Origin: Cupriavidus necator
GTDB taxonomy: Bacteria; Pseudomonadota; Gammaproteobacteria; Burkholderiales; Burkholderiaceae
Assembly (NCBI RefSeq): GCF_016127575.1
Contig: NZ_CP066018.1
Span: 1,470,001-1,502,000 of the forward strand
Direction of reading: 5' to 3'
Length of the DNA: 32,000 nt
In this document: in pieces, positions 1 to 32,000 of the stretch
How positions within the stretch are numbered: the stretch's first letter is position 1
Layout of the letters: every line of letters begins with the position of its first letter
Program-made: the position numbers and the translations under genes
The notes under the pieces: generated by a model
Seen by the model: only the letters and a program-made list of their open reading frames with translations
Database searches by the model: none
What the model was told of the DNA's origin: nothing

Positions 1-1830
1 CTTGCTGCTGGCCCGCCGCGCCCAGGCTGCGGCTTCCTCGCGGCGCTGGGTCCGGCCTAACTGCTTGTAGAGTGCTGGATTGACGGCCTCCAGGTCGCTC
101 AGCACCGTGGCACGGATCTGCATGACGCTCGCGGTACGGGAAACCAACCGTACGCCGCTGGACAGGCTCATGCCATACAAGGCCAACCGGGCGGACGCCG
201 ACCCCACCTTGTTGGCCAGGGCAGGAATAACCTCATCGGCAAGTATCCAGGTCAGGCGCGGCACCAGACTCATCTTCGCCAGCGCTTCGGGCAGTGTGAG
301 GCCCTTTGCCGTGACGTCCATGTTATCGATGCCGCTTTTCAGGATGCCGAAGATCGCCCCGTATCCCTGGTCGGTCGGGTCCGCCACGGTGTCGATGATG
401 GGCTTGTGATCCAGCATCAGCGCCCGCGCAAGCAGATTATCGTGGCGTACCGGATTCGCATCGTCGAACCAGCGCTTGATTACGCGACGGCACTCCACGG
501 TATCCAGCGCATTTTCCAGGCATCGGGTCAGCGACTCGTTGTAGACATAGCCATGCGGCAGTTCGAGCTTGTCATGGCGGTACTGCATGTAGGCGGCAAG
601 CTGGGGGCTCACGAGCCATTGCGCGAGCGACGCCGCAATCGGTGCGAGCACATTCTCGTTGAGCATCTTGAGGCGCGGCGCCAGATTCTGGTGGCGCTTG
701 CCCGGCGTCAGTTCATCTTCGTAGGGCTTCCATGCGGCGTCGCTGGCGGCCTTCAATCTCTCAAGGCGCGTGGCTTCCCGCGCGGCGTCTTCGCGCTTCC
801 AGCGCTCGGCGGTCGCTTTGCCATTGAACAGGGCTGACATGAGTTCGTAAGCTGGAAATCCTTCCGGCGTGGTCGCCGTGCGCTCCGCCTCAGCGAGGGC
901 CGCCTCGGCCTCCTTCGTGTGCTGCGCTTCCGCGTTGGCTCGAATGTTCTTTTCGAGCGTATTCAGGAACAGATCGGTTGCCTTATCCCAGATGACACTG
1001 TTGTTGGCCTTCGGATGCAGCTTCGGATTGGTAAGTTTGCCCAGATCCTCTGCAATGCCAAGCGGATCATTGAAAGCCAGCAGCATGGCATCGCCAGGCG
1101 AGACCCGCTCCATGGCTTCAGACAGGATTGCGCCCGCTGGGCTGCCGATCAGGTCCAGGTGGTCGTCCGCTTTGACGCGCGGCGGCGCGGACAGATACTT
1201 GAACGCCTCGTCCTGATCCTTGGGCGGCATGGCAAACGACGCAACCTGTTTGCCAAGCTCCGTCATCCGTGCCGCATGCGGGGCATTGTGGCCACCCATC
1301 CATGCCTTCACGTCCAGAGACTGCATGTGCTTCTTGCGCAGGTCCGGCTGGTTCTTGTTGTCATTCAGTTGCGCCTGGGTCCACTGGACATGCGAATAGG
1401 CATACCAGACGGTCGTCGCGTCCTTCAGGTTGGGAATCGTGAAGTACATCGACGTATAGCCGTGACCGATTCCCACGCTGCAAAAGAATTCGGTCGGCGT
1501 CTTGGGCGGCGCCGGGCGCTCGGGAATGATTTTCCACAGGTGTCCGCCATTCAGCACGAGATAGCAATCCCAGTGTTGCAAGGCTTCGTGGAACACGTAC
1601 AGAAAGCCCGGACGCATGGCCCGCAGCGTGTACTGCGCACCGCCGCCAAGCTGGGCGGGTGCGTCCACGATCTTGAAGTTCCCGGCCAGGGCCGGCGCCC
1701 CTTGCTTGCCCTCCGGGCCGACCACCGCATAGCGTACCGGCAGCACGGCGAGACCGGGCGGATGGTCGCAAAACGAGCAGCCCTTGACGGACGGTGTGAA
1801 GCGGTCAACAGCAGACGTGGCGTTATCCAT
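1..1830 (-). CDS. T6SS effector, VasX-like / BTH_I2691-family toxin. Only the N-terminal ~610 codons are present; the C-terminus lies beyond the left window edge.
   Basis: The ORF track omits it because it is open at the window edge. My minus-strand translation from the ATG at 1830 reads MDNATSAVDRFTPSVKGCSFCDHPPGLAVLPVRYAVVGPEGKQG... and runs without a stop to position 1. A CxxC followed by LPVRYAV at the N-terminus is what I recall for the VasX N-terminal region. The gene sits directly downstream of a DUF4123 gene with an 8-nt overlap. The plus-strand ORFs here (80..409, 406..837, 919..1872) are Arg-rich antisense shadows. Confidence 0.6.
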   Translation of the reverse strand, partial: MDNATSAVDRFTPSVKGCSFCDHPPGLAVLPVRYAVVGPEGKQGAPALAGNFKIVDAPAQLGGGAQYTLRAMRPGFLYVFHEALQHWDCYLVLNGGHLWKIIPERPAPPKTPTEFFCSVGIGHGYTSMYFTIPNLKDATTVWYAYSHVQWTQAQLNDNKNQPDLRKKHMQSLDVKAWMGGHNAPHAARMTELGKQVASFAMPPKDQDEAFKYLSAPPRVKADDHLDLIGSPAGAILSEAMERVSPGDAMLLAFNDPLGIAEDLGKLTNPKLHPKANNSVIWDKATDLFLNTLEKNIRANAEAQHTKEAEAALAEAERTATTPEGFPAYELMSALFNGKATAERWKREDAAREATRLERLKAASDAAWKPYEDELTPGKRHQNLAPRLKMLNENVLAPIAASLAQWLVSPQLAAYMQYRHDKLELPHGYVYNESLTRCLENALDTVECRRVIKRWFDDANPVRHDNLLARALMLDHKPIIDTVADPTDQGYGAIFGILKSGIDNMDVTAKGLTLPEALAKMSLVPRLTWILADEVIPALANKVGSASARLALYGMSLSSGVRLVSRTASVMQIRATVLSDLEAVNPALYKQLGRTQRREEAAAWARRASSK

Positions 1831-2506
1831 AGTGTGAGGCGCTTGCGGTTTTCCTGGCGGTTTCCGCCATGATCTTCATGAGTTGCCAATCGTGGGAGGA
1901 CAATTGGGCCAGCGCCTGGCGCAGGGTCATCTCGCCGCTGGCGACGGCGGGCCACAATGCCTGCAACTTCGTGTGGTTCTCGAAGGGCTGGCCAAACGCG
2001 GCGGCATAGGTGGCGTAGTGCTTGCGGTCAAGGTCACTCGACACGCGTAGTTCGTCGGCGGCGAAACGCAGCAGCCGGTCCACGTTGGGCGCCTGCGCAA
2101 TTGACGGCTTGGCTTTGCCTGCCATGCGGACCAGGACCTGCTCGATATCAGTGGTCTGCTTGACCGTGGCCCATTGGCTCGCGTCGGGCCACCAGGGCCG
2201 GGGATCGGCACTGTCTGGCTGTGCCTGCGACGGCGGCCGGTCCAGTGCGTACCAGTCGCCCGTCCAGGCAAAGCCCCAGACCTCGCACGGCCCGAACAAC
2301 GCATGTAGTTGCTCAGGCCACAGTAGCCAGGCCATATGCACGAAAACGCGGGGATCGTGGAAGCGCCACAGGGCATGCCCTTCGCCGTGGTCGGTGCCCG
2401 TCAGGCATGCCGCCAGATGGCTGGCGACGTCCGTGACGGGCGCCGGTCCTTGCAGCCATGCTGCAGACGACAGGCGGATCGCCGCATTGCGCGGCTTGCC
2501 AGGCAC
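1823..2506 (-). CDS. DUF4123-family T6SS adaptor/chaperone, apparently N-terminally truncated or frameshifted
   Basis: The 227-aa ORF contains HALWRFHDPRVFVHMAWLLWPEQLHALFG, which resembles the conserved RFyDPRVl core of DUF4123. The listed start is GTG, and this frame closes with a stop near 2552. The usual ~100-aa N-terminal half is missing. Its position immediately upstream of a VasX-like effector is the canonical arrangement. Confidence 0.55.
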   Translation of the reverse strand: MPGKPRNAAIRLSSAAWLQGPAPVTDVASHLAACLTGTDHGEGHALWRFHDPRVFVHMAWLLWPEQLHALFGPCEVWGFAWTGDWYALDRPPSQAQPDSADPRPWWPDASQWATVKQTTDIEQVLVRMAGKAKPSIAQAPNVDRLLRFAADELRVSSDLDRKHYATYAAAFGQPFENHTKLQALWPAVASGEMTLRQALAQLSSHDWQLMKIMAETARKTASASHYG

Positions 2507-2555
2507 GCAGCAGCAACGCGTGCCGCGCCTCCGCTGGGGTCTCCGCCAGGTCTAG

Positions 2556-2819
2556 TAGTGACGGCATGAGGTGCGCATCCTTTTCCGTGGACTTCATCAA
2601 CTTGGCGTAGCGCGCGTTGCCATCTGTTCTCACAAATGAGAAATTCTTATCCTTTGATGTGAAGGCATCGATAGATGAATAACCGCGTGCCTTCATTTGA
2701 CGAACCATGACGCTTGCCAGCGCCGCCATTTCTTCATATTGGTCTCGCGTTGAGGATTCACCATAGGCAATGGCTGCCAGCAAGCGTTCCTCGGAAGTGA
2801 GCTTGGGAGAATCCGTCAT
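2556..2819 (-). pseudogene. N-terminal fragment (~88 codons) of a cell-wall-hydrolase-like T6SS effector, paralogous to the gene at 8999..9613
   Basis: The fragment reads MTDSPKLTSEERLLAAIAYGESSTRDQYEEMAALASVMVRQMKARGYSSIDAFTSKDKNFSFVRTDGNARYAKLMKS. It aligns colinearly with MTEKLDSETRLLAAMAYGESSTADVFEEMAALANVMVRQSRARGYSTIAAFTAKEASFSYVVADGNKRYAKLMTA from 8999..9613. Similarity ends near 2556, and the rest of ORF 2313..2819 is Pro/Arg-rich read-through. Confidence 0.6.
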
Positions 2820-3461
2820 GCTCTTGCCTCGCGCAAGACCGGAGGCGTGATGGAGGGTTGCTCAACTGTTTCACCTCAAACAACTGAATGGAGTCCGATT
2901 CCGCCCCGCGTGCAACGTGCATATGCTGACGCTAAGGGCACCCGTGGCCGCGATGGTTCGCGTTGTTGGGTTCAGATCTGCCCCCATCGCTAAGATCGCC
3001 TTTACCAACGCCAAGATGTACCCAACCCCAGTTAGTGCATCCATAGGCCGACCCTTAAAGTTGGTCCTTCTTTTGCACTCAGAGGTCCTTAGAATTTGTG
3101 TCGCGTATTGCTGAATGGCCTCGCGCGAAGGGGGGTCATAATGACCTCTGGAACGGTTCAAGGATGACCGTAGCGCAGCCGGAATGCCCGCAAATGTCGG
3201 CCTGGAGGGGTGCTGGGACGTTGGCGCTTGCACTGTGCCTACCTGGTACACAGTCTTGCTCTGCCTCTACATTCTGGGACCATCGATTGTGTTCGCCGTG
3301 GTGGGCTGGAGGGCTTGCGACGCTACGCCGAGGCGCCTAGTCCAACTGCTGGGCTTACTCGTTGTGGGCACGGCATCGCTCTACCTGGTGACATATGCGG
3401 TGAGGTAGTGTCCAATGCCGCTCGCTGTCGAACCTTTCTCACACTGAATCGAGCCACCACA

Positions 3462-4259
3462 ATGCAGGGAATGAAAACGAAGGCGTTCTGGCGCCGCATG
3501 GGCCTTGCGCTATGCGGCGCCCTGCTTCTCTCCGACGCCATCGCCTTGATGACCATGGGCCTGTTCAACTTCGGCATCGTCCTGCCAGGCTGCATCGGCG
3601 CGTCATTCCTGCTCCTTGCATGGCAGTGGCCCCGCGTAGCCCACTGGCGAGCCGCCAGCCACAGGCGCCAGCAACTATGGCAAGCAGCATGGATCGCGTT
3701 CGCACTGTGGCTGGCGACCGTGGCCATTTTTTTCTACAACATCCACCGCAGCACCGAAGCCGCCATCCCAGGAAGCTCGCCCGTGAAAGCCATCGTCATC
3801 CTCGGTTCCGGCACGCCGAATTGCGTCGCTTCGCCAACGCTGGTTGCGCGGCTAGATCAGGGCTTGAAGCAGGCTCAGCGTTGGCCGCAGGCGAAGGTCG
3901 CGGTCAGTGGCGGGCAGGATTTCGGGCTGCGCTGCCGGGAAGCGGACATCATGGCTGAGTATCTGATCGACCGTGGGGTCGCAGCAGACAGGGTGGTCCG
4001 GGAAGGGCGTAGTACCAGCACGGAGGAGAACCTGCTGTTCAGCCGGCGCTTGCTAGAAGAGCAGGGCATCGCCGCCACCGATCCCATTGTGGTGGTGACC
4101 AGCGATTTCCATGTACGGCGGGCGGTGCGGATTGCCCGGAAGGCAGGATTCGGGGAGGTCGCCGGAGTCGGGGCTGGGACGCCGCTCTACCTTCGGTATA
4201 ACGCCTGGCTCCGTGAGTACTTCGCGGCGATTAGTGGATGGGTGTTGATGGAGTATTGA
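3462..4259 (+). CDS. DUF218 (YdcF/ElyC/SanA-like) membrane protein
   Basis: The internal ATG at 3462 (MQGMKTKAFWRRMGLALCGALLL...) is followed by hydrophobic helices. The DUF218 hallmarks then appear: IVILGSG, VSGGQ, EADIMAEYLIDRGV, EGRSTSTEENL and VVTSDFHVRRA. The part of ORF 3210..4259 upstream of 3462 looks non-coding. Confidence 0.8.
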   Translation: MQGMKTKAFWRRMGLALCGALLLSDAIALMTMGLFNFGIVLPGCIGASFLLLAWQWPRVAHWRAASHRRQQLWQAAWIAFALWLATVAIFFYNIHRSTEAAIPGSSPVKAIVILGSGTPNCVASPTLVARLDQGLKQAQRWPQAKVAVSGGQDFGLRCREADIMAEYLIDRGVAADRVVREGRSTSTEENLLFSRRLLEEQGIAATDPIVVVTSDFHVRRAVRIARKAGFGEVAGVGAGTPLYLRYNAWLREYFAAISGWVLMEY

Positions 4260-4277
4260 CTCCTGCGCAGCCCGCCC

Positions 4278-4523
4278 TCAAGACAATGTGGCGAGCAACT
4301 TGTTGAAGTTGCGTTTTGCGCGATAGTTCTCGCGAATCTCCTCCACCTCGCGGCTGAATTCCGCTCGCTCCCTCAGCTTTGTCCGCAGACTGCCGATAGC
4401 GCGCGGGATTTCAAGTGCTTCGTCATAGCGCGCGTTGCGTGCACCGCTATCGACAGCGACTCCAACAGCGGCGCCGAAATGTCTGTGGCGAAAATACCTT
4501 AGCCCCCTTTTGGGGGACGTCAA
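4278..4523 (-). pseudogene. Possible C-terminal remnant of a larger gene (the tail pattern ...YRAKRNFNKLL recalls SWIM-associated/DUF6880-type proteins)
   Basis: This is an 81-aa ORF. Only the last ~45 aa (ARYDEALEIPRAIGSLRTKLRERAEFSREVEEIRENYRAKRNFNKLLATLS) look protein-like. The N-terminal part is low quality and I see no SD. The family assignment is from memory only. Confidence 0.25.
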
Positions 4524-4720
4524 TCAGGCCGGAATGGCACATAGTCGCCCACGTGCCCACTAGTTGAGCGGGGCATGATCACGACGTGCCGCTTTCGGCG
4601 CACGCCGGCCCGGCTCCGCGCGGTGAGCACGGGACTAGAGTGCGTGCAGCTTGTCGGGTTCGCTGACCTCGACTAGCCTCTATCGATGTCGATTCTTCGC
4701 TGCGCTGCGATACCCATTTG

Positions 4721-7363
4721 ATGCCAGAACGCTCGACCACCCGATATGGCAAGGCGCTGCAGCGCCTGCACCAGTTCTTCTCCCCGTTGAACCTGGCGGC
4801 GGCGGCGTGGCTGATTGCAACATGGGCGTTCGCGGCGTTTCAGCTCGTGAGCGAGCGGGACCGCCTGCTGCACGACGCCGCGGAGCGTACCCAGGCGCAG
4901 GCCCAGGCGTTCGGCGCGTACTCGAAATCCAGCATCCTGCGGCTGTCCGAGTTCCTCCTCGACCTGCGGGCCAGCTGGCTGGTCGGCCAGCCGGGATTCA
5001 TCGACATGGTGCGCGAGCGGCAGAACCTGGTGGTGGACCTGTCGTTCCAGGTGTCGGTGATCGACAAGCATGGCCTGCTCATCTACTCGTCCATCGCCCC
5101 GCCCACGCCCGGCCAGAAGGTCGACCTGAGCGAGCGCGAGCATTTCCGGGTCCATCAGAACGCGGGCGGGCGCGACATGCTGTTCATCAGCGACCCGGTG
5201 AAGGGCAAGGTCTCGCGCAAATGGTCGATCCAGTTCACGCGCCCCATCCTGCGCGCGGGCAGCTTCGACGGGGTCATCGTGGTCTCGGTCAGTCCGGAGC
5301 AGTTCGCCAGCTTTGCGCAGTCGTTCACAAACCGCGATGGCGAAGTGGCGTCGGTCGTCAAGACTTCCGGCCAGGTCATTGCGCGCGTGCCGGCCATGGA
5401 GGGCACGCTGGCCAGGGCGGTCAGCAACAGACCGTACCTCGCCAGCGGGTCGCCCCAGTCTGGTAGTTATCGGGCGGTGTCGGGCTCCGAAGGCGTGGAG
5501 CGGGTCTTCGGCTATTACCGTTTGCCGGAATTCGGGCTCAATTTCGTGGTGGGGGAGTCCGTCGGCCTGGTGCTGGCACCCTACGAGGTCTATCGCCGCG
5601 TTGCCCTGGCCGGTGCCATGGCTTCCACGCTGCTGCTTGGCCTGTTGTACTACAGCCTGCGCCGCTCCATGGGGGAGCGACGGCGCCATATGGAGGAGAT
5701 GAAGCTGGCTTCGCTGGTCTATTCATCCAGCAGCGAGGCCATGGTGGTGACGTCGCTCGATGGCACCATCATCGACGTCAATCCGGCCTTTGCCGCCGCC
5801 ACTGGCTATACAGCCAAGGAGGTCAAGGGCCGCCCGGGCCATATCGTCAGCGGGGCAGGCAATGCGGCAGGGCTGGTCGAGCGCCTGCGGACCACCGTGG
5901 CATCCAAGGGCAGATGGAGCGGCGAATTCTCGATCCGCCGCAAGGACGGCAGCGAGTTTCCCGCCTACCTGACCGTGGATACCTACCTGGCCCACGCGTA
6001 TGGCGAGCGCCGCCGCGTTGCGCTGATCCATGACATGACCGAGAAACGCCAGGCGGAGGAAGTCATCCGGCACCAGGCGAATTTCGATGCGCTCACGGAT
6101 CTGCCCAACCGCCGCCTGTTCTTCGACCGGCTGAGGCAGGAGATCGAGCGTTCGCGCGGCACACAGGATGTGCTGGCGCTGCTGTTCATCGACCTGGATC
6201 GCTTCAAGGAGGTGAACGATACCCTCGGCCACGACCAGGGCGACCTGTTGCTGCTGGAGGCGGCGCGGCGCATTGCGGCATCGGTGCGCGCGTCGGATAC
6301 CGTGGCGCGGCTGGCCGGCGACGAGTTCACCGTGATCCTGCCCGCGGTGGGCGATGCCGGCGTTGCCGGGGGCATTGCCCAGGCCATCCTGGAGCGGATT
6401 GCCGCGCCTTACCGCCTGGCCGGCGAGCTGGTGGTGGTGTCGGCCAGCATCGGCGTGGCGACCTGGCCCAAGGACGCCGACAACGCCGAGGACCTGCTGG
6501 TGTGCGCCGACCAGGCGATGTTTGCCGCCAAGGAGGAGGGCCGCAATCGCTGGAAGGTCTTCACCCAGGCCCTGCTGCAGGCGGAGAGGGAGCGCCTGCG
6601 CATCACGCAGGACCTGCGCACGGCGCTGGCGTCCGGGCAGTTCGCGCTGCACTACCAGCCCATTGTCGATCTGCGCACGGGCAAGGTCTGCAAGGCCGAG
6701 GCCCTGATCCGCTGGGACCATCCGGTGCGCGGGCCGATCCACCCGGCCGATTTCATTGCCGTTGCGGAGGAATCCGGCCTCATCATCGACATCGGCCGCT
6801 GGGTGCTGACCGAAGCGCTGGACCAGCTTGCGCGCTGGCAGGTGCTGCTGGGCAAGGGCTTCCAGATCTCAGTCAACAAATCCCCCGTGGAGTTCAGCGC
6901 GCCTGCGATCGGGCCCGAGTCCTGGTCCAGCATGATCGAGCGCAGGAACGTGCCGGTGGGCAGCCTTGTCATCGAGATCACCGAAGGCTCGCTGATGGAG
7001 CAGAACGCCGATGTCATGGACCAGCTATCCCGCTTCCAGGCGGCCGGCATCGAGATCGCGCTCGACGACTTCGGCACCGGCTACTCGTCCTTGTCGTACC
7101 TGCGGCGCCTGGACATCGACTACATTAAGATCGACCAGTCCTTCATCCGCTCGCTGACGCGGGGCCCGGACGACGTCGCCTTGTGTCACGCCATCATCAG
7201 CATGGCGCATGCACTGCGCATTCGGGTGATTGCGGAGGGTGTGGAGACGGAGTCGCAGCGGGACATACTGGTGGCTGCTGGTTGCGATTACGGGCAAGGG
7301 CACTTCTTTTGTCCGCCGGTGGAGGCTAGTGCGTTTGAAGCGTTTGTGAGCGCTGTGACTTGA
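4721..7363 (+). CDS. Membrane sensor, diguanylate cyclase/phosphodiesterase (periplasmic Cache-like domain, TM, PAS, GGDEF, EAL)
   Basis: The ATG at 4721 is one codon after the listed TTG. A TM segment (LNLAAAAWLIATWAFAAF) is followed by a Cache-like region (DLSEREHFRVHQ...ISDPVKGKVSRKWSIQFTRPI), a second TM and a PAS domain (VVTSLDGTIIDVNPAF...). The GGDEF domain shows RxxD context, LFIDLDRFKEVND and RLAGDEF. The EAL domain shows EALIRW, EITE, DDFGTGYSS, KIDQSF, EGVETE and QGHFF. Confidence 0.9.
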   Translation: MPERSTTRYGKALQRLHQFFSPLNLAAAAWLIATWAFAAFQLVSERDRLLHDAAERTQAQAQAFGAYSKSSILRLSEFLLDLRASWLVGQPGFIDMVRERQNLVVDLSFQVSVIDKHGLLIYSSIAPPTPGQKVDLSEREHFRVHQNAGGRDMLFISDPVKGKVSRKWSIQFTRPILRAGSFDGVIVVSVSPEQFASFAQSFTNRDGEVASVVKTSGQVIARVPAMEGTLARAVSNRPYLASGSPQSGSYRAVSGSEGVERVFGYYRLPEFGLNFVVGESVGLVLAPYEVYRRVALAGAMASTLLLGLLYYSLRRSMGERRRHMEEMKLASLVYSSSSEAMVVTSLDGTIIDVNPAFAAATGYTAKEVKGRPGHIVSGAGNAAGLVERLRTTVASKGRWSGEFSIRRKDGSEFPAYLTVDTYLAHAYGERRRVALIHDMTEKRQAEEVIRHQANFDALTDLPNRRLFFDRLRQEIERSRGTQDVLALLFIDLDRFKEVNDTLGHDQGDLLLLEAARRIAASVRASDTVARLAGDEFTVILPAVGDAGVAGGIAQAILERIAAPYRLAGELVVVSASIGVATWPKDADNAEDLLVCADQAMFAAKEEGRNRWKVFTQALLQAERERLRITQDLRTALASGQFALHYQPIVDLRTGKVCKAEALIRWDHPVRGPIHPADFIAVAEESGLIIDIGRWVLTEALDQLARWQVLLGKGFQISVNKSPVEFSAPAIGPESWSSMIERRNVPVGSLVIEITEGSLMEQNADVMDQLSRFQAAGIEIALDDFGTGYSSLSYLRRLDIDYIKIDQSFIRSLTRGPDDVALCHAIISMAHALRIRVIAEGVETESQRDILVAAGCDYGQGHFFCPPVEASAFEAFVSAVT

Positions 7364-7448
7364 GGCGAGGGGCGTTTTTCGGTGCCCCGGACTCCCTTAC
7401 CAATTGCAACAATGGAGTCTCGCCAATTTGGCGGACTCCGTTCCGCCG

Positions 7449-7778
7449 TCAGCGTGTAGTAATGGGCGGATCGAATGAATAGCCTTCGGCTGTCCAACCG
7501 ATCAGGCTGCCACACCTGACCCGGAAGTTCGGTATCGATTTCGCGCCGACCTGAAACAACCGGCATTCGGTCCTAGGCTCAACATAGCCAACGACCTTTG
7601 CCGCAGGGTCTAGCATGCCTTCCCACTCCTGGTATAGCGCAACACGTTTCGCAGCGACCCGGCCTTCGAAATCCAGGCGATAGCCGCCGATCAGGCTGAA
7701 TAGGGTAATGGCAACCGCTGCGGAACCTAGCCACAAAACGTAGGACCTGTTCTTATCAGTTTCTCCGACGCGCCACAT
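7449..7778 (-). CDS. Hypothetical small membrane-anchored protein
   Basis: This 109-aa ORF has one N-terminal hydrophobic helix (YVLWLGSAAVAITLFSLIGGY) followed by a plausible soluble domain. I recognise no family. It sits in an otherwise gene-poor stretch between the GGDEF-EAL gene and the PAAR cassette. An orphan immunity-type gene is possible but unsupported. Confidence 0.35.
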   Translation of the reverse strand: MWRVGETDKNRSYVLWLGSAAVAITLFSLIGGYRLDFEGRVAAKRVALYQEWEGMLDPAAKVVGYVEPRTECRLFQVGAKSIPNFRVRCGSLIGWTAEGYSFDPPITTR

Positions 7779-8441
7779 TCATGGTCCCTCTTGTAGGTAG
7801 TTCCTCAATCACGCGCTTTTCGGATCACGACAACCTGAACGCAATCCACCCGTGCCCAAGTCCTAGACCAAGCGCAAATAGCATGATGCCGCCGACGGCG
7901 TCAACAGAATTGCCACCGCATAGAGGATTCCGTCCAGTGCCAGGAGCATGGCCACAAGGTCGACACTGCACACGAGCCGCGACTTAACGCTCATCGCAAT
8001 CCCTCTGATGCCAGCCCAGGCCAATATGGTGATATGGGAAAGCCCTTCAGCTATACCGGAACGAAAAGTTGCTGGGCATGGGAATTGTCTAGGGGATACG
8101 CGGAATCTTCGGTAAGCGGCATGTGCCTGACTCTCGGCAGCGCATTCCTGCAGGATCCACCCTGTCTGATACCGTTGCCCGATGCTCCTGACTGCATCGA
8201 CGGCCCGGCGGAAGGCCCCTTGCCGTCGTGCAGATCCTGCTACGACGGGCTCCGACCGCAGAGGCGATTGACACCGGCAGGCTCTGCACAGCGACCGGCT
8301 TGCCCGCCGGTTCGCGCTAGCGAATGTGAAAATTTTGCAATATTTGCGAATCTTAGGACGTAGCTCAAATTTCTTCTGAGTATCTTTCGCTAGATATGGA
8401 AGGCAATCATTGGATGGATAACCTGAGGAGGTTCCGAAGTC

Positions 8442-9002
8442 ATGATGCCTGACACTCGCTACGCACTACGAAACGGCGACAAAACCAGTACAGACGGCGT
8501 GCTCAACGGCACTGCTCGCAACTCTCTTGATCATGGCGTGGCCTTGGCCGTAGAAGGTGACTATGCGACCTGCCCGGCATGCAAAGCTGGCGGTCCTGTG
8601 ATGAACGACTGTTATCCGGCTTTCGATATAGGCGGCAAGCAAGTGCTGGTGAGTGGCGCCCGAGTGTATTGTAAATGCCAGACAAAGCCAGTTGTCCTGC
8701 CATCCCAGATCAGCTTCACAATTGAAGTAAATAAATCTGGCACGGCCTACCTTTCCGCTGGCTCGAACGGTGATTCATCTTTGGAGCCCCTCTCGAACTC
8801 TCAGGATATTGTTGAGCAGTACTTTGAAATAACTGACGAGGATGGGCAGCCTGTGGAGGGTTATCGCTATGACTTGTTTGCAAATGGCGAGCAGTTAGCC
8901 AGAAACAGAAGAATGATCAGCGGGCGAACCATCTCTTTCGAAGGTAGTCATGACATTCACATTGTTATGTGGCTCGACAAGACAGGGCAGGAGCGAGCAT
9001 GA
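8442..9002 (+). CDS. PAAR-domain protein (T6SS spike tip) with a ~90-aa C-terminal extension
   Basis: A strong SD (GAGGAGG) lies ~8 nt upstream of the ATG. The sequence NGDKTSTDGVLNGTA...VALAVEGDYATCPACKAGGPV...GGKQVLVSGARVYCKCQTKPVVLPSQ matches the CPxC...CxC PAAR class as I remember it from Burkholderia PAAR proteins. Confidence 0.8.
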   Translation: MMPDTRYALRNGDKTSTDGVLNGTARNSLDHGVALAVEGDYATCPACKAGGPVMNDCYPAFDIGGKQVLVSGARVYCKCQTKPVVLPSQISFTIEVNKSGTAYLSAGSNGDSSLEPLSNSQDIVEQYFEITDEDGQPVEGYRYDLFANGEQLARNRRMISGRTISFEGSHDIHIVMWLDKTGQERA

Positions 9003-9613
9003 CAGAGAAGCTTGATTCCGAAACGCGCTTGCTTGCTGCGATGGCCTATGGCGAGTCGTCGACGGCCGATGTATTTGAGGAAATGGCCGCCTTGGCCAAC
9101 GTGATGGTTCGGCAAAGTAGAGCAAGAGGATATAGCACGATCGCCGCATTCACCGCTAAGGAGGCATCTTTCTCCTACGTTGTCGCCGATGGAAACAAGC
9201 GATACGCGAAGCTTATGACGGCCAAGGACGAGGAGATAGAGAACTCTCCGTCAATGTCTGACGCAGTAAAGGCGGCAAAAAATGCATTGAATGGAGGGGA
9301 GGATTATTCGAATGGCGCATACTTCTGGGATGGCGCGGACATCAGGTCCAACTACAAGAACCATTTCAAGGTGGCAAAGGGAATAAGGTTCACGGATCCA
9401 TCCCACAACATCTACGGGATCAAGGAATCCACAAAGTTAGTAAAGAAGATAAAGACCACAAAGATCAAAGTGAATGGAAAAATCGAGACAAGGAAGGAAG
9501 AGCTTTGGCGATACGATCACATTTATCAGTCGACGGCCGCTTATGGCGGCACCATCTTTTGGAAACAAAACCCGGATTACATAAGATATACGCACGCGAA
9601 GGAGTACCTATGA
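8999..9613 (+). CDS. Putative T6SS effector, cell-wall hydrolase-like (SleB/Hydrolase_2-like N-terminal motif)
   Basis: The ATG at 8999 overlaps the PAAR stop (ATGA), which implies translational coupling. LLAAMAYGESS...MAALANVMVRQSRARGY resembles the AEArGE...AVA.VvlNR pattern of SleB-type hydrolases. It is followed by a secreted-protein gene, which is the effector-immunity layout. Confidence 0.6.
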   Translation: MTEKLDSETRLLAAMAYGESSTADVFEEMAALANVMVRQSRARGYSTIAAFTAKEASFSYVVADGNKRYAKLMTAKDEEIENSPSMSDAVKAAKNALNGGEDYSNGAYFWDGADIRSNYKNHFKVAKGIRFTDPSHNIYGIKESTKLVKKIKTTKIKVNGKIETRKEELWRYDHIYQSTAAYGGTIFWKQNPDYIRYTHAKEYL

Positions 9614-10131
9614 AGCGGATATTGGTGTTGTTTTTCGGCCTGGCGCTAGTCCCCCCCGCCTTCGCACAAGTGCCATCACAGGTTTTTGATAGTTGCGTAT
9701 TGATGGAAAGCTACAAGGCTGCGAAATACCAAGAGCTTGGTGGTGACGCTACGGTCATCGACGACGAGATACCTGGATATTCGGTCCTGAGCTATCAGCA
9801 TAAAGGAATCGCCTATGGGTATGCATCAAGCGCCAGCAGCCAACCGGATTTCCTCGTGGTTGGTTCACAAAGGGTGTCAATCCTGAAAGCCCAGCGAGTA
9901 GGGAAGGCAAATCCAGAGAGAATCGATCCAGCTCAGGCGGTCTACGGAATCGTGCGCTACAAAGCGCGAGCCTACTATTGCGTGGCATCCAACTTTGAGG
10001 GGTTGGGGCGAAGCGGCTCGTTTCAAAACATACGAGCTGCCTATATCGCTCCGCTCAATGCATCCAGCAAGGCGCTGAAGATGAGCGGGCTCTACTATTC
10101 CGTGCGGGATATCCGCAATATCCCGAGATAG
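9610..10131 (+). CDS. Putative periplasmic immunity protein (Sec signal peptide)
   Basis: The ATG at 9610 overlaps the effector stop (ATGA). The N-terminus MKRILVLFFGLALVPPAFA|QVPS is a classic signal peptide with an AxA cleavage site. No family recognised. Confidence 0.6.
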   Translation: MKRILVLFFGLALVPPAFAQVPSQVFDSCVLMESYKAAKYQELGGDATVIDDEIPGYSVLSYQHKGIAYGYASSASSQPDFLVVGSQRVSILKAQRVGKANPERIDPAQAVYGIVRYKARAYYCVASNFEGLGRSGSFQNIRAAYIAPLNASSKALKMSGLYYSVRDIRNIPR

Positions 10132-10669
10132 CCGGCCTACATATGCGTTGCGGCATCGAGGACACATCTGGACCCAGCGCCGCGACCGCAAGATGGGACC
10201 GTGTCGCAGATCGAGCAACCGGTGCGCATGTCGCGTGAGTTCGGCCGCGACGTAGCCAACGACGAAGGAGCGCGCAGCGCGCGAAATCTAAAAAATCGGC
10301 ACGGTCCACGGCGCCGATGAAACGCTGGCCAAGAACGGGTTCGCACCGAACCGCAAGCCGGGGCAGGTCGGATCCGAGGCACGGCAGACGCGCATAAGCG
10401 GCGTCGATCTGGACGAGAGGACCTATATACTTTCGCTATGGACGTTCTAATCCAAATGGCGTGCCCCTTAGTTACCGACGCATAAGCGTGTAGGATCTCG
10501 GTATTTGCGGAGGCCGCCATTTCCGCGCTCCACGCGGCGGCTGAGTTTCTAATGCTGGGATAAGGAAATGCGAAGATTAGTCTGGCATGAATTCCCCATG
10601 CCTCCGTTTATCAAGGTTCGGAGATCGTCGCGTGCCGCTGTTATCGAGGTGCACCAACTATGAGTAGCT

Positions 10670-12235
10670 ATGAGTGTGACTCCTCCACGCGACACCCTGG
10701 CTATGCATAGCCAAAGTACCTCCTCCAACGAATTTGCTCCGCTGGAAAGCGATATTCTGGAGCAGATGAGCGAACAGGGTGGGGCAACAGTACCCGATGC
10801 GATAGAAATGGGCGCTCTCGCCCCCTCATCGGGGCTGATCGACCTATCCCGCCAGCAGCGCAACCTGTTGCTGCTGCGCCCCCTCTTTCAGCTTGAGCTT
10901 AACAAGCAGCGCATTGGTGAAGATGGCACCCTCTTTGAGGGAATCGACACCCACTACCTCCTGCTAAGCTCGCTCGACCGCATGATGGAGGGAACGACAG
11001 TCTCAACGGGTTGTACCAGCGACGAAGTCCTCACTCACATAGCAGACACCGTCATGGCAATGAAGCCTTCGCTATCAGCGGTTCAATCGGGCAAGGTCGC
11101 GGACACCGTGCTCGCAGCGCTGGACAATAAGGCCAACGGGTACAAAGAATTCTCATTCGAGTACTTCCATGCAACGCATAAATCCACGCGCAGCATTCGC
11201 TTTCGGTTAGTCGCCTACGAGCCTGACATTGAAGATGTCTACCGCTATAAGCCAACCGCAGAAGGATACCTCGTCTACCTTGGCATGCTTGACCTCTCGC
11301 CGGAGGACGCGCAGGAACTAATGGAGAAGATGCTGGAGTTACTTGTGCAGCGCGGCCGATTCGACGCTGCGTTGGAAATTGCCCGACGCGCCCGCACGCT
11401 GTCAATCGAGTATCGCCAGCTCATCCGCGACAGGTTGTATCAAGCTTACCGCGCGCCAGGCACAGTCAACTGGAAGCGCGATATCAGCGCTGGTTTGGAT
11501 CGGGCGCGAGAACATGTGCGACAGCGCCAGGCAGAGGACCAGCGGATGGAAGAGTCTGTTCTGCTGGCCCTGCGACAGGCCGAGGAACCCAAGGCGCGCG
11601 CGAACCTGGCGCTCCTGCTTAAGACGCTGCAAGGTGCCAGCATGCTGCGTTCGCAACTTGTGGGAGATATTAGCCGCGCCAATGACCGGTTCCTGGAGGC
11701 ACAGCGTACGTTGTTTCGGGCCCGGCGCGCCACCGGACTGCCTGACCTGGAGACACGGCTCTTACCGCAGTTCATTGAATTGCCTGTCAATATTCTGGCC
11801 GAGCAGGCTGAAAACGCACTCAGTGCGATGTATTCGCCGGCGCTGCCACGTGTGTATGACCTTAATTCGCTGTTCTCGCTGCTGCTCGAGCAGCGCGTCG
11901 AAGACGGCGACCCAGGGGAAGACGACGGTGAGATCACGCCATTCGTACCACCCCCTCTTCAGTTCGATGAAGCCGTCATCCGACAGGTGACGGACTGGTT
12001 GACCGAGAGATTCTCGCTGGGGCAGTCCTGGCGGTTAGATGAACTGCTGGATCAAGCCGAGGACATGGGGTTCGATCGCACTATTCGACGCTGTCTAGTA
12101 TTGATGCTGTTTCGGGCGTACTCCCACTCGGAGACAGAATTCAAGAACATGCGGGCGGACGCACTGGACGAGTTCATTGCCGATGTGGCACGCGGAACCA
12201 ATCTGCGCTTTACTCCCAAAGAGAGGCACTCGTGA
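10670..12235 (+). CDS. JetA-like (kleisin-like) subunit of a Wadjet/Mks-like system; start uncertain
   Basis: This 521-aa ORF is the first gene of a four-gene coupled operon. It has a helical N-terminal half, an acidic linker (EDGDPGEDDGEITPF) and a compact C-terminal domain, which fits a kleisin. The size and position match JetA, but I cannot see DUF3375 motifs by eye. Alternative in-frame ATGs lie at 10703 and 10766. Confidence 0.55.
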   Translation: MSVTPPRDTLAMHSQSTSSNEFAPLESDILEQMSEQGGATVPDAIEMGALAPSSGLIDLSRQQRNLLLLRPLFQLELNKQRIGEDGTLFEGIDTHYLLLSSLDRMMEGTTVSTGCTSDEVLTHIADTVMAMKPSLSAVQSGKVADTVLAALDNKANGYKEFSFEYFHATHKSTRSIRFRLVAYEPDIEDVYRYKPTAEGYLVYLGMLDLSPEDAQELMEKMLELLVQRGRFDAALEIARRARTLSIEYRQLIRDRLYQAYRAPGTVNWKRDISAGLDRAREHVRQRQAEDQRMEESVLLALRQAEEPKARANLALLLKTLQGASMLRSQLVGDISRANDRFLEAQRTLFRARRATGLPDLETRLLPQFIELPVNILAEQAENALSAMYSPALPRVYDLNSLFSLLLEQRVEDGDPGEDDGEITPFVPPPLQFDEAVIRQVTDWLTERFSLGQSWRLDELLDQAEDMGFDRTIRRCLVLMLFRAYSHSETEFKNMRADALDEFIADVARGTNLRFTPKERHS

Positions 12236-12972
12236 GCGATATCCAAATCGGCGTGCGCCAAGCCGCTCGCCTCGTCTATAAGGCGCTGCACACAACACTG
12301 TCGCCGGTCAACGATCAGGAATACCGCCAGTTGCTTGCGCAGTATCGGGCCAACCCTGCCTTTGCCGCGCAGGTACAAGACGTGGCTACGGGCATGGAGC
12401 TCATCATCCTGGACGTCAGCGAGCGCGGACTCATAATCGTACCCGCCTCGCGCGAAAGCCGCTTTGCCATCCGAATGACCGACATTCGCACCGGACTGGA
12501 TGCCGCACAGAAGGCAAGCCTGCTGCTGGCGCACGTGGCCATCGCTGCGGTCTTTTTTCCGACCACCGATGGTCTGGACGACGATAACTACACTCCCCCG
12601 CCGGCGCTTGTGTCAACCTGCCGAGACACGTTGCACGCCTTGGCTCGGCGCCTCAGGGAGTCGTCCAACCCGCCGGCAGATATCCCGCCTGAGCTTGCAC
12701 CAGGTTGGGAGTCGGTATCAGCCATGCCTCTGGTGCTGCCGGCGGGCCAGCGTGCCTCGGTCAACTCCCTGGTGGGTATCGTCAAGCTCGCGCTGGGCCA
12801 TATGCAAACACATGGCCTGGTACGTCTGGACAGAGAAGCCGATGACGATGCATCGGTGACCTATACCGCTACGCATCGCCTGCGTGTGCAGTTGCGCGAG
12901 ATCGCGTTGCGCCGCCTCTTCGACATCGCCCAGGAAGCCGCACGCATGCCGGCGACGACCACGGAGACATAG
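12232..12972 (+). CDS. JetB-like (KITE / DUF4194-like) subunit
   Basis: The GTG start overlaps the jetA-like stop (GTGA), and an AGAGAGG SD lies 5-6 nt upstream. At 246 aa it has the size and position of JetB. The sequence pattern ...TGMELIILDVSERGLIIVPA... and ...HGLVRLDREADDDASVTYTATHRL... fits tandem winged-helix domains. Confidence 0.55.
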   Translation: MSDIQIGVRQAARLVYKALHTTLSPVNDQEYRQLLAQYRANPAFAAQVQDVATGMELIILDVSERGLIIVPASRESRFAIRMTDIRTGLDAAQKASLLLAHVAIAAVFFPTTDGLDDDNYTPPPALVSTCRDTLHALARRLRESSNPPADIPPELAPGWESVSAMPLVLPAGQRASVNSLVGIVKLALGHMQTHGLVRLDREADDDASVTYTATHRLRVQLREIALRRLFDIAQEAARMPATTTET

Positions 12973-12973
12973 T

Positions 12974-15900
12974 ATGCAGAAAATATCGCGTATCTATCTG
13001 GGAAACTGCGGCTACCTGATGGCCTGGTATGACGGGTTGTTGTTCGACCTGACGGATCCGGAAACGCACCAACCGACCGACACCATCATCAACCTCGAGA
13101 ACGGAGGCGGGAAGACGTCGCTGCTCAGCCTGATCTTCTCGTGCTTTGACACGGGCCAGGACCGCTTTCTCAAGCATCTGCAAAGCAAAAACAATCATTT
13201 CTCGCAGTACTTTTCGCAAGACGGCCTGCCCGGCTTCATCCTGGTGGAGTGGGAGATGCCCTCGCGCACGGCTGGCGGTGAGCCGTACCGACTGGTCGTG
13301 GGTCAGGTGGTGTCCATCAAGGCGGGCAACGACGTGCCGGAGAGCGACCGGATGTTCTTCAGCTTTGAAGCAACAAGCGGCTTGATGCTTGAAATGATTC
13401 CCGCGCCGAAGCTCGGCACCGCCCCGGTGACATCACTGGCGGAATTCTCGCGCTGGGTACACGAAGAACAGAGGAAGCACCCCGACGTCTATGTCACCCG
13501 CAAACAAGCCGATTGGCAGCGCCACCTGCGTGAAGAGCGTCTCATCGACCTGGAAATGCTGCAGATGCAGGTCAATTTCTCCGTGCAAGAGGGCGGTTTC
13601 GATACCGGCTTCCTGAACTTTTCCAGCGAGGCGGCCTTTCTGCAGAAGTTCTTTCATCTGACGCTGGACGCACAAAGGGCCGCCGCCGTGCGCGACGCCG
13701 TCGCAGCAGCCTGCGACAAGTTACGTCGCAAGCCTCACTATCAGGCCAAGCTTACGGAGCTAACGAAGTTCCGTGCCGTGCTTCGATCCTTTGAGGAGAC
13801 AGCGCACGCCTATCGACTATCCCTGGCCGACCAGATGAGTGTGCTGGTCAACGGCGCGCGATTGGCGTTGGCACTACACGAACGGGCGAACACGCGGCGG
13901 AGCAAGCAACAGGCCGAGCTAACTTTCGAACGCGACCAGCGGGCCGTGGCGGCGACCGCCGCGTCCGACGTGCTTGGTTACAGCAGCCAAGCCGCCAGCA
14001 TGGCCAGCCTGATTCACGTGCGCGCCGTGCGCGCCGCCCTGGAGCGCACCAAGCAAGCCGCGTTGAGCCTGACAGACCTGCAAAACGATATCAAGTATGT
14101 GAGGGCTGCACGGGTACTGGCGGAAGTGGACGCCGCCGATAAGCGCTTGCAGACACTTGAGGCTCAGGCCGACCTCGCCAAGGAAGGCTTGCAGCCGTTT
14201 CGCGACCAGCTGGAAACGGAAGGCGCGCTGCTTCGCACCGCTCTGTTCAAGCACGAACAGGCCCTGCGCGAGACGCAGCGCAAAATTGAGAAGGAGTCCA
14301 TAGACCGCAACGACACAGTGACCGGGCACCGGACGGCACTTGCCGAAGACGAAAAGCGTCGGCGCACCGCAGTCAACGAACAAGCCAAGCTTACCGAGCT
14401 GGAAAAGGCCTGGGAGCGCGAGCACACTCGCATGGTCACCTCGGGGCTCCTGTCCGACGCTGGCGAAGTGACTCAAGTAGCTGTGGCGCGCTGGGGCGAG
14501 ACCGAGCAGCAGATGCGGCGAGAGGAAGCAGCCCACAAGATTGCGCAAAGCCAGCATGAACAGCAACAGGGCCACTGGAGCAGCGAGGAAGTGCGCCTGG
14601 GCAGCGAAGCAGGTCGATTCGAAGGCGAGATTCAGTCCACCGCAGACTTCATCGGCGAGGGTACCGCCGAGCGCGAGCGGCTGTCACAACTACCGGCGAT
14701 CCTGCTAGCTGTCGAATCCGACACAGCGTCTCCAGACTCCCCTGCATTGCCGTCGGTGCTCGAACGCGTAGCGGCGGCGTCCGCCTCGGAAATCTCCCTA
14801 AGCGATGTGCGCCTGGCCGAATTGCACGCGACGATGCAAGCCATCCACGAAACAGGTGTGGCTGGTAGCAGTCCAGATGTTGCGCGTGTCGTAGCGCGAC
14901 TACGTGAGGCCGGCGTGCGCTCGGCCCGCCCCTTCAACGAATACCTTGCTGACGCATTACCGGACGCGGAGCGCGCTCGTGGCTTGGTGCTGAGCGACCC
15001 GGCTCGTTTCCTGGGGGTTTCCGTTGCACAAAGTGAAATGGAAAAAGCCCGTGGCATCGAATGGCATGGCCAGAAGCTGACCCGTCCGGTGGTGGTTTCC
15101 CCCCTTGCTCTCGAATCAGCAGCTGCCGCCCCCACTCGCCTGGTGGTACCTGCAGCAAGCGACGCTGCATACAACCGGGCCGCGGCCGAGACATTGGCCG
15201 GCACCCTGTCGGAAACCATCCGCCTCGAAGAAAATCGTCGCGCCGGATATTATCAGCGCCAGACTGACGCACTGGCCGCGATGCAGGCACTCCAAACCTA
15301 TGTGCTTCGCTTTGGTGAGGGCAAACTGGCAGCGGCGAACCTCCGGCGCAATGAGCTTCAGAGTCAGCTGCGCTCCACTTTGGAGCGCAAGGAAAAGGCT
15401 CGCGAGAAGGCGGCCGCGGAAGCGGCAGAAGCAAAGATAAGCAACGAGGCCGCAGTCAAATGCGACCGCCTGGCCCTCGAAGCATGCTCCCATCTTCAGG
15501 TACTTCAACGCTTCATGGCAGAGTATGAGGCCAACCGCGAGGAGCGGCTCCTCCGTCTCGATGAGCTCGAAGTCATACTGGAAGATCTCGAGGTCCGACG
15601 CCTGGCGACCGAGGATGAAATCCAGCGTCTTGAAGACATTACGCGTGAACAGAGCAAAGTCGCCATCAAGGCCGAGAACAGCGCCGACAACCTGGCCGGC
15701 GAGCGTTCCAGAATTGAGTTCTACGACAAGACACTGGCCGCCGATGAGCATTTGAAGGCCAATCCCCGAGACCTGGAGATGCTGCGTGGGACGTACTCCG
15801 ATGCGCTGACGGTTTACAAGGCGAAGGCACAGGATCAGCTGGGTGTGCTTGAAGTGCAGATGCAGGAAGCACGCAGGCGCCGCGACGAGAAAAAGCAGGA

Positions 15901-17392
15901 ATACACCCGCGACTACCCCGGCGTCACGCGTACTCATGTAGCGCCGTTCGAGGGACAGGACCACTGTGCCATGCTGGTTGGTCTGGAAGCCAAACGTACG
16001 CTCGTCAACAAGGAACACCTGGACGCCGTTTCAGCCAAGGGCGCGGCCGAGCACGCATCAGAAGACTGGCACAAGAATAATCGCGATGTACCGCCGGCCA
16101 CTCCCGACATCGAGGCGCTGGATGCTGCTGCCCTCGATGCCCGAAAGGACGAGGCAGTGCGCATGAGTGAAGAGGCCGGCGCGCGCCAAAAGAACGCATC
16201 GGACGTGGCGGACCGGGCGCGCGGCACCGCCATGCGCCTCGGAGAAGCCGCTGGCCAGGACGACCGCCTGGCGGAATTGCTCAAGAGCACGATGAAGCTG
16301 GAGGCCACGCCGAACCCCGAACTGCTTGCACTGGAGATCGCCAGCCTGACGGGACAGCCACCAGTGCTGCTCGAACAGCTTGGCGAGTTAGTGCTCGAGG
16401 AGGACGCGAGCGACCAAGTCACACGCGCCGTCAAGAATCACGGCGCTAAATCGGGCCTATGCGACCGGGCTCGCGATAATGCGCGTACGGTTTTCGATGC
16501 GGTCAAGCTGGCCGCCGGCGACCCCGAGCTCCAGAAAGTCGAGCCGGAGCTTGCGATTGCCATGCTGGCTAACGAGTTCACAGCGGCTTGCAGCGATGCC
16601 GCCCGGCTGTTGGAAGGTCTCGAGGATCGCATTCATACCACCCAGGACAACCTGGACAAGATGCAGGCTGACTTCGATGCCTGCGTCGAGGAAATGCTGG
16701 CGCTGTCTCGCATTGCCCTGGGGTTGCTGAACTCGGCCATTGACAAGCGTGTGCCCGCCACCGCGCCGTATGTCGCAGGCAAGGCAGTCCTGAAGATGCG
16801 CGCGAACTTCGCGGCCATCAACGTCGAGAGCCGACGACAGGCGCTCACGCATTACCTGGACAGTCTGATTCAGGCTAACGTGCCTCCGGGCAAGGGCTCG
16901 GACTTAGTGGCTGAGGCCGTGCTTCGAATGTACGGCGGCCGCCCGCTGGGCCTACAGGTGCTACGCATGGTTATCGACGAAAGCCAACAGTACGTACCGG
17001 TGGAGAAGATTTCCAACTCTGGTGGCGAAGGTGTGGTGATGGCGTTGTTTCTCTACGTAGTCATCACCCAGCTACGCGCGGAGACCCAAGCCAAGCTGCA
17101 CAAGCTTGCCGGCGGCCCGCTTATCCTGGACAACCCGTTCGCCAAGGCCACCTCGCCGACCATGTGGAAGGCGCAGCGTCTGCTCGCGCAATCCATGGGG
17201 GTGCAGTTGGTGTTTGCCACTGCCATCCAGGACTACAATGCCCTGGCGGAATTCTCCGCCTTCGTCCGGCTACGACGCGCTGGGCAGAACAGCAAGACGG
17301 GGCGCTGGCATTTGGAGTCTGTCCGCTACCGCCTCAATGAGGAGATGGCCAATCCAGAGCTGGCGGCGCCTAGTACGATTGAGGCAGCCTGA
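12974..17392 (+). CDS. JetC-like SMC/MukB-like ABC ATPase (1472 aa)
   Basis: The ATG at 12974 follows a GGAG SD 7 nt upstream; the listed start at 12884 lies inside jetB. Walker A is NLENGGGKTSLL (13100-13120). About 1200 aa of heptad-like Ala/Glu/Arg/Leu-rich coiled coil follow, with a central non-coiled hinge-like segment (...VARLREAGVRSARPFNEYL...LGVSVAQSEMEKARGI...). The signature-like motif is SNSGGEG (17012-17032), and a Walker-B-like LILDNPF lies at 17120-17140. Confidence 0.8.
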   Translation: MQKISRIYLGNCGYLMAWYDGLLFDLTDPETHQPTDTIINLENGGGKTSLLSLIFSCFDTGQDRFLKHLQSKNNHFSQYFSQDGLPGFILVEWEMPSRTAGGEPYRLVVGQVVSIKAGNDVPESDRMFFSFEATSGLMLEMIPAPKLGTAPVTSLAEFSRWVHEEQRKHPDVYVTRKQADWQRHLREERLIDLEMLQMQVNFSVQEGGFDTGFLNFSSEAAFLQKFFHLTLDAQRAAAVRDAVAAACDKLRRKPHYQAKLTELTKFRAVLRSFEETAHAYRLSLADQMSVLVNGARLALALHERANTRRSKQQAELTFERDQRAVAATAASDVLGYSSQAASMASLIHVRAVRAALERTKQAALSLTDLQNDIKYVRAARVLAEVDAADKRLQTLEAQADLAKEGLQPFRDQLETEGALLRTALFKHEQALRETQRKIEKESIDRNDTVTGHRTALAEDEKRRRTAVNEQAKLTELEKAWEREHTRMVTSGLLSDAGEVTQVAVARWGETEQQMRREEAAHKIAQSQHEQQQGHWSSEEVRLGSEAGRFEGEIQSTADFIGEGTAERERLSQLPAILLAVESDTASPDSPALPSVLERVAAASASEISLSDVRLAELHATMQAIHETGVAGSSPDVARVVARLREAGVRSARPFNEYLADALPDAERARGLVLSDPARFLGVSVAQSEMEKARGIEWHGQKLTRPVVVSPLALESAAAAPTRLVVPAASDAAYNRAAAETLAGTLSETIRLEENRRAGYYQRQTDALAAMQALQTYVLRFGEGKLAAANLRRNELQSQLRSTLERKEKAREKAAAEAAEAKISNEAAVKCDRLALEACSHLQVLQRFMAEYEANREERLLRLDELEVILEDLEVRRLATEDEIQRLEDITREQSKVAIKAENSADNLAGERSRIEFYDKTLAADEHLKANPRDLEMLRGTYSDALTVYKAKAQDQLGVLEVQMQEARRRRDEKKQEYTRDYPGVTRTHVAPFEGQDHCAMLVGLEAKRTLVNKEHLDAVSAKGAAEHASEDWHKNNRDVPPATPDIEALDAAALDARKDEAVRMSEEAGARQKNASDVADRARGTAMRLGEAAGQDDRLAELLKSTMKLEATPNPELLALEIASLTGQPPVLLEQLGELVLEEDASDQVTRAVKNHGAKSGLCDRARDNARTVFDAVKLAAGDPELQKVEPELAIAMLANEFTAACSDAARLLEGLEDRIHTTQDNLDKMQADFDACVEEMLALSRIALGLLNSAIDKRVPATAPYVAGKAVLKMRANFAAINVESRRQALTHYLDSLIQANVPPGKGSDLVAEAVLRMYGGRPLGLQVLRMVIDESQQYVPVEKISNSGGEGVVMALFLYVVITQLRAETQAKLHKLAGGPLILDNPFAKATSPTMWKAQRLLAQSMGVQLVFATAIQDYNALAEFSAFVRLRRAGQNSKTGRWHLESVRYRLNEEMANPELAAPSTIEAA

Positions 17393-18387
17393 TGCCGGCG
17401 CAATTTTTCGCCAGACTGAAGGCATCTCCACGCAAGAGGGTGGAGCTTGTGCAGCTCAAGCAGTTGTACTTCGAGCTGTATCCGGAGATTCAGAACCACC
17501 CCGAACGTAGCCGCATGTTGCTGCAGGCCCTTCAGGCGCTGGCCGCAACCGGCGCCATAATGCTGCCAGCTCGCGCCAGTTGGGAGAAAGTCGGCCAGCC
17601 GGCGTTGCCGATGTGGATCAAACTCGTTCGCACGCACAATGAGGCGCCGAAGGAGGATTTCTCCAAAATTCCCTGGGTGCCAGAGCTGGGCTTCTGGCCT
17701 GAGCTAACGAGCGCCCAACTCGCCGCGGCAAAGTGCATTAACGAGTTCCTGCTTCAACGCCGCGGAAACCTCCAGCGAATCCCCATCAAGGAACGTTCGC
17801 TTGAGATCTTTGGAGACGAGAAGCGGCTCGACGCTATGAGGCAGGGCAACACACTGTTCTCAGGCCGATTGTCGCTTGATACGCTAGGTGCGTTCACCGT
17901 GCCTCTACCGCTTCCGTACCGACCGGCACCCGTATCGGGCAAACCGCTGCTCGTCGTCGAAAACCACAACAGCTACTGGAGCTTCGGTGAGTGGAATCAG
18001 CGAGCCCTACGATATTCAGCGGTCGTCTACGGTGCCGGGGAGGCATTTCGCAGCACGGGAGCAGCCCTAAGACAGGTTCTACATGAAGTGAAGGGCACCG
18101 ATGTCCTGTATCTAGGAGACCTGGATCCTAAAGGCATCGGCATTCCGCTTGACTTTAACCGCTCGTCGGCGAGTGATGAGCCCAAGGTTGCGCCAGCAAT
18201 GGAGTGGTATGAGTGGCTGTTGTCGCATGGGTTTCGGCGAAAGAAGGCTGTTTGCACAAACGCTCACCCGCAATCCGCCATTGATTGGCTCGGAGAAACC
18301 TTAGGCGAGGAACTCGCGGAGCTATGGCGGGGAGAGTGCTGGATTCCACAGGAGGCTTTGGGTTTCGAGCAGCTAAGCGCTCTGTGA
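17392..18387 (+). CDS. JetD-like Toprim nuclease subunit (DUF2220-like), short form (331 aa)
   Basis: The ATG shares 1 nt with the jetC stop (TGATG). KERSLEIFGDEKRLDAM, the Toprim Glu in LLVVENHNSYWSF (E at 17959-17961), the DxD in VLYLGDLDPKGIGIP (18115-18129) and a C-terminal IPQEAL all match the JetD/MksG C-terminal domain as I recall it. Confidence 0.8.
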   Translation: MPAQFFARLKASPRKRVELVQLKQLYFELYPEIQNHPERSRMLLQALQALAATGAIMLPARASWEKVGQPALPMWIKLVRTHNEAPKEDFSKIPWVPELGFWPELTSAQLAAAKCINEFLLQRRGNLQRIPIKERSLEIFGDEKRLDAMRQGNTLFSGRLSLDTLGAFTVPLPLPYRPAPVSGKPLLVVENHNSYWSFGEWNQRALRYSAVVYGAGEAFRSTGAALRQVLHEVKGTDVLYLGDLDPKGIGIPLDFNRSSASDEPKVAPAMEWYEWLLSHGFRRKKAVCTNAHPQSAIDWLGETLGEELAELWRGECWIPQEALGFEQLSAL

Positions 18388-18601
18388 GCGGGATCGCAAA
18401 AGGAAGCGCATGCTTGGCGGCGACCATTGCGCGCGATAGTATTGCCTTCGCCATTTCTGGCAAGTCCAGACATAACGAATGAAACCAGGCGCCCGGCCCG
18501 GCGCCGGGATGGTCGACCGCCATTTTGGGCGGAAAGGTCTGCGTGATCGAACAAGTCGTCATCGTCGGCTTCGGCTGCTTGGGGCGTTTAGTGCGCATGA
18601 A

Positions 18602-19996
18602 ACGCCGCTCCACCTTCAATATAACGCCTGGCTCCGTGAGTACTTCGCCGCGATCAGTGGATGGGCGTTGAGGGAGTATTGAGGCTTCTGCGTCCGTTAT
18701 GTCGTGCCGATCCAGTGGCTGGGCGGCCAGCCGGGGACCACCGCCACCGGCTATACAGCCGAGGAGATCCGTGGCCGCCCGGGCTATAGCGTCAGCGGCG
18801 CAAGCAATGCGGCGGGGCTGGTCGACCGCCTGCGGGCGTGGCCGCCATGGGCAGCTGAAGCGCCAGGCGGAGGAAGTCATCCGGCACCAGGCGAATTTCG
18901 ATGCGCTCACGGAGCTGCCCAACCATCGGGTACCGTGGCGCGGCTGGCCGGCGACGAGTTCACCGTGATCCTGCCCGCGGTGGGCGATGCCGGCGTTGCC
19001 GGGGGCATTGCCGAGGCGATCCTGGAGCGGATTGCCGCGCCCTACCGCCTGGCCGGCGAGCTGGTGGTGGTGTCGGCCAGCATCGGCGTGGCGACCTGGC
19101 CTAAGGACGCCGACAACGCCGAGGACCTGCTGGTGTGCGCCGACCAGGCGATGTTTGCCGCCAAGGAGGAGGGCCGCAATCGCTGGAAGGTCTTCACCCA
19201 GGCGCTGCTGCAGGCGGAGAGGGAGCGCCTGCGCATCACGCAGGACCTGCGCACGGCGCTGGCGTCCGGGCAGTTCGCGCTGCACTACCAGCCTATTGTC
19301 AATCTGCGCACGGGCAAGGTCTGCAAGGCCGAGGCCCTGATCCGCTGGGACCATCCGGTGCGCGGGCCGATCCACCCGGCCGATTTCATTGCCGTTGCGG
19401 AGGAATCCGGCCTCATCATCGACATCGGCCGCTGGGTACTGACCGAAGCGCTGGACCAGCTTGCGCGCTGGCAGGTGCTGCTGGGCAAGGGCTTCCAGAT
19501 CTCGGTCAACAAATCCCCCGTGGAGTTCTGCGCGCCTGCGAGCGGGCCCGAGTCCTGGTCCAGCATGATCGAGCGCAGGAACGTGCCGGTGGGCAGCCTC
19601 GTCATCGAGATCACCGAAGGCTCGCTGATGGAGCAGAACGCCGATGTCATGGACCAGCTATCCCGCTTCCAGGCGGCCGGCATCGAGATCGCGCTCGACG
19701 ACTTCGGCACCGGCTACTCGTCCTTGTCGTACCTGCGGCGTCTGGACATTGACTACATTAAGATCGACCAGTCCTTCATCCGCTCGCTGACGCGGGGCCC
19801 GGACGACGTCGCCTTGTGCCACGCCATCATCAGCATGGCGCATGCACTGCGCATCCGCGTGATTGCCGAGGGCATCGAGACCGAGTCGCAGCGCGACATC
19901 CTGCTGGCTGCCGGCTGCGACTACGGGCAAGGCCACTTCTTCTGTCCGCCGGTTGAGGCCAGCGCGTTCGAGGCCTACGTGAGCGCCGTGACTTGA
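18602..19996 (+). repeat. Direct repeat, copy 2 (patchwork, internally deleted) of 4179..7363
   Basis: See copy 1. Three intervals of copy 1 are absent here: ~4260-5796, ~5891-6045 and ~6111-6296. The last 1067 nt are colinear with 6297-7363. Confidence 0.85.
18704..19996 (+). pseudogene. Truncated paralog of the GGDEF-EAL gene: no sensor, TM or most of PAS; half a GGDEF domain; an apparently intact EAL domain
   Basis: A 430-aa open frame starts at GTG. Its N-terminal ~75 aa mix in-frame and out-of-frame pieces of the PAS region; the native frame KRQAEEVIRHQANFDALTELPN appears in the other ORF, 18699..18968. From VARLAGDEF onward I count 7 aa differences from copy 1 over ~355 residues. All EAL motifs are retained. 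It may still be expressed as an EAL-only protein. Confidence 0.65.
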
Positions 19997-20017
19997 TTGC
20001 CACCGCACCAGGATGCG

Positions 20018-20055
20018 AACGGCGCGAGACCAGTTGGCTCGCGCCGTTTGTTTTT
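20018..20055 (+). terminator. Rho-independent terminator after the truncated GGDEF-EAL copy
   Basis: The stem is AACGGCGCGAG / CTCGCGCCGTT (11 bp) with the 9-nt loop ACCAGTTGG, followed by TGTTTTT. The intact copy 1 has no equivalent canonical terminator after its stop at 7363. Confidence 0.75.
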
Positions 20056-20098
20056 CAGCGCTGCTCATCCGTTGGGCGGGTAAGCAGGCTCTCCCTCG

Positions 20099-20431
20099 TC
20101 AGACCAGTGCCTGCAGGCGGTCGGCGGTGTCGACCAGCTGTTGCTTGAGAGGCAAAAGCAGGGCGTGGAGGCCGATGCCTTGGGGGATGGTGTCGCTCTG
20201 TAGCTCCAGCAAGGTCAGGAAGGACTGAAGGCCGGCGCTGACGCGCAGGATGTCGTCAGTGGCTTCGAGGATGTGGTCCTCGAGGGTGATGGCTGTGCTG
20301 GGCGGGGGTGGAGCGGCTTTGGCTTGGCGGCGGGCCTGGGCGCGGTCGATTTTGGCCAGGTTTTCGGCTAGTTGGGCTTGCTTTTGGGCTAGGGTGGGCT
20401 CTTGGGGAGCCGGGGTGGTGGACTGCATCAT
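20099..20431 (-). CDS. Small hypothetical protein (110 aa), possibly DUF1484-like
   Basis: The internal ATG at 20431 follows a perfect GGAGG SD (ccGGAGGtcATGATG). The sequence MMQSTTPAPQEPTLAQKQAQLAENLAKID...LRVSAGLQSFLTLLELQSD... is helical. The DUF1484 resemblance rests only on my memory of size, taxon and pattern. Confidence 0.5.
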   Translation of the reverse strand: MMQSTTPAPQEPTLAQKQAQLAENLAKIDRAQARRQAKAAPPPPSTAITLEDHILEATDDILRVSAGLQSFLTLLELQSDTIPQGIGLHALLLPLKQQLVDTADRLQALV

Positions 20432-20853
20432 GACCTCCGGTACGTAGAAGATGGAGGCTCGTCGTCCGCTGTCAATCGGGTGGGCGAGCACGAAGCAGGG
20501 TTGACAGACCGGCACGTACCACCGGCGAGCCCGAAGGCTCCCCCGCCGCGGCCCGCCCCTTACGGGGCGTACGTAGGCGAAAGACGAGAGGATACCGCTT
20601 CGCTGCTCGTCCGGTGTACGTGGTCAGGCTGTCAAACCTGGTCGACCATTGCTGTGGTGACACTGCCAGTTTCCAACGGCAGTCCGCACGGAACAATGCA
20701 GCGAACTCTCAAAGCGGCCTTCCACCCGTCATGTGTAAAGCCCAAGTACGGTCCTTCACATGCTTGCCAGGACGCCTCGAGCTCGCCGAGTTTGACGCGG
20801 ATTCTGACAAGAGAGTCTGCCGCAGGGAAATGATGATTCCTCGACAGCAGGGG

Positions 20854-20881
20854 GAAATTTCCGATTCTGCCATCGGATTTC
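20854..20881 (+). promoter_or_regulatory. Imperfect inverted repeat ~40 nt upstream of the MrcB_N-HNH gene
   Basis: GAAAT(TT)CCGAT-TCTGCC-ATCGGATTTC. This could be an operator or an RNA hairpin. There is no further support. Confidence 0.2.
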
Positions 20882-20921
20882 GCTATATCCTTAAGCTTTC
20901 TACGATGTCGAAAGAAAGCCG

Positions 20922-22037
20922 ATGCAATCCCTGTCTGTGGTCATGGAGAACTATCTGGCAACTAAGTCCGCTCTTAGCGGTAAAGCTCGAAACGCTAATA
21001 CGCCGGATCAGATAAGTATCAGCAAGACGCTACCTCAGTTCTTCATTGATATATTGGAGAGATTGGAGCGGCGTGGAGCTTTCAAGGTCGAAGGTTCCTA
21101 TGGTCAAGGGAATATCGCCGGCGTTCCTTGGATTGGCGTATTCAACCTCGAGATCACAACATCAGCACAAAACGGGTACTACATCGTCCTTCTCTTTTCA
21201 GAGGACATGAAGTCGTGTTACCTGAGCCTCAATCAAGGGGTTACAACTCTCAAGAATGCCTATGGGGTAGAGGTGGCACTTCACAAGCTTAGGGGGGCAG
21301 CCGAGCTAGCCTTAGAGGCCTTTGTGCCGGCCGCTGGCACGGTTAAAGGACCAATCGACCTAAAGGCCAGCAGGGCTTTGGGTAAAGGCTACGAGCGAGG
21401 TGCAATTGAGAGCTTTCGATACGATTTCTCCGCACTGCCAACGCCCGACAGCCTAGAATTAGACTTCAGATCACTGCTGGGGCACTACGATACGCTGGCG
21501 AATAAGGTCGGTCCGAGTCTGCAGGCATTGGTGCCAGTCAATGAAACCCAGTTTCAAAAAGCAGTGCTTGAAAAAGCAACAGCGACCACAAAAAAAGATT
21601 GTCCGCCATTTGTCGAACCTCCAGGAGGTGTACCCGTCTTGCCGAAGCGGGGAAACGGCGGCTCGTGGAAGTATCCACGAGATCCATTGGTAGCAGCTGA
21701 GGCAGTAAAGAGTGCAGAATACCGGTGCGAGCTATTCCCCGAGCACCAAACATTCAAATCCAGCTCGAAGAATGTACCGTACGTCGAGGCGCATCACCTT
21801 ATCCCCTTAAGCAGGCAGGCCGATTTTCAATTCTCTCTCGACATTACAGCGAATATCATTGCACTTTGCCCGACTTGTCATCAGCGCTTGCACCATGGGC
21901 ATGCATCCGAAAGGCGCAGTCCTTTGCGACGGCTACTGTCACAACGAAAGGATCGGCTCCAGGAGAAGCAAATTTTCATCGAGGAGGAAATATTGCTTCA
22001 CATTTACAGCAATGACATACTCGATAACGAAGATTGA
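20922..22037 (+). CDS. Type IV (modification-dependent) restriction endonuclease: MrcB_N (DUF3578) reader domain fused to an HNH nuclease
   Basis: The N-terminal EGSYGQGNIAGVPWIGVFNLEITTSAQNGYYIVLLFSEDMKSCYLSLNQGVT is the hallmark DUF3578/MrcB_N motif. The C-terminal YVEAHHLIPLS...ALCPTCHQRLHHG is an HNH motif. A purine-rich stretch (AAAGAAAG) precedes the ATG. Confidence 0.85.
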   Translation: MQSLSVVMENYLATKSALSGKARNANTPDQISISKTLPQFFIDILERLERRGAFKVEGSYGQGNIAGVPWIGVFNLEITTSAQNGYYIVLLFSEDMKSCYLSLNQGVTTLKNAYGVEVALHKLRGAAELALEAFVPAAGTVKGPIDLKASRALGKGYERGAIESFRYDFSALPTPDSLELDFRSLLGHYDTLANKVGPSLQALVPVNETQFQKAVLEKATATTKKDCPPFVEPPGGVPVLPKRGNGGSWKYPRDPLVAAEAVKSAEYRCELFPEHQTFKSSSKNVPYVEAHHLIPLSRQADFQFSLDITANIIALCPTCHQRLHHGHASERRSPLRRLLSQRKDRLQEKQIFIEEEILLHIYSNDILDNED

Positions 22038-22140
22038 ACGCAAGAGCTGGAGATTACCCGTCAGCAACTCTTTTTGAAGCTCGCCGGCTTTGCCTCCAAA
22101 CAACGGGATAGCATTGACCCTCTGAATATATCAATAGTTA

Positions 22141-23022
22141 ATGACATCGACCATTCAACTTACGTTAGACGGTTCTTTTTTGCGTGACAACAATCACGTT
22201 TCGCTCCGCGTCCTTGGGCGATCGATGATCTCTATTCAAGCCGCCGCTGACCGCGCTTATCTTGACATAAAATATGGCAATATCTGGAAGCATGCGCGAT
22301 TGCCAATTGCCTTCTACGATGACGCAGATTTTATAGTTGGGGACCCGGAAAAGGGAAGCTATATAATAAAGTTCCTCTCTGAGCAAGGAGAAGCCATTGT
22401 TAAGCGACTACGACAGGCAATTGCAGACCCCTATCGTTCGGCCATAGAGGGTGGGGAGCAAGAGATATTCTCGATTAAACGGCAGATCGAGGCGCGAAAA
22501 AATCAAGTAGATAACGTAATTTTGGTTCCGCAGACATTTGACGAGTTCTTGCAAGCCCCCGATGAATTGGCCACCCGAGCTTATGGTGACAAATCGATTA
22601 ATAAGAATATTGATCATATGCTTAGCCCGGTAAGGAAGGATCCGGATGCAATTCTAAAGATTTCCCTAAAGCCCAATTACCGCGAACGCACGGAAACATT
22701 CACTTTTACCCAGAAGGAGGCAATCGCTTTCAAGAAGGTGGTCAGTCAGCGGCAACTTGGAAATCCTGTGATCTACCATGGCAGACTAAGAGCACTGGAT
22801 CGGGGGCACAATCAAAAGGCAAACTTCAAAGGCAAATTCATTAATGCGGCGAATGATCGCGACCTGGCGTTATTCATCCAAAGCGAGCAGGATTACTCGG
22901 ATCTAGTCCCCTATATGGATCGGGAGAATCTCACAATTGTGGCATGTCCTATTGTGGAGTACGACTCGTTCGATCCCGTCGCGGGAGATATTCAATTCGT
23001 GAAGATTCTTACTGATGGCTGA
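22141..23022 (+). CDS. Hypothetical soluble protein (293 aa), no recognisable family
   Basis: This is a long ORF in a lower-GC block, with normal amino-acid composition and no TM segments. I see no P-loop, HNH or PD-(D/E)xK motif. Its stop overlaps the start of the next gene (ATGGCTGA). Confidence 0.7.
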   Translation: MTSTIQLTLDGSFLRDNNHVSLRVLGRSMISIQAAADRAYLDIKYGNIWKHARLPIAFYDDADFIVGDPEKGSYIIKFLSEQGEAIVKRLRQAIADPYRSAIEGGEQEIFSIKRQIEARKNQVDNVILVPQTFDEFLQAPDELATRAYGDKSINKNIDHMLSPVRKDPDAILKISLKPNYRERTETFTFTQKEAIAFKKVVSQRQLGNPVIYHGRLRALDRGHNQKANFKGKFINAANDRDLALFIQSEQDYSDLVPYMDRENLTIVACPIVEYDSFDPVAGDIQFVKILTDG

Positions 23023-23710
23023 GAAATCGATCGACAATCTTCGAGAGCAGTGCCTTGAGCTGCTACTAAATATTGTGCCAATCAGTCAGATTGGCTTCAT
23101 TTTTGTTACCGCCGTCGTTTTTCAGAGACTAGCCGAGGGCTCTGGTTCATCGGCATTTGGCGCCTTATCAGGGTTGGGCCTGAAGAATTTGTTTGCCATC
23201 AGCGATGGGTTGTTTTGGAGTGTCGGCATCGTCCTAGTGGGTGCGTGTTTCTTCTTAGCGCTAATCAACACCTACATATTAAAACTCGCACTACGCAAAT
23301 CATTTGAATCGAGCCGGATATCGGAGCAACTGTTACGCTGGATCTCTGTCGCAGCGAAGTCTATGGAGGGTTTGGATAAAGATGATCGCGGACCAATTCG
23401 AGATTCAATCAGCACCGAATTAACCAGAAGATTAAAAAAATATCATTCAAAGCGAATGCTGAGCGAGTCCCTCTTTTCGATTTCAGCAGTTATAGTTTAC
23501 GCATCCATTTATCTGATATTTATTAACCACTCAAATCTTTCCAAAATAGAATTTTCTTACCTAGAGTTGATCGTTGGCTCCGTTAGCACGCTTTTGTGTT
23601 TTTTTTGCCACCGGAACTCCATTCGATATGCACTATCGAGGGTGGTGCCTTTGCAAGTGTGCTTGACGGCCATGACCGGTGAGCTCGCTTTTTCCATCGA
23701 TGCTGACTAA
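23015..23710 (+). CDS. Hypothetical integral membrane protein (231 aa, ~4 TM helices with a charged central loop)
   Basis: The hydrophobic segments are IVPISQIGFIFVTAVVFQRLA, LFWSVGIVLVGACFFLALINTYIL, LFSISAVIVYASIYLIFI and LELIVGSVSTLLCFFC. The loop between TM2 and TM3 is charged (RKSFESSRISEQLLRW...DKDDRGPIRDSISTELTRRLKKYHSKR). It overlaps the upstream gene by 8 nt. Confidence 0.7.
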   Translation: MAEKSIDNLREQCLELLLNIVPISQIGFIFVTAVVFQRLAEGSGSSAFGALSGLGLKNLFAISDGLFWSVGIVLVGACFFLALINTYILKLALRKSFESSRISEQLLRWISVAAKSMEGLDKDDRGPIRDSISTELTRRLKKYHSKRMLSESLFSISAVIVYASIYLIFINHSNLSKIEFSYLELIVGSVSTLLCFFCHRNSIRYALSRVVPLQVCLTAMTGELAFSIDAD

Positions 23711-23770
23711 TTCCTCTCGATTTCATTCGGCTATGCTCTATCAGCAGCACCTTTCCAGTGCCTGGATCAG

Positions 23771-23810
23771 AACGGCGTAAGGCCACATAACCCCGCGCCG
23801 TTTTTGCTTT
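23771..23810 (+). terminator. Probable intrinsic terminator after the 22141-23710 gene pair
   Basis: The stem is AACGGCG...CGCCGTT (7 bp) with a long ~18-nt loop, followed by TTTGCTTT. It is weaker than the terminator at 20018. Confidence 0.4.
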
Positions 23811-24030
23811 CTGCGCCAGACGCCGCCTTCGCTCATCAGACAAGCGGCTGCAGGCGGTCGCCCGTTCTGGTCGAGCCGTTGATTTGATCGGAAACAGCTG
23901 GTCGTAGAGACCAATGTTTTCGGGGACGACGCCTATTGACCCAGCTCAAACCAGCTTTCGACTCCCCACCAAAGCAGTATTTACCAAAAATACCAAATCA
24001 GCACATCTTTGCTGTTTTTGGAGGGGACAA

Positions 24031-25149
24031 ATGCCTTTGGACACCAATGAACGGTTCAATCACATCCATTACGTTCCAATTCTCAAATGGAGGCAAGGCG
24101 AGTACCAGGCACTATGGCGCTTGAGCGATGCCGCCAAGCAATGGATAACACCGCTACTAGAAATTCCTACTGAGCCATGGGATTTCGAAACAGAAACGCC
24201 CGCAAAATCTTTAGATGAGCATCTCGAGCGCTTTGGAAACCGCCTCAAAAGTAAATGGGACACTCGTCGATGCTTTATCGACTCATGCTACATCGATGGT
24301 GTCGCACAAATGTCAACAGGACAGCATCACCTCGAGTTCCTGTTCGAACAAGCTCGGAATGAAGGAGCTTCACCGATACCGGTTACTGGGCTTGGCCGCC
24401 ATCCAGACTATGACGCAGCGGTACACAACATCGTTGCTCAAGATCAGCGGGGCGCGTGCGTTCGTCTTTCCGCTGAGGACTTTAGTGCCTCTATTTTGAA
24501 TGACCTTCAAAACTTGTTTGCTCGGCTAAATGTGGGGCCGCCCGACTCACACCTCGTTATAGACATGGCGGAGGACATCAGCGGCTCACCGGTCGCGCAA
24601 GGTCTCGCATGGAAGGCACTGCTTCAACAGACGCCCTGGCTAAACGACTGGAAATCTGTAACAGTTGCCGCAACGGCGTTTCCCAGCGCTCTACCAGCGG
24701 CACAGTTCCGTCCGCATGGACTCACACCAAGAACAGAGTGGAACGCATATAACGCCCTGTTGACAAACTTGGGTGGCCTGCGCATTCCAACTTTTGGGGA
24801 CTACTCGGTTTCACACCCACAGACCGAGCTACTCGATCCGCGTGTGCTCGATCCAAACGCGAAGATCAAGTACACCGTTGATGGCGAATGGCTCGTTCAC
24901 ACTGGTGCCCAAGTGAAGAAGCATGGTAGGGGTCAATTTCAAGGACTATGCCAAGAACTGATTGCCAACCCGTCAGCAGCTTTCCCAGGACCGACTTACT
25001 CATGGGGTGATGCATATATCCATGGGTGCGCAAGTGGCACCGAAACGACGGGCGGCACATCGACATGGCCTTCGGTCGGCAACAACCGACATATCACCAA
25101 GGTCATCAGGGATGTCGCCACGTTGTTCGGGTCTTCAACGATTCCCTGA
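24031..25149 (+). CDS. Beta-protein-family-like protein (PF14350-like; related in motif to 'sce7725 family')
   Basis: The internal ATG at 24031 follows GGAGGGG 5-7 nt upstream, so the listed start at 23914 is unlikely. The N-terminus HYVPILKWRQGEYQALWRLSDAAKQWITPLLEI matches the YvPiLK.k.gE..AL....i.PLiEi motif I recall for the Beta_protein family. A later ...TFGDYS... motif also fits. Confidence 0.6.
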   Translation: MPLDTNERFNHIHYVPILKWRQGEYQALWRLSDAAKQWITPLLEIPTEPWDFETETPAKSLDEHLERFGNRLKSKWDTRRCFIDSCYIDGVAQMSTGQHHLEFLFEQARNEGASPIPVTGLGRHPDYDAAVHNIVAQDQRGACVRLSAEDFSASILNDLQNLFARLNVGPPDSHLVIDMAEDISGSPVAQGLAWKALLQQTPWLNDWKSVTVAATAFPSALPAAQFRPHGLTPRTEWNAYNALLTNLGGLRIPTFGDYSVSHPQTELLDPRVLDPNAKIKYTVDGEWLVHTGAQVKKHGRGQFQGLCQELIANPSAAFPGPTYSWGDAYIHGCASGTETTGGTSTWPSVGNNRHITKVIRDVATLFGSSTIP

Positions 25150-25687
25150 CCAGCTGCCGAAGCTCACTAAGTGGCACCAAGGCCGCGGCAATCTCATACA
25201 ATTCGCGACGGTTGCCGCGGAGCCTTCGTTTTTCAACGCCTCGCTCCTCCAGGATCTTGGTTACCTCCGGACGCCACAGTAGGTGGGCGACATGAAAGGC
25301 CGACACCGAAGGATTTGCTCCAACTGCGCGGTGTGTTTCGATTGATACCGCCCCTCGCTTGCCCACGCTTGCCACCTTAATCCCCCACCATGGTGGCAAT
25401 ATTGACTCCGCCGACCCTAGGTGATGCTCTCCCACCACCAAGGTCGCCCTATCCATTGCTTTCGAATAGGCTTCAACTTGCGCTGGTAAGCGTTCCAGCG
25501 TGTCAGCATCGCTTTTCAGTTCGTAGCCGTGCAGAAATCCATTCACTACTGCAATGTCAACACGGCACAAGCCGTGCTGCAGGCCGAGCTCTTCAACAAC
25601 CAGCACATTGGGGTCAGCAACATGTTCGGCGAGCACCTTCCGGAATACGGCCGCCCGAACATCGCGATCTCTAGTCTTGTTGGTCAT
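25106..25687 (-). CDS. PD-(D/E)xK-fold protein resembling the 'sce7726 family' (MmcB-like)
   Basis: The ATG at 25687 is preferred over the listed TTG at 25726. RDVRAAVFRKVL...VVEELGLQHGLCRVDIAVVNGFLHGYELKSDADTLERLPAQVEAYSKAMDRATLVV has the D...E-x-K core (RVDIA / YELK) and matches my memory of sce7726-family sequences. Its 3' end overlaps the convergent Beta-like gene by 44 nt. Confidence 0.55.
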   Translation of the reverse strand: MTNKTRDRDVRAAVFRKVLAEHVADPNVLVVEELGLQHGLCRVDIAVVNGFLHGYELKSDADTLERLPAQVEAYSKAMDRATLVVGEHHLGSAESILPPWWGIKVASVGKRGAVSIETHRAVGANPSVSAFHVAHLLWRPEVTKILEERGVEKRRLRGNRRELYEIAAALVPLSELRQLVRESLKTRTTWRHP

Positions 25688-25833
25688 AGTGGAGCTGCGC
25701 ACGGATCGCGCCAGCGATGTGCTCAATAGTTCGCACTCGAAGAACGACAGACATTTTACTCTGTCGGCTACGAGTGTGCGTCTAGGGGCATTGCTTACAA
25801 CAAGCCTTTTGCTCGCTCTTCAGCAGCCACGGA

Positions 25834-25912
25834 AGCCTGAGGCAGGACGCCCCCTCGCCCGGGTAGAGCCCGAAAGCCTGAGGGTCCCCACTGGACCCCA
25901 GGGGACCTGAGG
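25834..25912. promoter_or_regulatory. Three copies of the palindromic heptamer CCTGAGG plus a 7-bp hairpin, in the McrC / sce7726-like intergenic region
   Basis: CCTGAGG occurs at 25836-25842, 25877-25883 and 25906-25912. GGTCCCC (25883-25889) pairs with GGGGACC (25901-25907). The cluster lies 150-220 nt upstream of the minus-strand gene that starts at 25687. Confidence 0.2.
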
Positions 25913-25960
25913 TTGCGGAAGCATATATTGGTCTCAGCGGACTCATCCGATCAGACTTGG

Positions 25961-27313
25961 TCAGCCAACAGCTGACGACTTCGCGGCTTCCACCGGATCT
26001 CTGTCAGGAAACACAGTAATAAATGGAGCGCCGTCAGGAACCAAAAGCCGGCGGGACTTAAGACAGAACGGCAATACCCATAGCCGCAGGCCCTCTACTT
26101 TGGGGAACTCGAACACCGGGACTGGCCGCTCAAACGAGGCGGTTTTCGGGTAGATCAAGACGACATCCCCCCTACCGCTCAGGTAGCTCTGACCATAGGC
26201 CTGCAGTTGGTAGAAGTCACTTTGCGAGAGGCCGTACTTGTCCGTGCCATTCGCTTTCATCCCGTCCAGCAGTTTCCACTTGGTATCCAGTACCAGCAAG
26301 TCCCGGTCTGCATTCCGGATCAGCAAATCGGGCTTCAGCCGGAACCAGTTCTGTTCACGATGGCGAACCAGGTGATGACTACGAGCCTGTGATTTCAGGA
26401 TCAGCGGTCGGGCCAGCTGTTTCGCCAGGTGCTTGGCGACGAATGCCTCGAATACAGCCTCCATCGGGAACAGCATCGACGGCGCACAGTGCGCGCCGGC
26501 GCCAGTCAAAGGCGATTCCTCGTCGAGGATGAGCCGCGCCCAGGCCAGCGCGTCAGCGTAATAACCCATGCCACGGTCCAGCCTCACCCGCTGAAAGTCG
26601 ATCTGAGGCTGTGCGGAAACTGGTACCTCCGCGAACACGAACGCCAGCTCGCGGGCCAGTTGGTTGAGCTGCGAAGCAGATAACTCCAATACACGCCGCA
26701 ATGCGGCATGCAAAAGGCGATTCTCTGGACGGTCGATTGTGAACTCGTCGTGGTCGGTGAAGAATCGGTCGGCCCGATACAGGTTTTGCTGCAAATGCGG
26801 CGCGATCAACAGCTTACCCCTCAGGGCATAGAGGTTGTCTTGGCGGCTTGAATAGTCGCTGCGCAGCCCACGCTTTACGATGTGGTCAACGGCGCGCAGG
26901 AATTCTGCAACGAAGACCTCCAACAATGGCATCCGCGCTGCCGAAATGTTGGCGCTGTCGGTTTTAACGTGGCGGAAGCCCTGGAGGCAGCAGAGCATTT
27001 CAATCAGAAGCTTACGCGCCTCGACGGCGCCGCCGCCGATCGCCTTGCCGACCTTGGGCAACACCTCGATCTGGAAGCCGTCCGGTGCGCGGATCACGCC
27101 AACAAAACTGGTCACTTGAACGACACGACGCCCGCGGCGCTGGGCCAGGCGCAGCCATGCCGCCTCCCCTTGCTCGGCAGCCCGCAAGCACTGGTCTTCA
27201 AGCCACCCGTAGACCGCATCCGGGACGGCGTGCAAGCCCTCGGTACCTGCAACGCCCGCCGTCGCCGCGATCAGCGTCTCGAATTCGAAAATCGTGATGC
27301 CGTTCACTTGCAT
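25961..27313 (-). CDS. mcrC: McrC-like nuclease subunit
   Basis: The ATG at 27313 (MQVNGITIFEFE...) lies 8 nt after the McrB stop; the listed TTG at 27325 is an alternative. VTSFVGVIRAPDGFQIEVLPKVGK is the typical McrC N-terminal pattern. The C-terminal PD-(D/E)xK core is KPDLLIRNADRDLLVLDTKWKLL. Confidence 0.8.
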   Translation of the reverse strand: MQVNGITIFEFETLIAATAGVAGTEGLHAVPDAVYGWLEDQCLRAAEQGEAAWLRLAQRRGRRVVQVTSFVGVIRAPDGFQIEVLPKVGKAIGGGAVEARKLLIEMLCCLQGFRHVKTDSANISAARMPLLEVFVAEFLRAVDHIVKRGLRSDYSSRQDNLYALRGKLLIAPHLQQNLYRADRFFTDHDEFTIDRPENRLLHAALRRVLELSASQLNQLARELAFVFAEVPVSAQPQIDFQRVRLDRGMGYYADALAWARLILDEESPLTGAGAHCAPSMLFPMEAVFEAFVAKHLAKQLARPLILKSQARSHHLVRHREQNWFRLKPDLLIRNADRDLLVLDTKWKLLDGMKANGTDKYGLSQSDFYQLQAYGQSYLSGRGDVVLIYPKTASFERPVPVFEFPKVEGLRLWVLPFCLKSRRLLVPDGAPFITVFPDRDPVEAAKSSAVG

Positions 27314-27321
27314 CCCGAAGA

Positions 27322-29700
27322 TCAAGTCGACAAGGTCTGGTAGATGCCGATGTAGGCATCCAAATTCGAAAACGCGGCCTCCTGCAACGCGTACCGGCGC
27401 TTGGAGCCGTAGCTGTCCAATCCGTGGTCACTACCGAATAGGCGAGCCAGATCGTCCTCGTGATCCTGACTTTCCGCCACGAACTGTGCAGCTGCCGGCT
27501 TCTGATTGTCGGCGAGAACAAGACGAATCTTCTGCCAGTCCTCGAAGAAGTACTCTTCGAGCAGGGGCAGGATGCGCGTGCTGAACACCTGCTGCAGCGC
27601 CACCAGTCGTTCGTCGCCGTCAGGGAACTTAGCCAACGTCGTGAAGTATGCGTGGCCGATGCAATGGTCGCGGTCGTAGAGTGCCTCGACGCGCTGGTTG
27701 ATCGCATCGAGCATGCGCGGTACGTCGATCACCTGCTCGCCCAGGGTGACCCGCAGGCCCGCAAGCGGCGCGCCCGATTCATCGCGAGCATCCGGCATCA
27801 CCGGCACGAATTCGAACCGGCGACGGAGCGCGGTATCCAGTAGCGCCAGGGAGCGGTCTGCCGTGTTCATCGTGCCAATGATGTCGACATTCGATGGCAC
27901 AGAGAAGCCGTCGCCGGACGGCAAGGTCACCGAAACGGCGTTGTCGGCGCCTTCTCGCTTGTCAGGCTCGATCAAGGTGATCAGCTCGCCGAATATCTTG
28001 CTGATGTTGCCCCGGTTGATCTCGTCGATCACCATCGCGAATCGCTGATCCGGTGCCGATCGTGCTCTACGGCACAGTTCCTTGAAGACGCCCGCGCGAA
28101 TCTCGTACTGAATTTCGCCAGCCTCTGCGTCGCCATTGAGAACCGGCCGGAGCCCCTCGACGAACTCCTCGTAACCGTAAGACTGGTGGAAGGTGACGAA
28201 ACTGTAGCGCTGGACCTTACCTGATGCCGGCGCACCGATTTGGTAGGCCTTCACGGTTTCGATCACGTCCGCAACGGCTTCCTTCCAGTCGCCTGCAAAC
28301 TGCCAGACAGAGTCCGTTGTCTTGTCGAACACGGCGGGCGCGAGACGCATCTTGGTGTTGACGGTGTGTGAATCCTCGACCGTATGGTGTTGCAGTGTGC
28401 CCCAGAGCGTTTGCCTCACGTTCTGCTTGCGCCCCTTTGCTGCTGCAATTGCCTGAATGAACGGGTGCTCATATAGCTGACCCACTTTGGCCTTGCCGCC
28501 CAACTCATAGAGCGCAGCGGCGGCGCCTTCCCACCATGTCAGGGTAGCAATCCGAGTAGCAATCAACTGTTCTCGCCATTCCGCGTTGGACACGGCGGTC
28601 ATGGCCTGCTCGTACTCCCGCTTGAGCAATTTCGACAGCTCATAGGTCTTTCCCGTGCCAGGCGGACCGTAATAGATGCGGTTGATGGGTTGCCTCACCT
28701 CATCGTTATCGGCTGGCTCCTCCTCATCGGAGTCCTCTTCGGGCTCCACCGGGTCGTCTCGCAGTTCATCGGGCCACAGACCTGGACGCTCCGTGTCGAG
28801 CACCAGCCAGTCATCGAGTGAATCTCGCTCAGCCGACAGGGCTGCCTCGATATTCGCGACCAGCCGCTCCGTCAACGGCTCGCGGTGAAGCTTGGGCACC
28901 TCGCCCAGTTCCCGCGTCCATGAGATCTTCCGGATCCGGGTGCCCCGAATCACGCCGAGCACACCGACGGCGCGTTCGCTGCCAGGATTCTTGCGGCCAA
29001 AGCGCACCTGGACACCCTTGCCCATGTGCCACCAATCTAGACCGGCGGCGTGAACGACTCGCGCCAACCGACAGAATAACGCCTTGTCCTGGGCAGACCA
29101 TGAGGCGCGGAAGGTCCTGAACACTGGCTTGCCGTCGAAGTGCTTGAGCAGGTCCTCGTCGCTCAGCTTCTTGCCCAGGTTCAGCTTGACGACGACCTCG
29201 TCGTAGCGCAGCTTAAAGTTGCGGATCGCTTCAACACTCCACGCAACTAGTTGGTCCAGCGACTTCCCCAGTCCATCGGACGCTGGCAGTGTAGCGATGA
29301 AGGGGGACGTGTTGTTGTAGGCGCCACGCAGTGCTAGATAGGCCTTTCTCGTCGCGTCCAATTCGTCGAGCCCAACGGTATCGATCTTGACTACGAAGCC
29401 GTCATCGGCGCCGATGCCAACTGTGTAAGCCAACTCTTTCGGCGCCTCAGATGAAGGGTAGATTTTGGCCCAGTTGTAGCTGGCAAAGTTGTTGCCCTGG
29501 TTGGTCGGGCGCTTACGAATCTCGACGCGCCCGACAGGGAACAACTCGGCCTTAACCTTGTCCGCCCACGCCTCCGTCACCTCGTAGGCCTTCTTCAGAT
29601 CTTCATAAGCGCGGTTCTGCTCGGGGTTGGACTCGTCACGCTTCTGCCCCTTCCACTTGTTCAGCAGCTTGAAGTAGTCACTGGTGAAATAGTCAGCCAT
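27322..29700 (-). CDS. mcrB: McrB-family AAA+ GTPase with a non-canonical ~330-aa N-terminal region and an insertion inside the AAA+ domain
   Basis: Walker A is YYGPPGTGKTY. The McrB hallmarks are FHQSYGYEEFVEG, MVIDEINRGNISKIFGELITLIEPDKR and IIGTMNTADRSLALLDTALRRRFEF. An acidic linker (DDPVEPEEDSDEEEPADNDE) precedes the AAA+ domain. About 130 aa separate Walker A from the FHQSYGYEEF motif. Confidence 0.85.
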   Translation of the reverse strand: MADYFTSDYFKLLNKWKGQKRDESNPEQNRAYEDLKKAYEVTEAWADKVKAELFPVGRVEIRKRPTNQGNNFASYNWAKIYPSSEAPKELAYTVGIGADDGFVVKIDTVGLDELDATRKAYLALRGAYNNTSPFIATLPASDGLGKSLDQLVAWSVEAIRNFKLRYDEVVVKLNLGKKLSDEDLLKHFDGKPVFRTFRASWSAQDKALFCRLARVVHAAGLDWWHMGKGVQVRFGRKNPGSERAVGVLGVIRGTRIRKISWTRELGEVPKLHREPLTERLVANIEAALSAERDSLDDWLVLDTERPGLWPDELRDDPVEPEEDSDEEEPADNDEVRQPINRIYYGPPGTGKTYELSKLLKREYEQAMTAVSNAEWREQLIATRIATLTWWEGAAAALYELGGKAKVGQLYEHPFIQAIAAAKGRKQNVRQTLWGTLQHHTVEDSHTVNTKMRLAPAVFDKTTDSVWQFAGDWKEAVADVIETVKAYQIGAPASGKVQRYSFVTFHQSYGYEEFVEGLRPVLNGDAEAGEIQYEIRAGVFKELCRRARSAPDQRFAMVIDEINRGNISKIFGELITLIEPDKREGADNAVSVTLPSGDGFSVPSNVDIIGTMNTADRSLALLDTALRRRFEFVPVMPDARDESGAPLAGLRVTLGEQVIDVPRMLDAINQRVEALYDRDHCIGHAYFTTLAKFPDGDERLVALQQVFSTRILPLLEEYFFEDWQKIRLVLADNQKPAAAQFVAESQDHEDDLARLFGSDHGLDSYGSKRRYALQEAAFSNLDAYIGIYQTLST

Positions 29701-29706
29701 CGTTCT

Positions 29707-30420
29707 TTAGATTCCTTCAACATCGATTCCATGCTCGGCCAGCCAGGCCTTGCGTTGCGCATAGTCCGGCATGGCACGCTCCACTCGAAGCCAGAACGCA
29801 GGCGTGTGGTGCGGCTCATGCAGATGGGCAATCTCATGCACCACGACATACTCAGCGATGCGCGCCGGCAGCAGGATTGCCTTCCAGTGGAAGTACAGCC
29901 AGTCGCCCTTGCCACACGAACCCCAGCGATATCCAAGGTCCTGCACCTTGACGCCGGCAGGCGTCACCTCCATTCGCGACTGGTAGTCAGCTACACGCCC
30001 CGAAAGCCAGGCCTTGGCACGCTCGCCGTACCAGCGGATGAAATGCTCGCGCGCGGCGGGTAGGGCGTCACGGCGCAGACAAAAGCGGCCTCCATTCAAC
30101 TTCAGTGGCACATTCTGTTCATCGACCACCTTCAGCCGATGGCTGCGGCCGAGATACAAGAATCCCTCGCCTCCGACGAATTCCTTGCGCGGAACCTGGC
30201 GCTGCAAGCGGTCCTTCTCGGCCAGCTTGGTGTAGATCCAGAAGCGCTTCTCCAGCACGAATGCTCGCAGCGCGGCCTCGTCCACCTCCGGCGGTGCGCA
30301 GAGCATCAAGTCGCCACTGCGCTCCACGGTGATCTGCATAGTTCTGCGGCGCGCGCTCCGCTGGAGCGTGAACCGGAGGTCACCGATCTGAAGGCTTGGC
30401 AATTTCACCGGCGAAGGCAT
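29707..30420 (-). CDS. DUF45 / YgjP-like (M48-family) zinc metallopeptidase
   Basis: VVHEIAHLHEPHHTPAFWLRVERAMPDYAQRKAWL is the HExxH...HxxxFW signature of DUF45. The N-terminal FTLQRSARRRTMQITVERSGDLMLCAP pattern is typical. The ATG lies 4 nt downstream of the hsdR stop. Confidence 0.85.
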   Translation of the reverse strand: MPSPVKLPSLQIGDLRFTLQRSARRRTMQITVERSGDLMLCAPPEVDEAALRAFVLEKRFWIYTKLAEKDRLQRQVPRKEFVGGEGFLYLGRSHRLKVVDEQNVPLKLNGGRFCLRRDALPAAREHFIRWYGERAKAWLSGRVADYQSRMEVTPAGVKVQDLGYRWGSCGKGDWLYFHWKAILLPARIAEYVVVHEIAHLHEPHHTPAFWLRVERAMPDYAQRKAWLAEHGIDVEGI

Positions 30421-30424
30421 CGAA

Positions 30425-32000
30425 TCACACCTGCATCAGCTTGTCGTGGCTGGCGCGAGCCTGATCAATCAGCTTGTCGGCCAGCACACCGGCCCTGTCT
30501 GCATCTAACAGCGGTGGACGCAGGCGCATCAGATGCTCGAACAAGACACCGTCGCGAAGATTCTCCTGGTCTGGAATCTTGTTCGCGCTCCAGATCTTCG
30601 GGTTCTCCTTGAGCTCCTGCACCAGCAAGTCAACGAGCTCGACCGTCACGTCCTTCAGTCGAAGCAGTTCGGCCGACGTGGGCGTTTGCCCGGCGCACAC
30701 CACATCCAGTACGGTGCGCAGGAAGGGCGCGCAATGCTCAGGCAGGTCACCTGGAGTATTGTCGGAGCTAGCCTTTCCAGTGCGCAACTCGTCGATGATC
30801 TCCTGCAGCTGTGCGATAACCTCATTCCACTTCTCGCCGAGCGTCTTCAGGATGTCGTTCAGCCGCTCAGAGAGCTTGCGATACAGCACCGGATCTTCGT
30901 CCGTGTGCTTGCGGATATGCGAGCGGATCGCGTGTTCCATCTCCGAGGCCTTTGCGCGATCGTTGACGGTACGTGCAAGATGGGTGTCGAACTCGGCATC
31001 GGTCAGCTGGATCGGCGGGACCTTTGGATCGACACCTAGCGAGATTACGTGGTCGTCGATCAGCTTGCGCACCTTTGCGCCGACGTCTTTGCCCAGGACC
31101 GGCGTGTCCTTGTACCGGTTGCGCGCCCGGGCATAGATGTAGGCTAGCCGCTTCGCATCACCCGAGTACGGCAGCCCCTCGGGGCGCGGCAGTACCGTGT
31201 CAAGCGACGCCAGAAACGCCTTGAGCTTGACGGCGAACTCGGCCCGCAGCTTCTCGCTGCCCAGCGCTTCGACGCACGCCTCAGTGTCGTCCAGCGATTC
31301 AATGCCCCGTTGGCGGAACAGGTCTGCCACACGGAGATGCCGGTCGCGTAGCACCGGCACCTCGTCTTTCAGGCTGGCCAGCGCGCCTTCCACGTCCTCG
31401 TCCGCGTAGGCGGCGAGAGCTTCCTTCAGATGCTGGGCGACACCGTAGTAGTCCACCACGATGCCGCAACGCTTGCCGAAGCCTGTGCGGTTTACGCGGG
31501 CGATGGCCTGCAACAACTCCGCTTCGCGGATTGGCCTATCCAGGTACATCACGCCCTCGATAGGCGCGTCGAAGCCAGTGAGCAGCATTGACTTCACCAC
31601 CAGAAATGCGAGCGGATCGGTCTTCTCCGGCTTGGCATGGAACAGTGGCTTCTTGAATCGCTTAATCAGTTGGTCGTGAGCCGCGGCATCAGTCCAGTTT
31701 TTCCAGGCAGGATCGTCGTTATTGCTGCCGGAGATAATTGGTGCGAATTCGATGCGGGCCAATATGCCCTGGTAGCGCCAGGCTTGGACAACTGCCTGCA
31801 TCTTTGGCGAGCGCTGGCACAGGGCTTCGTCGTCCAGGGCCTTGTCTTCCGGGCTGAGCGCCTGCGCCTCTAGCAGCAGTTCGTCCCTGGCCCTCCTCAA
31901 GGCTCCGAAGTAGCGAATCGCCGCCAGCCGGCTGTACGCCACGACCTGTGCCTTGTAGCCGTTGGGCAATATGTTGGTGACGTAGTGGCGAATGATGTCA
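30425..32000 (-). CDS. hsdR: Type I restriction enzyme R subunit, C-terminal part (the N-terminus lies beyond the right window edge)
   Basis: The frame stays open upstream of the listed start through to position 32000 (...DIIRHYVTNILPNGYKAQVVAYSR...). Helicase motif VI-like QAIARVNR and a long helical C-terminal domain are typical of HsdR. Confidence 0.85.
   Translation of the reverse strand, partial: DIIRHYVTNILPNGYKAQVVAYSRLAAIRYFGALRRARDELLLEAQALSPEDKALDDEALCQRSPKMQAVVQAWRYQGILARIEFAPIISGSNNDDPAWKNWTDAAAHDQLIKRFKKPLFHAKPEKTDPLAFLVVKSMLLTGFDAPIEGVMYLDRPIREAELLQAIARVNRTGFGKRCGIVVDYYGVAQHLKEALAAYADEDVEGALASLKDEVPVLRDRHLRVADLFRQRGIESLDDTEACVEALGSEKLRAEFAVKLKAFLASLDTVLPRPEGLPYSGDAKRLAYIYARARNRYKDTPVLGKDVGAKVRKLIDDHVISLGVDPKVPPIQLTDAEFDTHLARTVNDRAKASEMEHAIRSHIRKHTDEDPVLYRKLSERLNDILKTLGEKWNEVIAQLQEIIDELRTGKASSDNTPGDLPEHCAPFLRTVLDVVCAGQTPTSAELLRLKDVTVELVDLLVQELKENPKIWSANKIPDQENLRDGVLFEHLMRLRPPLLDADRAGVLADKLIDQARASHDKLMQV

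Follow-up and report, generated by a model that had tools for sequence, protein, structure and literature searches.

Does the four-gene operon encoding an SMC-like ATPase and a Toprim protein, found in the 32,000-nt stretch of Cupriavidus necator DNA analyzed here (the window), represent a new lineage of Wadjet plasmid defense or a known type? The four coupled reading frames described in the earlier note (521, 246, 1472, and 331 aa) were all present (Table 1). They are co-oriented and tightly linked, with the type III content JetA, JetB, JetC, and JetD. The three junctions were also found as claimed: the jetA stop and jetB start overlap in GTGA (12232–12235), the jetB TAG is separated by 1 nt from the jetC ATG (12970–12976) with a GGAG Shine-Dalgarno sequence 8 nt upstream of jetC, and the jetC stop overlaps the jetD ATG in TGATG (17390–17394). 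The longest ORF for jetC begins at 12884; the start at 12974 is supported by M1 and the motif MQKI(S/T)RI, which are invariant in 24 of 24 aligned homologues. For jetA, alternative starts lie at 10703, 10766 (M33), and 10808. M33 is kept in at least 90% of the aligned JetA homologues, and the ATG at 10766 is the start best supported by them. Public annotations give the jetA product as 521, 510, or 475 aa, and most homologues are 488–495 aa long.

Table 1. Genes, motifs, and flanking repeats of the operon region, in window coordinates
Feature	Coordinates	Strand	Remarks
jetA3 (kleisin, MukF-like)	10670..12235	+	521 aa from first ATG
jetB3 (KITE-like, tandem winged-helix)	12232..12972	+	246 aa, GTG start
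jetC3 (SMC/MukB-like ABC ATPase)	12974..17392	+	1472 aa from ATG
jetD3 (Toprim nuclease subunit)	17392..18387	+	331 aa, ATG start
JetC3 Walker A NGGGKT	13100..13117	+	residues 43-48
JetC3 E206-G207, N-terminal head half	13589..13594	+	invariant/conserved pair
JetC3 ABC signature NSGGEG	17015..17032	+	residues 1348-1353
JetC3 Walker B LILDNP	17120..17137	+	residues 1383-1388
JetD3 Toprim glutamate motif VVEN (E190)	17953..17964	+	E190, N191 invariant 48/48
JetD3 Toprim DxD motif GDLDP (D243, D245)	18115..18129	+	both Asp invariant 48/48
Left direct-repeat copy	4179..7365	+	DUF218 gene 3' end and intact Cache-PAS-GGDEF-EAL gene (4718-7363); Pfam
Right direct-repeat copy, decayed	18602..19996	+	DUF218 3' end 81 nt and GGDEF-EAL gene with internal deletions

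The locus is very probably a type III Wadjet operon, JetA3-JetB3-JetC3-JetD3, of C. necator H16 or of a strain identical over these genes, for which a type I/II-like mechanism is expected by analogy. All four proteins were 100% identical to H16 proteins: JetA to CAJ91172.1, JetB to CAJ91171.1 (one NCBI record reads "DUF4194 domain-containing"), JetC to CAJ91170.1 ("Chromosome segregation ATPase"), and JetD to CAJ91169.1 (H16_A0017), a shorter 312-aa call in the same identical cluster. In NCBI the fourth protein bears the name "Wadjet protein JetD C-terminal domain-containing protein". The operon is already known and annotated as type III Wadjet; a 2024 paper that used PADLOC and DefenseFinder lists E6A55_RS00090-00105 under "Wadjet type III" (PMC12645576). 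In our searches three of the four proteins gave strong end-to-end matches to PADLOC type III profiles: JetA to JetA3 PDLC00569 (residues 48–520 vs. profile positions 2–476 of 477), JetC to JetC3 PDLC00578 (2200.7 bits, residues 1–1458 vs. 1–1444 of 1451), and JetD to JetD3 PDLC00594 (residues 6–330 vs. 9–336 of 345). JetB matched JetB3 PDLC00571 weakly (E 2.7e-6, positions 21–212 of 239). Among 52 related loci from Betaproteobacteria, Xanthomonas, Alphaproteobacteria, Acidobacteriota, Latescibacterota, and Gemmatimonadota, the A-B-C-D order and the gene sizes were kept in all 48 complete ones.

The earlier note correctly recognized an SMC and Toprim nuclease operon of the Wadjet/JetABCD kind, and then proposed a divergent or unclassified lineage outside types I–III. 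Some results could be read in that sense: Pfam and NCBIfam profile searches gave no match above cut-off for JetA, JetB, or JetC, no relative of any of the four proteins was detectable by sequence among solved structures in the PDB, and JetB is weak on the PADLOC JetB3 profile. However, both PADLOC and DefenseFinder call the operon type III, and the full-length matches to type III profiles refute the proposal, which is by now scarcely credible. The note had held that strong full-length hits of all four proteins to one existing type would make the operon an ordinary Wadjet; JetA, JetC, and JetD match in this way (826, 2201, and 386 bits) and JetB weakly (25 bits), so that the operon is essentially an ordinary Wadjet. 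The four features that had seemed odd are accurate as descriptions, yet they are common to the whole type III family. The ATPase is indeed MukB-sized (~1470 aa), and PADLOC JetC3 profiles span 1451–1486 positions. JetD is short at 331 aa, and JetD3 profiles span 345–350 positions. No DUF3375 was matched in the first protein, and JetA3 is not a DUF3375 protein. Asn does stand in place of the catalytic Glu of Walker B, and Asp-Asn is invariant in the type III JetC proteins sampled. These supposed departures are therefore type III hallmarks, which make the operon Wadjet and no unclassified lineage. The earlier comparison had been made with type I only.

The kleisin- and KITE-like folds that the note had named for the first two proteins were recovered in predicted structures, with weak E-values (all JetA and JetB structural matches lay above 1e-3). 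In its AlphaFold model (pLDDT 66), JetA runs from a winged helix at the N-terminus through a long helical bundle and a linker to a second winged helix at the C-terminus, a MukF-like domain order. Its top four Foldseek matches in the PDB came from MukBEF entries, three of them to chain C and one to chain D, the best at E 1.1e-3. JetB was modeled (pLDDT 85) as a tandem winged helix of two helix-helix-helix-hairpin units; its best Foldseek match was a chain of the Nse1-Nse3-Nse4 (Smc5/6) complex (E 0.016), with MukE and ScpB also listed. Against Pfam DUF6063 JetB scored 18.5 bits, under the cut-off of 27, and 15 of 55 JetB homologues matched this family at E ≤ 0.01. A DUF6063 protein occupies JetB's operon position in the Clostridium perfringens JetD-A-B-C locus; the hhalign match of JetB to one Clostridium DUF6063 protein was non-significant. 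The second gene is weakly assigned as a putative JetB3, backed by its place in the operon, its size, the tandem winged helix of its model, and the weak matches to DUF6063. PADLOC and DefenseFinder called it JetB3 in the published analysis (PMC12645576).

The Toprim signature read earlier in the fourth protein was located as the VVEN and GDLDP motifs of Table 1, whose invariance was counted over the 48 JetD3 sequences from the related loci. JetD also matched Pfam JetD_C (PF09983) at 25.7 bits, over the cut-off of 22. These residues bear on another explanation, namely that the operon encodes a chromosome-organizing condensin of the MukBEF/MksBEF kind with JetD as an accessory. The best structural matches of JetA, the MukB-like length and motif spacing of JetC, the locus tags from H16_A0017, among the first of chromosome 1, and an operon deletion with no plasmid phenotype (see below) would all suit such a role. 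Against this, the Toprim subunit is present with strictly conserved catalytic residues, and its loss is thought to part Muk/Mks from Wadjet. The distribution across distant phyla is patchy, and the deletion strain could be made and then taken through assays of transformation and plasmid stability.

The genomic setting also argues against a condensin. A defense island surrounds the operon, with a type I restriction subunit, McrBC, an MrcB_N-HNH enzyme, and a PD-Lambda-2_C-like gene. A direct repeat brackets the segment carrying PAAR and Wadjet. Its left copy contains repeat families D1–D4 and D8; in the right copy the DUF218 part shows 91% identity and the final 1.07 kb reaches 98%, and the left and right GGDEF-EAL proteins agree in 348 of 360 residues. 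That a decayed duplication brackets the operon suggests acquisition. We consider a condensin role very improbable, and type III Wadjet remains the preferred assignment.

What would a type III Wadjet do? The four-protein identity, the family membership, and the conservation of operon order and of ATP-binding and Toprim residues are observed here; how the complex is built and how it extrudes and cleaves DNA are inferred by transfer from types I and II. In analogy to these types, JetC3 dimers, the JetA3 kleisin, and a JetB3 KITE dimer would assemble into an SMC motor able to load on DNA and scan along it. Recognition of a small circular molecule would then license the JetD3 Toprim nuclease (E190, D243, and D245), and JetD3 would cut the circular DNA and so remove the plasmid. 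No reconstituted type III system was found in the literature searched. Cleavage of circular DNA by types I and II depends on ATP and on JetD, and type III is expected by the authors to act likewise (10.1101/2025.03.10.642339).

Deletion of the operon in C. necator H16 left electroporation efficiency and the stability of an RSF1010-GFP plasmid unchanged under the conditions tested (PMC12645576). This null result counts against the type III explanation; deletions of native type I or II systems raised plasmid uptake by orders of magnitude. The negative knockout may stem from an operon that was not expressed or from the choice of plasmids. In the original Wadjet study, type III from Bacillus thuringiensis reportedly lowered transformation, and the family can therefore be presumed active. 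A copy that looks intact and is functionally dead or silent in this strain would agree with the missing phenotype, and a simple scan upstream of the operon found no sigma-70-like promoter. However, the scan covers one promoter type and is no evidence of absence. The four ORFs are intact, JetC was flagged as deviating from the family at none of the positions conserved at 90% or more, JetD keeps all invariant residues, and JetA and JetB share all invariant homologue columns. A dead or silent copy is therefore unlikely.

One point that merits attention is the ATPase itself. Its 120 full-length homologues are 1436–1475 aa long. Walker A residues N43, G46, and K47 were invariant in 95 of 95 diverse JetC3 proteins, and the motif was aligned by hhalign on the GNGAGKS of MukB. 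S1349 of the ABC signature was kept in 147 of 151 cluster representatives, and the same method aligned it to S1366 in the STGE of MukB. In Walker B, Asp1386-Asn1387 takes the place of the Asp-Glu of MukB and type I JetC. Both residues were invariant in the close homologues (120/120) and in the JetC3 cluster representatives (151/151) down to ~28% identity, and the same motif was also found in JetC3 of C. perfringens pJFP838A and of a Streptomyces plasmid. The JetC3 motif is in register with MukB LFLDEA (D1406-E1407), although this hhalign match is weak (E 0.052, single-sequence template). No mention of a missing Walker B Glu in type III JetC was found in the literature searched. Since Asn replaces Glu in every sampled type III JetC, hydrolysis would have to be slow or to proceed via another residue.

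One candidate for such a residue lies in the N-terminal head half. E206 was kept in 95 of 95 JetC3 proteins and G207 in 92 of 95; in a set of 24 sequences including Clostridium and Streptomyces the pair was invariant. E. coli MukB has Y206-G207 at an equal distance from Walker A. E92 is also invariant in this half of the head. E206 may have a functional role; its match to an active-site position is one of spacing only.

Two precedents show what loss of the Glu may mean. The E-to-Q change in Walker B of type I JetC abolished both ATP hydrolysis and cleavage, a point against the type I/II-like mechanism expected for JetC3, and LmuB of Lamassu naturally carries Gln at this position, for which very slow hydrolysis has been proposed (PMC10586767). 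With Asp-Asn fixed across the phyla sampled, it is unlikely that types III and I share an identical ATPase step. It is possible, if somewhat doubtful, that JetC3 follows a non-canonical cycle, either ATP binding and head engagement with very slow hydrolysis or catalysis by a relocated carboxylate such as E206. Plasmid sensing would then use an ATPase mechanism unlike those of types I and II and would differ from the continuous loop extrusion of type I. If true, such a cycle could be connected with the absence of a plasmid phenotype in the C. necator deletion, the sole knockout of a native type III operon in the literature searched. The reported activity of B. thuringiensis type III speaks against such a cycle, as do the weak hhalign match to MukB, the placement of E206 by spacing, and expression or plasmid choice as possible reasons for the null result. 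The Glu-less Walker B of all type III JetC proteins sampled deserves specialist attention.

We compared the operon with known systems. Lamassu LmuB shares with JetC3 the natural replacement of the Walker B Glu, by Gln in LmuB and Asn in JetC3. In contrast, LmuB is a ~650-aa protein with short coiled coils and other partners and effectors, and no homology to it was detected here. MukBEF, the E. coli condensin, is closer in build: JetC3 has 1472 aa vs. 1486 in MukB, the signature-to-Walker B spacing is 37 vs. 40 residues, a GG motif falls at 207–208 in both, and the best JetA fold matches come from MukBEF entries. In sequence, JetC3 resembles MukB only marginally, with hhalign E-values of 0.052 and 0.0079. 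A three-gene MukBEF/MksBEF condensin was rejected, as MukBEF has no nuclease subunit whereas the fourth gene here encodes a conserved Toprim nuclease, and Asn in JetC3 faces E1407 of MukB.

Type II (Neobacillus vireti nvJET-II, PDB 9QE0) likewise senses plasmids with an SMC complex and has a JetD nuclease; its coiled coil is longer than that of type I and its hinge is without a channel. It has a single tandem-KITE subunit, whereas JetB3 here is of ordinary KITE size. Among the PADLOC matches listed for the four proteins there was no type II model, be it of JetA, JetB, JetC, or JetD. NCBIfam gave no match to any of the four, hence none to TIGR02677-02680, which we take to be the type II models, and type II was rejected on these grounds. 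Type I (E. coli GF4-3, P. aeruginosa JetABCD, and C. glutamicum MksBEFG) shares the logic of kleisin, KITE, SMC, and Toprim nuclease, and the JetD Toprim core, which matches Pfam JetD_C, also matches JetD1 models weakly (18 bits, core only). Type I is marked by DUF3375 in JetA, DUF4194 in JetB, and DUF3322 plus DUF2220-type N-terminal regions in JetD. It was rejected because none of DUF3375, DUF4194, and DUF3322 was matched in Pfam at E ≤ 0.01 and JetC is ~370 aa longer (type I ~1100 aa as quoted in the earlier note). JetD is also shorter than the JetD1 profiles (391–409 positions), and Walker B reads Asp-Asn instead of Asp-Glu.

Type III (JetA3B3C3D3) was defined by Doron et al. (2018), is modeled in PADLOC and DefenseFinder, and has Bacillus thuringiensis as its literature representative. 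The operon differs from a related Firmicute example, the C. perfringens pJFP838A locus, in gene order (A-B-C-D here, D-A-B-C in Clostridium), and its JetB is distant from Firmicute DUF6063 sequences. Within its own subfamily (PDLC00569, 00578, and 00594) no feature sets it apart. It shares with type III the four genes at the sizes of that type (JetA ~480–520, JetB ~240, JetC ~1450, and JetD ~340 aa), full-length HMM matches for JetA3, JetC3, and JetD3, the Asp-Asn Walker B, and a long coiled coil of the kind described for that type.

All four reading frames of the SMC-like operon described in the earlier note were confirmed in the window sequence with the coordinates and sizes claimed for them (table below). 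The junctions were found as described: genes 1 and 2 overlap at GTGA, a GGAG motif and a 1-nt gap precede gene 3, and genes 3 and 4 overlap at TGATG. The start of jetC3 is backed by an N-terminus that is invariant in 24/24 aligned homologues. The start codon of jetA (within 10670-10810) is ambiguous: public annotations give the protein 521, 510 or 475 aa, its homologues are mostly 488-495 aa long, and the PADLOC JetA3 profile match starts at residue 48. M33 (ATG at 10766, with GGAG just 3 nt upstream) is kept in at least 90% of homologues, and this conservation together with the homologue lengths favours ATG 10766 as the start.

Features of the window, with PADLOC profile matches and C. necator H16 counterparts
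Feature	Position	Strand	Size or family match	PADLOC match	H16 counterpart
VasX_N toxin + DUF4123 adaptor-like ORF	1-2506	-	VasX_N 140.9 bits; runs past window edge
DUF218 gene	upstream of operon
Cache-PAS-GGDEF-EAL gene, intact	4718-7363
PAAR-motif protein	8442-9002	+
3-keto-5-aminohexanoate cleavage gene-like fragment	10134-10371		238 nt, just upstream of jetA
jetA3	10670-12235	+	521 aa ORF	PDLC00569, 826 bits, positions 2-476 of 477	CAJ91172.1, 521/521 identical
jetB3	12232-12972	+	246 aa ORF, GTG start	PDLC00571, 25 bits, E 2.7e-6, positions 21-212 of 239	CAJ91171.1, 100% identical
jetC3	12974-17392	+	1472 aa counted from ATG	PDLC00578, 2200.7 bits, positions 1-1444 of 1451	CAJ91170.1, 100% identical, 'Chromosome segregation ATPase'
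jetD3	17392-18387	+	331 aa ORF	PDLC00594, 386 bits, positions 9-336 of 345	100% identical protein, NCBI name 'Wadjet protein JetD C-terminal domain-containing protein'
MrcB_N-HNH type IV-like enzyme	20922-22037	+	371 aa; PF12102 132.7 bits	mREase_IV, E 5e-10
Beta_protein/PD-Lambda-2_C-like gene	23914-25149		PF14350 356 bits	PD-Lambda-2_C, E 2e-49
McrC and McrB	25961-29700	-
Type I restriction subunit, C-terminal part	30425-31969	-

The operon had been read as a Wadjet system, possibly of a divergent or unclassified lineage. The first part of this reading stood; the second did not, given the end-to-end matches to PADLOC type III profiles. The search for DUF3375 and the TIGR families was run as suggested. 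JetD_C in JetD (25.7 bits vs. a cut-off of 22) was the sole Pfam family above threshold among the four proteins, DUF6063 matched JetB below threshold, and the NCBIfam scan gave zero matches. Pfam and NCBIfam were nearly empty here; these libraries are unable to classify type III, whereas PADLOC is able to do so. Two of the departures from described types, a long JetC and a short JetD, are answered by the lengths of the PADLOC profiles, which fit type III (1451-1486 positions for type III JetC and 345-350 for type III JetD, vs. 391-409 for JetD1). From its sequence, the operon is assigned to type III Wadjet on four of the five points that sequence can address, the JetB match being weak. Searches of PDB sequences with the four single proteins, and with profiles of JetB and of the JetC N-terminal head, returned no meaningful match.

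Structure prediction was applied to the first two proteins, for which kleisin and KITE folds had been expected. The AlphaFold model of JetB (55 homologues, pLDDT 85) contains two helix-helix-helix-hairpin units, which are modeled as tandem winged helices. Its top Foldseek match in the PDB was a chain of the Nse1-Nse3-Nse4 (Smc5/6) complex (E 0.016, probability 0.97), followed by other Smc5/6 chains, MukE, ScpB and generic winged-helix proteins. In the JetA model (pLDDT 66), an N-terminal winged helix leads into a long helical bundle, which a disordered linker connects to a C-terminal winged helix; the best four PDB fold matches of this model were all MukBEF entries (chain C in three, chain D in one; best E 1.1e-3). 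The expected families thus ranked first for both proteins, but with weak E-values (all >1e-3) and low TM-scores; each fold match points in the expected direction and is supportive, not decisive. Pfam DUF6063 was matched weakly by 15 of 55 JetB family members, and in the JetD-JetA-JetB-JetC locus of Clostridium perfringens plasmid pJFP838A the place of JetB is taken by a DUF6063 protein. An hhalign comparison of the JetB profile with this one Clostridium protein was not significant. In JetD, the Toprim Glu E190, the DxD residues D243 and D245, and Q320-E321 are invariant in 48/48 sequences.

The JetB profile, scanned against one genome per species, gave 52 loci. Their hosts are Betaproteobacteria (Pandoraea, Cupriavidus, Paraburkholderia, Burkholderia, Massilia, Collimonas, Polaromonas, Rhodoferax, Thauera and others) and Xanthomonas, and, at 33-39% JetB identity, also Alphaproteobacteria, Vicinamibacterales, Latescibacterota and Gemmatimonadota. 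The A-B-C-D order and gene sizes are the same in every locus with enough contig (48/52). The architecture is that of a stable, widespread family and not a local oddity. Two metagenomic type III loci, L053 (9724-17764) and L055 (9724-17034) from Rhodobacterales and Vicinamibacterales, have a stretched JetC match or a JetD shifted by ~2-2.7 kb compared with the remaining 46 loci, which points to an insertion in jetC or after it. The pJFP838A locus (1-7492) is a Firmicute type III Wadjet, with JetB represented by DUF6063; its JetC has Walker A TNTLGKS and an Asp-Asn Walker B like that of the window protein. A large plasmid (404 kb) thus itself encodes an anti-plasmid system.

In exact-sequence look-ups, each of the four proteins was 100% identical to an entry of C. 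necator H16. CAJ91169.1 (H16_A0017) is a shorter 312-aa call in the same cluster as JetD, and JetA is E6A55_00105 in the newer H16 annotation. The H16 operon was reported as 'Wadjet type III' (E6A55_RS00090 JetD3, RS00095 JetC3, RS00100 JetB3 and RS00105 JetA3), a call made by PADLOC and DefenseFinder, and its deletion left both electroporation efficiency and the stability of an RSF1010-GFP plasmid unchanged (PMC12645576, 2024). Since the H16 operon has been published and deleted, the finding is not new, either as an annotation or as a target of experiments; others have tested its plasmid function, under limited conditions, with a negative outcome. The locus itself adds little, being a published, tool-annotated type III Wadjet already knocked out in a strain that serves as a biotechnology model. 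It is useful as a convenient and genetically tractable way into the least studied Wadjet type: the literature searched holds no reconstituted or solved type III complex, and its sole native type III knockout showed no plasmid phenotype (PMC12645576).

The operon is situated in a defence and conflict region. The VasX_N/DUF4123 and PAAR genes represent type VI secretion cargo flanking the region; an overlapping 214-aa ORF that follows the PAAR gene (8442-9613 for the pair, + strand) had no family match and is possibly a toxin or immunity partner. The fragment just upstream of jetA matches, at 83% identity, a gene for a 3-keto-5-aminohexanoate cleavage protein on a plasmid of Azoarcus sp. KH32C. 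It is contained in a minus-strand ORF of 127 aa, for which Pfam gave no match, and looks like a gene remnant. Directly past jetD, 18602-19996 is a decayed partial second copy of 4179-7365: 81 nt of the DUF218 3' end (91% identity) are followed by the GGDEF-EAL gene with internal deletions, at 87-98% identity overall and 98% over the last 1.07 kb. Because of this second copy, direct repeats bracket an 11.2-kb segment carrying PAAR and Wadjet genes, a structure expected from recombination-mediated acquisition, which it suggests. With 25 kb as the query, Megablast against plasmids matched just the GGDEF-EAL gene, present in single copy in the Cupriavidus sp. EM10 chromid; the flanks there are unrelated, so this chromid did not define an empty site of the island.

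Downstream, the MrcB_N-HNH gene lies between the Wadjet operon and McrBC, where GC content is low, and is absent from the published H16 defence table (PMC12645576). In H16 lacking its type I and McrBC systems, mis-methylated plasmid DNA was still restricted and a 'yet undiscovered' system was blamed (PMC12645576); this gene is a plausible candidate for the residual restriction of methylated plasmid DNA. A 37-nt direct repeat (20092-20128 and 23829-23865, 81% identity) encloses a low-GC (46-52%) 3.7-kb segment with the MrcB_N-HNH gene and two ORFs (22141-23710) that gave no matches, and could delimit a separate insertion or be due to chance. The Beta_protein gene, which these ORFs precede, converges on a minus-strand ORF matching PADLOC 'cll' (E 6e-27); the region 23914-25726 may be another defence module unlisted in the published H16 table (PMC12645576).

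What still merits follow-up is how the Asp-Asn Walker B, universal in type III JetC, bears on the ATPase cycle. The earlier note was right that the Walker B Glu is missing; Asn stands in its place (LILDNP, residues 1383-1388, 37 residues past the signature Ser), but this is a family-wide trait of type III, neither a defect nor a peculiarity of this copy. Asp-Asn is invariant in 120/120 close JetC homologues and in 151/151 sequences down to ~28% identity, namely the window JetC and 150 cluster representatives from an exhaustive search with the JetC C-terminal head. Those representatives cover at least two PADLOC JetC3 subfamilies; a cluster look-up of ten distant JetC3 representatives yielded hardly any taxonomy, most of them being metagenomic. 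The pair is also present in JetC3 of C. perfringens (VLIMDNPFAK) and Streptomyces (LIMDNPFGK). Decay of this copy was ruled out as its source by the family-wide motif; the protein carries the family residue at every position conserved at 90% or more. An alternative Walker B, MVIDE at 1332-1336, was likewise ruled out: it precedes the signature motif and shows no conservation.

In a weak profile alignment to E. coli MukB (E 0.052), SGGE falls on STGE and LILDNP on LFLDEA in register, so that S1366, D1406 and E1407 of MukB correspond to S1349, D1386 and N1387 of JetC3. Two glutamates in the N-terminal head half of JetC3, E92 and E206, are invariant. E206-G207-G208 lies 159 residues past the Walker A Lys, vs. 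166 for Y206-G207-G208 of MukB, a correspondence of spacing only; hhalign of the JetC3 N-terminal head with MukB aligned just the Walker A region and did not map a Q-loop equivalent by homology. Because both glutamates are invariant and the spacing of E206 resembles that of MukB Y206, a catalytic carboxylate may possibly have been relocated to this head half. The most relevant literature on Wadjet and Walker B contains no discussion of the type III Asp-Asn, and in papers from the group behind the type I and II reconstitutions, type III is said to be largely uncharacterised and to have long coiled coils and a hinge that lacks a channel. In type I, the Walker B E-to-Q mutant JetC(EQ) loses both ATP hydrolysis and DNA cleavage, whereas every JetC3 sampled has Asn at the position where that mutation inactivates type I. 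A natural E-to-Q change occurs in LmuB, the SMC/Rad50-like ATPase of Lamassu, for which slow or absent hydrolysis has been proposed (PMC10586767).

Follow-up and report, generated by a model that had tools for sequence, protein, structure and literature searches.

A mobile two-gene module of a soluble protein and an exchangeable membrane partner in filamentous phages and bacterial defence islands: a candidate phage-exclusion system

Our analysis of a stretch of 32,000 nucleotides from Cupriavidus necator (the window) showed that two overlapping genes, encoding a soluble protein (A) and a multi-pass membrane protein (B), make up a self-contained two-gene module that is horizontally mobile and whose pairing is strict, and that this module is an accessory cargo of integrated inoviruses and of chromosomal defence islands. 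A membrane partner encoded on the same strand adjoins A in 36 of 36 non-redundant loci (the window plus 40 loci, after removal of redundancy), which provides the conserved co-occurrence that an earlier note on this DNA had named as a check on its proposal of an undescribed anti-phage system. Whether the module indeed acts as a mobile phage-exclusion or abortive-infection system, following a Rex-like logic without homology to RexAB or Kiwa, we regard as about evenly balanced. We infer the defence function by guilt by association, as we do the roles of sensor and effector, the ligand and the disruption of the membrane; the conserved pairing and the defence contexts speak for the earlier proposal, while a hairpin that it had placed behind the preceding HNH gene did not hold up. 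The features of the locus are collected in Table 1.

Table 1. Positions of the A-B module, its putative transcription signals and the adjacent genes (numbering of the window)
Feature	Position	Strand	Description
MrcB_N+HNH gene	20922-22037		Upstream of A; domain match
HNH-A intergenic region	22038-22140	+	103 nt; presumed site of the pair's promoter
Gene A	22141-23022	+	293 aa, soluble; ORF call
Gene B (type B1 partner)	23015-23710	+	231 aa, inner-membrane protein, 4 TM; ORF call
A/B overlap ATGGCTGA	23015-23022	+	8 nt; B start codon within the 3' end of A
Probable intrinsic terminator of the A-B unit	23768-23812	+	GC-rich stem, then UUUUUGCUUUCU
Beta_protein	23914-25149		Downstream of the pair; domain match
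sce7726	25106-25726	-	Downstream of the pair; domain match
McrC	25961-27325	-	Downstream of the pair; domain match
AAA_5 McrB-like	27322-29700	-	Downstream of the pair; domain match

The two reading frames and their overlap were recovered as originally described, and A and B are real genes rather than chance ORFs, since the rare A family comprises 166 clusters at 50% identity among 1.84 billion representatives (53 clusters at 90% identity) and the homologs of B are full-length (231 aa) and align from residue 1. The deposited annotation of C. necator H16 shortens both genes (A to 280 aa and B to 157 aa); based on the homolog alignments the longer ORFs appear to be favoured over this annotation. 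In most loci the junction of A and B1 ranges from -14 to +4 nt of overlap or gap, and the overlap in the window suggests translational coupling. The GC content of 0.46-0.47 over positions 22001-24000, compared to 0.60-0.67 across most of the window, bears out the lower-GC block noticed before, and from the 46% GC of this block, against about 60-66% in the host, we infer that the pair was acquired recently. Pfam, NCBIfam and PADLOC identified Wadjet, type IV, McrBC and type I defence genes in the window, and domain matches confirmed a type IV gene on one side of the pair and a Beta/PD-(D/E)xK pair together with McrBC on the other.

With regard to transcription, the terminator proposed behind the pair gained support from RNA folding of positions 23760-23815, which gave -18.5 kcal/mol (z = -2.33; 7 of 200 shuffles were as good) with a U-run at the 3' side, while the hairpin proposed behind the HNH gene (-7.2 kcal/mol, z = +1.0) lay within chance. 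A simple consensus scan recovered neither of these two terminators and, in the case of positions 23768-23812, missed the structure because of its long loop. Presumably the pair has its own promoter in the intergenic region upstream of A, in which a consensus promoter scan found none.

Members of the A family are of uniform length (about 285-297 aa), carry no domain fusions and occur in Burkholderiales, Gammaproteobacteria, cyanobacteria, Desulfobacterota, Bdellovibrionales and a Bacteroidales MAG. The AF2 model of A (pLDDT 90.9, pTM 0.85) consists of an alpha/beta N-terminal part, a helical middle and a C-terminal OB-like barrel (residues about 204-289); the model is confident, and the fold that it predicts is new. 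According to the family alignment an invariant YGDxSIxK motif (148-155) lies in the helical middle, and LRxLD and CPxxE...GD motifs are found in the barrel. The earlier statement that neither protein has a recognisable family was substantiated, as searches of Pfam, NCBIfam and PADLOC returned nothing for A or for B and neither shows a recognisable catalytic motif or a motif of known sensors. When all PDB sequences were searched with a profile of A, only Hop1 and a coat protein were retrieved at E <= 10, and among 32 members searched against Pfam at E <= 10 two matched DUF7946 (E = 1.7e-4), the remaining hits being noise. Likewise, Foldseek found no PDB structure at E <= 0.001 and no global match; partial OB-fold matches were obtained, and OB-fold ligand-binding domains were the only structures to recur among the matches listed. 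Full-length structural matches were obtained in BFVD, solely to uncharacterised phage proteins (A0A8S5T657, A0A8S5QA00 and Q6NE06 of Leptospira phage LE1) with Foldseek E-values of 1e-10 to 3.5e-9 and a probability of 1.00, at modest TM-scores of 0.32-0.47 and identities of 10-13%. In addition, all 32 members examined matched phrog_28486, a family of unknown function (E down to 4.5e-71). The protein is near-neutral (pI about 6.2, median 6.6 in the OB region), so that nucleic-acid binding by A lacks support from its charge.

Hydropathy and the family alignment agree with the earlier prediction of a 4-TM membrane protein for B, with both termini in the cytoplasm (N-in/C-in). Its best-conserved regions are cytoplasmic segments, namely an amphipathic helix at the N terminus (KEQ/KYxE), an insert of about 55 aa at residues 93-148 that is helical and rich in K/R (family mean of 12.5 K+R) and a C-terminal tail (P212), and the conservation of these predicted cytoplasmic regions would be consistent with contact to A. 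Since word-index homolog searches with B were weak (5, then 11 clusters), its conservation was established by locus translations and profile-profile comparison, in which even distant B1 partners proved homologous (hhalign 98.5%, E = 1.5e-15, 210 columns); furthermore, 10 of 16 members matched phrog_31922, whose function is unknown (E = 1.2e-29). The all-helical AF2 model of B is of moderate quality (pLDDT 65.7), and Foldseek found nothing significant for it in the PDB, including no homolog among pores or channels; the best match, ExbB, was discarded at E = 0.7. The partners of A fall into three mutually unrelated membrane families, B1 (4 TM, about 220-233 aa), B2 (2 TM, about 245-255 aa) and B3 (122 aa, encoded upstream of A), for none of which Pfam holds a family. 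Matches below threshold among B, B2 and B3 were to PycTM (E = 0.25) and SieB (E = 0.013). As transmembrane effectors of CBASS or Pycsar (S-2TM, S-4TM, PycTM, SLATT) the three families were rejected, given the lack of an above-threshold match and of an adjacent cyclase.

The A and B1 proteins co-diverge, as their pairwise identities are correlated (Spearman 0.58, Mantel p = 0.001), with A being better conserved (mean identity 0.41) than B1 (0.21). The A proteins partnered by B2 form one clade and those partnered by B3 another, both nested among B1 lineages; B1 has been replaced twice by unrelated membrane proteins. Such a history resembles the swapping of partners across unrelated families by toxin-antitoxin (TA) pairs of inoviruses (PMC6813254), which lends some weight to the main rival explanation, namely that the pair is an addiction module in which A neutralises a membrane toxin, stabilising an inovirus prophage or island, and phage defence is a side effect. 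The overlapping two-gene layout would be compatible with such a module, and a precedent exists in PD-T4-10, a TA-type defence system made up of two overlapping ORFs whose functions are unknown (PMC9519451). Moreover, the pair is found beside an integrase within an att-bounded element and persists in a decayed prophage remnant, and addiction is expected to leave the same genomic signatures as defence. However, A is large (293 aa), is the better conserved component and contains a domain of the ligand-binding type, all of which would be unusual in a simple antitoxin; Pfam revealed neither an HTH nor any other DNA-binding domain for autoregulation in it, and the membrane gene comes first in B3 loci. 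We consider addiction rather unlikely. TA and abortive-infection roles are compatible with each other.

The annotated neighbours of the pair are mostly defence or mobile-element genes, with housekeeping genes intermixed at the island edges in some neighbourhoods. Among individual loci, the pair lies near SRA-HNH and DEAD/ResIII genes (L026), NERD-UvrD and TA systems (L027), OLD-like and HigBA genes (L036), helicase-PLD, HipA and CBASS SMODS+SLATT genes (L037) or HNH and SIR2 genes (L039), and 20 further loci taken together contribute Mrr, ResIII, MzaA, AriA, AbiEii, BrxH, PsyrT and others. Transport operons, which the earlier note had named as the kind of context that would speak against defence, were not encountered, as no homolog was located within a transport or metabolic operon in the loci examined. 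Assessed qualitatively, the pair corresponds to the operational definition of a candidate defence system, under which a conserved set of genes recurs beside known genes for defence or of mobile elements while the genomes are unrelated.

HNH enzymes whose C-terminal domains are related were found near the pair in four of the 36 loci, all of them from Burkholderiales, and occupy different positions: 103 nt upstream of the pair in the window, 66 nt downstream of it in L039, and nearby in L002 and L026. Their recurrence could be taken to indicate a three-gene system in which an adjacent, type IV-like HNH nuclease acts together with A and B. This explanation appears very improbable, since the nuclease is missing from 32 of the 36 loci, among them every locus that is inovirus-borne, gammaproteobacterial or cyanobacterial, since its position and its N-terminal reader (MrcB_N, SRA or other) vary, and since MrcB_N-HNH is already a complete type IV architecture. 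With an HNH gene near the pair in only these four Burkholderiales loci, the upstream HNH gene lies outside the conserved module. On the downstream side, the Beta protein matches PD-Lambda-2_C and 'beta', and sce7726 matches 'cll' (gop-beta-cII/PD-Lambda-2). A larger unit comprising the pair and these PD-Lambda-2/Beta genes was rejected because Beta and sce7726 are not near the pair in L001-L022; in the window, the probable terminator separates the A-B unit from the Beta/sce7726 unit. A and B were also rejected as PD-Lambda-2_A and PD-Lambda-2_B, which are a HigB-like and an HTH-peptidase protein (or, for the latter, gop), respectively (PMC9519451), as PADLOC, Pfam and NCBIfam gave no match.

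In eight of the 36 loci (L001, L004, L023, L024, L030, L031, L034 and L040) the pair lies beside inovirus genes, among them those for Zot, DUF2523, secretin, pIII-like, Rep and integrase proteins. In L004 perfect 51-nt repeats of tRNA-Lys (att) bound a 7.2-kb element that contains A, B, the integrase gene and Rep, and the order tRNA-A-B-integrase was seen at two different tRNAs. Both att copies were found in L004 only, as a search for attR in L023 and L001 gave no repeat within 20 kb. Repeats flanking the pair were rejected as a general signature of a cassette, being present in L040 alone, where the repeat corresponds to neither a tRNA nor an Rfam RNA. Searched by tblastn with A, neither the phages of GenBank nor the plasmids of PLSDB gave a match, from which it follows that the PHROG members derive from predicted prophages. 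It is known that inoviruses carry TA, superinfection-exclusion and defence genes as cargo (PMC6813254, PMC11341870).

Three inovirus lineages carry the pair at different positions. Depending on the locus, it lies at the integrase end, at the repressor end or, in L040 and L034, directly 3' of the secretin gene and in the same orientation. The pair was rejected as an inovirus core gene set, given its presence in eight of 36 loci and its variable position. The location behind the secretin gene, and near the repressor/integrase end elsewhere, might nevertheless point to a phage moron with no part in defence, or to an accessory of the phage life cycle, which might for example adjust how the inovirus replicates or is extruded, or affect host envelope physiology, and which was later left behind in chromosomal islands, and inovirus accessory modules such as KKP can indeed control prophage development (PMC11341870). 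We consider this quite unlikely, because 28 of the 36 loci have no inovirus genes nearby, because the cyanobacterial, Desulfobacterota and gammaproteobacterial pairs lie among defence and TA genes, and because the varied positions in the three lineages would be expected of cargo rather than of a core function.

In the phage-exclusion reading, A would serve as a cytoplasmic sensor or regulator that detects a cue arising from infection, perhaps a nucleic acid or a protein bound by its OB domain, and would act via the conserved cytoplasmic N-terminal helix, loop and C-terminal tail of its partner; the membrane partner would be the effector and might collapse the integrity or the energisation of the membrane. 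In RexAB, including the Rex-like systems of actinophages and RexABpp of P. putida, a cytoplasmic sensor is proposed to activate a membrane effector, resulting in abortive exclusion (PMC11077077, PMC12894663). In exclusion of the lambda type, superinfecting phage is kept out with depolarisation of the membrane. The A-B pair is similar to RexAB as a combination of a prophage-encoded soluble protein of about 30 kDa and a 4-TM inner-membrane protein (PMC11077077, PMC12894663), but the resemblance of B to RexB is one of topology only (4 TM, adjacent gene); B has no Pfam match above threshold, and it comprises 231 aa with a cytoplasmic insert of 55 aa compared to the 16 kDa of RexB. Moreover, RexA (PDB 8TWQ, RdgC-like) has split globular and dimerisation domains, in contrast to the OB-like C-terminal barrel of A, and A was rejected as a RexA since neither RexA nor RdgC appeared in the PDB profile search or among the 50 Foldseek matches listed. 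The systems also differ in their carriers, which are filamentous phages for A-B and lambdoid or actinophage prophages for Rex, and in the membrane partner, which for A takes three unrelated forms, unlike in Rex.

Kiwa, in which the 4-TM protein KwaA and the DNA-binding protein KwaB (DUF4868) form a membrane-associated complex (PMC11785009), is likewise encoded by two genes, with a membrane component that is small and multi-pass and a soluble one that measures about 300 aa. An assignment of A-B to Kiwa was rejected, as PADLOC gave no match at E <= 1 and DUF4868 was absent from A and from the 32 members; the gene order of Kiwa is opposite to that of A-B except in B3 loci, and the fold of A is unrelated to Kiwa. 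Nevertheless, the logic of the pair could be reversed in a Kiwa-like manner, with the membrane protein sensing an envelope perturbation at attachment or DNA entry and A being the effector, whose OB-like domain binds the invading DNA and blocks its replication or expression without cell death. The precedent of a 4-TM protein acting with a soluble DNA-binding protein (PMC11785009), the OB-like domain in the conserved component A, the large conserved cytoplasmic elements of the membrane partner and the association with ssDNA phages, which suits a DNA-binding effector, would fit such a mechanism. We regard it as unlikely, given that neither protein is homologous to KwaA or KwaB, that A is not basic, and that a sensor swapped among three unrelated families alongside a constant effector would be unexpected. 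In modular systems it is usually the effector that varies.

Similar to the TA and defence cargo of inoviruses (PfiAT of Pf4, KKP of Pf6 and the TA sets of Roux et al., 2019), the A-B pair occupies variable prophage ends and also occurs outside prophages, in the company of MGE and defence genes (PMC6813254, PMC11341870, PMC12328805), and in both cases partners are shuffled across unrelated families (PMC6813254). The pair differs from this cargo in having no kinase, phosphatase, ParE or RelE domain and in that one component is an integral membrane protein. As a more specific version of the phage-exclusion reading, unlikely in this full form, the pair might represent an unnamed immune or exclusion family spread by inoviruses, in which the OB-like domain of A senses ssDNA or a phage ssDNA-binding or replication protein (brought in by inoviruses, by other ssDNA elements or by conjugation) and gates B1, B2 or B3, and which would have served as an inter-inovirus weapon before its domestication in chromosomal defence islands, among them the one close to gyrB in C. 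necator H16.

One of the BFVD relatives of A (A0A8S5QA00) is labelled as DUF6575-containing, and one of the PD defence systems validated by experiment is stated to contain a DUF6575 domain (Vassallo et al., 2022, PMC9519451). The link between A and DUF6575 consists of the structural match to this one labelled protein alone, and A was rejected as a DUF6575 protein, as none of the 32 members matched at E <= 10 and no PD model of PADLOC was hit. Full-text literature searches found no earlier description of such a system; PADLOC-DB was used in its 2023 version, and the system may have been named later.

If confirmed, A and B would extend the defence class of "soluble sensor plus membrane effector" by two new protein families, and would be unusual in three respects: the fold of the constant component is absent from solved structures, unrelated proteins have twice taken the place of the membrane component, and filamentous phages are a main vehicle. 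The accessory genes of filamentous phages, which shape virulence, biofilms and phage-phage competition, are largely unexplored. In the work on C. necator H16 the genes around the pair were all targeted or discussed, while the pair itself was ignored by PADLOC, DefenseFinder and REBASE (PMC12645576); the H16 supplement makes no call in the interval from McrBC to Wadjet. H16 serves as an industrial chassis, and the defence island described here limits its genetic tractability (PMC12645576).

Our analysis establishes that A, the soluble protein of the window, and its adjacent membrane partner constitute a mobile two-gene module. The proposal of an anti-phage pair in the earlier note presupposed that both genes occur together in other genomes, and a membrane protein encoded on the same strand indeed adjoins A in 36/36 non-redundant loci, which were derived from 40 fetched loci plus the window and cover Burkholderiales, Gammaproteobacteria, cyanobacteria, Desulfobacterota, Bdellovibrionales and one Bacteroidales MAG. 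The partner belongs to one of three types, none of which has a Pfam family: B1 (4 TM, about 217-233 aa, downstream of A; 24 non-redundant loci), to which B of the window belongs, B2 (2 TM, about 245-255 aa, downstream; 8 loci) and B3 (122 aa, multi-TM, upstream; 4 loci). Identity of distant B1 proteins to B is as low as 11-17%, but profile-profile comparison demonstrated their homology (98.5%, E = 1.5e-15, 210 columns). In the A tree, the A proteins with a B2 partner make up a single clade, as do those with a B3 partner, and both clades are nested among lineages with B1; B1 is thus the ancestral type, having been replaced on two occasions. Divergence of A is correlated with that of B1 (Spearman 0.58, Mantel p = 0.001), B1 evolving at roughly double the rate (mean identity 0.21 vs 0.41 for A). 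Decaying copies of the pair were also observed: in Robbsia andropogonis A has lost its 5' part and the B2 gene is shortened, and in a deltaproteobacterial MAG a frameshift splits A next to an intact upstream B3 gene.

Features of the window and of loci from other genomes (L, locus-internal coordinates)
Sequence	Feature	Position	Strand	Basis or remark
Window	A	22141-23022	+	ORF, 293 aa
Window	B	23015-23710	+	ORF, 231 aa
Window	MrcB_N+HNH	20922-22037	+	family scans
Window	Beta protein, PD-Lambda-2_C-like	23914-25149	+	family scans; PD-Lambda-2_C / P4 'beta' models
Window	sce7726/cII-like protein	25106-25726	-	family scans; sce7726 / 'cll' model
Window	McrC and AAA_5 McrB-like gene			family scans
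Window	YgjP peptidase; C-terminal part of type I HsdR			family scans
Window	dCache-PAS-GGDEF-EAL protein	4718-7363	+	
Window	Shortened GGDEF-EAL copy	18704-19996	+	
Window	PAAR / cell-wall-hydrolase / Wadjet block	~7400-18700		
Window	PAAR-domain protein	8442-9613	+	
L004	att repeats	9749-9799, 16983-17033		perfect, 51-nt
L018	Decaying pair copy	4464-5775		
L022	Decaying pair copy	10133-10980		
L023	DUF4238 gene	20500-20882		
L040	Direct repeat	7792-7854, 9768-9840		
L040	Seven tandem copies	9869-10459		70-nt unit

Both reading frames were found where the earlier note had placed them, sharing the stretch ATGGCTGA and lying in a region with a GC content of 0.46-0.47 vs 0.60-0.67 elsewhere in the window. 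The window comes from chromosome 1 of Cupriavidus necator H16, which has an entry 100% identical to A. In the deposited H16 annotation, A is only 280 aa long, with a TTG start, and B only 157 aa, so that TM1-TM2 are lost; both long ORFs are matched by homologs from their first residue onwards, which makes the longer gene models the better ones. Gene counting from McrBC (H16_A0008-9) to Wadjet (H16_A0017-20) indicates that A is probably H16_A0013 and B H16_A0012. The terminator suggested after the pair is backed by a hairpin that folds at -18.5 kcal/mol (z = -2.3) and precedes a U-run; the hairpin described after the HNH gene folds no better than shuffled sequences.

The view that neither protein has a recognisable family stood, as A and B had no match in Pfam, NCBIfam or PADLOC, nor did the A profile match PDB sequences. 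Searching 1.84 billion representatives exhaustively with HMMER yielded 166 A-family clusters (151 with E <= 1e-10), nearly all 285-297 aa long and none with extra domains. Two PHROGs with no assigned function hold the proteins: phrog_28486 was matched by all 32 aligned A members (32/32; best E 4.5e-71) and phrog_31922 by B-type partners. A homologs were absent from GenBank phage genomes and PLSDB plasmids but present in IMG/VR proviruses. The confident A model (pLDDT 90.9, pTM 0.85) had no global PDB match (TM about 0.2); its recurring partial matches were OB folds (Mycoplasma SSB, RPA, Stn1/Ten1, LysRS-N, eIF5A, HIN domains), consistent with the beta1-3/alpha/beta4-5 topology modelled for residues ~204-289. 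Invariant residues fall into two clusters, YGDxSIxK (148-155) and, in the OB part, R217, D220, N235, P270, E273, G282 and D283. With a pI of 6.2 (OB median 6.6), A is close to neutral, so that binding of nucleic acids is no more than a hypothesis. Full-length matches of A in BFVD were significant for three phage proteins only (E = 1e-10 to 3.5e-9), all uncharacterised, one of which bears the label DUF6575-containing. A validated PD system is mentioned as containing DUF6575 (PMC9519451), but no A member matched Pfam DUF6575 or any PADLOC PD model. The B model (pLDDT 65.7, moderate) is all-helical with no significant fold match, and its predicted topology comprises four TM helices, N-in/C-in, with residues 93-148 forming a cytoplasmic insert rich in K/R; conservation is highest in the N-helix and C-tail, both cytoplasmic.

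In 8 loci, spread over two divergent A subfamilies, the pair lies next to inovirus gene sets that include integrase, DUF4224, Rep, secretin, Zot, DUF2523 and a pIII-like gene. One strand of the Undibacterium curvum locus (L040) carries, in this order, Rep_trans ... pIII-like, DUF2523, Zot, secretin, A and B2; B. cepacia and Trinickia carry sspB, tRNA-Thr, A, B, integrase, Rep ... Zot. The same A-B-int-Rep arrangement occurs at tRNA-Lys in P. bryophila (L004), where att repeats bound a 7.2-kb element with A, B, int, DUF4224, Rep and one IS21 copy and no morphogenesis genes, so that the pair lies inside an integrated element and has outlived the phage. A of the window is sister to these inovirus-borne copies, and no phage genes remain beside its pair. 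Inoviruses are known to carry genes for TA, superinfection exclusion and defence as cargo (PMC6813254, PMC11341870). A TA-type addiction module is a rather unlikely explanation of the pair, and a non-defence phage accessory is distinctly improbable. In L040 a direct repeat (14-nt and 50-nt segments, perfect 31-nt core, span about 65-70 nt), matching neither a tRNA nor a known Rfam RNA, brackets only the A-B2 pair at the inovirus end and is followed by tandem copies; it could represent a secondary att site or the boundary of a cassette. DUF4238 is a domain of a known defence gene in P4-like hotspots, and its occurrence in a gene at the distal end of the inovirus prophage in B. cepacia (L023) suggests that both element ends may carry defence cargo.

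Other copies reside among defence and mobile-element genes: resolvase, ParB, SRA-HNH, pair and DEAD/ResIII helicase adjoining gyrB in Ralstonia (L026); NERD-UvrD helicase, RelB/YafQ and MqsA in R. solanacearum (L027); OLD-like nuclease and HigBA in Alkalispirillum (L036); helicase-PLD, HipA and CBASS SMODS+SLATT in Alloalcanivorax (L037); and gyrB, pair, HNH and SIR2 in Herbaspirillum (L039). Among 125 neighbour ORFs from 20 further loci, scans detected defence models (Mrr, ResIII, McrB-type AAA_5, MzaA, AriA, AbiEii, BrxH, PsyrT, MADS/PDC), mobile-element models (integrases, resolvase, transposase) and also housekeeping genes. A recurrent variable island of Burkholderiales lies directly downstream of dnaA-dnaN-gyrB (L003, L026, L039, and the window by locus-tag numbering), holding the pair plus type IV enzymes (HNH, SRA-HNH, McrBC), helicases and SIR2.

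A constant soluble core, interchangeable membrane partners, carriage by phages and defence islands and recent horizontal acquisition together form a pattern typical of phage-exclusion and abortive-infection systems. We prefer to read the pair as a defence or exclusion module, at roughly even odds, in which A would act as sensor or regulator and the membrane protein as effector. In its logic the pair comes closest to lambda RexAB (PMC11077077; also P. putida RexABpp, PMC12894663) and Kiwa (PMC11785009); a Kiwa-like reversal of the sensor and effector roles appears unlikely. Homology to RexAB or Kiwa was not found in family scans or in PDB profile and structure comparison. As PADLOC, DefenseFinder and REBASE did not call the A and B genes in H16 (PMC12645576), the PHROGs lack assigned functions, and a full-text literature search returned no description of such a two-gene system, we rate the proteins and the inovirus vehicle as new, whereas the architecture is already known in kind.

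The neighbours listed in the earlier note (type IV gene, Beta-like / PD-(D/E)xK pair, McrBC) are present as described, and a Wadjet-like JetABCD block upstream of the pair corresponds to Wadjet type III in a published H16 analysis (PMC12645576). A three-gene system of HNH, A and B is very improbable. The MrcB_N-HNH fusion has the architecture of a complete type IV (modification-dependent) restriction enzyme and, by gene counting, probably corresponds to H16_A0014; electroporation was no better after deletion of that gene from the wild type (PMC6011247). A later study reports that H16 lacking type I and McrBC systems still restricts mis-methylated DNA by some unidentified system (PMC12645576), and the HNH gene is an obvious candidate for this residual activity. 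Beta and sce7726 are convergent, their 3' ends overlapping by 44 nt, and, as a gop, HigB-like or HTH-peptidase partner is missing, they represent a gop-beta-cII / PD-Lambda-2-type unit that is either incomplete or a variant. In the shortened downstream copy, the C-terminal 360 residues of the dCache-PAS-GGDEF-EAL protein recur at 97% identity, and the resulting ~1.1-kb direct repeat brackets the PAAR / cell-wall-hydrolase / Wadjet block, which suggests that this block was inserted, or is excisable, via recombination within the GGDEF-EAL gene. Between that gene and Wadjet, the PAAR-domain protein and the weak cell-wall-hydrolase-like ORF that follows it are a probable T6SS effector pair.

Follow-up and report, generated by a model that had tools for sequence, protein, structure and literature searches.

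The closest described relatives of the locus analyzed here are gop-beta-cII of satellite phage P4 and PD-lambda-2. The P4 locus (Rst_gop_beta_cll in DefenseFinder/PADLOC) confers protection from both lambda and P1 (Rousset et al., 2022; PMC9122126), its toxicity is triggered by the phage gene orf184 (bioRxiv 2023.04.06.535777), and, in the account of Ghisotti (1990) as cited in PMC9122126, P4 beta neutralises the gop toxin. In RefSeq the P4 cII protein carries the label 'sce7726 family protein'; the newer Pfam name for the same family is Phage_P4_cII (PF26915). PD-lambda-2 (Vassallo et al., 2022; PMC9519451) is toxin-antitoxin-like and is described as three genes without cII, namely a HigB-like component A, an Xre-peptidase component B and a beta-like component C, of which the last is required for defence and not for toxin neutralisation. 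The literature searched contained no description of a stand-alone beta-cII pair or of an overlap between the two genes, which is not proof that none exists.

The window (the whole stretch of DNA analyzed, 32,000 nucleotides of Cupriavidus necator) contains relatives of both P4 beta and P4 cII as judged by sequence comparison, and on balance we read positions 23745–25949 as a self-contained two-gene beta-cII cassette that lies in a defence island and acts as an anti-phage pair. An earlier note on this DNA had described the function of the two families as uncharacterised; that description still fits the two-gene form, but not the families themselves, which are those of P4 beta and cII, for which defence by gop-beta-cII is published (PMC9122126).

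The beta gene (24031–25149, plus strand) opens with an ATG at 24031, closes with a TGA at 25147–25149 and encodes a protein of 372 aa whose N-terminus in the ORF listing is MPLDTNERFNHIHYVPILKWRQGEYQAL. In the sequence a ribosome-binding site, GGAGG (24020–24024, plus strand), lies 6 nt 5' of the ATG, and the TTTT-GGAGG block around it is kept in relatives. Membership of the Beta_protein family, as the note had proposed, is confirmed by Pfam PF14350 at 356.4 bits (E 2.6e-106; gathering cut-off 27), with residues 14–360 aligned to positions 1–342 of the 342-position model and thus to the whole domain. The accompanying proposal that Beta_protein corresponds to the sce7725 type was not confirmed: neither the window beta nor P4 beta nor a Sorangium beta matched any NCBIfam model, sce7725 included, with E <= 0.01. 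Among PADLOC models the best match is PD-Lambda-2_C (PDLC03984, 1.5e-49), with 'beta' at 6.1e-12, and identity to P4 beta is 24% (E 3e-8). In Foldseek the AlphaFold model (pLDDT 91) weakly resembles many TIM barrels, which suggests a TIM-barrel-like protein; comparison of the structure, and of the sequence with the PDB, found no functionally annotated structural relative. Acidic positions that are invariant in beta include E44, D84, D178 and D257. The protein is probably enzymatic or a sensor.

The cII-like gene (25106–25687, minus strand; ATG at 25687, stop at 25106–25108) encodes 193 aa, and its product contains VEELGLQHGLCRVDIAVVNGFLHGYELKSDADTLERLP. Its assignment to the sce7726 family is secure: NF033832 (sce7726_fam) scores 158.6 bits (E 1.5e-46; curated NCBIfam cut-off 70) and spans model positions 2–183 of 184, reaching cII residue 188 of 193, and PF26915 is precomputed on a 99%-identical protein and on all homologues listed. 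The PADLOC match is to 'cll' (4.9e-27), identity to P4 cII is 24% (E 2e-13), and at E <= 0.001 the family falls into 5067 clusters of 50% identity. The earlier suggestion of a PD-(D/E)xK-type motif in this protein agrees with an alignment of 35 sequences, in which E33, D44, E56 and K58 are invariant, and with the AlphaFold model (pLDDT 92), whose alpha-beta-beta-beta-alpha-beta core (H7-22, E29-36, E41-48, E52-58, H67-77, E80-86) carries the signature E ... D ... (D/E)xK. Foldseek matches are weak, all with E > 0.001, and include SfsA as the best (E about 0.045, probability 0.89), tRNA-splicing endonuclease and AF1548; neither beta nor cII has a meaningful sequence relative in the PDB. The model suggests a predicted PD-(D/E)xK nuclease-like N-terminal core followed by a helical C-terminal domain.

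Compared with the P4 locus, the window shares a homologous beta (Pfam Beta_protein in both), a cII that scores on sce7726_fam in both (151 bits in P4, 159 in the window) and the convergent, tail-to-tail layout of the two genes. The differences are that gop, immediately upstream of beta in P4, is absent in the window, that identity is only 24% for each protein, that P4 cII, at 264 aa as against 193 aa in the window, is extended at its C-terminus and lacks the W-R motif described below, and that in P4 a 27-nt gap with a terminator hairpin separates beta and cII where the window has a 44-nt overlap. A phmmer search with P4 gop against six-frame ORFs of at least 60 aa from the window and from 80 reference loci found P4 itself only. 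With PD-lambda-2 the window shares component C, whereas components A (HigB-like) and B (Xre HTH plus peptidase) are missing; in 24 of the 80 loci a PD-lambda-2-like arrangement is seen, with HigB or DUF6932 and HTH/Peptidase_M78 genes upstream of beta and a convergent cII downstream, and no other third gene family recurs in the 80 loci. The published PD-lambda-2 clone (ECOR42, QOYB01000002) ends about 396 nt past beta and is too short for a complete cII. Beta and cII are the proteins common to the P4 locus and to many PD-lambda-2-type operons, and the survey suggests the beta-cII pair as the conserved unit, to which the toxins (gop, HigB/Xre-peptidase) look like add-ons.

The two-gene form also exists elsewhere. 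Convergent overlapping pairs occupy accessory-gene positions in a lambdoid prophage of E. coli 1303 (59-nt overlap, at the lysis/terminase junction) and in Gordonia phage Powerball (gp33/gp32, 89-nt overlap), and the Powerball beta superimposes on the window beta model with a TM of 0.85; these pairs are prophage-borne, whereas the window copy has type IV restriction genes on either side and belongs to a defence island. Ralstonia solanacearum and E. coli 1303 are natural carriers. The 2.2-kb cassette itself (23745–25949), which includes both upstream regions, recurs at 93% identity in three metagenome contigs (L083–L085) with different flanks, and this recurrence marks it as an autonomous two-gene form. 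Its borders are sharp, the homology ending 12 nt before the McrC stop, and in close relatives its neighbours are SRA_ScoMcrA (the metagenome contigs) or gyrB (Ralstonia). That the pair lies between other defence genes, as had been claimed, is borne out by MrcB_N-HNH upstream, McrBC downstream and Wadjet type III further upstream. The two upstream ORFs at 22141–23022 and 23015–23710 fall outside the conserved cassette and have no Pfam or PADLOC match and no HTH, peptidase or HigB; the 286 nt of the cassette 5' of beta contain no conserved ORF. The cassette has no match in PLSDB plasmids and no Rfam family. The stand-alone pair is common, and close relatives of it are present in 127 of 5426 complete E. 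coli genomes. In the PADLOC scan beta and cII matched components of three-gene systems only, so that rule-based defence finders probably skip the stand-alone pair.

The two genes of the cassette share a dual-coding 3' overlap of 44 nt (25106–25149), in which beta codons 359–372 and stop lie opposite cII codons 180–193 and stop. The stops at 25149 (plus) and 25106 (minus) named by the earlier note were reproduced from the ORFs and the sequence. Most of the overlap encodes low-confidence C-terminal tails (pLDDT 54–58 in the last blocks of both AlphaFold models). The family-invariant residues R181, R187, W190 and R191 fall within the last 14 cII codons. At TCGCCA (25115–25120), which on the minus strand encodes cII W190 (TGG) and R191 (CGA) opposite the conserved beta codons V362-A363-T364, the conservation profile leaves the beta frame and follows that of cII. 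Within this hexamer CCA is invariant in 73 non-identical pairs, and in 64 of these 73 the Arg codon that follows the cII Trp is CGA or AGA, as against 30% of the other Arg codons of the same genes. This codon bias and the frame-switching profile argue that each frame visibly constrains the other. The overlap is bracketed by a 7-nt inverted repeat (TCAGGGA/TCCCTGA), which is no more than a consequence of both genes ending in CCC-TGA; the repeat is unlikely to be general because the tails of other loci differ. Consensus scans gave no promoter-like site and, for intrinsic terminators, nothing convincing in the overlap or immediately past it; the sole site nearby, at 25202–25221 inside cII, is weak (four sites in all, against 2.2 ± 1.5 expected), and no hairpin in or next to the overlap is significantly stable (folding z-scores from -1.7 to +0.2).

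Both the pairing and the overlap are widely conserved. Two surveys were used, one of 80 GTDB loci found via cII and one of 53 unique viral-contig pairs. A convergent beta lies next to cII in 78 of the 80 GTDB loci, and 77 of these 78 overlap, 76 of them by a length congruent to 2 modulo 3; among the viral-contig pairs 52 of 53 are convergent and 50 overlap, all 50 in the same phase. These counts provide the neighbourhood statistics on orientation and overlap that the earlier note had called for, and they uphold its statement that the two families form a conserved neighbour pair. Overlap length ranges from 11 to 134 nt across the surveyed loci, and the organisms with a phase-kept overlap are labelled as many different phyla. 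The dual-coding overlap is old, its reading phase being retained in nearly all surveyed relatives. The cases without overlap are P4, Xenorhabdus vietnamensis and two viral contigs; P4 and Xenorhabdus vietnamensis show that the family can do without it. At the short end, an enterobacterial clade has an overlap of 11 nt in which cII is shifted by 33 nt and the tails alone overlap, and the idea that the 11-nt minimum reflects interpenetration of structured cores was dropped for this reason. In one relative the cII gene was overlooked by one gene caller, an example of how strange these pairs may appear once annotated.

Several explanations of the overlap have to be weighed. We reject as extremely improbable the view that it is an artefact of this locus, whether produced by an insertion junction, an incorrect stop codon or a spurious ORF: the sce7726 model extends to residue 188 of 193, the invariant R181, R187, W190 and R191 lie within the overlap, the native homologues are not 14 codons shorter, as an insertion junction would imply, but for the most part slightly longer, and the arrangement recurs in 77 GTDB loci, in 50 viral pairs and in E. 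coli pairs annotated as overlapping by RefSeq. An inherited, selectively neutral layout, which arose once in an ancestor, has no regulatory role and persists because separating the genes would need duplication of the shared segment, is a serious contender to which we assign slightly less than an even chance. Free drift in length with phase alone kept is what multiple-of-3 indel constraints predict for such a layout, and the neutral reading also agrees with the low-confidence tails that make up most of the overlap, with the reduction to 11 nt of tails in the enterobacterial clade and with an experimentally active P4 system that has no overlap. However, more than 90% of surveyed lineages keep the overlap even though P4, Xenorhabdus vietnamensis and the two viral contigs show that separation is possible, and, with no terminator between beta and cII, transcription of one gene must enter the other. 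In a rather doubtful reading, selection has kept the overlap for regulation, with convergent transcription and 3' RNA pairing setting a reciprocal balance between beta and the cII nuclease; antisense cross-regulation had been raised as a possibility in the earlier note. For at least 44 nt the two mRNAs have to be complementary, neither a convincing terminator nor a significant hairpin occurs at or near the overlap, and the overlap is retained very broadly; its length is nevertheless not conserved, and P4 swaps it for a terminator hairpin and still defends. A device of this kind would resemble the 3'-overlapping type I toxin-antitoxin pairs, such as txpA/RatA and bsrG/SR4 of Bacillus subtilis, in which convergent units yield RNAs that pair at their 3' ends; there one partner is a non-coding RNA, whereas in the window both strands encode conserved proteins.

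A further question is what the pair does. It probably does not serve as a plain toxin-antitoxin addiction module that stabilises the island, in which the cII nuclease would be the toxin and beta its antitoxin. The neutralisation of gop by P4 beta (Ghisotti, 1990, as cited in PMC9122126) and the toxin-antitoxin-like character of PD-lambda-2 (PMC9519451) speak for such a module, but the beta of PD-lambda-2 is dispensable for toxin neutralisation and needed for defence (PMC9519451), and the pair is found in prophages and defence islands where defence genes typically sit. The reading preferred here is that the pair is an anti-phage module, probably of the abortive-infection type. In its favour are the family matches, the P4-like layout, the published defence roles of the related systems, the conserved pairing with mutual constraint in the overlap, the sharp cassette borders with differing flanks, the structure models and the defence-island setting. 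The cII-like nuclease would be its effector and beta would control or trigger that nuclease, while complementarity of the two mRNAs over at least 44 nt, together with converging polymerases, may couple beta and cII expression. Counted against this anti-phage reading are the absence from the window of gop, the known P4 toxin, the fact that the PD-lambda-2 clone defended though any cII there was truncated, the separated genes of P4 and Xenorhabdus vietnamensis, the weakness of the cII fold matches, the failure to find a functionally annotated structural relative for beta, and the negative consensus scan for promoter-like sites. We infer that beta and cII are rarely separated because their coding ends interpenetrate, a few lineages, P4 among them, having separated them all the same.

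The beta protein is common to two published anti-phage systems, P4 gop-beta-cII and PD-lambda-2, and the stand-alone pair offers a simpler system in which to study the function of beta and cII. Whether PD-lambda-2-type loci have cII as a fourth gene that has been overlooked is a further question it prompts. As a long convergent overlap that a wide range of bacteria retains with visible mutual codon constraint, the one described here ranks among the clearer cases; it can serve to test ideas on antisense dual coding, and it is a warning for gene callers, one pipeline having overlooked a cII gene. It is conceivable, though we think it improbable, that the overlap is a selected control element, a reciprocal beta/cII switch set by convergent transcription and mRNA 3'-end pairing, which would flip once a phage disturbs transcription or RNA turnover in the host. 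If that were true, gop-beta-cII and PD-lambda-2 would have been built on beta-cII as their old two-gene core, and beta-cII would also be a protein-protein counterpart of the 3'-overlapping type I toxin-antitoxin systems.

The plus-strand gene of the convergent pair (beta, 24031-25149; ATG 24031, TGA 25147-25149, 372 aa) matches Pfam Beta_protein (PF14350) from end to end (E 2.6e-106), and the minus-strand gene (cII-like, 25106-25687; ATG 25687, stop 25106-25108, 193 aa) matches NCBIfam sce7726_fam (E 1.5e-46; 158.6 bits against a cut-off of 70), with positions 2-183 of the 184 in the model falling on residues 6-188. An earlier note had proposed both families, together with a convergent arrangement and a 44-nt overlap that the ORF listing and the sequence place at 25106-25149, exactly as it described. 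Its further label 'sce7725' for the plus-strand gene was not borne out, as no NCBIfam model, sce7725 included, matches the beta of the window, of satellite phage P4 or of a Sorangium. The preferred beta start is ATG 24031, with GGAGG 6 nt upstream and the family alignment starting ~10 residues in. In PADLOC, beta matches PD-Lambda-2_C (1.5e-49) and 'beta' (6e-12), and the cII-like protein matches 'cll' (4.9e-27); from their names we take 'beta' and 'cll' to be component models of the gop-beta-cII system. Newer Pfam annotations on homologues name the cII family PF26915 Phage_P4_cII, and the family comprises 5067 clusters at 50% identity (E <= 0.001).

Contrary to the earlier note, the pair is not functionally anonymous, because it is the beta and cII of P4. 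In the P4 RefSeq record gop (247-648) and beta (651-1718) lie on the plus strand and cII (1746-2540) on the minus strand, the last being labelled 'sce7726 family protein' and scoring 151 bits on sce7726_fam. Identity to the window proteins is 24% for both beta (E 3e-8) and cII (E 2e-13). However, beta and cII of P4 are separated by 27 nt containing a terminator hairpin, whereas those of the window overlap by 44 nt, and, P4 apart, neither the window nor the surveyed loci yielded a gop homologue. The P4 system defends E. coli against lambda and P1 (Rousset 2022, PMC9122126); in a passage of the same paper citing Ghisotti 1990, gop without beta is described as toxic (PMC9122126). A phage accessory gene, orf184, sets off cell death via gop-beta-cII (bioRxiv 2023.04.06.535777). 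Our literature search turned up no paper describing how beta or cII works, and none on the overlap or on beta-cII as a stand-alone pair.

Searching GTDB species genomes with a cII alignment confirmed 362 stretches as relatives, and examination of the best 80 loci showed a beta gene in 78, convergent every time; of the other two loci, one is truncated at the end of its contig. The genes overlap in 77 of these 78 pairs, by 11-134 nt, and in 76 of the 77 the length is congruent to 2 modulo 3, as is the 44 nt of the window. Record titles cover Pseudomonadota, Myxococcota, Acidobacteriota, Actinomycetota, Chloroflexota, Bacteroidota, Bacillota, Planctomycetota, Armatimonadota, Atribacterota, Melainabacteria and a candidate-phylum member. 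Viral contigs of IMG/VR carry beta in 79 of 80 loci and yield 53 non-identical pairs, 52 of them convergent; overlaps of 11-110 nt occur in 50, invariably in the phase of the GTDB pairs. The two families are therefore a conserved neighbour pair, as the earlier note had proposed, and their 3' overlap, near-universal and locked in phase, is a trait of the family. The rare non-overlapping pairs are those of P4, Xenorhabdus vietnamensis (+39 nt) and two viral contigs, and a 33-nt shift of cII in an enterobacterial clade leaves an 11-nt overlap of tails only. In the sole overlapping GTDB pair in another phase (82 nt; locus L005, Variovorax sp. UC74_104) the last 30 residues of beta are garbled and do not resemble the family, suggesting a frameshift (pseudogene or sequencing error). 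In a further genome (L082), with an 82%-identical beta and an 85%-identical cII sharing the same 44-nt overlap, the gene caller missed an intact cII gene at 7079-7657 (-) and called a 96-aa ORF on the opposite strand instead; automated annotation can thus lose the overlapping partner.

The overlap is old and codes in both frames. The possibility raised in the earlier note that native minus-strand genes end 14 codons earlier is refuted by the fact that the overlap holds the invariant cII residues R181, R187, W190 and R191, and most homologues are, if anything, longer than the window protein. In a conservation profile of 73 non-identical pairs anchored on the W codon, nucleotide conservation follows beta codon periodicity to the left of this codon and cII periodicity to the right, the switch point being TCGCCA (window 25115-25120). 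Codon position 3 of either gene lies opposite position 2 of the other, so no change within the overlap is silent in both frames. The Arg after W is encoded by CGA or AGA in 64 of 73 pairs (88%), compared with 30% of other Arg codons in the same genes, because its third base is the T of a conserved V/L/I codon of beta; conversely, as read from the alignments, A/S at beta position 363 and the A-initial codon 364 are dictated by the W-R codons of cII. Each gene here constrains the codon choice of the other. The remainder of the overlap is, in the structure models, mostly low-confidence C-terminal tails of drifting length. In the window both genes end in CCC-TGA (Pro-stop), forming a 7-nt inverted repeat (TCAGGGA at 25106-25112, TCCCTGA at 25143-25149) at the exact edges of the overlap; the hairpin predicted for it scores no better than shuffled sequences (z about -0.6), and gene tails at other loci differ.

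The overlap appears to tie beta and cII to each other, and their separation is confined to a few of the surveyed lineages. The polymerases converge and the two mRNAs must pair along 44 nt or more, a coupling that might be used for regulation; neither a convincing terminator nor a significant hairpin emerged from a terminator scan and folding of the overlap and its surroundings, and an essential role is disfavored by the fact that P4 defends without any overlap. We regard a regulatory use as rather unlikely. That the overlap is an inherited layout, rarely undone, has a better prospect, though one we put a little short of even.

The pair lies in a defence island of Wadjet type III and restriction genes, in agreement with the placement among defence genes in the earlier note. 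Strong PADLOC matches identify JetC (12884-17392) and JetD (17392-18387), and JetA and JetB are probably encoded by the two ORFs upstream of JetC (10670-12235 and 12232-12972). A GGDEF-EAL protein gene follows, then a restriction module of an MrcB_N domain fused to an HNH nuclease (20922-22037, +) and two ORFs of no known function (22141-23710, +) that directly precede the pair. Downstream are McrC and a 792-aa McrB-like AAA protein with a long N-terminal region (25961-29700, -), followed by genes for a YgjP-like metallopeptidase and part of a type I R subunit (29707-31969); methylation-dependent restriction modules thus stand on both sides of the pair. The two preceding ORFs (22141-23022, 293 aa; 23015-23710, 231 aa) are co-directional with an 8-nt overlap, have a GC content of 46-47% compared with about 60% elsewhere, and match nothing in Pfam or PADLOC. 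The former matches phrog_28486 (unknown function; E 4.7e-61); the latter reads as hydrophobic and membrane-like, its one NCBIfam match, to a transmembrane family, being very weak (E 0.008). As a pair they are a possible candidate for an uncharacterised defence system of two genes. A full-length C4 antisense RNA (Rfam RF01695; 20476-20564, -; 52.9 bits against a gathering threshold of 45) may mark the border of the variable island; the segment around it (20382-20774) shows ~79% identity to the left flank of related metagenome contigs.

These metagenome contigs, whose beta is 97% identical, share 93% DNA identity with the window over exactly 23745-25949, the cassette of both genes with their upstream regions; their flanks differ, with for example an SRA_ScoMcrA gene directly upstream, and they hold no DNA matching the two preceding ORFs. 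Elsewhere the pair comes after gyrB (Ralstonia solanacearum), between lysis genes and terminase of a lambdoid prophage (E. coli 1303) or near the integrase (Gordonia phage Powerball). Of 5426 complete E. coli genomes, 127 carry a close relative of the pair, its genes bearing the annotations 'beta family protein' and, adjoining it, 'sce7726 family protein'. When all neighbouring ORFs in the 80 loci were clustered, the only recurrent partner set was an HTH/Peptidase_M78 protein preceded by HigB or DUF6932, found in 24 loci (L030, L033, L046, L052, L054-L056, L060, L062-L064, L066-L073, L075-L077, L079, L080), which is the layout of the defence system PD-lambda-2 with beta as third gene. Given this clustering, the absence of gop and the differing flanks of the cassette, beta-cII therefore appears to be a common core to which variable toxin modules are added upstream, and the window carries the bare core.

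No solved structure is detectable by sequence for either family. The AlphaFold model of the cII-like protein (pLDDT 92) has an alpha-beta-beta-beta-alpha-beta core followed by a five-helix C-terminal domain; the predicted core carries E33, D44 and E56-x-K58, in keeping with the PD-(D/E)xK motif and fold of the earlier note, and weak Foldseek matches (SfsA, tRNA-splicing endonucleases, AF1548) all have an endonuclease-like fold. Beta (pLDDT 91) is modelled as an alternating strand-helix protein with weak matches to many TIM barrels (OMP decarboxylase, TrpA, aldolases, endonuclease IV) and a strong match to its Powerball counterpart (TM 0.85). Because its invariant acidic and basic residues (K19, E44, D84, R145, D178, D257) lie at or near strand ends in the alignment and model, they suggest a putative active site. 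The pair would be an anti-phage module in which the predicted cII-like nuclease may act as effector and beta as a controlling or sensing partner, a role in line with that of beta in P4, where it restrains gop, and in PD-lambda-2, where defence depends on it.

PD-lambda-2 encodes a HigB-like protein, an Xre-peptidase and, as its third component, one 'related to a P4 phage antitoxin' (Vassallo 2022, PMC9519451), which is beta, dispensable for toxin neutralisation but required for defence (PMC9519451). As published the system has three genes, and the clone extends only ~396 nt beyond beta; however, a convergent, overlapping cII is present in all 24 loci of this layout (which were found via the cII search), and cII may be an overlooked, possibly dispensable fourth gene. 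Two features seem to be new: the stand-alone form of two genes without gop, and the near-universal 3' overlap, locked in phase and under mutual codon constraint.
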